Shown one piece after another: positions 1-64,000 of a stretch of DNA of 64,000 bases (the first letter of the stretch is position 1; each line of letters begins with the position of its first letter). The stretch is from the IMG/VR virus record IMGVR_UViG_3300012983_000043, one strand, 5' to 3'. This DNA is from an uncultured virus (IMG/VR IMGVR_UViG_3300012983_000043) (taxonomy: Duplodnaviria; Heunggongvirae; Uroviricota; Caudoviricetes). The notes under the pieces are model-generated. The model ran no database searches, was not told the DNA's origin, and was given only the letters and a program-made list of their open reading frames with translations. The translations under genes and the position numbers were made by a program.

Positions 1-329
1 AACGGCTTCAGTAAAGTCACAATTTCATCTTGCTCAGGACTTGTAGTGTAGATCTCTCTTCCCTTTCCGCTGATCTCTAGAAGCATCTTCACAATATCTC
101 TGCAGCTAGCAGGACCAGTCTTCTTCATAGATGTCTCTTTCATAGATGTCCCTACTGCAGCAAACTTCTCATCATCCCATGACAAGACATATGATCCGAT
201 TCTAGCCTTTGAAGACTTGAACATCAGTGCTTGCACCTCTCCCACAAGCGCCCATCTCTCGAACCCGCTCTTCTTCACAAGCATGTTCATGACTCTCTCA
301 GCATCTGTTTCTGTCAAGTCTTCTTTCAT
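1..329 (-). CDS. hypothetical protein (3' end outside window)
   Basis: Open frame from ATG at 329 (MKEDLTETDAERVMNMLVKKSG...) below a variant of the repeated promoter element. Confidence 0.6.
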   Translation of the reverse strand, partial: MKEDLTETDAERVMNMLVKKSGFERWALVGEVQALMFKSSKARIGSYVLSWDDEKFAAVGTSMKETSMKKTGPASCRDIVKMLLEISGKGREIYTTSPEQDEIVTLLKP

Positions 330-428
330 GCTGTCATCATATCACTTCTCTAGACACTCATAAACACATGTCATTTCATTTGCAGACAAGTAAATAATTT
401 CAAATCACAAGAAAGAGAGCAAAAGAAA

Positions 429-682
429 ATGGCAGTAGAAGCATATCTTGGAAATCCACCAGCACACATTGTTGACTGGATAAAAAACCACTAGCAACCA
501 GCAGGACATTCAGAGACACGGTACCGGACAGTGTGACAAGCATCGGACAGTATGCGTTTGCTGAACTCACCAACCTGACGAGTGTGACAATAACTGCAAA
601 TGGCGGAAATGCAGAAAATGTCAAGCAGATGATGATTAATGCTGGTGTTTCTGAAAGCATCACTTGGAACATGCCAAACTGA
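429..682 (+). pseudogene. internally deleted BspA-type leucine-rich-repeat gene remnant
   Basis: MAVEAYLGNPPAHIVDWIKNH(TAG)QPAG..., then in another frame VTSIGQYAFAELTNLTSVTI...WNMPN*, one BspA/LRR_5-like repeat; GTAAATA at 390-396. Confidence 0.6.
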
Positions 683-705
683 AAACAACATATATCATAA
701 AACAA

Positions 706-738
706 CAAAGGCTGGTTCTTGAATGAACCAGCCTTTTT
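706..738. terminator. bidirectional intrinsic terminator
   Basis: AAAGGCTGGTTC...GAACCAGCCTTTTT between convergent genes. Confidence 0.7.
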
Positions 739-1091
739 CACAGCAGCTTCTTGTTGCAATATTCAAGCAAGTCTTTTTGCGGAATTCCCTTTATCTGGTT
801 CATCGAGACAATAATTCTAGAGCAAGGCTCAAGAATTGCTTGGCTGTTGATTTTGTCTATAAAGTTTGAAGGCCATCGTATGTCAAGAATTATCTTCAGC
901 TCTTCAAATGAAGAATATGGTCTTGACAGGGCAGAGACAAATTGCTTGTCGCTTGTGTAGACAGCTGCTATGTATTTTGAGTTCTCTTTGACAAAATTTC
1001 TGTAGTCTTCATTCACTTCAATCAAGAATGCAAGAAGTGAAAGTCTAGAGAAATTGCATCTAGCAGCAGCTATTTCAGAATGTATGTTCAT
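738..1091 (-). CDS. hypothetical protein with internal SxEELxxxxD tag
   Basis: ORF track; SSFEELKIILDI. Confidence 0.65.
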   Translation of the reverse strand: MNIHSEIAAARCNFSRLSLLAFLIEVNEDYRNFVKENSKYIAAVYTSDKQFVSALSRPYSSFEELKIILDIRWPSNFIDKINSQAILEPCSRIIVSMNQIKGIPQKDLLEYCNKKLL

Positions 1092-1116
1092 GTCAAAAAG
1101 CTTAGGGTGGTCTAAA

Positions 1117-1506
1117 TTAGATGCTCAAGTCATATTCAATGACACATTTCTCAAAGTCTAGATTTTTTGGAATTAACCGGCCTTTAGTGTAGTATGTTGA
1201 CATGCTGTTTATGAATACATCTGATCTCTTAAGCTCTTTCATGATGCACTTGACAATTGCTTTCTGGATGTCATGTGAAAAAGATTGTTCTGAAAGTCTT
1301 ATGTTCATGTAAGAATATTGCAGATGCTTACCTCCGCGGAACAGTCTATATTTGACACCAATTTTGTCAATTCCGTAGATGCATTCAAACTTGTCATTCT
1401 TGTTCATTTTTCCATAGCAGATGCAAGTGACATCAAGCATTTTGCAGAACACTTTGTAGAGTTTGAAGTAGAAACTTCTAGGGTATTCATCTTTTGTCTT
1501 TCGCAT
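1117..1506 (-). CDS. hypothetical protein with C-terminal tag
   Basis: ORF track; ends LDFEKCVIEYDLSI. Confidence 0.7.
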   Translation of the reverse strand: MRKTKDEYPRSFYFKLYKVFCKMLDVTCICYGKMNKNDKFECIYGIDKIGVKYRLFRGGKHLQYSYMNIRLSEQSFSHDIQKAIVKCIMKELKRSDVFINSMSTYYTKGRLIPKNLDFEKCVIEYDLSI

Positions 1507-1655
1507 CTTGCCTTAAATCCTTAGAACATAAAAAGAGAAGAAAGCTAGACGAGAAAGGAACGGGTCGATGAAAACACCCAAAAACTCTCTAGCTTTCTTC
1601 TTAATGAGATCAAAACAATGTAAGAAGAAATATATTATTATTATTATAATTTTAA

Positions 1656-2399
1656 TTACTTTTTAGCATGTCTCTTTGCATTGTGGTACTTCCAGTACTC
1701 ACTCTTCTCTTTTGCATTGAATTGAGAGAACGGCTTGGCTGGACGGACATATGTGTCTAGAATGTTTGAAGCCTTCTTTTCACTCTTAGACTTCTTGCAA
1801 GAGCATTCATTGTCTAGACAATCACATTTATTGCTTGCCCGCTGCTCGTCTTCAATAGCATTTGCACGATCAATAGCTGCACGTTCTAGAAGAATCTGCT
1901 TGACACGCTCTTCTACACGACGCTCAAACGCAGCTTGCTTCTGAGCAGCTTGCCTCTGTTCATGTGCCTGTCGTGCTCTCTGCTTCTTCTCTGCAGCCAT
2001 CTTCTCTTCTAGTTGCTGGTCAAAGCCATTGTCTACAATCTTCTGAAGATATGTGCCGAAGCCAGATCCATCTACTTCATTTGCATGGAACTTGCCGTTC
2101 TTGTCATAAGCACCAAGCTTGCCAAGAAGACGCTTCACAATTGCATATGTGATTGCAGTCTTCCTGTCATACTTGTCTCCGGTAGAACACTTCACAATTG
2201 CATATGTGTTGTCAGTGAAGAACACAATTGTTGTGTCGCCGTTGAATGTGACACGCTTGATCTCTGGGCACCAGAATCCAAAAACTTTAGGGTGGCTGGT
2301 CTGAACAGGAGTCTCTTGCTTATAGATTGGACTCTGAGGCTGCTGTGCTGCAGCGTTCTTGAGAATCTCATCAAAGATCTGAAATAGATTGTCGTACAT
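1656..2399 (-). CDS. conserved-type phage hypothetical protein with coiled coil
   Basis: IKRVTFNGDTTIVFFTD..AIVKC..GDKYD pattern common in phage proteins; 247 aa. Confidence 0.75.
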   Translation of the reverse strand: MYDNLFQIFDEILKNAAAQQPQSPIYKQETPVQTSHPKVFGFWCPEIKRVTFNGDTTIVFFTDNTYAIVKCSTGDKYDRKTAITYAIVKRLLGKLGAYDKNGKFHANEVDGSGFGTYLQKIVDNGFDQQLEEKMAAEKKQRARQAHEQRQAAQKQAAFERRVEERVKQILLERAAIDRANAIEDEQRASNKCDCLDNECSCKKSKSEKKASNILDTYVRPAKPFSQFNAKEKSEYWKYHNAKRHAKK

Positions 2400-2513
2400 G
2401 GTGTTTTCTTTCTTTTATAGGGTATTGAAATTCATGAAATGAAAATCTAGAGACTGCAAAGAAGAACCTCTACTCTACGCATTGTAGTCTCTAGACTTTC
2501 TTAAGAGCAGCTC

Positions 2514-2759
2514 TTAACCACAGATCGCCTTGCGAAGAGCACTCATTGTCCAATTGCCCCCGTTACGGAGATAGGACGAATTAGCAACCTTGAACCGACG
2601 AGCACCACGCTTGCACACAGGCGTGACTCCCTTGACTGTTGTAGCAGACTTCGTGCATGTGATGATTCCATATGGACCACAATGAGCACGGTCACCTACA
2701 GAGAGCCCGTTGATGTTCGCAATCACTGATTCCTTGCACATGTTCTTTGTCTTTGTCAT
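2514..2759 (-). CDS. hypothetical protein
   Basis: ORF track, purine-rich RBS, downstream hairpin. Confidence 0.65.
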   Translation of the reverse strand: MTKTKNMCKESVIANINGLSVGDRAHCGPYGIITCTKSATTVKGVTPVCKRGARRFKVANSSYLRNGGNWTMSALRKAICG

Positions 2760-2831
2760 TTTGTCTTTCTTTCTTTTTGTTTGTTTCTGTATAATAAAGT
2801 ACTTTTGTAGAGAAGTATGTTGAGGGTAGTC

Positions 2832-3377
2832 TCAAGCATTTGCTTGTTTCTTGTCAACTTTCATGAGATTCTTTCCCACAAGTTTCTTTAGAGTGTCAAG
2901 ATCTGTCAATGAGACTTGATTTCCATCATTGTCTAGATATCCATCTACTTCATATTTTGCTTTCTCATTGATGCCTGCAAGACGAGTCTTAGTGCCAGAC
3001 TGCCATCCTGAAAGAATCTTCTGGCCTTCTTCCCATGTCTTGATCTTCTTGAGCTTTGTAGCAAGCCAGTCTGCAACTTTCCAGTTGTCAGAATATCCGG
3101 CACAAATGTACCAAGGCCATGTGTCATCAGGCCACTTGAATTTGTTGAGCCTATTCTTCTCGTCATGAAGTTCATTGATCTTCTTGACAAGATCATCAAT
3201 CTTAAATACACGCGCAAGATAACGGTATTTAGACTTTGATCTGTCCTTCTTCTTTCCTGCAGGATCAGAAGGATCAGCTTCTACATGATATTGATATGTG
3301 ACGAGCATTGCAGTGTCAGTGTCTAGATTCATCATCACTGACTTCACAACAGTTATTTCATCTTTGAGCATTGCCAT
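2832..3377 (-). CDS. hypothetical protein
   Basis: ORF track, 181 aa. Confidence 0.7.
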   Translation of the reverse strand: MAMLKDEITVVKSVMMNLDTDTAMLVTYQYHVEADPSDPAGKKKDRSKSKYRYLARVFKIDDLVKKINELHDEKNRLNKFKWPDDTWPWYICAGYSDNWKVADWLATKLKKIKTWEEGQKILSGWQSGTKTRLAGINEKAKYEVDGYLDNDGNQVSLTDLDTLKKLVGKNLMKVDKKQANA

Positions 3378-3458
3378 TTGCAGAGTCTTTCTATTTGTTT
3401 CAACATTGTCTATTGTATCTAGAATTCTTTAGACGTAAACTACTTTCATAGATTTTTC

Positions 3459-3838
3459 TCACCAGTGCTTTAATTCTTCTGGCTTGAAGAAGAAGTCAGA
3501 AGCAAACACTGCACGCTGCGTGAGTGTGTCAAACTGAACAGTCTGAACAGATGCTTTCTTGTCAGAGCTTCGTGACAAGATATAATTGATGAATCTATTT
3601 GACATAAGATTCTTTTTATTTGAAAGTCTAGAAAAGTCTAAGGTGGTCATCCAATCATCTCCACTCTTTTGATAATGTCAGGAAATGAAGTTCTTTCTGT
3701 TAGTGTCTTTTGCTTTCTGCACCATGAAAAAGCTTCTTTTTGAGCTTCTTCTAAAGTGGGCGCATAGACATCTGTCTGTCCCATGCCATGGTTGAACCAG
3801 ACATGCCACTTATGCTTGAACATCTCTTTGAAGTCCAT
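3459..3838 (-). CDS. two small overlapping hypothetical genes (3647-3838 and 3459-3650)
   Basis: ATGA stop/start overlap at 3647-3650. Confidence 0.6.
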
Positions 3839-3911
3839 TAGTTTGTTTTCCTTGTTTTCATTAGGGTGGTTATTATTTAAATAATATCACAACTCTAGAC
3901 TTTGTAAACTC

Positions 3912-4721
3912 TCAAGCAGCTTTTCTTGCATATTTCTTTGCTATTTTGTCTAGAACTTTCTTGAAGTTCTTGACATTGTCTTCTTCTTTGTGCTCTTCAA
4001 ACCATGCTTTGACTTCATCACACATGAACATGTCAAAGAAGTTGCTGCTAGACTTGAGACATGTGAGAAGCTTCTGACACCAGTAAGCATACGTCCCAAG
4101 CTTGTGCAGGTCAGAGCTTTCATTCAAGATAGCATCAATCATGTTCACAAAAGTCTCAGGGTCTAGATCTGCCATTGTTTCTGGATTGAAGCTCACTTGG
4201 ACAACATGTGCTTCAAAGTCTCCCTCAAACTTCATGAAATGACGAAGCACTTTGTAGACAACATGGTTCTTCTTTGCTGCGTCAAGCACAAGCTTCCCAA
4301 GTGTTGTCAGCTTGTAGAACTTCCGTCCATATTTTCCCTTGTAGTCAAGCTCAATTAGATTGTTTTCACGAAGCCCGTTGAATGAAGCTATGTCATTGCC
4401 ATATGGCTTGCCACGCGGCTTGAGCAAAGCTGTCCAGATGTCTTCATAGCAGCATGAGCGCTTCTCTATCTCTAGAAGCATCTTGACATAGAACTGTCCT
4501 ACAGTGCGTGTGAGATATTTGTTGAATTTCTTGATGATAGCATCATCATATTTATGAATTTTTTTGGGAATCCAATAACCGCCTCGCGCATCATAATATC
4601 CTCCTTTAGTGAATGTCTCTTTGCCGTGCGCGTCGATGAATGGCTGGACATATTGAAATAGGTAATCAGTCTTGAAGATACTGCCAGTGTTTGGCAGTTC
4701 AATGAATAGAGCATTTGACAT
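3912..4721 (-). CDS. hypothetical protein, possible winged-helix segment
   Basis: LRENNLIE...RKFYKLTTLGK resembles a wHTH wing; AAAAGGA RBS; promoter element upstream. Confidence 0.65.
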   Translation of the reverse strand: MSNALFIELPNTGSIFKTDYLFQYVQPFIDAHGKETFTKGGYYDARGGYWIPKKIHKYDDAIIKKFNKYLTRTVGQFYVKMLLEIEKRSCCYEDIWTALLKPRGKPYGNDIASFNGLRENNLIELDYKGKYGRKFYKLTTLGKLVLDAAKKNHVVYKVLRHFMKFEGDFEAHVVQVSFNPETMADLDPETFVNMIDAILNESSDLHKLGTYAYWCQKLLTCLKSSSNFFDMFMCDEVKAWFEEHKEEDNVKNFKKVLDKIAKKYARKAA

Positions 4722-4786
4722 GATTGATTTTCCTTTTTGCTAGTTGTTGTTGATGAATCAATTATATCAAAAAGTCTAGAGAATGT

Positions 4787-6360
4787 TCACTCAACACATG
4801 TGCTTTGGATATCTAAGTTTATCAATGCTTCTTCAATAGATGTTGTCTTGTCCATTAAATGATTAGTATATGGAAGATAGCTCACAAATGCATCTGAATG
4901 CATATTGAATATGTTAACAATATTCAACAAAAGAACTTTGAATGACGGATATTGTACTCAAAATCATAAATAGAATAAACTACTTATGTCTAAGTTTTTC
5001 GTGAAGAGGGACAATAGGCTCCTCTTCGCAGAATGTTGATTGCTGCATTTGTATCTGCATCAATCTCCAGACCACAATCACATTGATAGTGCTCACCTTC
5101 TCGGTTTGCCTTTATCACCGCACCACATTTTGAGCAAGTCTGACTTGTGTAAGATGGATCGACTTTTATGAGAGTGAAACCTTCACTTTCACTAAGTGAC
5201 TCCAGCTTGTCAATGACTTGCCTATAAGACCAATATTGAAGACGATTGTTGACTGACTTATAGAAGCTTGACTTATGCTTCACATTCTTCAAGTCTTCAC
5301 ACACAATGTCATAGCCAGTATGCTCTTCGACAAATCTATTGCAGACTTCATTCACTCTATTCTTCTTATATGCGAGAAGCTTCTTGTATTTCTTTGAACC
5401 TCTTTGCTTCTTTGCTAATTTGTCATAGATGCCATGAAGATCTTGTCCATAAAATTTTCCGTCAGAGTCTGCGATCAACTTATGTGAACCCAAGTCAATT
5501 CCAATTTGTCTGTCATTTTTCTTGATGACATCTTCTTTCTCATAGATGAAGTTCAAGAAGTACTTTCCATCTTCTCTTCTCTATATCTAAATGCTTTTCT
5601 TTCTCTTCCAGTCTTTGAACTTCAAGCTATGTTCATGCTACTTGACAGGCAGGCAGACAGTCTTTGCTCTCTTTTTTCCTTCTTTAAAGACTGGCAAGAA
5701 GATACGAACAAATTGATTGAATTCTCCGCTATTGCATTCTTCAATGTCAAACATGTTCTCATTGAGCATTATCGAGATGTTCTTCAAATCAAATTTCAGT
5801 CTCTTTAGATAGTTAATGTTCAATTCATAAAAATGCTTGTCTGTGAATGCTTTAAATCTATTTGTCTTCAAGCAATAGACAAATGCTTTCTTATATCTGT
5901 TAAAGACACTTTGCTTTAGACTTGTCAACTGGCTTCTGACAATTTCACTTGCATTCTTGTAGACTAATTGCTTGAATCTACTATGCTTGATTATGCATTC
6001 AGGACAGTCTTTAGTCGATAAGAACTACTTTAGTGGAAGCTTTCCTTGCTTAATAAGATGAAGATATGTCTTCAAAGAACTTTCATATAAAGCAAACATC
6101 TAATCAAGTTGTTGTGTCTTGACTTTGTTGCAGAATTTCAAACTATGTTTGCTTGTTCTTATCATTTATATTTAATTACTTTAAGAATACAATTTTTATT
6201 TACTAAAATCAAATGCAAATTTACAATTAAATTATATAATTTATGAAATTTATTTAATTTATCACTTTAAATACATTTTTCCATATGCTTTCTTTGCTAA
6301 GACATCTAGCACAGCTTTGCACATAACTTCATCTAAACACTCTACTTCACCAACATTCAT
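4787..6360 (-). pseudogene. paralog of gene 6882-7277 split by a TnpB element
   Basis: N-part 6262-6360 MNVGEVECLDEVMCKAVLDVLAKKAYG; C-part about 4787-4956 SFKVLL..SYLP..DKTTSIEEALINLDIQSTCVE*; both align by eye with 6882-7277. Confidence 0.75.
4984..6165 (-). CDS. tnpB: TnpB RNA-guided nuclease, 393 aa with TAG read as Gln
   Basis: MIRTSKH start; RuvC-I IGIDLG, RuvC-II VCEDL, zinc finger CSKC/CDC, DADTNAAINIL; six in-frame TAG, ends TAA; no transposase gene adjacent. Confidence 0.9.
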
Positions 6361-6832
6361 CATTTTTGAATCCCATTAGGTCTGCTTCAATCTGAACTTC
6401 TTCATATGTCTCATCTGGACCAAACATCTCTTCACTTGTAGTGGTCATCAAGCCAATACTCATGCCGGGTGTGTTGAGCGCAGATATGATTGCGCTGAAG
6501 AATATGTGCACTACTTCTTTTGGTGCAGCATGTATGTCAAAGTCTATGTAGCTACTTATGTTGAGTGTGTTCATTATCTTCTTTATAGTGTCTCGCTTCC
6601 AGTCCATTAGACGAGCTGGAAGTTCAGGAAGTATGAACACCTGCTTTGTGCCATTTCTAGCAAATGCAAGAAACAATGGAAGAAATGAATTGTCAAACTT
6701 CAAAGCAAAATAGATTTTCTTGCCATATTGCTGAGTCAAGACAATCTTTGGATTTTTGTATTTTGAATTGATGTTCTTGCCGACTTTAGCAGCGCGAGAA
6801 AGAACAACATCAAGAAGTTGGTCATCAGTCAT
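6347..6832 (-). CDS. hypothetical protein with C-terminal tag
   Basis: AAAGGAGA RBS before MTDDQLL; ends ETYEEVQIEADLMGFKNDECW. Confidence 0.75.
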   Translation of the reverse strand: MTDDQLLDVVLSRAAKVGKNINSKYKNPKIVLTQQYGKKIYFALKFDNSFLPLFLAFARNGTKQVFILPELPARLMDWKRDTIKKIMNTLNISSYIDFDIHAAPKEVVHIFFSAIISALNTPGMSIGLMTTTSEEMFGPDETYEEVQIEADLMGFKNDECW

Positions 6833-6881
6833 TTCTAGATCTCCTTTGCAAGACAATTATATCAAAAAGTCTAGAGAATAT

Positions 6882-7277
6882 TCACTCAACATCAGCTAAG
6901 TCTAGATTCACAAGCACTTCTTCGAGTGATGTGCTGTTGTCAATGAAACTGGGTTTGTCTGGAAGATATGAAATGCAAGAATTAGGCGTTTTGACAAAAT
7001 CCATCATTTCAAATAGAAGCTTCTTGAATGAGAAAAATTCTGCTAAATATACGCCAAATGTTGTTTTTACCTCTGAGTCACGATATCCGAGCATGCCATA
7101 TTCTACATTCTCCATGTTCAGCATGACGATGTAGTATGGCAAATCACAACCATTTCGCATGTAATTTTTTCTGCGAATGGATATCTTTGCATGATATCCA
7201 TATGCTTGCTTCACTAAAGTGTTCAAGACTGTCTTGCACAAGTCTTCATCTAGATTCGATATATCAATGTCATTCAT
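6882..7277 (-). CDS. hypothetical protein with C-terminal tag
   Basis: Ends TSLEEVLVNLDLADVE*, stop inside the promoter element. Confidence 0.75.
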   Translation of the reverse strand: MNDIDISNLDEDLCKTVLNTLVKQAYGYHAKISIRRKNYMRNGCDLPYYIVMLNMENVEYGMLGYRDSEVKTTFGVYLAEFFSFKKLLFEMMDFVKTPNSCISYLPDKPSFIDNSTSLEEVLVNLDLADVE

Positions 7278-7368
7278 AGCAGTCAAAGCCTATTAAGTCA
7301 GCTTCTATCTGAACTTCTTCATATGTTTCATCTGGACCAAATATCTCGTTAGCAAAGAAGTTGGTCAT
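7270..7368 (-). pseudogene. 32-aa mini-gene, internally deleted copy of 6347-6832 retaining only the tag
   Basis: MTNFFANEIFGPDETYEEVQIEADLIGFDCYE*; DNA near-identical to both ends of the 6347 gene and its promoter. Confidence 0.7.
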
Positions 7369-7424
7369 CAATCATTTCTAGATCTCCTTTGCAAGACAAT
7401 TATATCAAAAAGTCTAGAAGACTT

Positions 7425-7826
7425 TCACTCAACACTTTTCTTTTTCTTAGACTTCTTGCATGCTTTCTTTTTATGAGAGAACTTCAGGTCATACTGCACA
7501 AGCAATGACTCTAAGTTTTTATTCTTGTCTATCAACTTTGTCTTGTGTGAACAAAACCCATGAGGTTCTGGCGTGACTAAAGCACTTCTTATTCCATCCT
7601 CTGATTGTCTGATAAGAAGTTCAAGAAGATTTTTCTTTGGTGAAGAGCCCTTTGATGGAAGCTTTAACATACGCAAAGGAAGCGCACTGGAGAAGTCATC
7701 TTCATAGATGTACACATATCCAATAGCATGAATGCCTGTCTTGACACATACAACATTGTCTACATTGAGCCAGATGTCTTTGATGTCTAGCACTTTGCAT
7801 ATCTTCTTGCACTCAAGATCTGTCAT
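7425..7826 (-). CDS. hypothetical protein with tag
   Basis: KNLESLLVQYDLKF; ends SVE* in the promoter element. Confidence 0.7.
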   Translation of the reverse strand: MTDLECKKICKVLDIKDIWLNVDNVVCVKTGIHAIGYVYIYEDDFSSALPLRMLKLPSKGSSPKKNLLELLIRQSEDGIRSALVTPEPHGFCSHKTKLIDKNKNLESLLVQYDLKFSHKKKACKKSKKKKSVE

Positions 7827-7900
7827 TGAGTAAGACTCCTGTTATGTTAAAAATGCTAGGATGCAATGTTGCACCCTAGCAAGTGGTTGTCTCATTTTGC

Positions 7901-8695
7901 TTAGGCTGCCTCATCGAGCACTTCACCAAGTGGGACATAGTCAGGCTTGATGATCTTCATGAGCTCATCATGCATGAGCTTGGATGTGTCAAGCGACTGC
8001 AGGGGATTTGCAATTCGCTTGCCAGTGACATTCAAGCATGCAGTGAGGATCTTCCAAGCAGAGTCATCCTTGATCTCATCAACTTCCTCAAGGATCTTCA
8101 TGATGTTTGTGTTGCCGATCTTCTTTGAACGGCCGAGAGAGATGATCAGTTTGCCAAGAAGCTCATCAGAGTATGGTGTATTCTTGATGATGTTCAGGTT
8201 CTCTTCTGTGATCACAGCATCCTGCTTGAATGTGCCAAGCCCAGACTCAATCTTAGCGTCTAGCAGTTCATGGATTGTCTTCGTGTGCTTTCGTTTGCTG
8301 GGAATGATGACCGAAGTCTGACAGATTCCAGCGCAGTCAAGATTCATGACACGTGCACCACAAGACATCTGGAACACAGAGCTCTCATCATTGAATGAGC
8401 GGAAGCCGACTGCAAGATGGTAGTTGTTTGCATTGTCAGTTGACTCAGGCATGACTTCTGCCACGTACATATAGCGCTCTCCACATTTAGACAAAGCTCC
8501 CTGCTCATTGAAGAGCATGAGATTCATCTGCTCACACTTAGTCCTGAATGCATCAAGAATCAGCGCATGTGACACAGGCACATGACGTGGGCCATGAGAT
8601 TCAAGATGCTCATTGGCCTTGATGAAGTCCGGGTCAATGATGTTGTCGGGAAAGTACTTATTTCCCTTGATGAGTGTTGCTTTGATGTCTGCCAT
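7901..8695 (-). CDS. DUF932-like protein
   Basis: PVSH..I and GFRSFND.S..FQMSCGARV..C pattern; AAGGAGA RBS before MADIK. Confidence 0.6.
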   Translation of the reverse strand: MADIKATLIKGNKYFPDNIIDPDFIKANEHLESHGPRHVPVSHALILDAFRTKCEQMNLMLFNEQGALSKCGERYMYVAEVMPESTDNANNYHLAVGFRSFNDESSVFQMSCGARVMNLDCAGICQTSVIIPSKRKHTKTIHELLDAKIESGLGTFKQDAVITEENLNIIKNTPYSDELLGKLIISLGRSKKIGNTNIMKILEEVDEIKDDSAWKILTACLNVTGKRIANPLQSLDTSKLMHDELMKIIKPDYVPLGEVLDEAA

Positions 8696-8762
8696 AGGAT
8701 GTCTCCTTGTTAGTTGTTGTTTGTTGTTACGTCTTAATAATATCAAACAGTTGAAAAGTTTT

Positions 8763-9218
8763 TCACTCAATATCTAATAGATCAGCTTTCATCATATGCT
8801 GATATGCAGAGTTCTTCTTAATGAATAGATCATTTCCAATGAACACATTCTTGCCTTGCTCAACTTCATGCATCATCTGCAAGAATACGTTCTCTAGAAA
8901 TGAATAGATTGGTCCAGGCTTTATGCCATTTATGTTAAATACAAATGTTCCCCCTTGTGCCCAGTAATGCTGGAATGCATGAGATCTTCTGACAGATGAA
9001 GACTCATTTGACACATTGAAATAGTCAAAAAAATAATTTATATGTGAAAGTCCCAGAATAGACACTTGCCGTGCATTGATTGGAGGCTTGTCACTTTCAT
9101 CCCAATATATCTTTCCTGACTTGTCAATTTTGAAGTTCTTTATGCACATCATCGTGCTGTCAGGAAATATGACATAGTCTTTGATGAGATTGATGAAGTA
9201 TTTAGACAATTTGTTCAT
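8763..9218 (-). CDS. hypothetical protein with tag-like end
   Basis: Ends MMKADLLDIE* in the promoter element. Confidence 0.7.
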   Translation of the reverse strand: MNKLSKYFINLIKDYVIFPDSTMMCIKNFKIDKSGKIYWDESDKPPINARQVSILGLSHINYFFDYFNVSNESSSVRRSHAFQHYWAQGGTFVFNINGIKPGPIYSFLENVFLQMMHEVEQGKNVFIGNDLFIKKNSAYQHMMKADLLDIE

Positions 9219-9296
9219 GACAAGACAATTATATCAAAAAAGATTGAGTTCTTTCACTCAACCTCATTCTTGCTCAAAGAAATGTCATGAAGCATG

Positions 9297-9677
9297 TCAC
9301 CAGTCTATTATCTCATTTTTGCTTGAATACTTCAACATCTGTGTCACAACTAATGTGACAAACTGCATCTGATGCTTTGATTTCTTGCATGCAGCTAGAT
9401 TGCAGCAATATTTCTTGTCAAACTCTTCTGTGTCTAAAGCAAGAATCTTATCATAGATGAAGTCAGAGACTTTTATCTTCTGTGTTATGTCATCAAAGAA
9501 CTTGCTCTTGAGATATTTGAAGAACTCTCTTCCCAAGTCTTTTGAGCTGTCAAATTCATCATTCAGCTCTTCATATATGTATCCTGCTAAATCTAGCAGT
9601 TTGTGCATCAACTCTATACGCATGTATAAATGATACTCATTTAGAAGATCGAAAGCAGCTTCAAGATCCATCCGCAT
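9297..9677 (-). CDS. hypothetical protein
   Basis: ORF track. Confidence 0.6.
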   Translation of the reverse strand: MRMDLEAAFDLLNEYHLYMRIELMHKLLDLAGYIYEELNDEFDSSKDLGREFFKYLKSKFFDDITQKIKVSDFIYDKILALDTEEFDKKYCCNLAACKKSKHQMQFVTLVVTQMLKYSSKNEIIDW

Positions 9678-10030
9678 CCACCGACTGCTCCAATTACTGC
9701 ACCAACTCCCAGTGCAATCTTTGCAGCAGTCCAGCCGAATTTGGCAACATTGCTCAATGTCTAGACTTTAGTCTCACTTGCTATTTTGCTTTGCTCAAGC
9801 TTAGTTATTCGAGCTTCATGCTCAGCAATTGTGTTGAGAACAGATTCCATATTAGTGTTGAGTTTTGTGAGCTGTTTGACGAATTCTTGCTTCCAAGAGT
9901 TGATTTCATCTTTGAATGTATCAAGCTTGTCTTCTAGCCTGTTGAAGCGAGTCTCAATGATCTACTCTACGGATTCTCTTGTGCTTTTTGACACGCTTCG
10001 CTTTCTTAATCTTCTTGCTGCTTTTCTCAT
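9641..10030 (-). CDS. coiled-coil protein with C-terminal TM helix (XhlA/holin-like), TAG-recoded
   Basis: 129 aa with 2 in-frame TAG; HEARITKLEQ coiled coil then IALGVGAVIGAVGGCGWILKLLSIF. Confidence 0.6.
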
Positions 10031-10349
10031 TTTCTTTTAGCTCTTTTTCTTTTTCTTCTCCAGTTGAATGAACTGGTTCGTGTGGTTTTGATATAATTTT
10101 CTTCAATGTGTCATCTCTAAATGATCTTATATTCTATTTATCCAGATCATAGTAGATGACAAGATAATCTGGATGCTTCTTTGGACGTCCTCTTTTTCTT
10201 TGAAATTCTGATGGAATCAAATCGCGTCTCAAAGTTCCATGAGCAACACGTCTCTTGCCTGTAGACATTTTCTAAAAGACAAAGTCTACAATTCCCTGCT
10301 TCATGAGCTTGACAAGACGCTGTGCTTTGTCATTCATCTCAGTAAGCAT
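9954..10349 (-). CDS. WYL_2/SH3-barrel-like protein, TAG-recoded
   Basis: VDFVF(Q)KMSTGKRRVAHGTL..IP...YYDLDK(Q)NIRSF; 2 in-frame TAG. Confidence 0.7.
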
Positions 10350-10362
10350 CTAGAGACTTAAG

Positions 10363-10971
10363 TCATGGAATGAGCCGGTGGTTTTCATAGTCATATTTCC
10401 AGTGAAGTGGGCTGTTGAATGGTTCAGTCTTCTTTATTCTCATGTAAGCGTCTACTAGCATCTCACCTGAATCCCAGAAGTCAATGAATCCCTGCTTGTA
10501 CTTTGGATTGCATTTGACACATACAATGTGTCCACCTTCTTTGCAAGCTTCATTCTTTGCATTTGGATTTCCCTCGAGAGACACAAGAAATGTTCCCTAG
10601 TTTTCAAACATCTCTACAAACTCATTGAGAGTTATTCCTGCTGTAGCGCCAATTCCATTTTCATTGTCAAAGTCAATGAGCTCTTGCTCTGCATCTGTTC
10701 CTTTGAATTCATCTGGCACAAAGTCATAGTCTTCATAGAAGTCCTAGACAATGTCAAAATACTCATTGAACTTGCTCTTTATTTCATCTAATGAAGATCC
10801 AGTGTCACGAATCAAGCCGTGACCATTCTTCCATGAATAGCCAAATCTCTTGCAGACTTCTTGATACTTCAAGCCAGTGCCAGCTGACACTGCACGAATA
10901 GGACAATCTCCAATGAATTTTTTCCATGGATTAAAATTAGCATATATGAGTTTTGGATTCTTCATATACAT
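10363..10971 (-). CDS. putative papain-like Cys-His-Asp fold protein, TAG-recoded
   Basis: Two track ORFs joined through 2 TAG; GDCPIRAVS...GHIVCV...DFWDS; paralog of 51596-52249. Confidence 0.65.
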
Positions 10972-10990
10972 ATTATTTACACTAAAGACA

Positions 10991-11020
10991 AAAAAAGCCG
11001 GTGCCCTTTCGAGCACCGGC
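10991..11020 (-). terminator. intrinsic terminator
   Basis: GCCGGTGC..GCACCGGC followed by T-run on minus strand. Confidence 0.8.
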
Positions 11021-11047
11021 CTATCACCAACTAACCAACTAACTCAA

Positions 11048-11947
11048 TCACCAGTTTTCGTTGCGCTCTCCGTCATCATCAAACTCCTGATTCCAGTCCT
11101 TGCGGAAGTCTACCTTGTCATCATCCTCTTCATCACGGAAGTCGTCATATGTGTCATCTTCTTCGTTCTCTTCCTCATCATCAAAACCGCTAGGCTGTTC
11201 ATCTACAACAGTTGCATCATCCGTGAATGTGTCACCGACAGGCACTTCAGTAGCAGGCTTCTCATCATCAGTCTCAAGCTCCTTTGCAAGAGCTTCAATT
11301 GCATCACCCTTGTCACCGATCACTTCATCAATAGCAGTATCAATAGGCTCTTCAACAACCACATCATCAGGCTCAACTACTACTTCAGGCTTCACACACT
11401 TCTTGCTCTTGATTTCAAGATTGAAGACAAATCCTACCGCATCATCAGTGAATGTGAAGCCGAGCTTCTCAAGCTTCTTGATCTTCTTCTCATCAAGATT
11501 AGCAGCATTCTTAGCAAGGTCCTTCACATACTGCTTGAGAAGCTTGACGGTGATGTCAATAGTGTCCTTTGTATCAGGAGTCTTGACAGTCTTCTGAATT
11601 GTCTCCTTCTGCTTCTGAAGCTTTGCCTTCTCCTTAGCCTTCTGCTTCAGCTCCTTTACCTTAGCGCGCTGCTTAGCAAGACGCTCAAGCTTCTTCTGAC
11701 GAGCTTCCTGCTTCTTCTGGCGAATAAGCAGCTTCTTAGCCTTGATCTTCTCAAGACGAGCAAGCTTCTTAGCCTTCTTCTCAGCACGACGCTTCTTGTT
11801 AGCTTCAACTTGTGCCTTGCGCTTCTCAATGAGAGCAAGACGCTTAGCCTTCTTAGCTTCACGCGCCTTCTGCTTCTTGAGCTTCTCAGCTTCAAGCTTC
11901 TTGAGCTGCTTCTCATTGACGGTCTTCTCAGTAGCATTCTTCTTCAT
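11048..11947 (-). CDS. highly charged protein, Lys/Arg-rich N-half and Asp/Glu-rich C-half
   Basis: Composition of track ORF; RBS and promoter element upstream. Confidence 0.8.
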   Translation of the reverse strand: MKKNATEKTVNEKQLKKLEAEKLKKQKAREAKKAKRLALIEKRKAQVEANKKRRAEKKAKKLARLEKIKAKKLLIRQKKQEARQKKLERLAKQRAKVKELKQKAKEKAKLQKQKETIQKTVKTPDTKDTIDITVKLLKQYVKDLAKNAANLDEKKIKKLEKLGFTFTDDAVGFVFNLEIKSKKCVKPEVVVEPDDVVVEEPIDTAIDEVIGDKGDAIEALAKELETDDEKPATEVPVGDTFTDDATVVDEQPSGFDDEEENEEDDTYDDFRDEEDDDKVDFRKDWNQEFDDDGERNENW

Positions 11948-12274
11948 GTTGATTTCCTTTGTTAGTTGTTAGTTTTAGTTGTTGTCAATTTGTTGTTGAC
12001 ATCTAAATCATATCAAAATTCATGAGATTCTTTCACTCAACATCATTGTCATCATTTTCAAAAGAATCATCTTCTTCATCATTGTCTGAAGCCATGCATC
12101 CAAATAGCTCTTTAATGAATGTAACACACGCCCATCCAATTGCTACAAGCCCAGCAAAAAACAAGATAATTCCAACTGTCAATGCAAATGCAGACATGAT
12201 TTTCTCCTTTTAATGTTGTTAAATACATGCAAATTATACCAAATTCTTGCAAGAAAATACACTCAACTGCAAAC

Positions 12275-12301
12275 AAAAGGACCGATCACTTGATCGGTCC
12301 T
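12275..12301 (-). terminator. intrinsic terminator
   Basis: AGGACCGATCA/TGATCGGTCCT + TTTT. Confidence 0.75.
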
Positions 12302-12348
12302 CTGTCTTAGCATAAGAATCTAAATACACAAAGTAGCTAAGACAAATG

Positions 12349-13815
12349 TCATGCTTCCGCAGCAACAGTGTATGTGCTTGAGAAGTCTTCTCCTGGCTCA
12401 TATCCAAATGTCAAGTCAAGAGGGATTCCAAGTGCTTTGAGAAGTCCAATTGCATCTTCATCATTGTTCTTCAGAGCATCAAGATATGAGAAAATTGCAA
12501 TGTACTTATTTCCAGACTCTGCACCAGCTTTCACATTCTTGCGCATGACTGTTGTGCCAACCTTGTACTTGCGATCAGGATAGAGCAGATCTACAAATGG
12601 GAAGTTTGATGGACCAGCTCTCCAGCCATCAGCATCAAGCTTTGAAGCTTTTGGATCAAGGTCAGACACTTTGAACCAGCTTATAGCTTTGCCACGAGGT
12701 GCTCCAACTTCACCGTAGCTTCTGTATGAACGTCCATAGCCACCATAGCCGCCGTTCTTCCAGTTGTATCCTTCACTCAATTCTTTGTCTCCTATCTCTA
12801 TGACTAAAGCTCCACGATGCATGCCAAGGAAATCAATGTTGAACTCTTTCCCATTTTCATCTACAATCTTGAGGACTGTTGAATTATTGTATCCCTCTGT
12901 AGCTTCATTCACTGCATCAATCAGATCAGCAGCAGTCTCAATTCCAGGATCTTCTCCGGTAGACTCATTGACAGAATCTTTCTTCAAAGAGGTAACTTCT
13001 TCAACATCAATCTTTGCATTTGTGTCTTTCAGAAGCTTCTTTAGCTGGTTTCTTATCTCATCTTCAGCTTGAGCTTTTGTGTCAGCAGTTGACGTGAAGT
13101 TCATTGTGATTCCACGAGCTTTGACACGAACTGTAAACTTTGGAATGATGCTCTCATTCACAACATCTTCATTGAAAGCCGCCATCTCATCTTCATGAGA
13201 GATTTCATTGAGGGCATGCTCTTGGTTGTATCTTCTTATCTTCGCTGGAACAATTGCATTCTTGTAGACACGATCTACTCTAGCTTCAACATCTCTTATC
13301 TGGCGCATCAGCTGTTGATGGTCTAAGCTCAATGGTTCACCATCAACATATATGAATGTTGTCAGTGTCTGACCTTCATATTTTCTGAGAATGTCATCAT
13401 TTGGCAGAAATGCTCCAGCTTGGACAGCATTAGTCTTTGGATTTGGATCACAACATACACCAGTGCCGATATATGGAATGAGAGTCACAAGATCTTTTGG
13501 ATCGACCCATGACCAGAATATCTCATTGCCATCATCATCAAATATCCTTACTTGGCAATTTGGCATCATGTAGTCTTTTATAGAGCGCTGCTCTTCATTT
13601 TCAAACATCAATTCTTGTTCGCCGGGCAACCCTTCATATGGAGTCAGCTTCTCATTTTCATCTAAGCCCATCATCAACATCTTGTTGAGATCTGCTCCAG
13701 CTCTTATCATGTTCAACAGAGAATCTGAAGTGAATTCGCCGTTGAATGCTTTCACCCATTGCTCAAGAGATCTGCCTTGATATTGCAAGTCTTGCAAATA
13801 ACTTTTGTTTGCCAT
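12349..13815 (-). CDS. 488-aa hypothetical protein, possibly virion-associated
   Basis: GTAAATA upstream; repeated LNE/VNES/LSE motifs reminiscent of prohead-protease-processed head proteins (inference). Confidence 0.7.
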   Translation of the reverse strand: MANKSYLQDLQYQGRSLEQWVKAFNGEFTSDSLLNMIRAGADLNKMLMMGLDENEKLTPYEGLPGEQELMFENEEQRSIKDYMMPNCQVRIFDDDGNEIFWSWVDPKDLVTLIPYIGTGVCCDPNPKTNAVQAGAFLPNDDILRKYEGQTLTTFIYVDGEPLSLDHQQLMRQIRDVEARVDRVYKNAIVPAKIRRYNQEHALNEISHEDEMAAFNEDVVNESIIPKFTVRVKARGITMNFTSTADTKAQAEDEIRNQLKKLLKDTNAKIDVEEVTSLKKDSVNESTGEDPGIETAADLIDAVNEATEGYNNSTVLKIVDENGKEFNIDFLGMHRGALVIEIGDKELSEGYNWKNGGYGGYGRSYRSYGEVGAPRGKAISWFKVSDLDPKASKLDADGWRAGPSNFPFVDLLYPDRKYKVGTTVMRKNVKAGAESGNKYIAIFSYLDALKNNDEDAIGLLKALGIPLDLTFGYEPGEDFSSTYTVAAEA

Positions 13816-13906
13816 TGTCTTTCCTTCTTATATATTTGACAATGTTATTTACACTTTAGACGATCAAACACAAGAAAACACTGCATTGATGTAGTTCATT
13901 GTTGAC

Positions 13907-15316
13907 AAAAAAATCATCAAGATGCTAGGTCTTTAGCCTAGCATAAAGTAAAATATTTAAGTCAAATAATATTTTAAGTCAGATTTTCGGAGAGATTTTG
14001 TAAATAAAAATATGAAAGCTAAAAGACAACATACAGAAGAAGAGAAAGCAAAGATTAGAGCTGCAAAGCAAGCTACTGCTCTTAGGCACTTTTCTATGAT
14101 TGCCAAATGCTATGAGCTGAAGATCAATGCAAAAAGATTGAACAAGAAGCAAATAAATTAGCTTAATATGATCTTCCTTGAAGGAAAATGGCTTTACAAC
14201 AACATTCTTTCATGTAAGAAGTCTAATGAGATTCCATTGAACTTGATAAATCCAACTGACTATAGTGAAGTTGAAGTGTTTGACAAAGACAGGAATAAAG
14301 TTGTTAAGCAACTTGAGTTCTTGCCTTCTCATTACAAATAGACAATTCATGCTAGAATGATTTCAAATGAGAAGACTATAAGGTCTTTAGTCAGGCAAGG
14401 ACTACAAACTCATGGTTCATTGAAGTTCAAGTCAGAGCTTTCATGCATTCCACTTAAGACTGGAGACTGGTTGTTTAAGTCAAAGAACAAAGTCAAGATA
14501 ATGGGAGTTTCTGGACATGTGCTAGTTCATGGCACAAACCAATTTAATCAAGATGAGGTTGAGTTTGCCAATGCAAACTTAGTGCATAGACCTACCGGAT
14601 TTTTCTTGAAAATAACAACTTACATCAACAAAGACAAAATAAAGAAGATAAAGAAGAACAATAAAGACATTGGTCTTGACTTTGGCGTCAAGACTACATT
14701 AACGACGTCTGAAGATGAGAAGATAGACATATCTGTTGGAGAAAGTGGTCGAACAAAGATCTTGCAGAAGAAGCTTGCAAGACAGAAGAAGGGATCAAAG
14801 AACAGATGGAAGACTATTAAGAAGTTAAGAGTCTCATATCAGAAGTCAACAAACAAGAAGCGCGACATAGCAAACAAGTTCATTCACAAGATGAAGAGCT
14901 ACAAGCATGTCATATTCCAAGATGATGCTATAAATGAATGGCATTCTGATGATGGAAATGAAAACAAAGGCAAAAGAAGAAAAATTCAGCATTCATGCTT
15001 AGGCCTGATAAAAGTTAAGTTGAAAGCAATGGACAATGCTGTAGTGATTGCTAAATTCATTCCTACTTCAAAGTTCTGTAGAAAATGTGGGTCAATAAAA
15101 AATGATCTTGCATTGAAAGACAGGACATATGAGTGTCATTGTGGACATGTTGAAGATAGAGATGTCAATGCAGCAAAGAACATGTTCTGGATATGGAAGA
15201 CGCTTCAAGAAGAGAATTTAGTACCTATGGACGGTAGGGAAGTCAAGCTCGAGGACTGGTAGAAGTACCAGGCTGATCCGAGAAGATGCTAAGTCTTCAG
15301 CTTAGCACAGCGTCAC
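13907..15316 (+). mobile_element. non-autonomous IS200/IS605-family element (tnpB only)
   Basis: TTGAC at 13902-13906; left-end hairpin ATGCTAGG-7nt-CCTAGCAT 13922-13944; right-end hairpin TGCTAAG-7nt-CTTAGCA 15287-15307; ends TCAC; excision restores the flanking ORF. Confidence 0.88.
14012..15292 (+). CDS. tnpB: TnpB RNA-guided nuclease, 426 aa with TAG read as Gln
   Basis: IGLDFGV, CRKC/CHC zinc finger, DRDVNAAKN; three in-frame TAG; ends TAA. Confidence 0.9.
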
Positions 15317-15762
15317 TGTGAATCATCAGCAATCAAAGTTATCAATGAATCAATGCATTTAGCAAATGCTTGAGCAACATCAATAGTCTGCTTTTGATTA
15401 ACTATATGTTCATCGGCAAACTTGTCTTTGATTAGTCTATAGACCATAGTCTTGTTGTCAAGTTCATAGTATTCAACAAGCCATTTCTGTAAATGCTTCT
15501 TCTTGTCAATGTTGTTCTTTATCACTGGATCTTTCAACTGGTTGATGAATGCTCGTAGTTCTTTTCTCCAGTGGTTGAAGTTGATGTTCTCTGGATCAAA
15601 CAACTGACACCATTTGCAAAGACACCAGTTCTCAACTAGCTCATGCATGCAAAAATCAATTTTCCTGATGTAGACTTTCAATGGCATAGCCATTTCATTC
15701 ATCATTTGCTTGATTTTCTTATGCTCTTCAAGCATTTTTTCAATGTCAATTGGCTTTTTCAT
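15313..15762 (-). CDS. hypothetical protein truncated by the IS; original 13-aa tail lies at 13864-13906
   Basis: Empty-site join reads IADDSQ-STMNYINAVFSCV*. Confidence 0.75.
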   Translation of the reverse strand: MKKPIDIEKMLEEHKKIKQMMNEMAMPLKVYIRKIDFCMHELVENWCLCKWCQLFDPENINFNHWRKELRAFINQLKDPVIKNNIDKKKHLQKWLVEYYELDNKTMVYRLIKDKFADEHIVNQKQTIDVAQAFAKCIDSLITLIADDSQ

Positions 15763-16736
15763 GATATTTCTTGACTAATTATATCAATTGTCTTTTTCTT
15801 GTTCACTCGAAACTACTTTAGGTAGTCTTTATTAAATTTTCTTTCAACATAATTTACAAAATATGAATAATCTTTATGTTTCATTATTACAACACTATTC
15901 TATATCATACATTGATGTTTTGCCGCATATTTTTTATTGATTTTAGCATATTGTTCATCTGTCCAAGTTTTCTTTCTAAATGGACAAAATAAAATGCCAT
16001 TCCTATTAAAGAACTAATCACCTTTGATTTCTATCAGCATATTAAATTCTTTTATGAGAAAATCAGCATGATAAACATATTTTTTCCCTTCAAACATGTA
16101 ATATAATGGAAAATCTGGCTAGTATTCAAATTCAAAGTTATTGTCTTTCAACCAGATGTATAATGCAATTTCAGGAGCAGAATCAAAATATTTGTTTTCA
16201 TACATATATTTTCTATGCATTTTCTAATGTGTGATTGATGTTCCACCACCATTTTTCACACCATATCTTTTAAGACATGTTTCATTATTCTATTCTCGAT
16301 TATTATAATTTTCATTGCCATATAGTCGTTTGTTAGTAGCTTTTATCTTGTCTCGAGTTATTTGGTCTTTGTTCACACATACTAGACAACAATGCTTATT
16401 GTATCCTCTAGTATATGATAAAACATTTTTATGTAAACCTATAGCATTATTGCATTCTTTTCTCTGGCATTTTGGAAAATCTATTAATCCATTTGCTATC
16501 CAATACAATCTTGTCGACATTTTCACATTAAAATCACAACTATTTAATATTGATGTTTTTGCATATATCCACGGAATCAATATAGATGTCATATAGACTT
16601 TATATTTATAGTCAACATTTATTGTATTTCTAGGTTTCTTTATTCCTCTAGACAAACTTAGAATTGTTTCTTTAATTCCATATTTTAGAAATGTTTTGCA
16701 TAGCAATTCATAATTATTATAGTCAATGTCAGTCAT
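15759..16736 (-). CDS. free-standing PD-(D/E)xK-type (homing-like) endonuclease, TAG-recoded
   Basis: 325 aa through 6 TAG; TNKRLYG/TCLKRYG repeats, FDSAPE...FEY(Q)P...ADF...IEIKG. Confidence 0.75.
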
Positions 16737-16940
16737 TAAAAGTTTGTTCTAAACAGGAACAAGCATGTAAGTTCTAATGTAATCATCATCTATCATTTAT
16801 AATTTCCTTGAATTTAAACTATAAAACTCTATCTAGGCTGCGAAAACTAGATAGAGCTAATTTTTAATAATTTGTTCTCATCTAAATTCGCAGCGATAGA
16901 ACAATTATATTTATATTATACACTCAAAAATGCAAGGCTG

Positions 16941-18431
16941 TTATGCAATGTCTCCATCGGTCTGCTTAAGACGAATCTTCTGCCCCCAGTCATTGAAGTC
17001 TTCAGTTCCATCTTTTGTTATAATCCAAAGGGTAGGCAAACCTGTAGGATTCTTTGGAATGTTGTCAATAAATCCGTCAGTTAACACTAAACATGCGTCA
17101 ACATCCATCTGTTCATCAATGATAGCATTTAGACCGGGAAGCATTGACGTCCCGCCACCGCCCGTCATAGCATATTCACCAGTCTCAATGATGCTTTCAA
17201 GATTATCATCTTGAGTGAAGTGCTTAATAGATCCAACTTCACAATCGCATTCAATCAAGTACAATGAGTACTGACCGAAGCTTTTGATCAGGCTATTGAG
17301 TTCTCCAAGAAAGATTCCACGGTCACCACAGGTAGAACCGCTCGTGTCGATAATGCATGCCAACTTGATTTTGCTAGACTGACGACTCTGTAGATATACA
17401 TCATTGTGCACATGCCTGCGATTTGGCGGAATCCAAGAGCGGTTGCCAGAGTTGTAAGCTCGAGTCACGAACTGTGCTAAGACTTCCTGCCAACGAATTT
17501 GTGGAGTCATTATTTTCTTCACAAGCTCCTTCACATGTGCTGGCACATTGCCCTTCATCTTCTCTACGCGTTGCGCTTCAGAGATGACCGTCTCACGCAT
17601 ACGATCCGCAAAACCTTTGGGTACGCTTGGCTGGAAATCAGAGTCAATTCCAACCTCACCATATTTGTCAGTGATCTTGGAAGTGTACTCACCATCTTTT
17701 CCATTAGAATTATTTCCATTTCCATTGGACTGGCCATCATTGGCGTTTTTGTTAGGCTGGTCACCTTCATAGATGTGCTTGTCAAACTGACCCTTGAGCT
17801 CACCATCAGGATTTCCACCAGAGTCAGACTCATCATTGTCATCATCATTTTCATTAGACTGGTTGGAAGAGCTTGACGAACCAGAGCTTTTCTGCTTCTT
17901 GTTGTTCTGCTTGCCGCTTGAAGAAGAGCTGGAAGATCCATTTCCACTACCATTAGCAGTCTGCTGCTTCTGCTTCTTCTGCTTCTTGAGAAGCATCTCA
18001 TAGATTTCTTCGGCACACTTGCCTACTTCATTGCCTTCAGGGAAGCAGAGATCAGCTGGAGGAACTAAGCCATCTTCCTTGAGCAGATAGTTGACTTCCT
18101 TGTCTGTAGCAATGTTGAACAATGCCGGATTGCGGTTGCCACGACGAGTGAGATGAAGCAGGACGGCGTGCCAGACCTCATGCGCAAGCACGAAGATGCG
18201 CTCTTCATTTGAGAGAGAAGAGAGGAATGCAATGTCAAAGTAGACACAGTTGCCGTCAGTGCAAGCTGTACGGACTCGAATGTCACGAACTGGCACAAGA
18301 TCCATGCGCAGCGCAATGGAACCGATGAATGGATACTTAGTGAGAAGCACATGCCGAGAGTGAGAAAGCACGTCAAGCGCCTTCTTCTTCAGGATTTTGA
18401 GCTCTTCTTCAGTGATTGTGTTAGCTTTCAT
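16941..18431 (-). CDS. DUF2201-type metallopeptidase plus VWA-like domain protein
   Basis: TACTDG, LAHEVWH (HExxH), low-complexity linker, IDTSGS, GGGGT, LTDG. Confidence 0.88.
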   Translation of the reverse strand: MKANTITEEELKILKKKALDVLSHSRHVLLTKYPFIGSIALRMDLVPVRDIRVRTACTDGNCVYFDIAFLSSLSNEERIFVLAHEVWHAVLLHLTRRGNRNPALFNIATDKEVNYLLKEDGLVPPADLCFPEGNEVGKCAEEIYEMLLKKQKKQKQQTANGSGNGSSSSSSSGKQNNKKQKSSGSSSSSNQSNENDDDNDESDSGGNPDGELKGQFDKHIYEGDQPNKNANDGQSNGNGNNSNGKDGEYTSKITDKYGEVGIDSDFQPSVPKGFADRMRETVISEAQRVEKMKGNVPAHVKELVKKIMTPQIRWQEVLAQFVTRAYNSGNRSWIPPNRRHVHNDVYLQSRQSSKIKLACIIDTSGSTCGDRGIFLGELNSLIKSFGQYSLYLIECDCEVGSIKHFTQDDNLESIIETGEYAMTGGGGTSMLPGLNAIIDEQMDVDACLVLTDGFIDNIPKNPTGLPTLWIITKDGTEDFNDWGQKIRLKQTDGDIA

Positions 18432-18452
18432 TTGGAGTTTCCTCTATTGGTT

Positions 18453-18499
18453 GTTGACAAGACAATTATATCAAAATCAGTGTGATACTTTCACTCAAC
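18453..18499 (-). promoter_or_regulatory. representative copy of the repeated 47-bp early-type promoter element
   Basis: GTTGAGTGAA-AGTATCACACTGA-TTTTGATATAATT-GTCTTGTCAAC; extended -10 TGnTATAAT upstream of RBS and ATG. Confidence 0.8.
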
Positions 18500-18712
18500 A
18501 TCTAATGTGATGTTGTTTAAATCTGCCCATATCTTGGCTTCTTCAATTGAGTCTATATCTATAAAAGCTATTGTGTAAAATCTACTTGTACGTTTTGTGA
18601 ATTTCATCTGAGCTATAAGACGAAATCCAACTAGATAAGAACCTACTATGTCTTGCTTTATCTTGAAATTATGATAACTGCGAAGTTCACTGGCTGGAAG
18701 AAACAATTTCAT
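18491..18712 (-). CDS. small protein with C-terminal tag
   Basis: DSIEEAKIWADLNNITLDVE*. Confidence 0.7.
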   Translation of the reverse strand: MKLFLPASELRSYHNFKIKQDIVGSYLVGFRLIAQMKFTKRTSRFYTIAFIDIDSIEEAKIWADLNNITLDVE

Positions 18713-18796
18713 CTTCTTGAATCTCTATAATTGCAAAATGCCGGTGGGAATTCCACCCACCGGCATGGCTACAAATTGTGCAGCTTCAAGCTTGAA

Positions 18797-19942
18797 TCAG
18801 AAGTCAATCCGAGTGTGCTTGGTAGCAAGCTCCTTGTACTTGTCTAGTGTGGAGCGATACAATGGGTGGCGGTAGAGCTTCTTGGCAGAGACGCCGGAGA
18901 GCTCTTCTGAGCGGCCATACATAGCGCCATTGATGCACATCATGATGAACTCAGGACGCATCTTCTGGAGAATCTTGAAGAAGCCGTCCAGGCGCTTGTG
19001 CTCATCCTCTTCATCCTTGCCGCGCCACAGGACATACACAAGGCTGGAGCACATAGCGTAGAGCTGGTCATTCTTCTCAGGAATCTTGATGGGCGCCTTG
19101 CCATAGAGCATGTCGATGATGTTGTCGAAGTTCTTGTTGAGGCGGTGGAATTCAATGTACTCAACACCCTTAGCAGGACCCACAAGGCCATATACGATCT
19201 TCCGGAGAAGCTCTTCATTGTTGCCGTAGATTTTTGTCATCTGAGAGACACGGTCCCACGACCGAGGTGAGGGCCATCCACGCTCAAGGTTCTCCTTCTC
19301 CATGTTGAAGAGATTCATAGGCCGGTACTGGATGAAGCCGATAACCGAAGGGTGTACATCGTGAGTCATAGCCCACTTGCACCACTGTTGGTCATCAACG
19401 TCAAGTTCCACATGCATGAAGCGGTTCGAGAGGGCCGAGGACATGCTCATGGCAACGGCACGGTCAGTGGTGAGGTTGCCAGCAGAGACGATGTACCAGC
19501 CATCCGGCACCTTGTAGAAGTCACCAATCTTGCGGTCGAGGATGAGCTCATACGCAGCCACCTGGCAGGACTTGTCGCAAGAAGTGATCTCATCCAGGAA
19601 GATGATGCCCTTGGAGTTGGGGTCACGAGGCCAGAAGTCAGGGGCGTTCCACTTCATCACGCCCTTGTCCTTGTCAACCGAAGGAAGTCCACGGATGTCC
19701 ACCGACTCCATTTCTGCCAAGCGGACGTCTACGAAGCCAATGCCGAGTTTCTGAGCCACCTGCCGGACAATCGAGCTCTTGCCGACGCCAGGCGAAGAAT
19801 GGATGAGAATCGGAGGAATAGTTGCCGCCAAGCCCGGATTGTCAATGATGAGCTGGCAGTTGGTCTTAAGGATCTCCTCAAGCTCGGGGATAGACATGCG
19901 GTTGTGCGTGTCGATTGCGATGGAGTCATTTTTTGTAGCCAT
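18797..19942 (-). CDS. MoxR-like AAA+ ATPase
   Basis: Walker A SSPGVGKS, Walker B IIFLDE, SAGN, ALSNRF, PSPRSW. Confidence 0.9.
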   Translation of the reverse strand: MATKNDSIAIDTHNRMSIPELEEILKTNCQLIIDNPGLAATIPPILIHSSPGVGKSSIVRQVAQKLGIGFVDVRLAEMESVDIRGLPSVDKDKGVMKWNAPDFWPRDPNSKGIIFLDEITSCDKSCQVAAYELILDRKIGDFYKVPDGWYIVSAGNLTTDRAVAMSMSSALSNRFMHVELDVDDQQWCKWAMTHDVHPSVIGFIQYRPMNLFNMEKENLERGWPSPRSWDRVSQMTKIYGNNEELLRKIVYGLVGPAKGVEYIEFHRLNKNFDNIIDMLYGKAPIKIPEKNDQLYAMCSSLVYVLWRGKDEEDEHKRLDGFFKILQKMRPEFIMMCINGAMYGRSEELSGVSAKKLYRHPLYRSTLDKYKELATKHTRIDF

Positions 19943-20026
19943 TTTTTGTTTCCTTTGTTTAGGAGGTTGTTTGTTGTTTACGCCTAAATAATATCAAAAT
20001 GTTGTGCAGGTTTTCACTCAACTGCA

Positions 20027-21554
20027 TCACCGCCACATAGAGTTGCCGACGATCTGCACACCGATGTGACTCGGAGCGTAGCGGTCACCACGTTGAGCAG
20101 CCTTGTCACGAGCTTTCTGGTTAAGCTCATTCTCATACTGGACGGCATAGCGGCGAGCCTGAGCAGAACATTCCTGCTTGGCAGTTTCTGGATCACCTGA
20201 CCCCCAGAAGGTCTTTATCTTCTGCCCGCCCGTGTCAGAGCGCATGAAGCTGAAGCAGTATTGATGGCGTTCGGTGTTAGTCTTCATTTGAATTTCTTTT
20301 GTTTGTTTTCTGTTGACATGCCAAATTATATCAAAAAGTCTTCACGACTTTCACTCAACTGCATGAAAATCCAATTGGTCTTCGTTCTGGCTCGTCTTTG
20401 CCGAATTCTACTTTAAATGTGAAAGAGCTCTCATTGAAGCCGACAAGCTCACACTCACCCTTGAATTTCTTAGCAATCTTCTTGAACTCATTCAACTTCT
20501 CAATAGCGCTGTCAATATCCATGTCTACCTCTCAATCAAACTCATTTGGTTTGTGCTCGACATTGTCGAACTCATACTTCATGTCTTCTTCATCTACGCA
20601 TACAGGAATGTTGACCCCATCAGTCTCAGTGGCGAGATTCTCAAAGAGGTCTTTGGCGCCATACATTCCCCAGAGCGAAGACGTAGTCATCCACTCACGG
20701 CGCTTAGTGTCCCACTTCTCGATGATGTAGCCATACACATGGCCATCTCTCCAGTCCTCATACAGCTTCTTCTCAATTCGAGCGAACTCTTGGAGCTTCT
20801 CAAATGTCCAGTAAGAAGGGTCATCAGCCACCATCCTCTTGCAGCGCTCAACAGTAGTGAAAAACCACTGTGGTCCATCTGTCATCTCAATGCTCCACTT
20901 GAAGAGAGCATTAGCAGGAATCAAGGACTCATCTTCAGCTTTCTCAAAGACAAGGTCTTCATTGTCGCAAGGCTCACGAGGATTCGTCTCACGCACAATC
21001 CTAGCACGATAGTCTGCAAGACGCACCTTGTCAGAGTCTTTTAAGTAGATTTTTGGATTGAATTCAGCCATTGTTGTCTCCTTTGTTTGTTTACATGCTG
21101 AATAATATCAAAAAGTCTTCATGACTTTCACTCAACACTTCGGCTTTCGCTTGATGATGCCGTCGGCTTCAAGCATGTCTTTGCATTCTTCAACAGCAGC
21201 TTTCCAGTCTGGACGGGCATTCTTAGGAACATGATAGATGAGAGAATATCTTTTATTCAACTCACTCCAGTGTTTTTCAGCAACCGGAATTCCAAGCCGA
21301 GCAAGAGCTTCTTCACGCGCTCTTTTCTTGTCAATGTTTTTCTTTGACTGCTTAGAATGAAGCACTTGCGGATGTGCATAGTCAGCTTCATTCACATCTT
21401 CATATTCGCCTTCAACATGGACAACTTGTCCCCACATCCACTTGTATCCATTTCCAATAGTGCAGAACAAATGGTTGAAGCACTCCTGTCTAGTAGAGAA
21501 CAAGTCTGGCCAGAGATCATACATGTTCTGCAATGTCGTCTCAACTGTCATCAT
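20027..21554 (-). CDS. three hypothetical genes (20027-20287, 20532-21071, 21132-21554)
   Basis: Track ORFs with RBS or upstream promoter element. Confidence 0.65.
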
Positions 21555-21734
21555 TGCGCCTTAGTCATCAGACAGCATGTTCATCCATGCATCATCTTCA
21601 AACTCACGAATCTCATCTGCTTCATGCCGTGCATAGATGTCATCAGCTTCTTTGGGTGAATTAGCTGTAGCGATGTGAATGCCATTCTTGAAAATCAGGT
21701 ACTTTGTCATTTAAGTCTCCTTTGTTTAAGATTT

Positions 21735-22076
21735 TTAATTTTGACAAATATCCATATCCATATAAACTAATAATTCATCAATAGACTTAATGAACAAAGT
21801 TTTAACTATTCCTTCATCGAAATAGCCAGCTTTAGCTCTTTTATGCATAGCTTTGAAAAAAGCACATGCACTTACATTCCAATTGTTTATTAAAGTTTTA
21901 TTTTTAAGATAACGGTCAATAACTTTATTTATATCTTCATTAAGATCACATGTTACAATTCCATATGATGGACCATTAATAAATATACATTTAAAATTCT
22001 TATTTCTTTGATGATAATATTCATTGATTTTATTAGTAATATAATTGAGTATTTTACTATAATCAACTTTTATCAT
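21735..22076 (-). CDS. AT-rich hypothetical protein with C-terminal tag
   Basis: GAGGAGG RBS; KSIDELLVYMDM. Confidence 0.7.
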   Translation of the reverse strand: MIKVDYSKILNYITNKINEYYHQRNKNFKCIFINGPSYGIVTCDLNEDINKVIDRYLKNKTLINNWNVSACAFFKAMHKRAKAGYFDEGIVKTLFIKSIDELLVYMDMDICQN

Positions 22077-22133
22077 TGAAATCCTCCTCTATTTTGCAAA
22101 TGCAAAATATCAAATAGAAGTGTGAACTTTCAC

Positions 22134-22442
22134 TCAATGCTCTTTTGTGTTCTCTTGATGCCCGACTTCACGATGCTTCGGGTCAAAGACATCATCAAGA
22201 TTGTTGATGCCGTACTTCTTCAACTCCGCTTTCAGCTTCTCAAGAGCGCGTCTTTCAATCTTCAATATTCCCATTGGAGACATTGGCTTAGCTTGCGTCT
22301 CTGGGTCCCATATAGCAAAAGCTGTCTCATCAAGAGTCAAGCTCTTGCCGTCTTTGTGCTTTCTCATGCACTGCTTCTTGAATGCAAGCATGTCTTCTTT
22401 GCTTGCCCTGTTTGATGGAATGTTCATGTTGATTTTCCTCAA
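22134..22442 (-). CDS. stand-alone sigma-70 region-4-like HTH protein
   Basis: LTLDETA...MSPMGILKIERRALEKLK matches the TLxExA...S...IxxIExxALxKL pattern. Confidence 0.55.
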   Translation of the reverse strand: MRKINMNIPSNRASKEDMLAFKKQCMRKHKDGKSLTLDETAFAIWDPETQAKPMSPMGILKIERRALEKLKAELKKYGINNLDDVFDPKHREVGHQENTKEH

Positions 22443-22475
22443 TGTTTATAGATATAATTTGTGATTTTCTTCATG

Positions 22476-23764
22476 TCAGTCTTCTATCCAATTTCCATCA
22501 TCTTTGAGATAATCCTCTTCAAAAGAATCATCTTTTGCATCACTCCAACCCTGAGAATATGCTTCTTGCACAACTTCTAAAATGTCATTTAAAATGCTAT
22601 TTCTGTCAAGCGCTATAGAATAGAAATCTAAAATAGATTCGACTCTTTTCTTGAATTTTTCATCCATGTCAATCTTCCATGATGTCATCAACCATCTCTG
22701 GTGTGATTCCCAAGTCAACACGTCCCTTGAGCTCAAGAGCTTTGAGCTTGTTCATGACTGTCAGCTGCTTCGTCAGTTCTTGCGCTGCTATAGCCAATGT
22801 ATGATAGAAGTCTTCTTCAAAGCGCGTCATTTACTTGTCTCCTTTGTTTTTGACTAAATTATATCAAATTGCGCGCACGGTTTTCACTCAACCACTTGTC
22901 TACATAGTCATATAAGACTTTGCCAGTCCTTAAGTCAATTGTCTTGACAGTGTATGTCTTCCAATTGAGATCAAATAGCCAGTTCTCAAAGTCAGGCGAA
23001 GTCTGTTTGTTGAAGCCAGCATTCACTATCATCTCTTCAAATGTCATTGGCTCACTAGAGAAAGAATTGCTTTTGTCTCTATGCCAAGACATGACTGCAC
23101 CTTCATGTGTTATCATCTTGCACTTTGGATGCTTGCATGTCAAAAAGTTCTTGTATGTCCTGTATGGCACATCGCATGGACGCACAAGCGCATAGTCAAA
23201 CTTGTCAGGATCAAATTTGAAGTCTCGTGTGTCAATCTTCCAGATTTTTTCTACAACTGCAGTGTTGTTGCTTTTCATGATTCGAAGTCTATCTTTATAT
23301 TATTCATGTCTGCCCAGACTAGAAGCTCTTCTTTATTTGAAGAAGAAGCTATAGTAAACCATATTGGAATATTGTTATATGTCTTAATGCCATTCAAGTA
23401 CCATGCTCTTGTTCCATGGTGCAAGTTACATGAATTGAATATGACATTTTGATTCACTTTGTATATGTCAATCATATTGATTGCTTACATTGATGATTTG
23501 TCCAAATAAACCATATTGATTGTCTGCGATGAATTGCCCATATGAATAGTTTTCAATTGTCTTGTCTATAGTGATGTTATGGACATCAGCCCATACACGA
23601 ATTTCATCTTCATTGTCTGAATCTACAATGAAATGCACACGTTTTTTGTCAAATATTCCAATCAACTGCCAATTCATCATGAAATAGTCATCTCTATAAT
23701 TAAGAACAAATTTGTCATATTTGTCATATGGCAGTGTATGTCCAATCACTTGAAGCATCTTCAC
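22476..23764 (-). CDS. run of small hypothetical genes (about 22476-22674, 22859-23278, 23275-23475, 23468-23764)
   Basis: Overlapping start/stop codons; tags SNKEELLVWADMN and DNEDEIRVWADVH. Confidence 0.65.
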
Positions 23765-24930
23765 TCCTTGTAGCCAAGATATTTCAGAATCTTCTCAGTC
23801 GGCACATTCATGAAGAAGTCTCTGACTGATGCAATCTTCTTGTCAAGAAGTCCGAATGCTAATCCGGGAATCTTGAAGTTCTTAGTTATCCACAGAGCTT
23901 TGTCTTTTCGTGTCTGCAAGCTAGAATCTACTTTTAGATATTCATTCCATTCATTCTCTGAGTCTTCAACTAATTTCCAGAATCTTGTCTTGCACTCTTC
24001 AAGAGCTGCACGGAACTCCTCAAAGTACTCACATATCTCTTCTATCTCATTTGCACGGACAAGCTCAATAGCTCTAGCATATGACATCGTCCCATTCCCT
24101 TTGAGATGGTGAGCAGCTACATATGATGGAGATTTCACCTTCACTCTGTTGAACTTTCCATCACATACAACATATCCCTCTTCATCCCATGGCATTTCTT
24201 TTGTTGCAGCTAAGCATTCATCAATTGACTTCAAAGGAAAGACTTTTGGAGTGTCAAACAGCTTTGAGAAGACGGGGTCATCAGTGAAGTAAGTCTCCTC
24301 AAAAGTCTCATTGTTGCGCTTTCCAAGAAAGTAGAGTTTGTTCTCTTTATGAGGCACTACTACACGAGTCCATGGAGAGCATAACTCAAACATGTACGTG
24401 TAGCCTTCTTCCCAAAGAGCACATAGTCCTTCCTCTTGCAGCTTCTTCTGCCAGCCAGACTTCTCAAGAACAGCATCAAGCTGCTCAGCTACAATGTCAC
24501 CAAAGAAGCTGTATCTGCAGCCGAGCTGCTCTGCAATAGGTGCCTTAGAAGCAAGAATAGTCCCATTAGTAGAGATAAGCAAGTTGTCACCAACATTCAC
24601 AATCTTAATCAAGCTTCCATCTACCTTCTCTCCACAGCGAGCCGTAGTCCAGTCAATCTCTGGGCAGTATCCTTCTCCATAGTTTCCAAACTTCATGAAA
24701 GGAAATGAGACAATCTCATTGGTGTCTTCATTGAGAATCAAGCCACGGCACTCACGCACAATTGGCTCATTGAAGTCAGAATCAACTTGAGAGTACTTGA
24801 GCATCAAGAGATTCATGCCATTCCACTGCTCCCTTGACATAGTCAAGCAATATGGCTTCTCAGACAGCAGCTTCTCCCAGTCATCTGGATGCTGCTCAAT
24901 GAAGTTTTGAACTAGAAGTTTCTTTTTCAT
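23761..24930 (-). CDS. T4 Rnl1-like ATP-dependent RNA ligase
   Basis: ECRGLIL, FPFMKFGNYGE, motif I EKVDGS, TYMFEL, motif IV EGYVV, motif V RVKVKS..Y. Confidence 0.9.
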   Translation of the reverse strand: MKKKLLVQNFIEQHPDDWEKLLSEKPYCLTMSREQWNGMNLLMLKYSQVDSDFNEPIVRECRGLILNEDTNEIVSFPFMKFGNYGEGYCPEIDWTTARCGEKVDGSLIKIVNVGDNLLISTNGTILASKAPIAEQLGCRYSFFGDIVAEQLDAVLEKSGWQKKLQEEGLCALWEEGYTYMFELCSPWTRVVVPHKENKLYFLGKRNNETFEETYFTDDPVFSKLFDTPKVFPLKSIDECLAATKEMPWDEEGYVVCDGKFNRVKVKSPSYVAAHHLKGNGTMSYARAIELVRANEIEEICEYFEEFRAALEECKTRFWKLVEDSENEWNEYLKVDSSLQTRKDKALWITKNFKIPGLAFGLLDKKIASVRDFFMNVPTEKILKYLGYKE

Positions 24931-25352
24931 TTTGAATCTTTCAGGATTTTTGTGATAGCTTTGAGCTGCTGTTTCAACTTAGCATTTTCTGAAATGAGAT
25001 TTGACATCTTGATTGATGACTCTCTATGACGCGGAATTTCTTCATCAGTGTGATAAATGCAGTTGTGAAGGTCTAATGCTATTAGAAATTCTTCATACGT
25101 TGAAGCATGCATGTCTTCAATGCACACGCGCTGGCCATCGCATGACAGCAGGTCTTCCCATTCACTTCCATCACACAAGCATACATGATTAATGCATTCT
25201 TTATTAGTTTCACTGTCATATGTGAACATGATGACAATGTTCTCTAAAGGCGTCAATGCAGTTATCTCATCATCACAATCAATTGTTTTTATCATGTGCA
25301 TGTATTTGTTCCTTTGATAATTAAATAACACTTCAATTATATCAACATTCAT
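24927..25352 (-). CDS. hypothetical protein with internal tag and C-terminal coiled coil
   Basis: STYEEFLIALDL. Confidence 0.65.
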   Translation of the reverse strand: MNVDIIEVLFNYQRNKYMHMIKTIDCDDEITALTPLENIVIMFTYDSETNKECINHVCLCDGSEWEDLLSCDGQRVCIEDMHASTYEEFLIALDLHNCIYHTDEEIPRHRESSIKMSNLISENAKLKQQLKAITKILKDSK

Positions 25353-25570
25353 TCAGGACTTTCACTCAACTTGAGCATGGGCAAGATCCGTGCTTTGCAC
25401 ACTCCTATTCTTGTGTCATTGCACTTCACTATCAAGTTTGTACCATTGTCAGACTCAATGCAGACTCTTGCTCCAGGATATATTCCAAGAGTCTCTAACC
25501 TATGCTTGAAATCTAAGTCATTGAAGTCTCGTCTGATTTCAATGACAAATGTCTTTCCAGTCAAGTTCAT
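25349..25570 (-). CDS. FeoA-like SH3 domain protein
   Basis: RLETLGIYPGARV...LIVKCNDTRIGV. Confidence 0.7.
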   Translation of the reverse strand: MNLTGKTFVIEIRRDFNDLDFKHRLETLGIYPGARVCIESDNGTNLIVKCNDTRIGVCKARILPMLKLSESPE

Positions 25571-25706
25571 ACATTTTTCTCTAGATCATTGTCAAGCCGC
25601 TTGAGGACTTACTTCATCTCAAACACTTCTTTTTCTTTGAGCTGTCTAATGCTTGCATTGTCTAATTTTTCATCTATTATTTCTGCAAATTAGTGTCTTC
25701 TTTTGT

Positions 25707-26958
25707 TCATAGGCTTGGTTCAATGTCTTTCAACAGCTCAAGGTAGTAGAGGAGAGACAGCTTCTGCTTGTTCTTGTGCTTGATTTCATGGGAGCTTGGC
25801 TCACCATACTTGTCAGCGTAGTTCTTCGACAGCTTCAAGTCCGTCCTAAGACGAGATATCAGCTTGTCAAGTGGAATGACTTCATCGATTAGGTCTTCAG
25901 GCATAATTCAATCCTTTCAGTTTTTCGCAGCGGTTGTCCAGAAGTAGCTCACATTCCACTTCATCCAATAGTCCTTGCCAAACTTCTCTCGTCCAAGACG
26001 TTCCAGCTCCTTGACTTGCTTCAAGCATTCCAGTGATCCATGCCAGTCTTGTGCTTCTTGTTGAGAGACATTGTGCTTGACAATTTCTTTCTTGAACCCA
26101 TCTTTGTAGTGGCCATACCAGTCAGGGTCAAGTTCACCGTAAGTGATGACACAATCAAACAGTTCCATCTTACTTGCTCCTCTTCAGGCGGTCCCACTCA
26201 ATTGCGTACTGCATGTACTTGTTGATTGCTTCGTCAAGAGCTCCGTACTCTGCGTCAGTTGCGTCTTCACCCCTGTCACGTTCAGCCTCAACAATTCCCC
26301 TAACTGCTTTGTACACAGCAGCATTCAGTTCCCCGTCAGGCGCAAGCAGTTCCTCAAGCTCCTCTTCACGGGTCTTGGCTTCCATCGTTATCACTGAATC
26401 AATCTTCATTGTCTCTCCTTCATCTTGTTTACGTTTATGTTATAGCAAACAAGCATGCATTAGTTCTCTCCGTTTGCTGTTGGCATAAACATTATATCAA
26501 GACTCTAGAAATTTGTTCACTCATTGAGAGCTTTCAATGCTCATGATGCAACCTATTCAACAAGAAACTTCTTAACAATGTCTTTCCGGTCAAGTTCATA
26601 CATTTTTCTCTAGATCATATATGTTTTTCTTTAGATCATATTCTATGAGCATTTGGTCTTTAGAGTTGTACAAGACATTCTTGTATCTTTCTGATCCATA
26701 CCAGATTTCATCTGCATCAAACATTGCATTTAGCAGTTCATCATATGAGCTGAATGCCGTCTTGTACATCTTCTTAGACCTGTTGACAAATGCATACATC
26801 CATGCATTGTCAAATGCATCTTTGTCATATGAAGCTTTCTCTAGAGTCTTGAATGGAATCATGATGAATGCTGTGTTCAAGCATGGTTTAATCAGCATCT
26901 TTGGATTTTGCTTGAGAAGAAGCCATGATAAAAACTTCATTTTTTCACTGTTGTTCAT
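25707..26958 (-). CDS. four hypothetical genes (25707-25904, 25917-26168, 26170-26409, 26596-26958)
   Basis: Track ORFs, RBS; last carries NSKDQMLIEYDL. Confidence 0.65.
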
Positions 26959-27009
26959 AAAAACAATTATATCAATGATTAATAATCATGTTCACTCAAC
27001 AGTGTAAAT

Positions 27010-27843
27010 ATGAATATGCAATTAGTTTCAAGAAAAGTGTTGTTTGATGTCATGTCGCATAAACATCCGGTGAAGTTCAAGATGCCTGGGTCTCTAGATG
27101 AAGATGATGCAAGTTCATCTGCTTTCAGGTCTTTTATGACTAGTGCCAACAAGCTGTATAACAAAAGCAATAGACAAATGCTTGAATTCAACAATGACAT
27201 GTTCAACTTCATGCAAGCTAACTAGGACAACATACGATATGTCAATGAAGGTTCATCTAGAACAGTGTATGCTCTTGCAGATGGTACAGCTTTGAAAGTT
27301 GCAAAGTCTGATGCTGGCGTTGCTTAGAACAGGCAAGAAGCTAAAAACTGCATGAATCCCAGGTACAAGTACAAGATATTTCCAGACTTCTATGATGCAG
27401 ATAGACAAAACTGGCTTGCGCTCAACTGTGAGCTGTGTGCAAAGGCTGACAAGAAAGACTTTGCAAAACTGTTTAAAGCACAACTTCTGATTGTTGTTGA
27501 TGTCATAGAGTTCATTGTCAATCATAAGCTTGAAGACTTTGAACTGCAGAAAGCTAAAGACAACTTCCAAGCAAACGGCTCAAATGTTGCTGCATATCTT
27601 GTCATGAACCTGATGAGCAACACATCTCCGGCATTTGATGCGCTGCGGTCTCTTATAGAATTCTACAGAAGAAATGGCTTGAAGTCAATGCTTCTTGGAG
27701 ATGTTGAAAGCGAAGCTAACTGGGGACTGACATTCAGAGACAACCAGCCAGTGCTAGTGATAATAGACGCCGGATTTGACTCAGATGTCTACAACACATA
27801 TTATTCAGCTAACAACACATCAGGGCAAGCATTTCAGACTTGA
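27010..27843 (+). CDS. protein kinase-like fold protein, TAG-recoded (277 aa)
   Basis: Read through TAG at 27223 and 27325: NEGSSRTVY, ALKVAK, GVA(Q)NRQE, GDVESEANWG, LVIIDAG. Confidence 0.75.
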
Positions 27844-27866
27844 TCCCATGAAAGAAAGATCTACAA

Positions 27867-28712
27867 ATGAATGCAAAATCACAAATTGAATTTTGGGCAA
27901 GAATGCTCAATGAGAGCTCTCATGAATCATACTACAAGATGTACATGGCTGAGCATCCTGAAGACAAGCCTTTGCCTTTGATGAAGTCATTAGCAGAAGA
28001 GTTTGCAGAAGACTTGAAGAAAGACAACATAGACTTGAATGACTGCTTGAATGCTAAAGGTCTAGCTGACATCGGTGTGCTAGAGAAGATGCAAGCTTCA
28101 ATCAAGCACAAATACAAATGGGAATTGATAGATGCACGGGTATATGCAGCTATCATAAGTCGCATGACAGCATTAATGCACAGAGCTAAAGGCTAGAAGT
28201 TCACAGAGTCTGACACAATAGAATATGGTGATGTTGTTCACAATGTCTCTAGACGAGTGATTGAAAAATGCCTTGACATAATATGCCACAACACAAATGT
28301 GCTTGATGCAAACAAAGCTCTGTCAATGAGATATGACGTGACAACTGGCCCAAGCAAAGAAGCAATAGAAGCTTTCAAGTCTGCAGGAATCCCTGCAATT
28401 CCAAACTATGTGCCCGGTGATGGAGTTGTGACTGACTACTTTCCAGCTGCTATGCTCTACAAAGCATGGGCATCTTATGCAAAGGGAACTGCAGGAGAGA
28501 AGTATGTATGTGACAGTGACAATGGTCCAGAAGCTTTGAGAAAAGTGCTAGACAATGTTGAATACTCAGCTGATGACATTGACTTAATTGTTGCTCTCAA
28601 CAAGTCACTTGACATTGTTCATTTCAGAAGTGACTTAGCTGCAGCATTCATTGAGGGCGGACAGAGCACATGCGCAATGGTCAGCAATCTGCCTGACAAA
28701 TTTGTTGTGTGA
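27867..28712 (+). CDS. hypothetical protein, TAG-recoded (joins two track ORFs)
   Basis: Same frame across TAG at 28194-28196. Confidence 0.7.
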
Positions 28713-29196
28713 ATGACTTCAGCACTTCATCAAGCCTGACAGGAAATCCATCATGCGCTTGAACACAAGAGCAGAAGTTTGAAGACTTGTCTAATGGACC
28801 GACAACATAGCCTCGATGCATGTGTCCATATATCTGGTTCATAGAGCAGTCTTTTGGCTTGTGCTGAATGACAACATTGAATTCTTCAAGAATCAATCTG
28901 TCTAATACGGCATCAAAGACTTCTCTATAGAAGTCATCAGACAGCTTGTCATGATTTCCCTTTATCAGCATAATTCGACCATTCAGTCTTGACTTGAAGT
29001 TCAAGACACTTTTCTCATCGCCGTCACAGAAATCTCCATTGTACAAGACTATGTCATCTGAATTGACAGTTGAATTCCACTTCTCTATCAGCTTCTCTTC
29101 TTGCTCAGGCGTGAACACATGCAGAAATGGAAGCTTTATCGAGTCAAAATGATGGTCACTTGTGACAAATGTCTTCAATGGATCAATCTTCATCAT
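28681..29196 (-). CDS. calcineurin-like metallophosphoesterase
   Basis: SDHHF, NGDF, KGNHD, YGHMH. Confidence 0.85.
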   Translation of the reverse strand: MMKIDPLKTFVTSDHHFDSIKLPFLHVFTPEQEEKLIEKWNSTVNSDDIVLYNGDFCDGDEKSVLNFKSRLNGRIMLIKGNHDKLSDDFYREVFDAVLDRLILEEFNVVIQHKPKDCSMNQIYGHMHRGYVVGPLDKSSNFCSCVQAHDGFPVRLDEVLKSFTQQICQADC

Positions 29197-29578
29197 TAGT
29201 CTCAACTTGCTGTGGTTCTTCAACTATCTTGATTTTCAAGCCAGGAAATTCAGCAAGAAGATTTCCCATTGCTTCTCTCTTTGTGCTAGCTAGAACATAT
29301 GCCTCAGCATATGGATTCTTCGGATCAAGAAGCTTGCCATCTGGCCATTGAGCAGTGTAGCATATCTTGTACTGGTTCACCATTCGTCTTTTGTCCTTCT
29401 GTTTAGTTCTCGACGTGTATTTGCTTTGTCTTTCTTAGAGAATACTGTCCGAGTGCCAGTGTTCATCTTAATGACAATTCTTGGAATATAGGGTGTCTTC
29501 TTTTTCTTAGAGTTCTTCTTTTTCACAGTTGTCTCCTTTGGTTGATGTGACAACTATATCATAAACTGCAAGCAATGT

Positions 29579-30034
29579 TCACTCAATGTTTTTCAAGTCA
29601 AGCTTTACAAGCATCTCTTCAATTGTCTTGCCATTTATCAACTCTGCACCTTTAGACTTGAGATTGAGCAAGCACTCTTGCAAATATCTGTCATCATGCT
29701 CTGGATATATAGTGCATAGACATAATTTGCTATTCAACTCTTCAATTTTTGCAACAAATATTCCAACTTCAGACAATGATGACTTTGGAAGTTTTTGTCC
29801 ACGGTATGTTCTGTTGTACCATTCTGGATCAACCATGTAGTTTCTTCTCAACATCTCGCCCATCACAATTACATGATATTCATATAGATGAGAAAGATCA
29901 TATTTAAACACATAGTCTACAGTGCTGTGCTTCCTGTTCCAGCCCTTGCCTCTGAGAGCACAGCATTCACGATGTTGTCCTAGAAGTCTCTTGTTGTCTA
30001 GAAATGGAATGAGTGACTGATGCCAGAGTCTCAT
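29579..30034 (-). CDS. pyrimidine-dimer glycosylase-like (TIGR02328-type) protein with appended tag
   Basis: MRLWHQSLIP.L...RLLGQHRECCALRG.GW..KHSTVDYVF; ends KTIEEMLVKLDLKNIE*. Confidence 0.8.
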   Translation of the reverse strand: MRLWHQSLIPFLDNKRLLGQHRECCALRGKGWNRKHSTVDYVFKYDLSHLYEYHVIVMGEMLRRNYMVDPEWYNRTYRGQKLPKSSLSEVGIFVAKIEELNSKLCLCTIYPEHDDRYLQECLLNLKSKGAELINGKTIEEMLVKLDLKNIE

Positions 30035-30229
30035 GTTGCATTCTTCAGATTTCGTTCAATGACTTTGTCCATTGCAGAAAGCTCATCATAGACTTTCTTT
30101 GGAACATCTTCATTCATCTTTGAGAGCTCATTCTTTATTGCACGAAGGCTTGCTCTGAAAAGCTGTAAGTCTATCTTTGTCATCTTTCATGCATTCCTTT
30201 CATGCTAAAGTTTTCATGTTGAAACTTAT

Positions 30230-32060
30230 TTACACAATTTGTGTGTCAAGCCAGATCTTCAGTTCTTCAGCATTCCGCATGTTCTCAATTTCTGCAATCT
30301 CAACCAAGAGATTGTCCCACAGGTCTCTCATTGAAATGCCTCTTGCAAAAGTAAACGGATTGCTGTGGACTTGATTGAGCATGCATGCTGGCTTTAATAT
30401 TACACGCGCTTTCATCCAGTCATTAGAATATCCTATGTGGATCGATCCAATCCATGGATCTCTGATCTTAAGCCATTTCATGATGTACCTCTTGGACTCA
30501 AATGGAATCCAAGAGGCAATCATTTGCCAGAAGCTCAATGTTCTGAAATCTAGCTTCATCTTCATTTGCTGCATGTTTTCTTCACAACATCAGGATCAGT
30601 CAAGTCAAACAACTTAAGCTTCGAGATGTCAATCACATGTGGATCACCCTTCTTCCAGCCGTCATGCCCTTTGTCAAGCTTGTTCTGAAGAGCGTCGAAA
30701 GACTCTGCTGAATATTCAGCACGTGTGTTGAGAGAAGGTCGTGTACTACGACGCTTGTCCATGATTTTCTGATATGTGTCAGAATGATACACTTTTATTG
30801 AAATAGCAGGAGACTTTTCAAAATCACTCAATGCAACAAGAAGAGGCACTACAAGACGTGGATCACCGTATGTCAAAGTGTATATAGTCTTGCTAGTGCG
30901 AGCAGAAATGTACTTGAAGATGAAATAACGCATGTCAACGTCATTCAAGTCTACATTCTTGTCATTCATGATGTCTTCAAAGATGTTCATTTTGTTTCCT
31001 TTCGTGATTGTTTATTGATGAATAAATCATATCAAACATTGAATGAATCTTTCACTCAACAACTTTGAACGAGTCAATCCTGACTCCCAAGCTGTTGATC
31101 TTCTGCTCAATGATCTTCTTGAGTTTTCCCTTGACGCTTTTAGATCCTTCAACAATGCTCACTTGCATTCTTCCAGATCCAATGTTCATGTTCATGTAGG
31201 GCTTCACGTTTGTGTACTCTACATCATAAGTGATGAAGTTCGGCATTTTTAGTCTCCTTTTTGCTTTGACAGGACAATTATATCAAAACATCATGCCTTT
31301 GTTCACTCATCATGCGTGACTTTACGGATGACTGCTGCTACTGCATCACATGCAATGTCATCATACCTGTATGCAGGATCATATTTAGAGTAGAATGCAT
31401 TCACAGCCTTGAGCATCTCTTTTGCTGCAGCACGCATCTCTTTGTTGAACTTAGGATCTTCAAGCCTGAAGAATGCTTCTTTAGAGTCTTCATTGCTCCT
31501 GTCTTCAATTACAACCAGCTTGAGCGACTTTGCACAAGCTTTCACAGCTTTCTTAGCTTCAAGCATTCCTATGTTGTTCAAGTCAGCAAAGATGTCAACA
31601 GTGCGTGTGCCCTTTGGAATTCCGACATTGACAAATCCTTTCGGAAGGGACTTGAGAATCTTGTCAGGATCTAGCTTGATTTCTTTTTCCATTTCATTCT
31701 CCTTCAGCATTTGATTTCTTTTACAGTGATCTTCTCAACATCTTCATCTTTTCTCATCCATGATGTGAGACCGTTGAAGTCAATCATCTTTGCATTCGGC
31801 ACTTTAGCAAAGAGGTCATTCAGCTTGCTAGCAATCTTCAATGCAAGCTCATGGTCATCAACTACAACACGGAACTTGCGTGACTGTCCGTTGTTTGTAG
31901 CCCATTCTCCGCCAGGGCGAGGACAACAGCAGAATCTGTCTTCTTGCCAATTGCGGTCATATACACCGAACTTTTTGAATGAATGTGAAATTGGATTTCC
32001 AGCCAGCATGCTGTTGCGCCAGACAATCTTCACATTCTTCACAATGAAACGTCTTGTCAT
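30230..32060 (-). CDS. five hypothetical genes (30230-30574, 30562-30990, 31052-31246, 31303-31710, 31704-about 32060)
   Basis: Track ORFs; RBS; promoter elements; tag RNAEELKIWLD in the first. Confidence 0.65.
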
Positions 32061-32231
32061 TTGTCTCTCCTTTTTGCTTTGACAATACAATTATATCAAA
32101 GTCATGCGAGCATTTTCACTCAACAAAAAAGTGCCAGCACTCGCTGGCACCGCTAATCATTGGATTTATGAAAAATAATTATTTTATAGAAAGGAGGTAA
32201 GTTTAACCCGTCCAATGAAAAGCTAATCTTC

Positions 32232-32363
32232 TCACTTAGACTTCTTTGAAGTCTTCTTAGCAGGAGCCTTTGTGGCCTTCTTAGCAGGAGCCTTCTTGGT
32301 TGTCTTCTTAGCAACGGCACGCTTAGTAGATACGAACCGTCCGAGCTTGTCACGCTTGATCAT
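32232..32363 (-). CDS. 43-aa histone-H1-like basic peptide
   Basis: MIKRDKLGRFVSTKRAVAKKTTKKAPAKKATKAPAKKTSKKSK; below ORF-track cutoff. Confidence 0.7.
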   Translation of the reverse strand: MIKRDKLGRFVSTKRAVAKKTTKKAPAKKATKAPAKKTSKKSK

Positions 32364-32430
32364 GTCTTTTTCTTTCTCTTTGTTGTTTGTTTGTTTTAAC
32401 ATTATCTAATATATCATTTTAGATGTGAAC

Positions 32431-32877
32431 TTAAACTTCTTTTTCATCTTTTTGCCAAATCCATTTCCAGATGAATTTGTCTAGCTGGAATTCAAGTCCA
32501 TCCATGTCATACACAAGCTTCACATCTGGATCAACTGTCATCACTTCAATCTCTCCAATGCACTTCATCTTGACTGGACACTTCAACCATCGTTCGCCTG
32601 TCACTTCAACATCAGGAATGAGATCAGTTGTCGGTGTGAATATCTTGTTCTTAGACTCTAGAACAGCAATGTTCTCAGGCACATGCACAAAAAGATGCTT
32701 GCCAAAAGCTTCGGAGTCAGAGCTCAACAATGCAGTCAAAGCGCCGTCAATCGAAGCAGAGACACATATTCGTTTTCTTCTCCAGTTCTCTCCCTCCATT
32801 GCACGCCATTCAGGCAATGGTCGTGGAGTGAATGTCTCATTGTCATGATTTGTCTCTGAGAGATGATACAACTTCAT
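32431..32877 (-). CDS. hypothetical protein
   Basis: LYHLS..FTPR...RICVS.SI.GAL...DV..TGE.W pattern. Confidence 0.7.
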   Translation of the reverse strand: MKLYHLSETNHDNETFTPRPLPEWRAMEGENWRRKRICVSASIDGALTALLSSDSEAFGKHLFVHVPENIAVLESKNKIFTPTTDLIPDVEVTGERWLKCPVKMKCIGEIEVMTVDPDVKLVYDMDGLEFQLDKFIWKWIWQKDEKEV

Positions 32878-32933
32878 ATAGACAATTTACACATCTAGTG
32901 TAAATATACAATGAACATTTAAAGGAAACGACA

Positions 32934-33122
32934 ATGGCTTTAAGACGTGTAAGTGATCTTCCAAATCTTGATTCTGCAGTTCCAAAAATCACTAAAGATG
33001 TATTGAAGAACTGTTTGATTGAAGTGTCATATGCAAAACCTGACAATCAACAAGGCACTCATGTATATCAATCATATTTTGTGAATCTATATGATGCATT
33101 GTCTGCTTTCAATGCACGATGA
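32934..33122 (+). CDS. small late-type protein
   Basis: GTAAATA at 32900, AAAGGA RBS; RVSDLP motif similar to KISQLP of 37067-37504. Confidence 0.55.
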   Translation: MALRRVSDLPNLDSAVPKITKDVLKNCLIEVSYAKPDNQQGTHVYQSYFVNLYDALSAFNAR

Positions 33123-33124
33123 CA

Positions 33125-33427
33125 TTATAGCATCATGTCAACTGCAATGAGAATCTCTTCAAGTGACTTCTTCTCAGGTGCATAGCCGATGAACTTGTTG
33201 TCTTTGAAGACGCGTCCATGAATTCCATTCTTCTCAATGTCTTCTAAGATTGTCCTAAGTCCGCCTTCATGACCAATCATGTAGTAGAGATGCTTGTTGT
33301 CTTCGAAGTCAATTTCAACACTGAATTCATCAACAAACACTTCCACACCATAGCTTTCACATATCTTCTCAAGCTTAGTAAGAGATGATGGCTTTCGCTT
33401 GTGCTTTGTCTTTTTGTTTGATGGCAT
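33125..33427 (-). CDS. hypothetical protein with C-terminal tag
   Basis: KSLEEILIAVDMML. Confidence 0.7.
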   Translation of the reverse strand: MPSNKKTKHKRKPSSLTKLEKICESYGVEVFVDEFSVEIDFEDNKHLYYMIGHEGGLRTILEDIEKNGIHGRVFKDNKFIGYAPEKKSLEEILIAVDMML

Positions 33428-33441
33428 ATCATTCTTCTAAA

Positions 33442-33516
33442 TGGCTGAGGATGAACGAGTCGAACGTTCACTCTCGGTATCAAAAACCGATTTGCTCACC
33501 GCTACAACAATCCTCA
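33442..33516 (-). tRNA. tRNA-Gln(UUG)
   Basis: TGAGGAT/ATCCTCA acceptor, TCGGT-TTTTGAT-ACCGA, TTCGA, CCA. Confidence 0.9.
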
Positions 33517-33523
33517 AGTAAAA

Positions 33524-33598
33524 TGGTACGCCCAACGCTGCTCGAACTTGTAACTCCAATGTTAAAGTATCATTGCTCTACCAACTGAGTTAGGGCAT
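33524..33598 (-). pseudogene. degenerate tRNA pseudogene
   Basis: CTCAGTTGGTAGAGC D-arm, GTTCGA and ACCA present; anticodon and T stems do not pair canonically. Confidence 0.6.
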
Positions 33599-33651
33599 TT
33601 AAACATTCTGTATTTAAATTATATCAATTAACATTGTATTTTTATACTCAA

Positions 33652-34542
33652 TTAACCGCGTTTTTTGCCACGTGATGATTTATATTCAGGCAAATAGCAT
33701 TTACATAATCCAACAAAATTTGCCTATGAATATTGATAATCAAAATGTTCTTTAAATTTCTACCATCCATGATTGACATAATATTCATACATAGGTCTTA
33801 ATTCAGCAATTCGTTTTGGTTTGATTTCATTTTCACGTTTTTTCATGTAAAAATGCTTAAGCATCATCTTTCCATGTTCATTTAGTGGTTTTCCACGTTT
33901 TTCAAAACTAAATGGAATTGGATCATCTTTATTGATATATTTGACTTCATTAGTATTTGGATTAAATATTTTGCATTTATTTTTAGTGCTTTGTGAAAAT
34001 TCTTTCAATTGAGATATTACTTTATCAGTTATAGTCTAATACATTCCATATTCCCAACCATCAGGAAGCATTTCTGATTTAAGAATGACTTTTGATTCTT
34101 TCGTTGTTGGATTGCGAATCCAACAACGCTTCTTCATTGGATTATTTTCTCCTTTATTTGCTTCACTTGCAATTTTTGAAGCAAGCTTTCCAAATTCTTC
34201 TCTAGCCTATTGATAGTCTTCAGACATCAAAATGAAATCTCTCAATTCTTTTCGACTTCCATTTACAGTTCCTTTGTGCATGTTCATCAATGCACAAAGC
34301 ATCTAATCATGAAATTCATCATCATGATGAATGATCCAAAGATACACATGAGCCATAAAATGCTCTTTTGCAAGAAGAGCTATTTTATTCTCTTCAACAT
34401 CTAAACCATTCATTGAAGTTGGAATGATATGATGTATCTCTATTCTTCCTGGATGTTCTTTTGACTTAATCAAGACATTCTATTTTCTATATGCAACTAA
34501 GTCATTATAAGCTTTCTAAGCTTCTTCTTTTGTCATTGTCAT
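33652..34542 (-). CDS. HNH homing-type endonuclease, TAG-recoded
   Basis: EIHHIIPTSMNG.D...N...L.AKEHFMAH; multiple in-frame TAG; GTAAATA at 34580-34586. Confidence 0.8.
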
Positions 34543-34647
34543 TTTCTTTTTACCTTTTCTGTCATTGCTGTGACATTTTTATTTACTTTTTTATATAAAA
34601 TAATATACCCAAATCTGTTGGCAGCAACCATGAGTTTGGGTATAAAA

Positions 34648-34797
34648 TGGTCACAGTGATGAGAGTTGAACTCACTTAACCCTGATTATGGAGCTGGGTG
34701 AGGATTCCGAGACCTCATATTCCGTCTTACAAGGACGGCTCTTAACCGTTCAGACAACCCAGCAAAGTCAGGTGCATATCCGTTTTGCTACACTGTG
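34648..34797 (-). tRNA. tRNA-Lys(UUU), split in the anticodon by a nested tRNA-Thr (halves 34764-34797 and 34648-34688)
   Basis: CACAGTG...CCTGA-CTTT | TAA-TCAGG...CACTGTG-A-CCA. Confidence 0.88.
34689..34763 (-). tRNA. tRNA-Thr(UGU) nested inside tRNA-Lys
   Basis: GCTGGGT/ACCCAGC-T-CCA; CCGTC-CTTGTAA-GACGG. Confidence 0.88.
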
Positions 34798-34806
34798 CAA
34801 TAAATT

Positions 34807-34897
34807 TGGTCGCCAGAACGAGAGTTGCACTCGTACACAGTTTTTAACCTGCACTGGATTTTGAGTCCAGCTCGTCTGCTTATTCCGACATCTGGCG
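34807..34897 (-). tRNA. tRNA-Leu(CAA)
   Basis: CTGGA-CTCAAAA-TCCAG, long variable arm, ACCA. Confidence 0.9.
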
Positions 34898-34921
34898 AAA
34901 TCATCTTTATTCTATCAAAAA

Positions 34922-35443
34922 TCAATCTTCTTTAAACAACTTCTTGTCAGCATTCAACTTCTTTGCTGCATCCATGAATTCATTCAACCTGTCTTTCACT
35001 TCAAGAAGACTTCTTTTCAAATCATAGTTCTCTTCTTCTACCTCTAGAATCCGTCTTGACATATCCGACACCAGCTTATGCTGTGCATCATCACTGACAG
35101 AGACATTTGCAATCAAGTCTCTGATGCAAGAGGGCTCTTGCTCAAGCTCTGCAACATATCCCTCTGTCTCTAGTCTGATGAGAAGCTCATGAATGTCTTT
35201 AGCATTGAAATCATGTATCAATTCAGTGTGGTCTTCAAGTATGATGCTCTTCCGCTGTTTAATGTCAAGACTGTTGAGTTTTGCAATTCTTGTGTATCTT
35301 CTGGTATGCAAGAAGATGCGTCCAATGTTCATGTCATCATAGAACACAACATGACCTAAGTTCTTCATGTCATCAAGCTTGGCAATTGCCAAATCAGACC
35401 AGTCATCATCAACTAAAAGGACATATTTTGTCTTTTCACTCAT
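34922..35443 (-). CDS. hypothetical protein, internal tag plus coiled coil
   Basis: KDIHELLIRLE; layout like 24927-25352. Confidence 0.7.
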   Translation of the reverse strand: MSEKTKYVLLVDDDWSDLAIAKLDDMKNLGHVVFYDDMNIGRIFLHTRRYTRIAKLNSLDIKQRKSIILEDHTELIHDFNAKDIHELLIRLETEGYVAELEQEPSCIRDLIANVSVSDDAQHKLVSDMSRRILEVEEENYDLKRSLLEVKDRLNEFMDAAKKLNADKKLFKED

Positions 35444-35988
35444 CAGTGAACTCCAGCTTTCAAGTCTGCCCAGACTATCAGTTCGTCAATTGATGAGACA
35501 TCAGGCGTCTTGTATTCAGAATATTTTTTAATTTCATGCAGTGGTCTATTGATCAATCTATCTGCTACAGCGTCAAACAGAACATTGAATCTCATTGTTG
35601 CAGCTGTGCCGTAATTGCACTTTATTGCGTCTGACACAGCTCGATTGATTCTGCTGAACACAACATTCACTAGCTTTCTTTCATCAAGATGGAATTCACT
35701 GACTAGCTCTTCAAGAGAGACAATCTGCTCTCTAAGCATGATGCGTGGATTTGCCTTTTTGAAGAGAGAATCTACTTTGCCAAATGATCCAATGTCATCA
35801 CTCCATCGATTGTATGACAAGCGGTAGTAGTTGTTGCTAGTGTCTTTCACTCTGAAGAAGAATCTGTTCTTGAGGCTGGTTGCATTCACATAGAAGACTG
35901 GCTTGCCAGCTGGCACAACGGCCGCTGCAAATGCATAGATGAATTGCTTCATCTCTTCAAAAGAATGTCTTTTGCTAGTTGTCTTCAT
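35443..35988 (-). CDS. hypothetical protein with C-terminal tag
   Basis: SSIDELIVWADLKAGVH; start approximate. Confidence 0.7.
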   Translation of the reverse strand: MKTTSKRHSFEEMKQFIYAFAAAVVPAGKPVFYVNATSLKNRFFFRVKDTSNNYYRLSYNRWSDDIGSFGKVDSLFKKANPRIMLREQIVSLEELVSEFHLDERKLVNVVFSRINRAVSDAIKCNYGTAATMRFNVLFDAVADRLINRPLHEIKKYSEYKTPDVSSIDELIVWADLKAGVH

Positions 35989-36139
35989 GTGTCTGATCTC
36001 AAAAAACTTGCATGCACCTATCACCGCATGCATTCATGCTGGAGACATATTGTCCAAGCATAGAATGAATGCATGCTCTTGTATGTTAGTTGTTGTGTCA
36101 CTGGAGTTGACGAAGCGTCCACGCTTTTGCATGCAATGC

Positions 36140-36286
36140 TGGCATCCCTGAGAGGACTCGGACCTCCAACCACAAGCTTATGATGCCAAGCGCAAGACTC
36201 GAACTTGCATTTTCCTAATATGCTAGGATGTCTTGCATTAGACGAACTTGACGAAGGCTCGTGCTCTTCCATTGAGCTACAGGGAC
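36140..36286 (-). tRNA. tRNA-Arg(UCU), split in the anticodon (halves 36253-36286 and 36140-36180)
   Basis: GTCCCTG-TA-GCTC..GAGC-A-CGAGC-CTTC | TAA-GCTTG...CAGGGAT-G-CCA. Confidence 0.88.
36181..36252 (-). ncRNA. 72-nt tRNA-like insert without a canonical anticodon loop
   Basis: GTCAAGT/GCTTGGC acceptor, GTCT/AGAC D-stem, TCCTAG-CATA-TTAGGA, GCAAG-TTCGAGT-CTTGC, ends A-TCA. Confidence 0.85.
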
Positions 36287-36294
36287 TTCAAACA

Positions 36295-36763
36295 TCACTT
36301 GTTCTTGCCGCGGCCCTTCTCCTTGCGCCGCTTGATCTCCTTGTGCACGCCCGGAGCAGTTCCCTTTGCCCACTCTTCAAGCACAGCATTTGACACGCAC
36401 CTGACAACGGGCTTGATCTTTGTCAAGAAGTAGTATTGCTTGCTTGAACGGTTCTTCACTGGCGGGACATGTGTTCCTGGAATCTGAATCATCTTTTGTT
36501 CTCCAATTTATTTTGTTTCAATTATATCAAATTCTTCTCAAGTCTTTCACTCAAGCATTGTAGATCTGGCCCTTCCAGCGATATACATTCTGGCGCTCAA
36601 TCTTGCCAGTCCTCTTGTTCTTGTATGTCTTTGATGACTGCCCATATGCAATCTCTACACCAGTTGCTCCAGCAGGAATCAATGTCTTAGATGTCTCTGC
36701 ATCCCAGACAGGATATTTAGTCGGCTTGCCAAGCGGCTTGAAGTCATATTCATTCATAGTAGT
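36295..36763 (-). CDS. two small hypothetical genes (36295-36492, about 36551-36757)
   Basis: Track ORFs, RBS, promoter element between them. Confidence 0.55.
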
Positions 36764-36937
36764 TTCCTTTTCACTTTCCATAGATTCCAAAGATCAAGAT
36801 GACAATGAATGCAATGATGCCAAGCACACAACCGCATCCGGCTCGAATTGCATCATCACGAGCAAACTCTTCTTTTTCTTGTTGGTTGTCATTCATGGTT
36901 GAATTATATCATATTGCATATGATTCTTTAACTCAAT

Positions 36938-37012
36938 TGGTGCCTCTGCTAGGAATTGAACCTAGCTTACATGGATGAAAACCATGTGTACTAACCGCTA
37001 TACGACAGAGGC
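36938..37012 (-). tRNA. tRNA-Glu(UUC)
   Basis: CATGG-TTTTCAT-CCATG; GCCTCTG/CAGAGGC-A-CCA. Confidence 0.92.
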
Positions 37013-37066
37013 AATTTAATTGATTGTCTTGATTTCAGACAAAATAGCAGTCATATTTGCATAGCA

Positions 37067-37504
37067 TCAAGCATCATATACAGGACCGCCTTGTTCAGAG
37101 CCGCCGCCATTGACAAGAATTGTTTCATCTTGTCTTCCATCACTGATCCTGTCAAGCGCATTCTTCAATATAGTGTCAAATGCATCACCGCTTAATGCAG
37201 ATGAAAGTGCATCAGGCAATTCATTAGTAAGCACTTGCTCTGCTATTCTTGCAACTTCTTCTTCAAGAGCTTCCGTCAATGCATCTTGCACAGCTTGTCC
37301 GACAATAGACGATATCTGTGGCGTGAGCTCATTCTTCACTTTTGCTTTTATGTAGTTAGAGTAAGTTCCGACCTGAAGCTTCTTTGACTCAAATGGATAT
37401 TTTCCACCTGTGTGGTCTGACACAAGAAGCAGGTCATTGTTGTCAATGCTCGACTATGCCATCTCTGGCAGCTGTGATATCTTGAAAGACTTAGTTGTTG
37501 CCAT
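37067..37504 (-). CDS. hypothetical late-type protein, TAG-recoded
   Basis: MATTKSFKISQLPEMA(Q)SSIDNNDLLLVSD continues into the track ORF. Confidence 0.65.
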
Positions 37505-37751
37505 TTTCATTTGCCTCATTGCATTCTTCTTTTGTCAGCCTGAACTTCTCTAATTCATCTAGAAAGAACTTATCACCGAATTCATTTATCAACCAGCAAT
37601 ACTCATCATAGTCGGGTGACTCTTCTGGTATGCCTCCGCCAATGACATAAGGCGCAAACTTTCTTGCAATTGCTTGTGCTCTCATCAGACGAGCATATGC
37701 AGCTTGCCGCTGCTAGTTGATCTTCCACCAATATATCTAAGTAGCTGTCAT
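37491..37751 (-). CDS. hypothetical protein, TAG-recoded
   Basis: MTAT(Q)IYWWKIN(Q)QRQAAYARLMRAQ...; GTAAATA at 37757-37763. Confidence 0.65.
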
Positions 37752-37770
37752 GATTTTATTTACTTCAAGT

Positions 37771-37864
37771 TGGTGACAGGGGATGGATTCGAACCACCGA
37801 TGTTTACCACTTAGGTACGAGTTTTACAGACTCGCGTCTTCGGCCAGCTAGACAAAACCCTGCC
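37771..37864 (-). tRNA. tRNA-Tyr(GUA)
   Basis: CGAGT-CTGTAAA-ACTCG, long variable arm, GTTCGAAT, ACCA. Confidence 0.9.
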
Positions 37865-37876
37865 AATAAACTCAAA

Positions 37877-37952
37877 TGGTAGGCGATGAGTGAGTCGAAC
37901 ACTCCTAAGCTCCTTATAAGAGAGCAGTAATCAACCGATATACGAATCGCCC
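37877..37952 (-). tRNA. tRNA-Ile(UAU)
   Basis: GCTCT-CTTATAA-GGAGC; GTTCGACT; ACCA. Confidence 0.88.
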
Positions 37953-38137
37953 ATAAATCGCGGAGGGTTTTTTGTTGAGCCATCACATAAATGTGCTTGC
38001 GGCGTTATATTCAACATAATGAGCTTAACATCACGTCTAATGAAACTCCAACCCACAACTTCTTGCAAGTGACTGCTGTGTCTCAAGCAGCTTTCATTGA
38101 CATATTATCAAATTTCATTTGACTTTAAACTAAATTC

Positions 38138-38211
38138 TGGAGCGCCGTGCGGATCCCGAGACCGCATATCCAGCTTGGAAGGCTGGCATTCTGCCTTTGA
38201 ATTAACAGCGC
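38138..38211 (-). tRNA. tRNA-Gly(UCC)
   Basis: CCAGC-CTTCCAA-GCTGG; GCG start, T-CCA end. Confidence 0.9.
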
Positions 38212-38225
38212 ATACATTAAAAAGA

Positions 38226-38490
38226 ATGCTCACATATCTGACTGGAACTTGCAACAAATGAGGTACCTAAGTCAGCAAGCCTTCGGCGCTATTCACCAAA
38301 CTGTTCAGTATTCCATTATTGATGCTTTAATAGACACATCTTTCAATTTTCAGGTATGCACCTTCGCAATCAGCATGACTCTCAGTTGTCTGCTCACCTT
38401 AGATATGGGGCATTTGACTCCCCAATGAGGTGTAAGGCTGCCGTTGAAGCATTAAGCATACGAGGTCTGACTCCCTCTCTACATGAGCAT
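38226..38490 (-). ncRNA. candidate ~265-nt structured RNA
   Basis: ORF-free; closed by ATGCTCATGTA/TATGTGAGCAT helix; internal GGG/CCC and CTGACT/AGTCAG complements. Confidence 0.45.
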
Positions 38491-38539
38491 AATAAAACTA
38501 ATTTTTGTAATAAGATTTAAACTTACAATCTTATTATAC

Positions 38540-39349
38540 TTAAGAACAATTTCTAAAAATATTTTCAAGCTATTTAACTACATTGTTTTTAGGACGAATT
38601 CTTATAGTCATATAGCCATTCTTCAATGCAATTTCATCTTTTTGCTTATCTGCTATATTTCCTTCAGGATGCCAAAATTCTCCATCAATTTCAATAAATA
38701 GCTTTTTTAAAGGAATATAAAAATCTACAAAACGTTTTATATTTTCAAAACAAAATTCTTTTTGGTGTTCAAAAATAATATTATGCTTTGATAACCAATC
38801 AAATGCAACTTGTTCAGGATAAGTCATCTATTTTCTATTTCCTGCTAATTTACGATTAGGATGTTTTTCAGGATGTTCTGTATAAAACTTCTTCTTTTTT
38901 TCTGACTAAGCTTTACGTTTTTCATCTGTCCAATATAATGAAGAACATCTATTTATTATAGATCCATTTGCTATACCTTCTTTCATAGCAATTGAAACTG
39001 CTTTAGAATTACGTTTTACACGTTCATCGGTTTCTTTTGTAAGACCTTTATTCCAAGCATATATTCTTCCATCTTCTCCAATTTTAACATGATTATTATG
39101 AATATGTTTTTGTAATTCATTTTTTGTTTTACAAATCTTATTACAATGTTTACATTTCCATGTTCCAAATGGAGCAGTCTGTTTAGAATGATCCTATTTT
39201 ATTCCACGTCTCTTTAAACCAAGAGCAATATAATCAATGGATAATGATGCCATTGCACTAGCACAGGATTTTGAACAAAATCTTCCAGAACCATAAGATC
39301 CATCATGTTCTTTTTTACATTTTGGATTTTCACAAATATATTTTTTCAT
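38540..39349 (-). CDS. Vsr/DUF559-like (EDxHD-type) endonuclease with zinc-finger N-terminus, TAG-recoded
   Basis: CENPKC..HDGSYGSGRFCSKSC; TYPE...FVDFY...IEIDGEFWH...KD; GTAAATA at 39355-39361. Confidence 0.8.
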
Positions 39350-39389
39350 AAAAATATTTACTCAAGCGCATTACTAAACTCATCTAAAT

Positions 39390-39465
39390 TGGTCGGAGCG
39401 CCAGGTGCTGCCCCTGGACCTTCGGTTCCCAAAACCGGCGTGCAAAGCTGTTATACCACGCTCCG
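39390..39465 (-). tRNA. tRNA-Pro(UGG)
   Basis: CCGGT-TTTGGGA-ACCGA; CGGAGCG/CGCTCCG-A-CCA; atypical GGCAGCA T-loop. Confidence 0.88.
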
Positions 39466-39472
39466 AAATCAA

Positions 39473-39620
39473 TGGTGGACCTGATCGGTGCTGCCCCGAT
39501 TCAATGATGCTTGAGGAGCTGAGACTAAGACTCGAACTTAGATCTTCCTAAGTTGCTAGGATGTCTTGCATTAGACGACCTCAACCAAAGCACCCGTGTT
39601 TGCTGATTCACTACAGGCCC
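39473..39620 (-). tRNA. tRNA-Ala(UGC), split in the anticodon (halves 39586-39620 and 39473-39513)
   Basis: GGGCCTG/CAGGTCC-A-CCA with G3:U70; GGTGC-TTTG | CAA-GCATC. Confidence 0.88.
39514..39585 (-). ncRNA. 72-nt tRNA-like insert, homolog of 36181-36252
   Basis: GTTGAGG/TCTCAGC acceptor; shares CGTCTAATGCAAGACATCCTAGCA..TTAGGAA and AAGTTCGAGTCTT; ends T-CCT. Confidence 0.85.
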
Positions 39621-39630
39621 AAATAAAATT

Positions 39631-39785
39631 CTCATGTGGGTGGACTCGAACCACCAAGCTTTCGCGGCAGATTATGGACGATCTATCTGGAGTTGCACCA
39701 GAATCGCAGCCATTCTCATGATTGCATTCTACTATTTAACTATAGACCGACAGTCTGCTGAGGCTACCGATTTCTCCACACATGA
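39631..39785 (-). tRNA. tRNA-Asn(GUU), split in the anticodon (halves 39750-39785 and 39631-39674)
   Basis: TCATGTG/CACATGA-G; GCAGA-CTGT | TAA-TCTGC; GGTGG-TTCGAGT-CCACC; CCA not encoded. Confidence 0.85.
39675..39749 (-). ncRNA. 75-nt tRNA-like insert
   Basis: CGGTCTA/TAGATCG-T-CCA; TCTGG-TGCAACT-CCAGA; extended irregular anticodon arm. Confidence 0.8.
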
Positions 39786-39795
39786 ATAAATTGTT

Positions 39796-39919
39796 TGGTC
39801 CGGCAAGGAGACCACTACTTCTCCAATGCTAAGCTTTCACATATGATCATGCACTTAGCGCCCACCTCAATGCGGGTGTGTCTATGGCGAGACTCTACGT
39901 CTCTTTGCACCATTGCCGA
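39796..39919 (-). ncRNA. 124-nt enlarged tRNA-like RNA
   Basis: TCGGCAA/TTGCCGG-A-CCA; GGAGA/TCTCC; extra GAGAC/GTCTC hairpin; CCCGC-ATTGAG-GTGGG; long GCTAAG/CTTAGC arm. Confidence 0.65.
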
Positions 39920-39923
39920 AATT

Positions 39924-40085
39924 TAGCGGGTGTGGGAAATGCTCCCAACGTGGATGTTATCCGGGAGGTTTGGACAATCGGTCAAGACTCGAACTTGAAT
40001 TGCTTTCTACTTAATTCAAAAGTGTTTTACATCTTAAACTACCGGTTGATGGGCCTCCTGACTTTGACTTCTAGTCTAACCCGCA
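39924..40085 (-). tRNA. initiator-like tRNA-Met(CAU), split in the anticodon loop (halves 40049-40085 and 39924-39970)
   Basis: GCGGGT/ACCCGC with 1:72 mismatch; GGAGG-CCCAT | AA-CCTCC. Confidence 0.82.
39971..40048 (-). ncRNA. 78-nt tRNA-like insert
   Basis: CAACCGG/CCGATTG-T-CCA; GTTT/AAAC D-stem; TCAAG-TTCGAGT-CTTGA; irregular anticodon arm. Confidence 0.8.
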
Positions 40086-40329
40086 ATTAAATTCTCTATT
40101 CAGAAGCTCACAACTTCTGACAAACCAACTTCAATTTTCAAAGAACAATTATATTATACATCAATGCCAAAGCATTATATACTTTTATTTCATCTTAGGG
40201 CACTTGTAGTTTGCATGATTGTCAACTGCAGGACACAGAGCATTGTCTTTGCATGCTTCACATGTCTGCTTGCTTGGCTTCACTGCAGGTTTGTCTTTGA
40301 GAATTTTCTTGTTCATATTGTCAATTCAT

Positions 40330-40755
40330 TCAAGTCTTCAAATCAGCTTTGACTTTCAATTCTTCAAGATTGTTGATTATGTATTTTTTGCCAGCAACTT
40401 CTATCATCAAACCCTCATCATCAGCGTCAAACCCATGCAGCACAGCTTTCATCGCCTGATATTTGACATCATCAGGATCACATCTCATATGATATGCAAA
40501 ACTGTCAATGCTGATCACATAATTGATGCTCCATTCAAGTTGGCTGTCATAGTCTTTCCAGATTTTAGAGTCATACAATTCAATGTATGCTTCGCCTGGC
40601 AAAGAATACAGAATATGTTCTTCATCTTCATCATTGTCGGTGTCATCATTGCTTGCATGCAAAACACTGTTATGGTCTATGAACAATGAATCAATGCCCA
40701 GCAATGCACATAGTCCATCATACAATTTAGATGCATTTTTTCTTGTCAGCTTCAT
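40330..40755 (-). CDS. hypothetical protein with C-terminal tag
   Basis: NNLEELKVKADLKT; paralog of 41939-42373. Confidence 0.75.
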   Translation of the reverse strand: MKLTRKNASKLYDGLCALLGIDSLFIDHNSVLHASNDDTDNDEDEEHILYSLPGEAYIELYDSKIWKDYDSQLEWSINYVISIDSFAYHMRCDPDDVKYQAMKAVLHGFDADDEGLMIEVAGKKYIINNLEELKVKADLKT

Positions 40756-40961
40756 TTGATTCTCTATTCAATTCATTAAAATGCCAAGGGCTTCTAGAAG
40801 TTGATCATTCTTCTAGAAGCCCACCTCTCCCGATGAGAGGCACACCATGCTTGCAAGCCATGGTGCATTTATGCGTTCTGTTCGCTTGCGCTAGCAAGGT
40901 GCATTGCTCCTGCCGGACATCCATCCGGCGTGCCCACAACTGCAACCGGCGTGGACGGATA

Positions 40962-41874
40962 TCAGAAAGTCAAGTCAACATCAATTGTCCGCCAGAACTC
41001 AAGGTCATCCATGAGCTTCGGAAGTGTCTTGAAAGACGGCCTAATCGGCTTTCCATCTTCTTCGATATAGAGAGTGTCGCCCTTCTTGTATAGCTTGCTT
41101 GCACGCTTCACAAGAGGCTTAGTCAGCTGATGGACAACTCGCAGTGCCTTCTTGACATCTTTGAACATCTTCTTCAGCTCAGCATGCTGCTGGACAAACT
41201 CTTTCTTAGTGATGGGCTTCTTCATTATGATCTCCTTTGTTAGTTTGTTTGTTGATTGATTTGATGGTTCAATCATATCAAGACTTGAATGCTGTTTTCA
41301 CTCAAACATTCAATTTTGAAATTTTGATGCTGTTGATGAAATTACAGCACGCATCAATGAACTTGACTACATCAGATTCTGAGATGCATTGCGCATGAAG
41401 TTGCGCATTGAGCTCTTCAAGTCGAGCTTTGAGATTTTGGTTCTCTTCTACAAGCGCGTCATATACAGCAAGATTGCTAGAGTGCATTTGCTTGTAGTGT
41501 TCAAAAAGCTCCTTGAGCTTTGCGTTCTCTACTTCAAGCTTGTCAATGTATGCTCTAACTTCAGGTGTGATTCCAAAGTCTGCATCAGTCCATTCATCTG
41601 CCTTTGGAGCTTTGCTCTCATTCTCAAGCTTTGCAATAGCGTCTTTCAGATACTGCTTGCCTGCATCAAGAATGAACCAGCTGTCCTTGAACTTCTTGAT
41701 GTATCCAGCATTGTGAAGCTGATAGAGAGCATTGCTGATAGACTTCTTGTCCTTGAATGCTTTATTCTTGATCAAGACATCTTTGTCTCCTTCACACAAT
41801 GCATCCTGGTATTTGCTGCATGTAGTCATCCAGAGAAGGATGATCTGAGGCTTTGTGAGTTGTTTAAGCTTCAT
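40962..41874 (-). CDS. two hypothetical genes (40962-about 41225; 41302-41874, wHTH-like plus coiled coil)
   Basis: RBS AAAGGAGA; SISNALYQLHNAGYIKK..WFILDAG. Confidence 0.65.
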
Positions 41875-41938
41875 TTGTTGTTGTCTCCTTGTTTTGTTTT
41901 GACATGTCAATTATATCAATCATGTCCAAATTAATTCA

Positions 41939-42373
41939 CTCAAGTCTTCAAGCCAACCTTGATTTTCAATTCATTCTTGATAAATATTTCTTCAAGAGAA
42001 TTTGCTTTAAAAAATGCCGAAGGATTATCATTATAGTCAATTATAATTCCCTTTTTAAGAAATTCAAGCAAATGCGCATTAGAATTCTATGCTTAACATC
42101 AGATGCCTTTTGCTTAAGATGATAAGCAAATTCATCAATAGTCATTGATTCATCACTAATCGTCCAACTAGCATTTTTATATGCATCTAAAGACATTTTA
42201 TCTACAGACACATATTTTCTATTAGATAATTGTATAGGATAACAATATTCATCATCATCGTCATGATCAACTGCACATAGATCTCCACAGTCATCTATGG
42301 CAATGTCTTCAGCATTCAAGAAATTAAGCAATGCATTCCAGACCTCATCAGCATTCTTTTTTGTTAATTTCAT
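41939..42373 (-). pseudogene. frameshifted paralog of 40330-40755
   Basis: MKLTKKNA... stops at 42041; alternate frame continues KGIIIDY...NSLEEIFIKNELKIKVGLKT*. Confidence 0.6.
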
Positions 42374-42402
42374 GACATCTTTCCTCTGCTTTGGCTTGAC
42401 AA

Positions 42403-44045
42403 TCATATCAACGATTCTTCACTGCATTCACTCAACTTCATGCCATTCAAGTCAGCATGCACATGCAGCTCTTCTACTGAGTCGCTCACTGCAAATGGCA
42501 CGTGTTTGAGCTTGTCTTCAAGAACATAGTAGTCAGACCATGCACGAGCTTTCAGCAATGACTCTAAAAGACCAAATGGCCATAGTCTGGCGTTCATGAG
42601 ATAATGCAATGGCACAAAATGGACAACTGCAAACTTTGTCTTAGTTGGTTCATCTATGTCTTTTAGCTTTACAATCATGTCTCAAGGCGCAAACCAAGCG
42701 CGAACTGCTTTCCATATTTCATGGAGATTTTCTTTTATGTACTTCTGTCCGATAAACATGTAGTATTTGTCAAACATGTTGTATTGCAAGACATCACCTA
42801 TCTGGATGTGCTTGCCGTCACTCACAATCTGGCATGCAAGCTTGCTGTCATGATGCTGAGCTGCCATTGTGCAAAGTATCTCAACTGCGTGCTTCTGGCA
42901 GAACTTCTTCTTGTGGAAGCCAAGCAAGTCTTTGTTGACTAAGAACTCTTCATAAGTCTTAGAACGTGCAAGTCTAAGAATTTCATCTGCAGACAACTTC
43001 TTCATCTTCGCCTCTTGAATGGAAATGCTTCAGACACGTCTTTGACAACATAGTCATTCAGGTCAGCAAATATGTTCAACTCTTCCATTGAGTCAAATAT
43101 CTTGATGACCGATAATGTCTCACAGTCAATCAAGTAGAAATTGTGAGGCCATCCACTCACAATGCTCTCTACACTTACTACAAATCCTGTCTTCATTTAT
43201 CTGTCTTTCTAAAAGAGAAAAGCCTGAAGAGGAAAGGAGGAACTCTTCAGGCTATTGTGCACCTTGGAGGTAGAGGTGCTTTGTCTTGTCAACCAAAGTC
43301 ACTTGGCATGCATCTTCCTTGCTGGAAACATCATGTCCATTCTAGCTGGAATGACCACATTGAAGTTGCATTCATCACAGCAAAATCCCTCATTTTTCAC
43401 AGGCGCTGGACTGTTGCCGTACTCTTTGAACTTCTTACCGCAGATGCAGCATATATGCTCAGTGTCTTCCATGCTGGACTCACTTCTTTGTCACATACAC
43501 AACTTCACCATTGAACTTGAATGCCATTGTCAAGACATTTTCATCTTCAAGCGCATCAATGATGTTGCTTGGAAAGTCAAAATGACTCAAGATGTAGTTC
43601 ACCCAATTATCATAGTTGATTGGTTGAAGTCCAACTTCAACCATCTCAGCTTCAACATCAGCTTTCTTCCAAGTGCCGCAGATGTCAGGATCATTAGATT
43701 CAATTGTAAGTCTAGTTGCCATTTGAATTCTCCATTTGCTGTTGACATCTGAATTATATCAAATGACAACCACATCTTTCACTCAAGTGGAAGCCATACC
43801 TGACATGAACAGACTTCACACATGAACTTGCGAGTGAGAAGATTGTAAGCAAACTGCTCAATGATGTCATTGAAGTCGTTGCTCTTCTTCTTTGCTTGGT
43901 TCAAGACATTCTCAGGAACATCAAGAGCAATCTGCTCAGGAAGTTCTGCAATGACTGTACGGCGTGAAGCCGTCTTTATGTTCCAGTGGATGTTGCACAC
44001 CAGTATCTGGTATGATTCATTGTATTCTGTGTTTTCAAGATTCAT
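42403..44045 (-). CDS. six small hypothetical genes (42403-42678, 42682-43005, 43002-43196, 43299-43472 Cys-rich, 43480-43722, 43779-about 44045)
   Basis: Track ORFs plus CCICG..CCDEC ORF; tags DSVEELHVHADLN and DSMEELNIFADLN. Confidence 0.65.
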
Positions 44046-44161
44046 TTGAATCTCTTTATGTTTGTTTGCTGTATTGAATAGAATGCTGCACGAATTTGCA
44101 TATGCATTCTTGTGATGCATCAGCTTGCATTCACATTGGATATATTACTTCATTTCAAGCT

Positions 44162-44797
44162 TCACATAAACTTGTCTTCGCCGAAGAATTCAAGTTTTCC
44201 GTGTTCATTCTTCTTGCATCTGTAGAGCTGGCCTGGAATCTTCTTGAAGAGCTTATTGAGATATGCAATCAATTCATCATCTGAGACAATCTTCCAGTTC
44301 CACACCATGCATCCCATGTTCACATTCAAAATCCTGTGGTCAAGGTCAAGACAGTGCTTCCAGCTGTTATGGACATGCCCGCATAAGTGAATGGGCGCTG
44401 TCATGCATGATGCATCGCACCGGCGGTCATATGTAGGGTAGTGTGACAAAGACACAGACGGATATCTCTTGCTCAAGAATATGTGCATAGAGTCACACAC
44501 TGACTTGACTTTGTTGTTCAAGTCATGATTGCCTCTGATGTTGATGAATGTCGCAGAAATGTCTTTTATCAGCTCATAGGGCTTGACATCTAGGCCTTTA
44601 GAGTCTAGATGCGCATCTTGCTTGAAGCACGCAAGGTCGCCCAAATGGTAGATTATGTCTTCAGGCTTAGCGCGTTGCTTGCATGACCTGAGCAGCGCAG
44701 CATCATGTTTCTCAATAGACTTAAATGGCCATGAGTCTAGCTTAAGCAGAGACTCAAAACCAAAATGAAAATCGGATGAGAAGTATTTATGTGCCAT
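44162..44797 (-). CDS. calcineurin-like metallophosphoesterase
   Basis: SDFHFG, LGD, RGNHD, SHYP, CGHVH. Confidence 0.88.
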   Translation of the reverse strand: MAHKYFSSDFHFGFESLLKLDSWPFKSIEKHDAALLRSCKQRAKPEDIIYHLGDLACFKQDAHLDSKGLDVKPYELIKDISATFINIRGNHDLNNKVKSVCDSMHIFLSKRYPSVSLSHYPTYDRRCDASCMTAPIHLCGHVHNSWKHCLDLDHRILNVNMGCMVWNWKIVSDDELIAYLNKLFKKIPGQLYRCKKNEHGKLEFFGEDKFM

Positions 44798-44844
44798 AAC
44801 TGCATATATTATATCATCATTAAATGAATTTGTTCATTCAACTC

Positions 44845-45393
44845 TTAGATTTTGAATATCGGCACTTTCTTCTTGACAAGTTGGTTGAGCATGCCTTTCA
44901 GCTTTAGCTTGTCTGTGTATGTGATTTTCTTCATGTGCAGCTTGTCTTTGACAACAGTCAGCTCAATGCTGTCATCTGTCTTTGTGACAACGGCAAACGC
45001 TTCAGCATTGAACGGCTGAAGCTTCTCTTCATAGCTCTTTAGGTCAAGCGCATCTCCTTGCACTAAGTTGCATGGTGGCACACCCAGGCAAGCAAGCCTG
45101 TGCTTTGCGACTTGCAGCACTTCTAGATCAAGCTCAATGCCATAGCACTTCTTTGGGTCTGCACCTGCTATTATTGCTGCTGCGATGAGATTTCCTGCTC
45201 CAAGACACGGGTCAAGAATGTCTTTGTCTTCAATGCTGTCAAACTTCTCAAGCATCTTGATCGTGAGTGGTGGTGGTGTCGCAAACTGACCGAGAGATTG
45301 GCGACTCTTCAAGTCTTTGCCCGCCCAGAGCTTGTCTTTCCAGCTGTCATACTCAGCTTGGATCTCTGCTTTTATGTCATCACTTAGAGTCAT
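44845..45393 (-). CDS. DNA methyltransferase SAM-binding half
   Basis: GQFATP, ILDPCLGAGN, YGIELD, QGDAL. Confidence 0.8.
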   Translation of the reverse strand: MTLSDDIKAEIQAEYDSWKDKLWAGKDLKSRQSLGQFATPPPLTIKMLEKFDSIEDKDILDPCLGAGNLIAAAIIAGADPKKCYGIELDLEVLQVAKHRLACLGVPPCNLVQGDALDLKSYEEKLQPFNAEAFAVVTKTDDSIELTVVKDKLHMKKITYTDKLKLKGMLNQLVKKKVPIFKI

Positions 45394-46441
45394 ATTGCTT
45401 CATTGTGTCTTCAATGATCTTCTGCTCTTCAGGAGTTATGTTAAAGAACTTATAGAATCGCTCATTAGTCCAAGGCTTAGTATAATCTTGCATAAATGGA
45501 TAATCATGCAAAACATATCTTGAATTTGTATGTTGCATATAAACTACAAATTTAAAAAACGTAGTTCTACAACTATTAATGAAATTTATTGCTTCTATTT
45601 TTGTATTAAATGGTATGCCGCCGCAGGGTCTATCAACATTTTTTGTTCTTACTGCTTTAAATGGTTTTCCATTTTCAACTTTGCCAAATGAAATTAAACC
45701 AATTTTATCAATAATATCATTTTTATTTTTATCCCATCTAGCAGTCATAAGCTTTAACGGAACAAAAAAATCTTCATTATTGTAATTCAATTTATTGACA
45801 CTTGCAAATGTTGTTTGAAAATTAAGTCTTTTTATTATTGAATATGCTTTTGGAACAAAATCATTCTTTATTTGTTCTAATGAGATATGCTTAGTCTTAT
45901 GCCATACACTTACTAATAATGAATCTTGAAGTTGAATTCCACTAAATAACTTAGCTGCATCATTTGGATCTATCTTTTCATATAAATATGGTAATAATTT
46001 AAAATTATTTGTATTCTTATATTTTGTATAAGGTGATGGAGCTAAGTTCACACATATCCCATCATCCTTCAAATGCTTGATCGCCTCAGCAAGAATCTTT
46101 AGGTGCAAGTTTCTCGAATAAGGAGGATTTTGAATTATGCAGTCAAACTTCATGTCACATGCTTCCAAGTCAATCTCTTCTTTATATTCTACATCAATGT
46201 GCGTGTCAACCATCAGCTTAAGCGCATCATTGACAAACTCATTGCCTATTACTATGTACTTTGCATCAGGATTCAATGCAATGATCTTCATGATGCAAGA
46301 CATGTTGGCAAGCTCATAGAGAAGCATAGTTGACCCATTCCCTAGATTTCTGGGAATGTGCTTGTCAAACAATGCAAAATATGCATCACCATCTGCACTG
46401 ATCTTAGACTGGTCAATTGGCAGGCTTTTGAAATCCATCAT
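45380..46441 (-). CDS. amino-methyltransferase catalytic (NPPY) plus putative TRD half
   Basis: MKFDCIIQNPPY...LHLKIL; C-terminal DYTKPWTNERFYKFFNIT. Confidence 0.8.
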   Translation of the reverse strand: MMDFKSLPIDQSKISADGDAYFALFDKHIPRNLGNGSTMLLYELANMSCIMKIIALNPDAKYIVIGNEFVNDALKLMVDTHIDVEYKEEIDLEACDMKFDCIIQNPPYSRNLHLKILAEAIKHLKDDGICVNLAPSPYTKYKNTNNFKLLPYLYEKIDPNDAAKLFSGIQLQDSLLVSVWHKTKHISLEQIKNDFVPKAYSIIKRLNFQTTFASVNKLNYNNEDFFVPLKLMTARWDKNKNDIIDKIGLISFGKVENGKPFKAVRTKNVDRPCGGIPFNTKIEAINFINSCRTTFFKFVVYMQHTNSRYVLHDYPFMQDYTKPWTNERFYKFFNITPEEQKIIEDTMKQYDSK

Positions 46442-46507
46442 CTTTCTCCCACTTAGTTGAACAATCTAATAATATCAAAGTCTAGACATGTTGTTCATTC
46501 AACTGCC

Positions 46508-47842
46508 TCATCCGCCAAAGCTGTCAAGCATCTTCTCATTCATGTGTGTGTCAAAGAACTCAACCATCTTAGGGTTCTGCACAATCAAGCCTATAGCAGC
46601 TTTCCTGCTCTTTGCCCACAAGCTCTTGAATGTCGGGTCAAGCATCATCTTGCTCATGATCCTGTTGAACTTGTCAATGGCAGTCTCAGCCTTAGCGTTC
46701 TTTCGTCCAGTCCATGCTTCAACATACCCGCTTGCGCGTTCTTCATCAAGCAATGCATCAAGCTCTTCGACGTCTGGAATGCCATTGCCGTCATTGTCTT
46801 CAGCATTGAACAAGAAGCTGTATGTCGCGATGTCACGAATTTTCTTCTTAGCAGTGTTCAAGACTTCAATGATCTGCGGATTCTTCTCATCTAGAGAAGT
46901 CCATTCAGGCGTCAGAAGCTTCGCTGAGTCTGCTTCATCAAGCACTTCAGGAGCTCCACCGTCATTTATGTCAATCTTGTCACCCCAGCTGAAGCATGAG
47001 CTTGTCAAGTCATAGTTGCTGAGATTCACAATCAAGTCAGTGAGAGTCTTCAGATTGTCATTGATGACATACACGTTAGATGTGCCGTCTTTCACTTTTG
47101 TGAATGTCTTCTCAACTTGAGTCTCTACAACTCTGGTCTTCTTGAACAGCCTGTTGAAGAAGCCGTCAAGCTTCTCTTCATGTTTCTCAACAACAGTCTT
47201 CTTCACTGTGAAGTCTCTAAGGACACGTCCAATCTGCTGCATTGCAGTCTTGTCTGAGTTTGAAGCCGTGATGACTGCATTGAATGACCTGACATTGATG
47301 CCCTCACCGATCATCTGGACCTGGAACACAATGATTGGCAGGCTGTCTTCTTGGCTGTCAATGCTAGCGACAGCTTCATAAGCTTCATCAGCTTCAACTG
47401 ATCGGCCGCCAATCTCAGCAGCTAAGTCTTGAGTGAAGCCGAGTGAGTCATGCACCGTCTTCTTTGAATGGATAGATATCAAATGGAAGAGCTTTCCAGC
47501 ATTGTTCTTGAACCACGGCATCTCACGAAGGCAAGCTACAGCGTCAATTGACTTGCAGTTGACAAGAATTGTCGGCTTAAACAGATGTCCATTCTCTTGC
47601 CAGATCTTCATCTCTCGTTCAAACACAGCTTTGACTGCATTCGGCCATGCAGACTCACTGCAGTTGACAAGATTAAGTGACGGCTTGCAGATCCAGCCGT
47701 TGTCCATTGCAAGCTTCGGCGAGCACTTGCACTCATTTGCTCGATTCTTCTTAGACATCTCTTGCTGGACGCTGTCTGGCGTTCCAGACATCATGATGAT
47801 GTTCTTGAAGAAGTGAGCTAAGTTCTTGTCTTGCTTTTTCAT
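46508..47842 (-). CDS. SF2 helicase C-terminal half (motifs III-VI)
   Basis: MSGTP, VQMIGEGINV, QQIGRVLR. Confidence 0.8.
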   Translation of the reverse strand: MKKQDKNLAHFFKNIIMMSGTPDSVQQEMSKKNRANECKCSPKLAMDNGWICKPSLNLVNCSESAWPNAVKAVFEREMKIWQENGHLFKPTILVNCKSIDAVACLREMPWFKNNAGKLFHLISIHSKKTVHDSLGFTQDLAAEIGGRSVEADEAYEAVASIDSQEDSLPIIVFQVQMIGEGINVRSFNAVITASNSDKTAMQQIGRVLRDFTVKKTVVEKHEEKLDGFFNRLFKKTRVVETQVEKTFTKVKDGTSNVYVINDNLKTLTDLIVNLSNYDLTSSCFSWGDKIDINDGGAPEVLDEADSAKLLTPEWTSLDEKNPQIIEVLNTAKKKIRDIATYSFLFNAEDNDGNGIPDVEELDALLDEERASGYVEAWTGRKNAKAETAIDKFNRIMSKMMLDPTFKSLWAKSRKAAIGLIVQNPKMVEFFDTHMNEKMLDSFGG

Positions 47843-47908
47843 TTACAGCCTCAAAGTCATGGTGGTGTCTTCATTGCAATCATATCAAAGTCTAGAGTGT
47901 TTGTTCAT

Positions 47909-48679
47909 TCAACATGCAGCAATCATCTTTGCAACATCATCAAACATCCGCCATTTTGAAGACTCTCCAGTCTTTGAAGAGCCAGTCAAGCGCTTGCTGT
48001 CAAGCCATTTCGGACCAAGAAAGACAACCGATCCCTTGAACCAGTCAAGACACTGTGGGTTCTTCGGCTCTGATGTTGAGACTATGTATTGGCACGGCGT
48101 AGAGATGAACTCGGCAATGTCTTCCGCTTGAGAGACAACTCTGTCTTTTCGCAGCCACAAGTCAGACTGAGCTGCAGCTTTCAAGAAGACTTCTTCATCA
48201 ACATAGTTGTATTTGCTGTAGTTCTTGACTTGGATTCCGACTGGCAGCCCATTTCTGACAGCTCTAGCATCATAGAACTCTTCATGAGTTGGATCAACAG
48301 TCTCATATGTCCCAGGCTTGATGAAGTCTAGAATGCCGTTCTCTGCTAGCATCTCAACTAGCATCTCGCCAAGATTGCCGCGGAATTTCCTGATGACTCG
48401 GTCAACTGCACCCAGATCTGCTTGAAATCCGTTCTTCATCAGAGCTTGAGAAATGAAGTCTCTAACAGCGTCACATTGCCGAGTGCAGATTGGATCCCAG
48501 ACATCATGCACAAATGAGCTCATCCTCGCATTCTTCAAAAGGCTTGCACAGTCTTCAAACACAGCAGTGAAGAACGGCTTCAAGACAAGCGGATCACCGC
48601 CAATTGATGAGACATATATGTTAGACATGTTCTCATTGCGCTTCCAAGTGACTAGCTCTAGAGTCTTCATGTCATTCAA
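47909..48679 (-). CDS. putative PD-(D/E)xK restriction-type nuclease
   Basis: GNLGEMLVE...FYDA...IQVKNY (E..D..QxK). Confidence 0.65.
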   Translation of the reverse strand: MNDMKTLELVTWKRNENMSNIYVSSIGGDPLVLKPFFTAVFEDCASLLKNARMSSFVHDVWDPICTRQCDAVRDFISQALMKNGFQADLGAVDRVIRKFRGNLGEMLVEMLAENGILDFIKPGTYETVDPTHEEFYDARAVRNGLPVGIQVKNYSKYNYVDEEVFLKAAAQSDLWLRKDRVVSQAEDIAEFISTPCQYIVSTSEPKNPQCLDWFKGSVVFLGPKWLDSKRLTGSSKTGESSKWRMFDDVAKMIAAC

Positions 48680-49209
48680 GCCTCTTCACCGAATATCTTG
48701 CTGCTGCTCTTAGTGAAGTTGTGAGCTTCATCAAACACACAGTTGCCAAGTGCATACCCATCTTCTTCTCTGCGTCTGAAGAACTTCATCCAAGCATTCC
48801 ATCTACGTTCAATTCCGTCAGTGTCAACGCCCCACAAGCTCTCATCACACACAACAATCACAGCATGCTTTGCTGGAAATGTCTTAGACTTGATGTCTAT
48901 GTCATGCTGGGTGCAGTCTTTTCTGATGATCTCATAGTCTTTTCCGGCAATAAAGCCGAATTCAGCTAAGATGAAATCTCTGATTTCACCAGCTTGCTGC
49001 TCACACAGCCGGATTCTCGGTGTGACAAACATCTGGATTGTCTTCTTGCTGAAGTTCTTCTTGATGAAGTCTCCAATAGCATAAGACGCTACATTTGTCT
49101 TGCCGGACCCTACACAAGCATTCACTGGAATTGTGTTGTGAGATCCATTTGTGTTGCATCGCTCAACTTTTGCAAATGCATCAACCTGCCAGCTTCTATG
49201 GTTTTGCAT
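48676..49209 (-). CDS. SF2 helicase N-terminal half (motifs I-II)
   Basis: RSWQ, ACVGSGKT, TPRIRLCEQ, FDEAHN. Confidence 0.8.
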   Translation of the reverse strand: MQNHRSWQVDAFAKVERCNTNGSHNTIPVNACVGSGKTNVASYAIGDFIKKNFSKKTIQMFVTPRIRLCEQQAGEIRDFILAEFGFIAGKDYEIIRKDCTQHDIDIKSKTFPAKHAVIVVCDESLWGVDTDGIERRWNAWMKFFRRREEDGYALGNCVFDEAHNFTKSSSKIFGEEA

Positions 49210-49219
49210 AGGCTGTCTT

Positions 49220-51420
49220 TCACTTAGCAAGCTTGCAGCCGCGAAGCCAGTCAGGCTCAATAGATGTCCGTGTGTCAGAAGCTTTGGGATCATAGCGGTT
49301 GAGACCCTCAATGTCATTGTTCATAGGGTCAGTGATGCGAACACGCTCCATCCAAGACACTGCATTCTTCTTGCCCCAGAGAGGATCAACCACTCGTACT
49401 TCAGGGGCCCATGCCTCTTCTTCAGCTGCCTTAGCCTGTTCAGAGAATGGGTCAATGCCTGTCAGCATGATAGCAATCTCACGCTTCTTTGCATCAAACT
49501 TCTTGTTGCGCTCTTCGTCTGTCATTTTCATGTCTCCTTGTCTTTAGTTGATCTTGTCTTCAAACTCATCAAACTTGATCTCTTCAAGAACTTCATCCAT
49601 GTTAGTTATCTTGAAGTCCTCATAGTTGAAAGCTTGGCTGAACATCTCTTCAAGCTCATTCATGACCCAAGTCTTGACAGAGTCTTCATTGTCTTCGACA
49701 TAGTCAATGTCAACAGGAACTCGAATCCAGTTCCTGTCAAGCTTCTCTGCAACTTCATCACTGAACTCAATCTTAGCGTCAATCTTCATTTCAGTCTCCT
49801 TTTGCTTTTGACAAGACAATTATATCAAAGTCTTGACTATTCATTCACTCATCTGTTCATGACTTTTATGAGATGGAATCTCCAGTTCTCCAGCTCAGGC
49901 TCTTTGTTGAAGAAGTCAAGCCATTGCTCAGGAGTTCCAAAGCCCTCTATGTTGTTGATGTTCTTTGATGGAAACTTCAAAGCTTCTTTCACATCATTGA
50001 CAATCTTGTAGGGCTTCTTTGACTCATTGTCAAATGCGAGCATGCCAGTCTCATCTTCATTGTCTTTGTTGTATCCCATCAAGGCAAACCACTTGACATC
50101 ACTGCTTCTTCTCTTCAGCATCTTCTATGTCATTGGTGTCTTCACTGTCTTCGTTGTCTTTCTCTTCATTGTTCTGCTCCAATAGAATTGACTTCACTAA
50201 GCCCTCTTTGATCTTTGTGCTGATGTACAGCTCTTGTCCATATAGAGCATATGCAGACACAAGAGCCATCCATGCTTCTCCATACACCTGGCCTGCAAAG
50301 TTTCTCAGCAATATGTAGATGCCTATTCCAATTGCATACTTCAATGCAAAGCATATCAACACAGCATGCCTTGAAGCTTGCTCATATGAGTCACTTGTTA
50401 CATGCACACACAGCTTTGCCAGATTGTCAATCAGCTTGTCTTTAGTGTTTTCCATGGATTAATATCCTTTTGAAAAAGCTGAGGCTATAGCAGCTAGAAA
50501 AAGAAGTGCAAGCCACAACATGAATGGCAAGTACATTGGAAGCAACATCAGCATCCAACTTCCAGCAGACCATTGTGACATTGGCTCTGCGTTTGTCTGG
50601 AATGCTCTAATGCCTATTATAGCAATAGTCAAGAATGTTGATGGCCAAGGCAGACAACCAAAGCTGTATGTTGTCTTGGTCTTCATAGAATTATTAGGCT
50701 GGTCCATAATTAGATTTTACATGTCTAGGGACAAATGCTCCATTTGCCATCAACAATCCATTCAGCAATCAGCATCTTGTCTTCACTCTTCTTAGAAACT
50801 CCATTGTAGTAGTGCCAGTCACTGATCCACAAGCGCTTGTTAGTAGCCTTCTTGACAAGATGTGTCTTGCCATTTGAGTCTTTCAAGAGCTGGTCAGCAT
50901 GAAAAGCCCAGGCCGTCCGCTTGATCTTCTCTTCACGAGCATCAGCATCAAACTTGTCAAGGCTCTTGTTAGCGTCAACATAAGCTTTGATGTCTGCTTC
51001 ATATGCCTTGAACATGTCTGAGTTGATGTGAGTGTCTATCTCATTGAGCTTGTCAGCAACGGCAGACATAGCTCTCAGCATCAAGCAAGAGTTGCTTCCA
51101 ACGTTGAAGTTCTTGTATGCAAGATTATCGATGGTGAGCTGTGGACAGGGACGTCCATTGCTATAGCCGAAGTCAAGATATGTGACTATTGGATATGATG
51201 AGTTCGCATCGGGCTCCATCTGCATCATGATGCGTGACATATTGACTTTAAGTTGGTCAGATGTCGGCTCAATAATGACTTTCACACCAAGCTTAAGCGG
51301 CTCAATGATGCTTGCTAGATGCTCAACAAGTTCATTGTTGCGAGCAGCAACTGCCACTTCTGCAGTGAGCTTGCATCCATTGATCTCATTGAGAATCTGG
51401 TCTCTTTTGAACTGGTCCAT
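49220..51420 (-). CDS. six hypothetical genes incl. two membrane proteins (50099-50455, 50459-50707)
   Basis: Track ORFs, RBS, hydrophobic segments. Confidence 0.6.
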
Positions 51421-51595
51421 TTTGGATCTCCTTTGTTTGATTGACAATTGAATAATATCAAAATCAATTTAGATTTTTCACTCAACTAAAAAATGAAAAG
51501 AAAAGCTCGAAGATGAAAGGAGTGAAATCTTCGAGCTTGCGCGATCTGCTCCTCATCGCGACTTTGTCAACCAACCCCACATTAGGAGAGCAATC

Positions 51596-52249
51596 TTAAA
51601 CACAGCATCCAATATGCTTCAACCAATTATAATATACTTCTTTTTGAGAAACTGGTACATAAATGTTCTTGATCCGTCCACCGCTAGAGTTCCATGTGTC
51701 AAGCACTTTTCGTGAGGCCATGTCAATAGCTGCGATGTGGCCGCTAGACACCGTAGCAATCTTGCCAGTGAAGATTGGCAAAGACTTTGCAAGCTTGAGA
51801 AATGTAGCACGAGATATGTGCTTCCTATCGAGCACAATCTTAGTGAAGCCTCTAGAAAGCAAGCTCTTGCTCCACACAGTGTCATGCTTCCATGTCAAGC
51901 AATATGTCTCACGAGCATTCTTCATCTGCTCAGCACGAATAGTCATGTAGTCAACTCCCGTGCAGAATGATATAGCACGAGTAGTGCAGTCACCCTTCAC
52001 GTTCAAGTCATCGGGCTTATTTGTAACCATGCACATGATGTCTGCATGCTTGTCAATTCTGGGCGTAAACATCGGATTGCCATTGTCACGCCAGCGCCTG
52101 ATCTTGAATCCAGCCTCAATCACAGACCTGTACTTGCTCTTGAACTTCTGCCGCAAGCTCTCTTTCTCGGAGCTAGAGAACGCAGTCCAGATGTCAAGAT
52201 TGAGCCGAGTCAATTCTTTGCAGATGCTCTGTGCTTCATCAATTGTCAT
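51596..52249 (-). CDS. putative papain-like Cys-His-Asp fold protein
   Basis: GDCTTRAIS...SGHIAAID...DTWNS. Confidence 0.65.
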   Translation of the reverse strand: MTIDEAQSICKELTRLNLDIWTAFSSSEKESLRQKFKSKYRSVIEAGFKIRRWRDNGNPMFTPRIDKHADIMCMVTNKPDDLNVKGDCTTRAISFCTGVDYMTIRAEQMKNARETYCLTWKHDTVWSKSLLSRGFTKIVLDRKHISRATFLKLAKSLPIFTGKIATVSSGHIAAIDMASRKVLDTWNSSGGRIKNIYVPVSQKEVYYNWLKHIGCCV

Positions 52250-52306
52250 TTTGATATCTCCTTTGTCTGTTGACAAGGAAATTATATCAAAAGTCTAAAG
52301 GCAGAT

Positions 52307-52702
52307 TCACTCAACAATGATCTCGCCTGGATAGTCTTCCATAGACTTCTTGAAGTTGTCAACAAGACTGTCGCTCAATCCATGCACATTCTTGAAATTG
52401 CCTGTGCATCTGTAGACATCAAAGCTTGCACCGATCTCATCAGCGATCTTCTTGTATGCATCTACAAAGGCTCGTTTTGTGAATGTATTGGCCACAACAA
52501 CATCAAAGTGATTCTCTAAAGCCGTTCTAGCCATATTCATGCACCATTCTATAGCAGCTGGCATATTCTCTTTATGCCAGTCATAGACTCCATTGTGCAT
52601 ATGATACTGATCATTCTCAAGTAAAAGCGTATTTGGAAACATACGCTTAGCAGCAGAGCTCTTGCCACTGCCCGGTGCACCTCTGTATAAGATCAATTTC
52701 AT
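52307..52702 (-). CDS. AAA_33/PNK-like P-loop kinase
   Basis: LYRGAPGSGKS, VVVANTF, NVHG. Confidence 0.8.
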   Translation of the reverse strand: MKLILYRGAPGSGKSSAAKRMFPNTLLLENDQYHMHNGVYDWHKENMPAAIEWCMNMARTALENHFDVVVANTFTKRAFVDAYKKIADEIGASFDVYRCTGNFKNVHGLSDSLVDNFKKSMEDYPGEIIVE

Positions 52703-52808
52703 AATTCAATTATATCAATTTTAGAATTTGATTGACAAGAGAATCATATCAAAACACTCTCTAGACTTTCACTCATTTTGATTGTCTTTTCGGAAAAGAC
52801 AACAACTT

Positions 52809-55224
52809 CTACTTCTCAGCAAGAGCTTTCAATGCACGAGGAACCGCTTGCTCAACAAGGAATTTCCGAGTATGTCCTTCCCAGCCGCCTTCAGAAGCAT
52901 ATTTGGCATTGAGTCCATCAACGTCATGCTTCTTGTTGATGAAGTCTTCAGTGAAAGAATAGAGGAAATGGTCAGTGCCGTTAAGAAGATTTCCAGCACA
53001 GCCACACACTTCATTGATATTCCTACCAGAGTATGCAAGGCACTGCTCATACAAGTTCTTGCACTTCATGAGCAAGTTGAAGTCATCTTTTGAGATCTTG
53101 TCCCAGAGCACTTTGTTCGTATGGGACTCTTCCATTTCTATGTGGCCGAACTTGAACATTGTATTTTACAATTTACTTCATTCTTGACATTGTCACAGCG
53201 ATCGCATAAAGCAAAATCAAGCTGTTAAGTGCTGCTTGCCATGCATGTCCAGCTTCAACATTTTTCAATATTGCACATGATGCTGCACTAATACATGCTA
53301 TTGGCAGCAGCTTGTTCCACACTTCTGAAAAAGACATGTCAACCTCCAACTACGATCTTCCTTATGCTTAGACGATGTTGAAGAGAAACTTGTCTTTCCA
53401 GTAAGAGAAGCCATTGTCTGCAAGCTCCTTGGCGATTCGCTCAACTTCGGTGTAGTGAACCTCAATTGAAGCGGCTTCAAAGAATCCTTCAACTGACTCG
53501 ATGAAGTCTTCTGCTGCACTGTCGGTGTAAGCAAGCGGATTCTTCTTTGTGCCAATGTTCTTGAGCTTCATGACGATCATGCGCCAACCAGATGCATTCT
53601 TCTTATCCATTAAACGCTCCTTTCAGCTGATGTAGTCATTCAACATCATCTCAAGCTCTTCCATTTGAGCTGGTTGAGTGACCAAGTTGTCAATTGCGTA
53701 GTTCGCGATTTCAGACACCTTTTTCAAGATTTTTTCAATTTTAGCAAACTTCGTGAGCTTTTTGCTCGCATTGTGTTTTGCTTTCATTTTCATTTTCTCC
53801 ATTTGCTGTTGACAAGGAAATCATATCAAACCATTTTGACTCTGTTCACTCAAGCTATATCATTTTTGTTCATCACAACATGGTCACAATACACACGAAC
53901 ATCTGCATTTGCTGGAAGCTTGATCTTCATCTGTTTTCTCCCTTTGCTGTTGACAAGCAGAATCATATCAAAGCTCCTCACTCTTGGCAACTAGCAAGTC
54001 ATGCAGTTCAGCAAAGTATGGCTCCATGAAGTCAAGCCAACTTCTGACTTCCGCTCTAGAGTAGAAGTGCTTTGACCATCCACTATCTTCAAACCACCTG
54101 AGTTGAATCTCGACATTAGACTTTGGCAGGCGGATTGTCGTCTCTTTGTGGACATCTAAGTCTGGGAATGGCTGGAGCTTGTCAAGAATCTGCTGGAGCT
54201 TCTCTGTTGGATAGATCTCCCAGCCAGAGCATCTTCCATGAGGAATGCCAAGAGTCTTCCTGCGTCTCTTGTCAACAGCAACTTTCAGCTCAGGTGAGTT
54301 TCCAAACTTCTCTTCAACTGCACGCTCTTCAGGATAGAGTCCCATGCTAGCTGGATAGAACTGGTAACCAAGTGAGATGAGCTTCTCAGCAAGTTCTCGA
54401 TTCCGTCTCTTTCTGCTCTTGCTCATGTTTAGAATTACATCAAATTATTCTTTTGTTGTTGACAATAAAATTATATCAAATCACTCTCTAGACTTTCACT
54501 CATTTTGGGTGTTTTTATCAATTGATGTTCTTGTCAATTGCTTCAAGAATATTAGCGCATGCTTCATACATAGAGCCATATTTATTATCAAATCGGTGGA
54601 AGTCATTCACGATGTTGTCATGTTCCTTTATCAAGAGAGTCTTGAGTTCTTCAGGAAGAATGACACGCTCATCACCATCTTTGCACTCAACAAGCATATA
54701 ATTTCCATCTTCAGAGAAGAGGTCATTGACAATGTCAGGACTAATTAGAGCAAAACTGAATGTTTCAAGAAGAGCAATAGTCATGTTTTTGTAGACACCT
54801 ACAAACTTTCCAGTCTTCTTGTTGACTTCACCACGACGGCATAGACGATACTTAGGGCTATGGACACCTTTGACTTCAAGCATAGTAATGTCAGAGTATC
54901 TCATTTGTCTTCTCCTTTTGTTGTTGACAAGACAATTATATCAAAACCAGCATTTAGATTTCACTCAACAACATTCATGTCATACCAGATGTGAAGCTCT
55001 TCACTTGTCTTCCATTTTGGATATTGTTTGTGCATTTCATAGTCAATGATAGATGCAGCAAGTGAATTATATGTTAAACGCATAATAGTTCCATATCCTG
55101 GAATATACATCTCTATTGTGCCATTATTGTTAGTTTTAAGCCATGCATGTCTTCCACAAGCATTTGATTGCAATTCAACATATGTTTCTACAAACTTCTT
55201 GATGTCCATCACCACACCTCGCAT
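52809..55224 (-). CDS. hypothetical genes (52809-53159, 53368-53610, 53968-54426, 54518-54904, 54961-about 55209)
   Basis: Track ORFs with promoter elements; tag KTSEELHIWYDMNVVE*. Confidence 0.6.
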
Positions 55225-55712
55225 ATTCTCATGTCTTTGTCATAGAAATAGATGTTCTTTGCTCGGACCATCCGCAGCATTCTCATGCAGTTTGCACAAG
55301 GCTGTGAGTTCTGGCAGTGGCATCCTCGGTCTAGACGTATGCAGTAGAATGACAGAGTTGAGCAGTCATCAATGCCGATCTTAAGAATAGAAGATATCTC
55401 AGCATGGAGAGACGGCACATATGTCTTCTCTCCGTATTTCTTGTACACAGTCTTGAGATGCCTGTTGTAGCCGCTCATGTCACGGTCATAGTCATTCAAA
55501 CCGATTGCAATGACCTGTGACTTCTTCACCGCAAAGCATGCATTGAATGTCCGACCATGACTTGTAGCACCCTTCCTGAAGAGAGCTTTAGCCAAATTGA
55601 CATACCTGTGCATTCGGTTCTTGACTGCATTGCTGTCAACAGGCTCTATGACTGCATCTACAGCATAGTGTCTAGAGCGTGTAGATGCATACTCTTTAGT
55701 GTGATGTTCCAT
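55209..55712 (-). CDS. zinc-dependent cytidine/dCMP deaminase-family protein
   Basis: LHAE and PCANC motifs. Confidence 0.8.
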   Translation of the reverse strand: MEHHTKEYASTRSRHYAVDAVIEPVDSNAVKNRMHRYVNLAKALFRKGATSHGRTFNACFAVKKSQVIAIGLNDYDRDMSGYNRHLKTVYKKYGEKTYVPSLHAEISSILKIGIDDCSTLSFYCIRLDRGCHCQNSQPCANCMRMLRMVRAKNIYFYDKDMRICEVW

Positions 55713-55786
55713 TCAGTCTCCTCTGGCTGTTGACAGTCAAATTATATCAAAAACCCCAGCTGAGATACACTCAACTGGGACTTAAA

Positions 55787-55862
55787 TGGTCCGGGTGGCT
55801 GGAATTGCACCAGCGTATGCGGGCTTATAAGACTCGTCCTAGAACTGCTAAGGGACACCCGG
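55787..55862 (-). tRNA. tRNA-Ile(UAU), second unrelated copy
   Basis: CCGGGTG/CACCCGG-A-CCA; CGAGT-CTTATAA-GCCCG (one mismatch). Confidence 0.75.
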
Positions 55863-55878
55863 TTTAAATAAACATCAT

Positions 55879-58800
55879 CTAGGGTATGACTTCAAGCACT
55901 TTCTTGATCTCATGAATGTAGACATGAGGAGTCATCGGAATCTTCTTTGCAAGCTCAACTTGAGCATTTGGCAATGAATCAGCTGACACAAACACTTCAT
56001 TCATCTCTGAAAGCTTGAATGCTGCAATTCCACCGCTAGTCAGATTAGCACCAAGTATATATTGGCACCGGTAGATGTGCTTCTCTTCAACTGGCTTTGT
56101 GAACAACTTGAAAAACCATGTAAACATTTTTACTTTCCTGTCTTGGATTCTTTTCTTATTTTGTCTTCAATCTTCATCTCATACATCAGCATAGCAACCA
56201 TGCCGCATCCAAAGCCTGAGATAAAGCCAATCACAGTAAGCATAACCATCTGAAGTTCAACTGTAGACATAGTTCACATTCCCTTCTACTTGAAATAAGA
56301 TGAAATCACACAAAGAGCTTCATTCCATGTATACTTGCCATTTGCTAGAACTCCTGGAATGTCTGGACAGCGTGGATTGACAGCATCTACAACTGATATA
56401 CTGTCAAAATAATACCAATTGGAATTAAGTCCCTTCTTCTTAGCCCATTTCTTGAAGTCCAGCTGGTTTGCAAATGTGAGTTTAGTGTTTTCCATCTGTT
56501 GTCTCTTTCTGTTGTTGACAATGAAATCATATCAAATAGATATGATGTCATTCACTCAACCAGCTGACTTCTATCTCTTCAATGTTCCACTCACAGCCAT
56601 CAACGTCATCGAGTGTTTTCCAATCGTACTTTGCGCTCATTTTGTCAAAATCTACTACAATTGGCATTCCCGCGCGCTCATCAACCCAATGTTCAATGTC
56701 AGCCTTGACTGCAGCTTCAGCATCTTCCTTTGATTTGCAAACTTCAAGTACACGAGCTTTGCCATCACATGTCTCACCATAGTCTACAAATGTAGCAATC
56801 CATAACTTCATTGTTTGTCTCCTTTTGTTTTGACAAAGCAATTTTATCAAATAAACATAGGATCATTCACTCAATTGAATCATCCCATATCAATGTCACT
56901 TCAACTACTTTGAACTCAGCTTTCTCTTCTTCTGGCATGCTGATGATGTTCTTCTTCAGCTCATCAAGAAGTTCAAGAGCCTCACTCTTGTATGAGCAAA
57001 GACTTCCAAATATCTCACTGCCAGTCTTGTGGACTGCATATTTTATGCATGTCTTCTTCATACTTTTGTCATGTCATGATCCAATGAACGCTATAGAGAA
57101 GTCAAGGCTGTCAGGGCACGCACCGCATTCATCTTGAAGATATGCCATGAGGATGTCCTTCAGGTCATTGTATCCAAACAGCACTCCATCATTGTTCTTC
57201 AAGAACTCAGTTCTGATATGCTTGTCAAAAGTTGAAGGGTGGTCAAAATTGCTAGGCCACTTGACTTTAGTGAATTTGATGACTGCTTCTTCAGCCATGG
57301 ACATATCCCTTCTCAATCATAGCTTTCTCAATTCGAAGCTGAACATAGTCTTCGAGAGCATGATCAAACAATTTAGCGTTGCTTGTTCTTTCTGACCATG
57401 TAAGGCAGTTTTCACGAACTAGAAAGACATGACGCATTGCAGTATGTGCTTTCATTGTCATGTCATTCACTTCTTCAAGCCGCGTCTTCATGATGTCTCC
57501 TTTCAAACTTCAATTTCCTGAAGGCCGAAGCCCTTATGGCAGAAGCCATAGTTGTCAGAGAGCCAGTCACTGACAGCATCTTCAACTTCATCCATAGAAG
57601 CATTCATGGAAAGTCCAAGGCCCATAGAAGTGAGCATGATATTGCATGGAAGATGGTCTGCTTTGACTGGATAGCCATTGTCATCTGTCTTGTCCCACTG
57701 GATGTTGGTCACCTCGAAAGTTCGAGGGTAGAGCTCTTCATCAAGAAGAGCATATCCAATTGCCTGAAGCACAATCTTAGCTTCATCAGCTTCAACGCCG
57801 TTGTCAATGAGAATCTTCTCAGCAGCTTCAATCTTCTCTTTTGTGATCATTTGTTTTCTCCTTTGCTTGTTTGGTTGACAAAAGCTAAATCACTTCTTGA
57901 TTTTGCCGTCTCGAGTGAATTTGGTCTGGACAAGCTTGCCGTTGACCATGCGCCAGAACGTTGCTTTGGGATCAACCATGCCGTCAAAGCTTGCAAGATT
58001 GACAGCTTCACGAGCTTCTTTCTTCGCCTTCTTCACTGTGTTGAAAGGCGTGCCACGGCAGTAGTCGCCATACGGGCCGTCACAGCACCAGAGCTCTTTG
58101 CCATCCATGAGATAGCATTCACGGTCATTGGCATTCCACCAAGCAACAGAGCCATCATCTTCAGAGTGGACTCTCACGTAGATTTCCATCATTTTTGAAT
58201 CTCCTTTTTGTTGTTGACAGTGAAATTATATCAAAATGAATTTGACATATTCACTCAACTGATTAGATCTGGAAATACTGCCAGTAGCACTTGATGCCGT
58301 TCTTGAGCTCAACACAGTAGTAGTCAAGCGTCTTGGGCTTGATCCATCCCAAGTCAATGCCATCATAGAGCTTGCACACATGCTGAGCATCCTGCTCAAT
58401 ATGCTTCTTAGCAGCATTGATAGTCCTGTACTTCTGCATGCACATAGAAGCAAGCTTGTCATTGTCTTTGCGAAACACAACTGTGACCATTTGAACCTCC
58501 TTTTGCTGTTGACAGGGAAATCATATCAAAAAACATCTTAGACTTTCACTCAACCTTCATGTGAAAGAAGTCATATTCAATTGCAAGAGTCTCAATGGTC
58601 TCATCGGGCTTTATGAAAGGCGTGTCTCCCCAGCTCTCATACAGCTCTTTTCCAGTCGCTAGCGCAGCTTCAAGCCAGATTCGCTTGAAGTCATTTCTTG
58701 GAAGTGACTTGAACTGCCACATAGTCAATGTATTGTGCCGATAGCCCTTTGTGCTTTCAAAGTCTGATCGCGGCATCTTCTCTTCTACTATGCATTTTAT

Positions 58801-59314
58801 GTCTCTTTGGTTGTGCATAGATAGAATGTCGTGCTGTTCTCTATATATTCCGAAATGCTTAAGATTATAGAGCTCTAAATACACAAGATCAATTGCAATG
58901 CTGTTGTCTGAGCAAAGTCTGAATATGAGCTTGGGTTGGTATTTGAAGCGCGCCATCACCATCTTCCATGCTGACTCAACAGCTTTGTCATCTTGCTTTT
59001 TTGTCATTGATTTGCTCCAGTTTCATTGGACATGCTGCTGAAGTCAATGTTCTCTTTAGACATGCAATATAGTTCACCGAGTGTATATTCATATGCTAGA
59101 AGCTCACGCCATTCTTTGAGAGTCTTTCCCATGTAGACTACATTCTCATACATCACTCATCATCTCCTTCATCCACCGGCCAGTCACATGTCCTGCACAT
59201 GTCTTCAATGTCATCTTCGGACATCTCAGCAATGCACTCTCGAGCAATCTCTTCCCACGAAAGAATGCCGTTCTCAGCAAGTTCAATGACTTGGCTTGCG
59301 TATTTTGCTCCCAT
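55879..59314 (-). CDS. array of about 12 small hypothetical genes, most with their own promoter element and AGGAG RBS
   Basis: Track ORFs 55879, 56286, 56548, 56867, 57074, 57291, 57503, 57890, 58263, 58546, 59153. Confidence 0.65.
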
Positions 59315-59456
59315 TTTCAATCTCCTTTTGTTGTTGACAGTCAAATAATATCATAAGTCTATACGCATTTTCACTCAACAGATGAGTGAAACATAATATG
59401 TCAATTTGATATAATTTAAGCTGTAAATTAAAAATTCTCAAAAAGGAGATCATATA

Positions 59457-59798
59457 ATGCATGTTCATGTTAAAGTGTCAAGATACATTGACTTGAAAGA
59501 CATAAAGAACACTCAAAAGCGAGTGCTGCTTGCTCTTAAGTCATGCCGTTCAAACACTTGTTTGTTTGCAACTCCACACAATGACTTGCATGTTGCACTT
59601 GGAATCAAGTCATATGCACAATTGAAAAGCATTCTTGATAATTTGAAGAAAAAGGGATTAGTTGGCAATTCTGTTGATGACAATCATAAATGGCATCTCA
59701 CAGAAGATGGACACAATAAAATAGAGTCATACATCAATTCTCTAGATGAACACACAGCAAAATGCAAAGTTCCCAGCCAAACAGAATTTCTCATCTAA
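59457..59798 (+). CDS. winged-helix-like protein
   Basis: LDNLKKKGLV...WHLTEDG; AAAAGGAGA RBS; + strand promoter element at about 59381-59417. Confidence 0.65.
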   Translation: MHVHVKVSRYIDLKDIKNTQKRVLLALKSCRSNTCLFATPHNDLHVALGIKSYAQLKSILDNLKKKGLVGNSVDDNHKWHLTEDGHNKIESYINSLDEHTAKCKVPSQTEFLI

Positions 59799-59923
59799 AT
59801 AGATAACTTGAGGTCCACTTCCCTCATTCATGAAGTGGTGAGTCATGTGCACAAACCCTAAGGCGAATGAAATCTCGCTTTAGGGTTTTTGATTATGCAA
59901 AAATATGTATAATGAATAATGAC

Positions 59924-60292
59924 ATGCACAAAAAAGCAACATCATTTGAAGAGCTGAAGAAGACATGGAGAGACAAGAAAGCGCTTCTAAAATGCTATGC
60001 AGAATCTTGCAAAGGAGAAATCATTGAGACTCATGATGATTGGGACATAATAGTTCGGATTGCAAATCGTGTCTCTCCAGGCTATTCAATAAGAGGCATC
60101 ATGTACACATCGGTTGGTTCAAACTTTCCTGAAGTGTATGATGAGCTGCTGTCAATGGTCATGTCTTCACATGGATGGAAGACAATTGAAGAGATGAAAG
60201 TGTGGATTGACTTGCATATTGTCAATAGCTCAAGTACTTGCCATTCAGAATGTTGTCTAAAAAGTACTGCTAGTCAATCCAGTGCAGTATAG
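59924..60292 (+). CDS. hypothetical protein with tag
   Basis: KTIEEMKVWIDLH; start approximate. Confidence 0.6.
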   Translation: MHKKATSFEELKKTWRDKKALLKCYAESCKGEIIETHDDWDIIVRIANRVSPGYSIRGIMYTSVGSNFPEVYDELLSMVMSSHGWKTIEEMKVWIDLHIVNSSSTCHSECCLKSTASQSSAV

Positions 60293-60821
60293 CGTCTAGC
60301 TTGACAACATCAATGTCAATCATCTCGCCATTTTCGATGTGCTCTTTGACAATCTGTTCATATGCTTTCTTAGCGTCAATGATTGTGTAGTATGCTTGCT
60401 TAGTGACTTTCTTGATTGTATCGCTCTTGAAGAAGTCAGCACGCTGCTCAACAGTCAATTCAGCTTTTGGTGAGTTCTCTATCTTGACATCCCACAAACC
60501 TCTGTTGTTGTCAAACCAGAGAAGATACTTCATGTCGTCATTGACATTCTCTAGCTTGAATTGAGCTATCTTGTAGTAGCATGCTTCAACATTGTGCATG
60601 AGGTTGTCTTCAAGCTGTTTAATGTCAATGAGGCTCCATCCTTTGTCAATGGCAATCTATGCAAGATTAGTCCATGAGTCTGCCTTAGGGTAGCTGTAGC
60701 CGAAGCACAAAGCGCTTCTCAAGTCAAGACCGTCAAACTCATTGATTGGCTCTTCATTTATGTCAGTCTCTTCATCTGCCTCTGCAAGAATGTCTCTGGG
60801 AAATCTGCTTTCATCTATCAT
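60222..60821 (-). CDS. hypothetical protein, TAG-recoded (199 aa)
   Basis: Extends the track ORF at both ends through 2 TAG; GTAAATA at 60830-60836. Confidence 0.7.
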
Positions 60822-60903
60822 AGTGATTTTATTTACTTACAAAATGACAAAAGCCGGGCATTGTGCCCGGCTTTTGCGTTCATCATCTTGGCTGTGTTTT
60901 ATC

Positions 60904-63227
60904 TTATCCAGCGAGCTCACCTTCTTCAGTGCACTCTTCATAAGTCTCACCAAAGTCATCAGTCAAGAACAGCTTCACTTCACGGTCATTGTAGTCAATT
61001 CCAAGGCATTCACAGGTTTTCTTGCATTCTTCAATGCATTCTTCAATAGTGTCATAGCCAATGCTCAATGCGCCAGTGAAGATTTTGAAATGGTAAGTCT
61101 TGTTCATTTGTTTTCTCCTTTTGTTGTTGACAGAAGAATCATATCAAAAACTGATTGAGTTGTTCACTCAACAGGCAAAGTCTCTTAATGCTTGTCATAC
61201 TTGATTCTGAGATTGACATGCCATCAACATTCTGCATTTTTCGCACGGTCAGTTACCAGCCGCGTTCTTCGGACAGGTATTCGACAAAGTAGGCCGGCAT
61301 GTAGTCGACGAGCGTCCTGACGGCCTTCTCCCACATTTTCGGGTCCCGTTCGCATATTTCCAGGACGTGCGGCCTGATCAGGTCGCAGTTGTACAGGTAC
61401 GACTCCAGGGGAAGTTCCCAGCCGTTGCGCCTGCAGGCATTCTCTATGTCATCGAATGCCATGTCGTCGAGGCAGTCCCTCGCGACCGTTTCCCACTTCT
61501 TCGGGTTCTCCTCGCACAGTTCGTAGACTTCGATCTTGGTCATATTCAATTCTCTTTCTTGAGTGGTTAGTTGACAATGAAATTATATCAAATCTAAAAA
61601 TAGAAGTTCACTCAACTGCTGTTCTGCTAGAGGCTGTCTGATGATTCATTTTTATGACAATATGATTTATAATCAATATATCCACAATCATTCTGAATGA
61701 ACATGTGATGGAAACGTGAAGGGCCTGAAAAACCTTAGGCTGTCTATGAAAACAAAAAAGGGAGCCGGCACCCACCGGCTCCCGCAACCATTAGGAGAAA
61801 AAATCTTCACTTGAAGCACTCAGCCAAAAACTTCAGGCCGTAGTGCAAGCATGCGGCGCGTCGCCGCGCCCTCTTGTCTTCATCCGTGATGCTCTTGTTC
61901 ATGCGCTCTGCAAGCTCTCGCATCTTGATGCCAGCATTTGAAGTGGTGCACATGCCGACACAATTAGACAAGCCCGCATTTGCTTTGTTGATGATGTCAA
62001 CAATGCGTTTCTCATCTTTGTCACGAGGCTGTTCAAGCACCACATAAGACTCAAATGGAAATAGAGGATCAAGATCACCATGAAGAAGACGTCGAGCAAA
62101 CTGCTTTTGAGCGTTCTCATTTGTAGCGCCGACTGCAATCAACATAGGTGAAAGCTTGATCTCTGTCAGCTTCGAGTCAAATGCTTGCTGTCGCCGCTCA
62201 TTCTCTTCACGCTCCATCTTGACTTTCAGCTGCTCAGCTGGTGTGATTGCAAGTGCAAAGCAGATGACAACGTACGGATTGTTCTTCTCACGACGTCCCT
62301 TCACAACTCGGATGTACTTGCCGCCAATTGACTTGATCTTGTCTATATAGCAGTCAACTTCATTGCGCGTGACGCCGTAAAGAGCATGCGTAGACACAGG
62401 GTCAAATGTTGTCTGAACATACTTGCCATACGCACTGCCGCCTTGGCCGGTGATGAGATAGCAGATTTCACTGCAGGACTTCGTTGTGGGAATGACTTTA
62501 GCCATTTGTTTTCTCTTTATTGGTTGGTTGACAGTGAAATAATATCAAAAAACTGAAAATACGTTCACTCAACTGATTGAGCGTCAATGATCTTGCAAAT
62601 GACGTCATCAATGCTATCAACTTCATATTCAGCGCTAAGTGCTTGTCCAGCATAGTGCTTCTTCAATGCGGCTGAGCATTCAGCTCTAAGCGAGTCTATG
62701 TCAGGCTTTGTGAAAGCTGTGTCAATCGGCACAACTACAGACTCATTGCCATTGTCCATGAAAGCTCTCTTCAACTTGACGCCGATCATCATGCGTCACC
62801 TCTCTTTCTTGTCTAGCTTGCACTTCTCAAGTTTGCCCTTTTCAGCAAGCTTCTTGCACTTCTCATAGTGAGGGCACTCACCGCAGTACTCAATCTGGTC
62901 ACTAGCCATTTTTTTCATCTCCTTTTGGTTGTTGACAAGAAAATTATATCAAGATTATTTGATTTTATTCACTCAACTGAAATGACAAAAAGGCATGTCC
63001 GCAACTGCGGGCATGCCCCATTGTTTCAACCAGGAGAAAAATCACCAGGGAGCTTCCTCTTTGCCGATTGTGAGCTTCTCATTCTTGAACATTCCGTTCT
63101 TCTTCCAGAAGTCAAGATGAGCCTTTGCCTCAGCACGAGTTGCATAGCCTTCTCCAGCCCAAGCTGAGTTAGCGAACTCGCCACAGGGATTGTTTGTCTC
63201 AATTACGTACATGATGTTCTTAGCCAT
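60904..63227 (-). CDS. hypothetical genes (60904-61107, 61253-about 61543, 61807-62505, 62565-62792, 63042-63227)
   Basis: Track ORFs, promoter elements, terminators at 60851, 61755 and 62987. Confidence 0.65.
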
Positions 63228-63714
63228 TTGGAATCTCCTTTGAGATTTTATTGACAATTAAATCATATCAAAATCAATTTGGTTTATTCACTCAACCATG
63301 AACATCCATCCATGAGCTTTAGCGACTTCAACTGCATGCTCTCGTCTAGTGAATGCACACCAGTCTTTTCCGTCTAGGGTGTAGCAATGCCATTTGCCGT
63401 TCACAAACGTGATTGTTGCCATATAAGCTCCTGTGTTTTCTCTTTTAGATTGCTTTGAAGTTCTTCATGACCTCAAGTCGAGCATTTATCACTTCAGATT
63501 CAACATGCTTGTCAATAAAGCTTCATTATCTTTTCTATAGTATATGCTTTTTCCGCAGTAAGTGTCATTGGAGCTAACTCAAGCAGCTTGTCAAATATCT
63601 CATTTTTAAGATTTCTGTTCATTGTCTTTCTCCTCACTTATTGACTTCACAATAGTGTCATGGCAGCTCTTCAACGGCATTTGCTCTCTCTTTACTTGAG
63701 AATTTTTTTTTTGC

Positions 63715-64000
63715 TTAGTGATACAGCGCTAAGCCTTCGCTGAAGACCTTCATCGGAATCGTGATCTTATGGCCGAACTCATCAGCACGGTTAGCATTGA
63801 GCCAGTCGGCCCAGTACTGAGCGACCTCTTTCTTGTGGGCGTTGTCGATGTACTTGTACTCCTTCTCGCAGCTGCCAAAGCGCTAACGACCGCCTGCAGT
63901 CTCGAAATTCTTCGCCCACTCACGGTCGTAAATAGCAAACACATAGCCAAGGTCACGGAGCCTCCATCCCTGACGGCTGTACGAATACTGCTTGACTTTG
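63715..64000 (-). CDS. 3' part of a hypothetical gene with one in-frame TAG
   Basis: KVKQYSYSRQGWRLRDLGYVFAIYDREW...GGR(Q)RFG...LALYH*. Confidence 0.55.

What the first reader, a model, noticed from the sequence alone, without database searches (positions are those of the whole stretch)
39924..40085. Initiator-like tRNA-Met split at 36/37 rather than 35/36
A fourth distinct insert type (39971-40048) lies one base further 3', so the site is not absolutely fixed. Making an initiator tRNA splice-dependent could gate translation initiation (inference). The anticodon stem is GGAGG rather than the usual three consecutive G-C pairs, so initiator identity is tentative.
Basis: partly seen in the sequence, partly recalled or inferred. 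Interest (0 to 1): 0.72.

Follow-up and report, generated by a model that had tools for sequence, protein, structure and literature searches.

The report
tRNA nested inside phage initiator-like tRNA
A rumen phage carries a methionine tRNA gene of the start-codon type that is split in its anticodon loop by a 78-base insert shaped like a whole tRNA; related phages have the same gene without the insert, so it is a genuine removable insert whose means of removal is still unknown.

Summary
On the minus strand, 40085-39924 is a tRNA(CAU) gene interrupted between U36 and A37 by a 78-nt insert (40048-39971). The insert runs exactly from position 1 to CCA76 of a tRNA-shaped unit.

- **Insert-less alleles.** Four distinct alleles in metagenome contigs, plus contigs of three ruminant-gut runs, join exactly at the predicted junction.
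- **Host tRNA.** Standard tRNA finders miss it (Rfam, ARAGORN default). Its cloverleaf is still supported by compensatory changes: 6 pairs, 0 of 500 shuffles reach this.
- **Initiator marks.** It has a U1·U72 mismatch, A73, G2:C71, C3:G70, A11:U24 and an AGG/CCU anticodon stem. It also has an unusual long variable arm.
- **Other cases.** Four more tRNA genes in the same cluster carry the same kind of insert, all at 35/36. The site is therefore fixed relative to the inner tRNA, not the outer one.
- **Ligase.** The window encodes a T4 Rnl1-type RNA ligase.

My best reading (about 0.4) is a tRNA-shaped intron cut out by tRNA end-processing enzymes, with the halves sealed by the phage ligase. No RNA data exist, so splicing is inferred. 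Lak megaphages showed similar "enigmatic" tRNA introns in 2019, and this scan noted related cases on other DNA.

The parts
40049..40085 (-). 5' part of the outer tRNA(CAU). It comprises T1 (U1·U72 mismatch), acceptor strand GCGGGT, D arm GACT/AGTC (A11:U24), anticodon stem GGAGG, and loop bases C32 C33 C34 A35 U36.
   Evidence: Sequence. It is conserved in 9 metagenome loci.
39971..40048 (-). The 78-nt insert, a tRNA-shaped unit from position 1 to CCA76. It has a 6 of 7 bp acceptor stem, a canonical T arm (TCAAG/TTCGAGT/CTTGA), a degenerate anticodon arm, and the tail T-CCA.
   Evidence: ARAGORN default calls it a tRNA. There is no Rfam tRNA hit at E<=1. It is absent from 7 of 9 loci and from contigs of X1, X4 and X5.
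39924..39970 (-). 3' part of the outer tRNA(CAU). It comprises A37 A38, stem CCTCC, a long variable arm (GGAT-AAC-ATCC hairpin), a T arm with the non-canonical loop AGCATTT, acceptor strand ACCCGC, T72 and A73.
   Evidence: Sequence. Compensatory changes occur in the variable arm, T stem and acceptor stem.
39630..39786 (-). Second nested pair: outer tRNA-Asn(GTT) with a long variable arm, split at 35/36 by the 75-nt inner unit 39749-39675 (tail TCCA).
   Evidence: ARAGORN intron mode. The joined form scores 120.0. The insert-less homologue is L005 823-907. The inner unit scores 32.2 bits in Rfam.
39473..39620 (-). Third nested pair: outer tRNA-Ala(TGC) with G3·U70 and T loop GGCAGCA, split at 35/36 by the 72-nt inner unit 39585-39514 (tail TCCT).
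   Evidence: Sequence. The insert-less homologue in L007 joins at TTTG|CAA and has a compensating anticodon stem. ARAGORN does not call the joined form.
36140..36286 (-). Fourth nested pair: outer tRNA-Arg(TCT), split at 35/36 by the 72-nt inner unit 36252-36181 (tail ATCA). This inner unit is 79% identical to the third one.
   Evidence: The joined form scores 119.1. The inner unit scores 34.6 bits in Rfam.
34648..34797 (-). Fifth nested pair: outer tRNA-Lys(TTT), split at 35/36 by the 75-nt inner unit 34763-34689. The inner unit looks like an intact tRNA-Thr(TGT) with tail TCCA.
   Evidence: The joined form scores 110.6. The insert-less homologue is L005 2862-2936. The inner unit scores 40.6 bits in Rfam.
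23764..24930 (-). T4 Rnl1-type RNA ligase (389 aa), the candidate enzyme for sealing the two tRNA halves.
   Evidence: Pfam PF09511, E 3.1e-17. phrog_562, E 9.2e-52, matching residues 34-383. PDB 2c5u (T4 RNA ligase 1), E 1.4e-11, with the lysine motif KxDGS aligned.
52310..52702 (-). Small P-loop kinase resembling polynucleotide kinase. It is a possible end-healing enzyme; its role here is inferred.
   Evidence: Pfam AAA_33, E 3e-10. phrog_505 polynucleotide kinase, E 3.6e-11.
38543..39349 (-). Free-standing endonuclease gene (DUF559/HNH-like, 4 in-frame TAG) inside the tRNA cluster. It is absent from relatives and could drive gene conversion of neighbouring tRNA alleles.
   Evidence: The joint 38320->39466 is skipped in X5 and in X4 record 10.
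33655..34542 (-). Free-standing homing endonuclease gene (7 in-frame TAG) inside the tRNA cluster. In relatives it is replaced by 126 letters.
   Evidence: phrog_655, E 6.6e-22. The joint 33449->34646 appears in X1 and X5.

Best explanation
The locus is a non-canonical, initiator-type tRNA(CAU) gene of a TAG-recoded ruminant-gut phage. A complete tRNA-shaped unit (positions 1 to CCA76) was inserted into it between U36 and A37.

Proposed mechanism, all steps inferred:
1. The precursor folds as two nested cloverleaves.
2. The host's tRNA end-processing enzymes recognise the inner unit. RNase P cuts at its 5' end, and an RNase Z/BN-type endonuclease cuts just after CCA76.
3. This leaves the outer 5' half with a 3'-OH and the outer 3' half with a 5'-phosphate. 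The halves are still held together by the outer stems.
4. The phage's T4 Rnl1-type ligase seals this anticodon-loop nick, giving an 84-nt tRNA.

Supply of this tRNA, and of the four others built the same way, would then depend on the phage ligase.

Shown: the insert, its exact ends, its presence/absence polymorphism, the conserved fold of the outer tRNA, and the ligase gene. Inferred: every RNA-level step.
For: 1. **Cut points track the inner unit.** In all 5 nested genes the insert starts at inner position 1 and ends 4 nt after the inner acceptor strand (tails TCCA x3, TCCT, ATCA). Its place in the outer loop differs: 35/36 in four, 36/37 here.
2. **Removing exactly that unit restores good tRNAs.** ARAGORN scores are Asn 120.0, Arg 119.1 and Lys 110.6. 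These exceed the scores for ARAGORN's own intron placements (110.5, 110.1, 101.6).
3. **The inner units keep the acceptor stem.** They show 6-7 of 7 pairs, and three (A, C, D) have a canonical T loop. Their anticodon arms are degenerate: 6-nt loops in two and no proper loop in the Met insert. This fits selection for processing signals rather than decoding.
4. **The outer tRNA halves are intact in insert-bearing alleles.** All stems pair. The window and L004 differ by a hairpin-preserving change in the variable arm.
5. **The precursor is predicted to fold as nested structures.** The 163-nt precursor's minimum-energy fold has the outer acceptor, D, anticodon, variable and T helices, with the insert closed by its own acceptor stem (z = -2.73).
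6. **The ligase is present.** A full-length T4 Rnl1 homologue lies 15 kb away, with a Pnk-like kinase and phosphoesterases also in the window. Sealing anticodon-loop nicks with 3'-OH and 5'-P ends is the natural reaction of T4 Rnl1 (established knowledge, recalled).
7. **No alternative excision signal was found.** No ribozyme or group I intron family matches in 33300-40300 at E<=1, and 78 nt is too short for a self-splicing intron.
Against: - No RNA evidence of any kind exists.
- A cut exactly after A76 is not the usual RNase Z site, which is after N73. Such cuts are known only for some enzymes (Thermotoga RNase Z, E. coli RNase BN; recalled). The host is unknown.
- Two of the five inserts lack CCA (TCCT, ATCA), so a CCA-guided cut cannot explain them.
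- The Met insert and one other get no Rfam tRNA hit at E<=1. The Met insert's own fold is not better than shuffles (z = -0.57).
- Rnl1 genes are common in phages without nested tRNAs (1053 records), so its presence is weak evidence.
- The outer tRNA is so atypical that its function in translation is itself unproven.
- Insert-less alleles coexist in the same samples (X1, X5), so the phage population may not depend on the interrupted copy.
Confidence: 0.4

Rival explanations
1. The insert is a piece of mobile or illegitimately inserted DNA (a copy of a tRNA gene, or a retro-copied mature tRNA) that has simply inactivated the outer tRNA gene. Nothing is spliced. At most the inner unit is released as a small RNA, and the outer halves are young pseudogene shells tolerated because the phage's tRNAs are dispensable.
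For: - Insert-less alleles occur in backgrounds about 99% identical to the window (X4 record 10: 4 differences in 483 and 2 in 130) and in the same samples as insert-bearing ones. The insertion is therefore recent, and intact halves prove little.
- The tRNA cluster is a hot spot of other insertions that relatives lack, namely two endonuclease genes.
- The window's cluster holds far fewer intact tRNAs (9 ARAGORN default calls in 64 kb) than relatives do (34 in the 12 kb of L007).
- Earlier notes of this scan read nested tRNAs in ultra-small bacteria as insertion cassettes rather than introns (these are leads only).
Against: - Five independent insertions all have ends exactly at inner positions 1 and 76, and all lie inside anticodon loops. 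That is hard to get from a DNA-level accident without selection for precise removal.
- No terminal repeats, target duplication or shared target motif exist; the bases before the inserts are CCCAT, CTGT, TTTG, CTTC and CTTT.
- The inner units are not replacements of the outer tRNA (Thr sits inside Lys; the others are degenerate), unlike the cassette cases.
- The window versus L004 comparison shows 3 differences in 200 outer-tRNA positions against 12 in 256 spacer positions. This weakly suggests continued constraint.
Confidence: 0.3
2. The insert is spliced out, but by a different route. An unidentified phage or host endonuclease cuts both junctions and leaves 2',3'-cyclic phosphate and 5'-OH ends. 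The Pnk-like kinase and a phosphoesterase heal these ends, and Rnl1 seals them, as in fungal and plant tRNA splicing and in T4 tRNA repair.
For: - The window encodes all three activity types: Rnl1, a Pnk-like kinase at 52310-52702, and two metallophosphoesterases at 28684-29223 and 44165-44797.
- This route does not need a cut after A76 by RNase Z, and it can accommodate the two inserts that lack CCA.
Against: - No candidate endonuclease was identified.
- The junctions do not form a bulge-helix-bulge motif. Both cut sites sit in one 5 x 6-nt internal loop with no complementarity (read from the sequence and the fold), so an archaeal or eukaryal-type splicing endonuclease is unlikely.
- The kinase is short (131 aa) and lacks a fused phosphatase domain.
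Confidence: 0.15
3. The chimera is the functional product. The outer tRNA acts as a stable scaffold that presents the inner tRNA-like domain, for example as a decoy for host tRNA-cutting defence nucleases or for another tRNA-binding factor. Neither part decodes.
For: - The outer tRNAs that carry inserts (Lys UUU, Asn GUU, Arg, initiator Met) are of kinds that known anticodon nucleases attack (recalled knowledge, not tested).
- The whole precursor is predicted to fold stably as nested structures.
Against: - RNase P would be expected to cut any accessible tRNA-like 5' end, so the chimera should not persist.
- Known nuclease cut sites (33/34, 34/35, 38/39; recalled) do not match the insertion sites.
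- Nothing in the data supports this reading directly.
Confidence: 0.08

Closest known systems
'Enigmatic' tRNA introns of Lak megaphages (Devoto et al. 2019, PMC6784885; passages read)
   Same: Both are phage tRNA genes interrupted in the anticodon region by short inserts. In Lak phages one insert 'itself may encode a tRNA'. Related genomes with and without the insert exist, and the insert sequence is identical where it is shared. Both phages read TAG as sense and come from gut samples.
   Different: - The phage lineage differs: about 40% G+C here against about 26% in the paper's Table 1.
- No similarity was found to any INPHARED record.
- Here the insert is a bare tRNA unit from 1 to 76, five genes in one cluster carry one, and one of them is an initiator-type tRNA split at 36/37.
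- The paper offers no mechanism. Its supplementary tables were not read.
T4 tRNA repair (anticodon nuclease PrrC countered by Pnkp and Rnl1)
   Same: Both involve a phage Rnl1-type ligase whose natural substrate is a tRNA nicked in the anticodon loop. The window encodes such a ligase and a Pnk-like kinase.
   Different: In T4 the nick is damage made by a host defence enzyme in a host tRNA. Here the break would be programmed by the gene's own structure. The T4 system is recalled knowledge and was not tested here.
Bacterial group I introns in tRNA anticodon loops (for example cyanobacterial tRNA-Leu(UAA) and tRNA-fMet)
   Same: Both are intervening sequences inside the anticodon loop of bacterial-type tRNA genes, including initiator tRNA, and both show patchy presence among relatives.
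   Different: The insert is 78 nt and tRNA-shaped, and no group I model matches at E<=1. It is too small to self-splice.
Archaeal and eukaryal tRNA introns (bulge-helix-bulge or 37/38 introns cut by a splicing endonuclease, joined by RtcB or Trl1)
   Same: Both would be protein-dependent removal of a short intron next to the anticodon, followed by ligation.
   Different: There is no bulge-helix-bulge structure at the junctions (fold and direct reading). The sites are 35/36 and 36/37, not 37/38. The context is bacterial-type: T4-like ligase, TnpB genes, and bacterial initiator marks.
tRNA-like processing handles (mascRNA/MALAT1, plant mitochondrial t-elements)
   Same: In both, a tRNA-shaped module inside a longer transcript would be used as a cut signal for RNase P and RNase Z.
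   Different: Those systems release transcript ends and do not rejoin the flanks. Here the flanks would have to be ligated to make a working tRNA. This comparison is recalled; an Rfam mascRNA hit in the region was weak and lay on an ordinary tRNA-Glu.

Membership tests
Bacterial initiator tRNA (tRNA-fMet) | No Watson-Crick pair at 1:72 (C1·A72 in E. coli; PMC5389676 and PMC1635315 passages). | tested here: met
   T1·T72. The T before GCGGG is conserved in all 6 aligned sequences. The 3' end ...CGC-T-A-CCA is encoded in L002/L008 and L005/L007/L009. The bases differ from E. coli's C·A. The 5' end itself is inferred, not mapped.
Bacterial initiator tRNA (tRNA-fMet) | G2:C71 and C3:G70 (formylase determinants), and A73. 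| tested here: met
   Columns 5-165 (GC) and 6-164 (CG) are invariant in 6 of 6 sequences, and A follows T72 in all.
Bacterial initiator tRNA (tRNA-fMet) | A11:U24 in the D stem (100% of fMet genes in PMC1635315), together with G12:C23. | tested here: inconclusive
   A11:T24 is present in 6 of 6 (column pair 14-28). Pair 12:23 is C:G, not G:C. Part of the D stem lay inside the fishing 20-mer.
Bacterial initiator tRNA (tRNA-fMet) | Three consecutive G:C pairs at 29:41, 30:40 and 31:39 (relaxed rule R29 G30 G31 .. Y39 C40 Y41). | tested here: inconclusive
   The strict rule is not met: A29:U41, G30:C40, G31:C39. The relaxed rule and the AGG..CCT signature are met; that signature is found in 15% of fMet genes (PMC1635315). 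G30 is the critical base (PMC5389676).
Bacterial initiator tRNA (tRNA-fMet) | Methionylation, formylation, and use in the ribosomal P site. | not testable with these tools
   This needs biochemical assays. The C33, the long variable arm and the non-canonical D and T loops are atypical for any initiator.
Canonical tRNA (Rfam RF00005 / ARAGORN) | Score at or above the model's threshold. | tested here: not met
   - Outer tRNA: the insert-less orthologues in L002, L003, L005, L006 and L007 get no RF00005 hit at E<=1 and no ARAGORN default call.
- Outer tRNA, joined window sequence: 92.9, against the lowest default-reported score of 100.5.
- Inner unit: ARAGORN calls it at 101.9, but Rfam gives no hit at E<=1.
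Canonical tRNA (cloverleaf fold) | Four or five helices supported by compensatory substitutions. | tested here: met
   Over 23 pairs, 98.6% of cells are paired. Six pairs change on both sides (acceptor 2, variable arm 3, T stem 1). Zero of 500 shuffles reach this, and slid controls give 33-52% paired. There are only 6 sequences.
Phage tRNA introns containing a tRNA-like unit (Lak-type, Devoto 2019) | An insert in the anticodon region of a phage tRNA gene that is itself predicted as a tRNA, with insert-less alleles in relatives. | tested here: met
   No sequence relatedness to Lak inserts was tested.
Group I self-splicing intron | Match to the group I covariance model, and a size of about 200 nt or more. 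| tested here: not met
   No hit at E<=1 in 33300-40300. The insert is 78 nt.
Archaeal-type BHB intron | Two 3-nt bulges separated by a 4-bp helix at the splice sites. | tested here: not met
   Both junctions lie in one internal loop (CCCAU opposite UCCAAA) between the outer anticodon stem and the inner acceptor stem (fold; direct reading).

The most novel reading that the evidence does not exclude
Phages have a protein-only tRNA splicing pathway in which the intron is itself a tRNA. Ubiquitous tRNA end-processing enzymes (RNase P at the 5' end, an RNase Z-type cut after position 76) excise it, and the phage's own Rnl1 ligase joins the exons. Production of a phage initiator-type tRNA, and of Lys, Asn, Arg and Ala tRNAs, is thereby placed under control of a phage enzyme. 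This would also give T4-type RNA ligases a constitutive role beyond repair.
Probability: 0.3. Interest if true: 0.85.

Novelty: new variant of a known kind. Interest (0 to 1): 0.66.

Why it matters
Bacteria and their phages are thought to remove tRNA introns only by self-splicing. A tRNA-shaped insert bounded exactly by mature tRNA ends, sitting next to a T4-type RNA ligase gene, suggests a simple enzyme-based alternative that can be tested in a test tube with three purified enzymes.

It would explain the tRNA introns left as 'enigmatic' in Lak megaphages. It would also show how a phage could tie its own supply of start-codon tRNA to a phage-made enzyme.

Independently of splicing, the host gene is a previously unrecognised form of initiator-like tRNA with a long variable arm and no canonical elbow. 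Standard tRNA finders miss it, so phage tRNA inventories undercount such genes.

Tried and rejected
**Searches for relatives**
- No whole genome is held for the window.
- No similar DNA was found in INPHARED phages.
- Two neighbouring proteins have no relatives in IMG/VR.
- A 24-mer shared by two inner units has no match in IMG/VR.
- The genome-contig scan gave one match inside a Citrobacter coding region with no tRNA. I rejected it as chance.

**RNA evidence**
- No RNA holder was listed among 24 runs, so expression and splicing could not be examined.

**Readings considered and rejected**
- Chance flanking complementarity. Rejected because of the insert-less orthologues and the covariation.
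- G1:C72 numbering. Rejected because it needs a 7:66 mismatch, a 5-nt T loop and an extra base before the encoded CCA.
- IS200/IS605-type insertion by the TnpB elements in the window. Rejected because there is no shared target motif or hairpin ends.
- tRNA-Ile2 identity. Unlikely, because C3:G70 is present (G3/A3/C70/T70 mark tRNA-Ile in PMC1635315) and the phage has tRNA-Ile(UAU) genes.
- The inner unit as a UAA suppressor. Rejected because its anticodon loop lacks U33 and ARAGORN gives conflicting readings (tta, aag with a 3-nt intron).

**Other**
- The inner units have no close free-standing counterpart among 108 tRNAs of the window and loci. The exception is the Thr-like one, with 72% identity to relatives' tRNA-Thr.
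- Literature searches for an explanation of tRNA-shaped introns found none.
Full report
**What is there.** All features lie on the minus strand. The window is a stretch of a phage-like genome of about 40% G+C, with genes almost all on one strand.
- Several mobile-type genes are open only if TAG is read as sense: two TnpB-like genes and two endonuclease genes.
- Between 40085 and 33440 lies a tRNA gene cluster.
- The finding's coordinates (39924-40085) match a gene that runs from T1 (40085) to A73 (39924).
- The 37-nt 5' part ends in the anticodon-loop bases C32 C33 C34 A35 U36 (40049).
- The 78-nt insert occupies 40048-39971.
- The 47-nt 3' part starts with A37 A38 (39970).

**The insert is real and its ends are exact.** A 20-mer from the 5' part found 9 metagenome contigs.
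- Two carry the same 78-nt insert. L001 is 100% identical to the window over 4517 nt and so is not independent. L004 is 97% identical over 609 nt.
- Seven lack the insert. These are four distinct alleles, and all read ...GGAGGCCCAT directly followed by AACCTCC.
- Contigs from four ruminant-gut runs were laid on 33000-42000. In X4 (record 10, otherwise 4 differences in 483 and 2 in 130), X5 and X1, contigs skip 39956-40048 and carry 14-18 other letters. Reverse-complemented, these letters are the 3' anticodon stem and a variant variable arm.
- A further X5 contig has a different anticodon stem with a CTCATAA loop and no insert.
- X1 record 6 and X5 record 14 span the insert. Both forms therefore coexist in single samples.
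- Moving the boundary by one base in either direction fails to reproduce the insert-less sequence.

**The outer gene is a real but non-canonical tRNA.**
- Rfam's tRNA model finds none of the insert-less orthologues at E<=1 (90 matches in six loci, none at the orthologues' positions).
- ARAGORN at default settings finds none either.
- The window's joined sequence reaches only 92.9, while the lowest default call in the window is 100.5.
- In an alignment of six sequences (A1), a five-helix cloverleaf has 98.6% of 138 cells paired. Six pairs change on both sides: two in the acceptor stem, three in a variable-arm hairpin and one in the T stem.
- None of 500 shuffles reaches any of the five measures, and slid controls pair 33-52% of cells.
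- The D stem and anticodon stem are invariant, partly because the fishing 20-mer covers them.
- The tRNA has a 15-nt variable region with a hairpin, a D loop without GG and a T loop AGCATTT. One relative (L002) has GG and TTCGATT instead.

**Initiator identity.**
- Two allele groups encode ...CGC-T-A-CCA (L002/L008 and L005/L007/L009). This fixes T72 and A73 and makes the conserved T at 40085 position 1, a U1·U72 mismatch.
- With this numbering the acceptor stem has six clean pairs and the T loop has 7 nt.
- G2:C71, C3:G70 and A11:U24 are present. The anticodon stem gives A29:U41, G30:C40 and G31:C39.
- According to the passages I read in PMC5389676 and PMC1635315, the features of bacterial tRNA-fMet are the 1:72 mismatch with 2:71 and 3:70, A11:U24 (in 100% of fMet genes), and R29 G30 G31..Y39 C40 Y41. 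AGG..CCT is a natural variant found in 15% of fMet genes.
- G12:C23 is not met; here the pair is C12:G23.
- In L002 the gene directly upstream is an ordinary-sized tRNA-Met with the same t·t top pair and the same CCCATAA loop.
- The 17-nt anticodon arm recurs in 10 IMG/VR loci. ARAGORN, run on 9 of them (L018 was left out because it is identical to L017), as tRNA-Met. Their 1:72 states are c·t (2 loci), t·t (1), t-a (1) and g-c (1).
- The gene is therefore best described as initiator-like. C33, the long variable arm and the odd elbow are not initiator features, and function is untested.

**The insert is a tRNA unit, and it is one of five.**
- ARAGORN calls 40048-39971 a tRNA, with conflicting anticodon readings. 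Rfam does not call it.
- It has 6 of 7 acceptor pairs, a canonical T arm and the tail T-CCA. Its anticodon arm is degenerate, and its own fold is no better than shuffles.
- Four more genes in the cluster have the same build: Asn(GTT), Ala(TGC), Arg(TCT) and Lys(TTT).
- Each insert begins at inner position 1 and ends four bases after the inner acceptor strand. The tails are TCCA, TCCT, ATCA and TCCA.
- Removing exactly this unit gives ARAGORN scores of 120.0, 119.1 and 110.6 for three of them. Ala is not called.
- Insert-less homologues confirm the 35/36 junction for Asn and Lys and for Ala. Arg rests on the score alone.
- Three of the five inner units pass Rfam's tRNA threshold, at 40.6, 34.6 and 32.2 bits.
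- Two inner units are 79% alike; the others are unrelated at the 52-68% level.

**Mechanism.**
- The cut points are constant in the inner tRNA's coordinates and variable in the outer tRNA's coordinates. This is what one expects if the inner unit defines excision.
- Enzymes that recognise tRNA ends exist in every bacterium: RNase P at position 1, and RNase Z-type enzymes at the 3' end.
- Their products (3'-OH on the upstream piece, 5'-phosphate on the downstream piece) are the substrates of an ATP-dependent RNA ligase. This is established enzymology, recalled.
- The window encodes a full-length T4 Rnl1 homologue at 23764-24930, a Pnk-like kinase and two phosphoesterases.
- The predicted fold of the 163-nt precursor keeps all outer helices and closes the insert with its own acceptor stem.
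- No ribozyme or group I model matches, and the junctions do not form a bulge-helix-bulge.
- Weak points: a cut after A76 rather than N73 is unusual; two inserts lack CCA; Rnl1 is widespread in phages (1053 records); and no RNA data exist.
- I give the RNase P / RNase Z / Rnl1 route 0.4, a dead interrupted gene 0.3, another healing-and-sealing route 0.15, and a scaffold or decoy role 0.08.

**Origin and spread.**
- Insert-less alleles occur in distant relatives. The insert occurs only in the window's close lineage, so it is most simply a gain.
- All three combinations of insert state and variable-arm type are seen except 'no insert with the window-type arm'. This points to recombination or repeated gain and loss.
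- Two free-standing endonuclease genes inside the cluster are themselves absent from relatives and could drive such conversion, as SegB does in the T4 tRNA region (recalled).
- Between the window and L004 there are 12 differences in 256 spacer positions, 3 in 200 outer-tRNA positions and 3 in 153 inner positions. None falls in the 78-nt Met insert. The numbers are too small to be significant.

**Comparison with what is known.**
- Devoto et al. [quoted passage not shown]
- My five full-text searches found no later explanation.
- Earlier notes of this scan describe Lak-type 'hairpin plus mini-tRNA' inserts, and nested tRNA cassettes in ultra-small bacteria that were read as non-spliced. These are leads, not evidence.
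- The present case is a new variant. It comes from a different phage lineage, the insert is a bare tRNA unit 1-76, there are five cases side by side, one sits in an initiator-like tRNA at a shifted site, and a candidate ligase lies in the same window.

**Verdict.** The initiator-like reading is supported by sequence marks. Splicing and any 'gating' of initiation are plausible but untested.

Noticed in passing
window 38227-38488 (-): This may be a sixth interrupted tRNA. ARAGORN calls a tRNA-Leu(taa) with a roughly 170-nt insert in the anticodon loop, but only at an 80% threshold. The insert is not tRNA-shaped, and no group I model matches at E<=1. Relatives diverge or skip from 38320 onward.
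   Followed up: partly
window 4987-6165 (-), 14012-15289 (+), 33655-34542 (-), 38543-39349 (-), 15762-16796 (-): TAG is read as sense (3-7 in-frame TAGs each) in TnpB-like and homing-endonuclease-type genes, while most core genes on the minus strand contain no TAG. Relatives carry long-arm tRNA(CTA) genes (L007, L008). No CTA tRNA was found in this 64-kb window.
   Followed up: partly
window 39393-39465 (-), 39473-39620 (-); L007 about 6723-6805: Several phage tRNAs (Pro UGG, Ala UGC) have T loops such as GCAGCAC or GGCAGCA and D loops without GG. This unusual elbow is conserved in the 162-kb relative, so it is not decay. ARAGORN at default settings misses both. Rfam at its gathering score also misses both, although the more sensitive E<=1 scan picks up Pro at 32.9 bits.
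   Followed up: partly
L003, L005, L007: Related phages pack up to 34 tRNA genes into 12 kb. Many tRNAs that are normally short (Asn, Asp, Arg, and the CTA suppressor) have long variable arms of 85-94 nt.
   Followed up: no
window 33520-33600 (-): A tRNA-like sequence with a good acceptor stem and a CCA tail appears, by eye, to have a 9-nt anticodon loop containing TTTAA. Neither ARAGORN nor Rfam calls it.
   Followed up: no
window 39675-39749 (-) versus L004: The inner unit of the Asn gene has T loop TGCAACT in the window but the canonical TTCAAGT in L004, a two-base difference.
   Followed up: partly
window 16944-18431 (-), 18800-19942 (-): A DUF2201 metallopeptidase/VWA-like protein sits next to a MoxR-type AAA ATPase. 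Its function in this phage is unknown.
   Followed up: no
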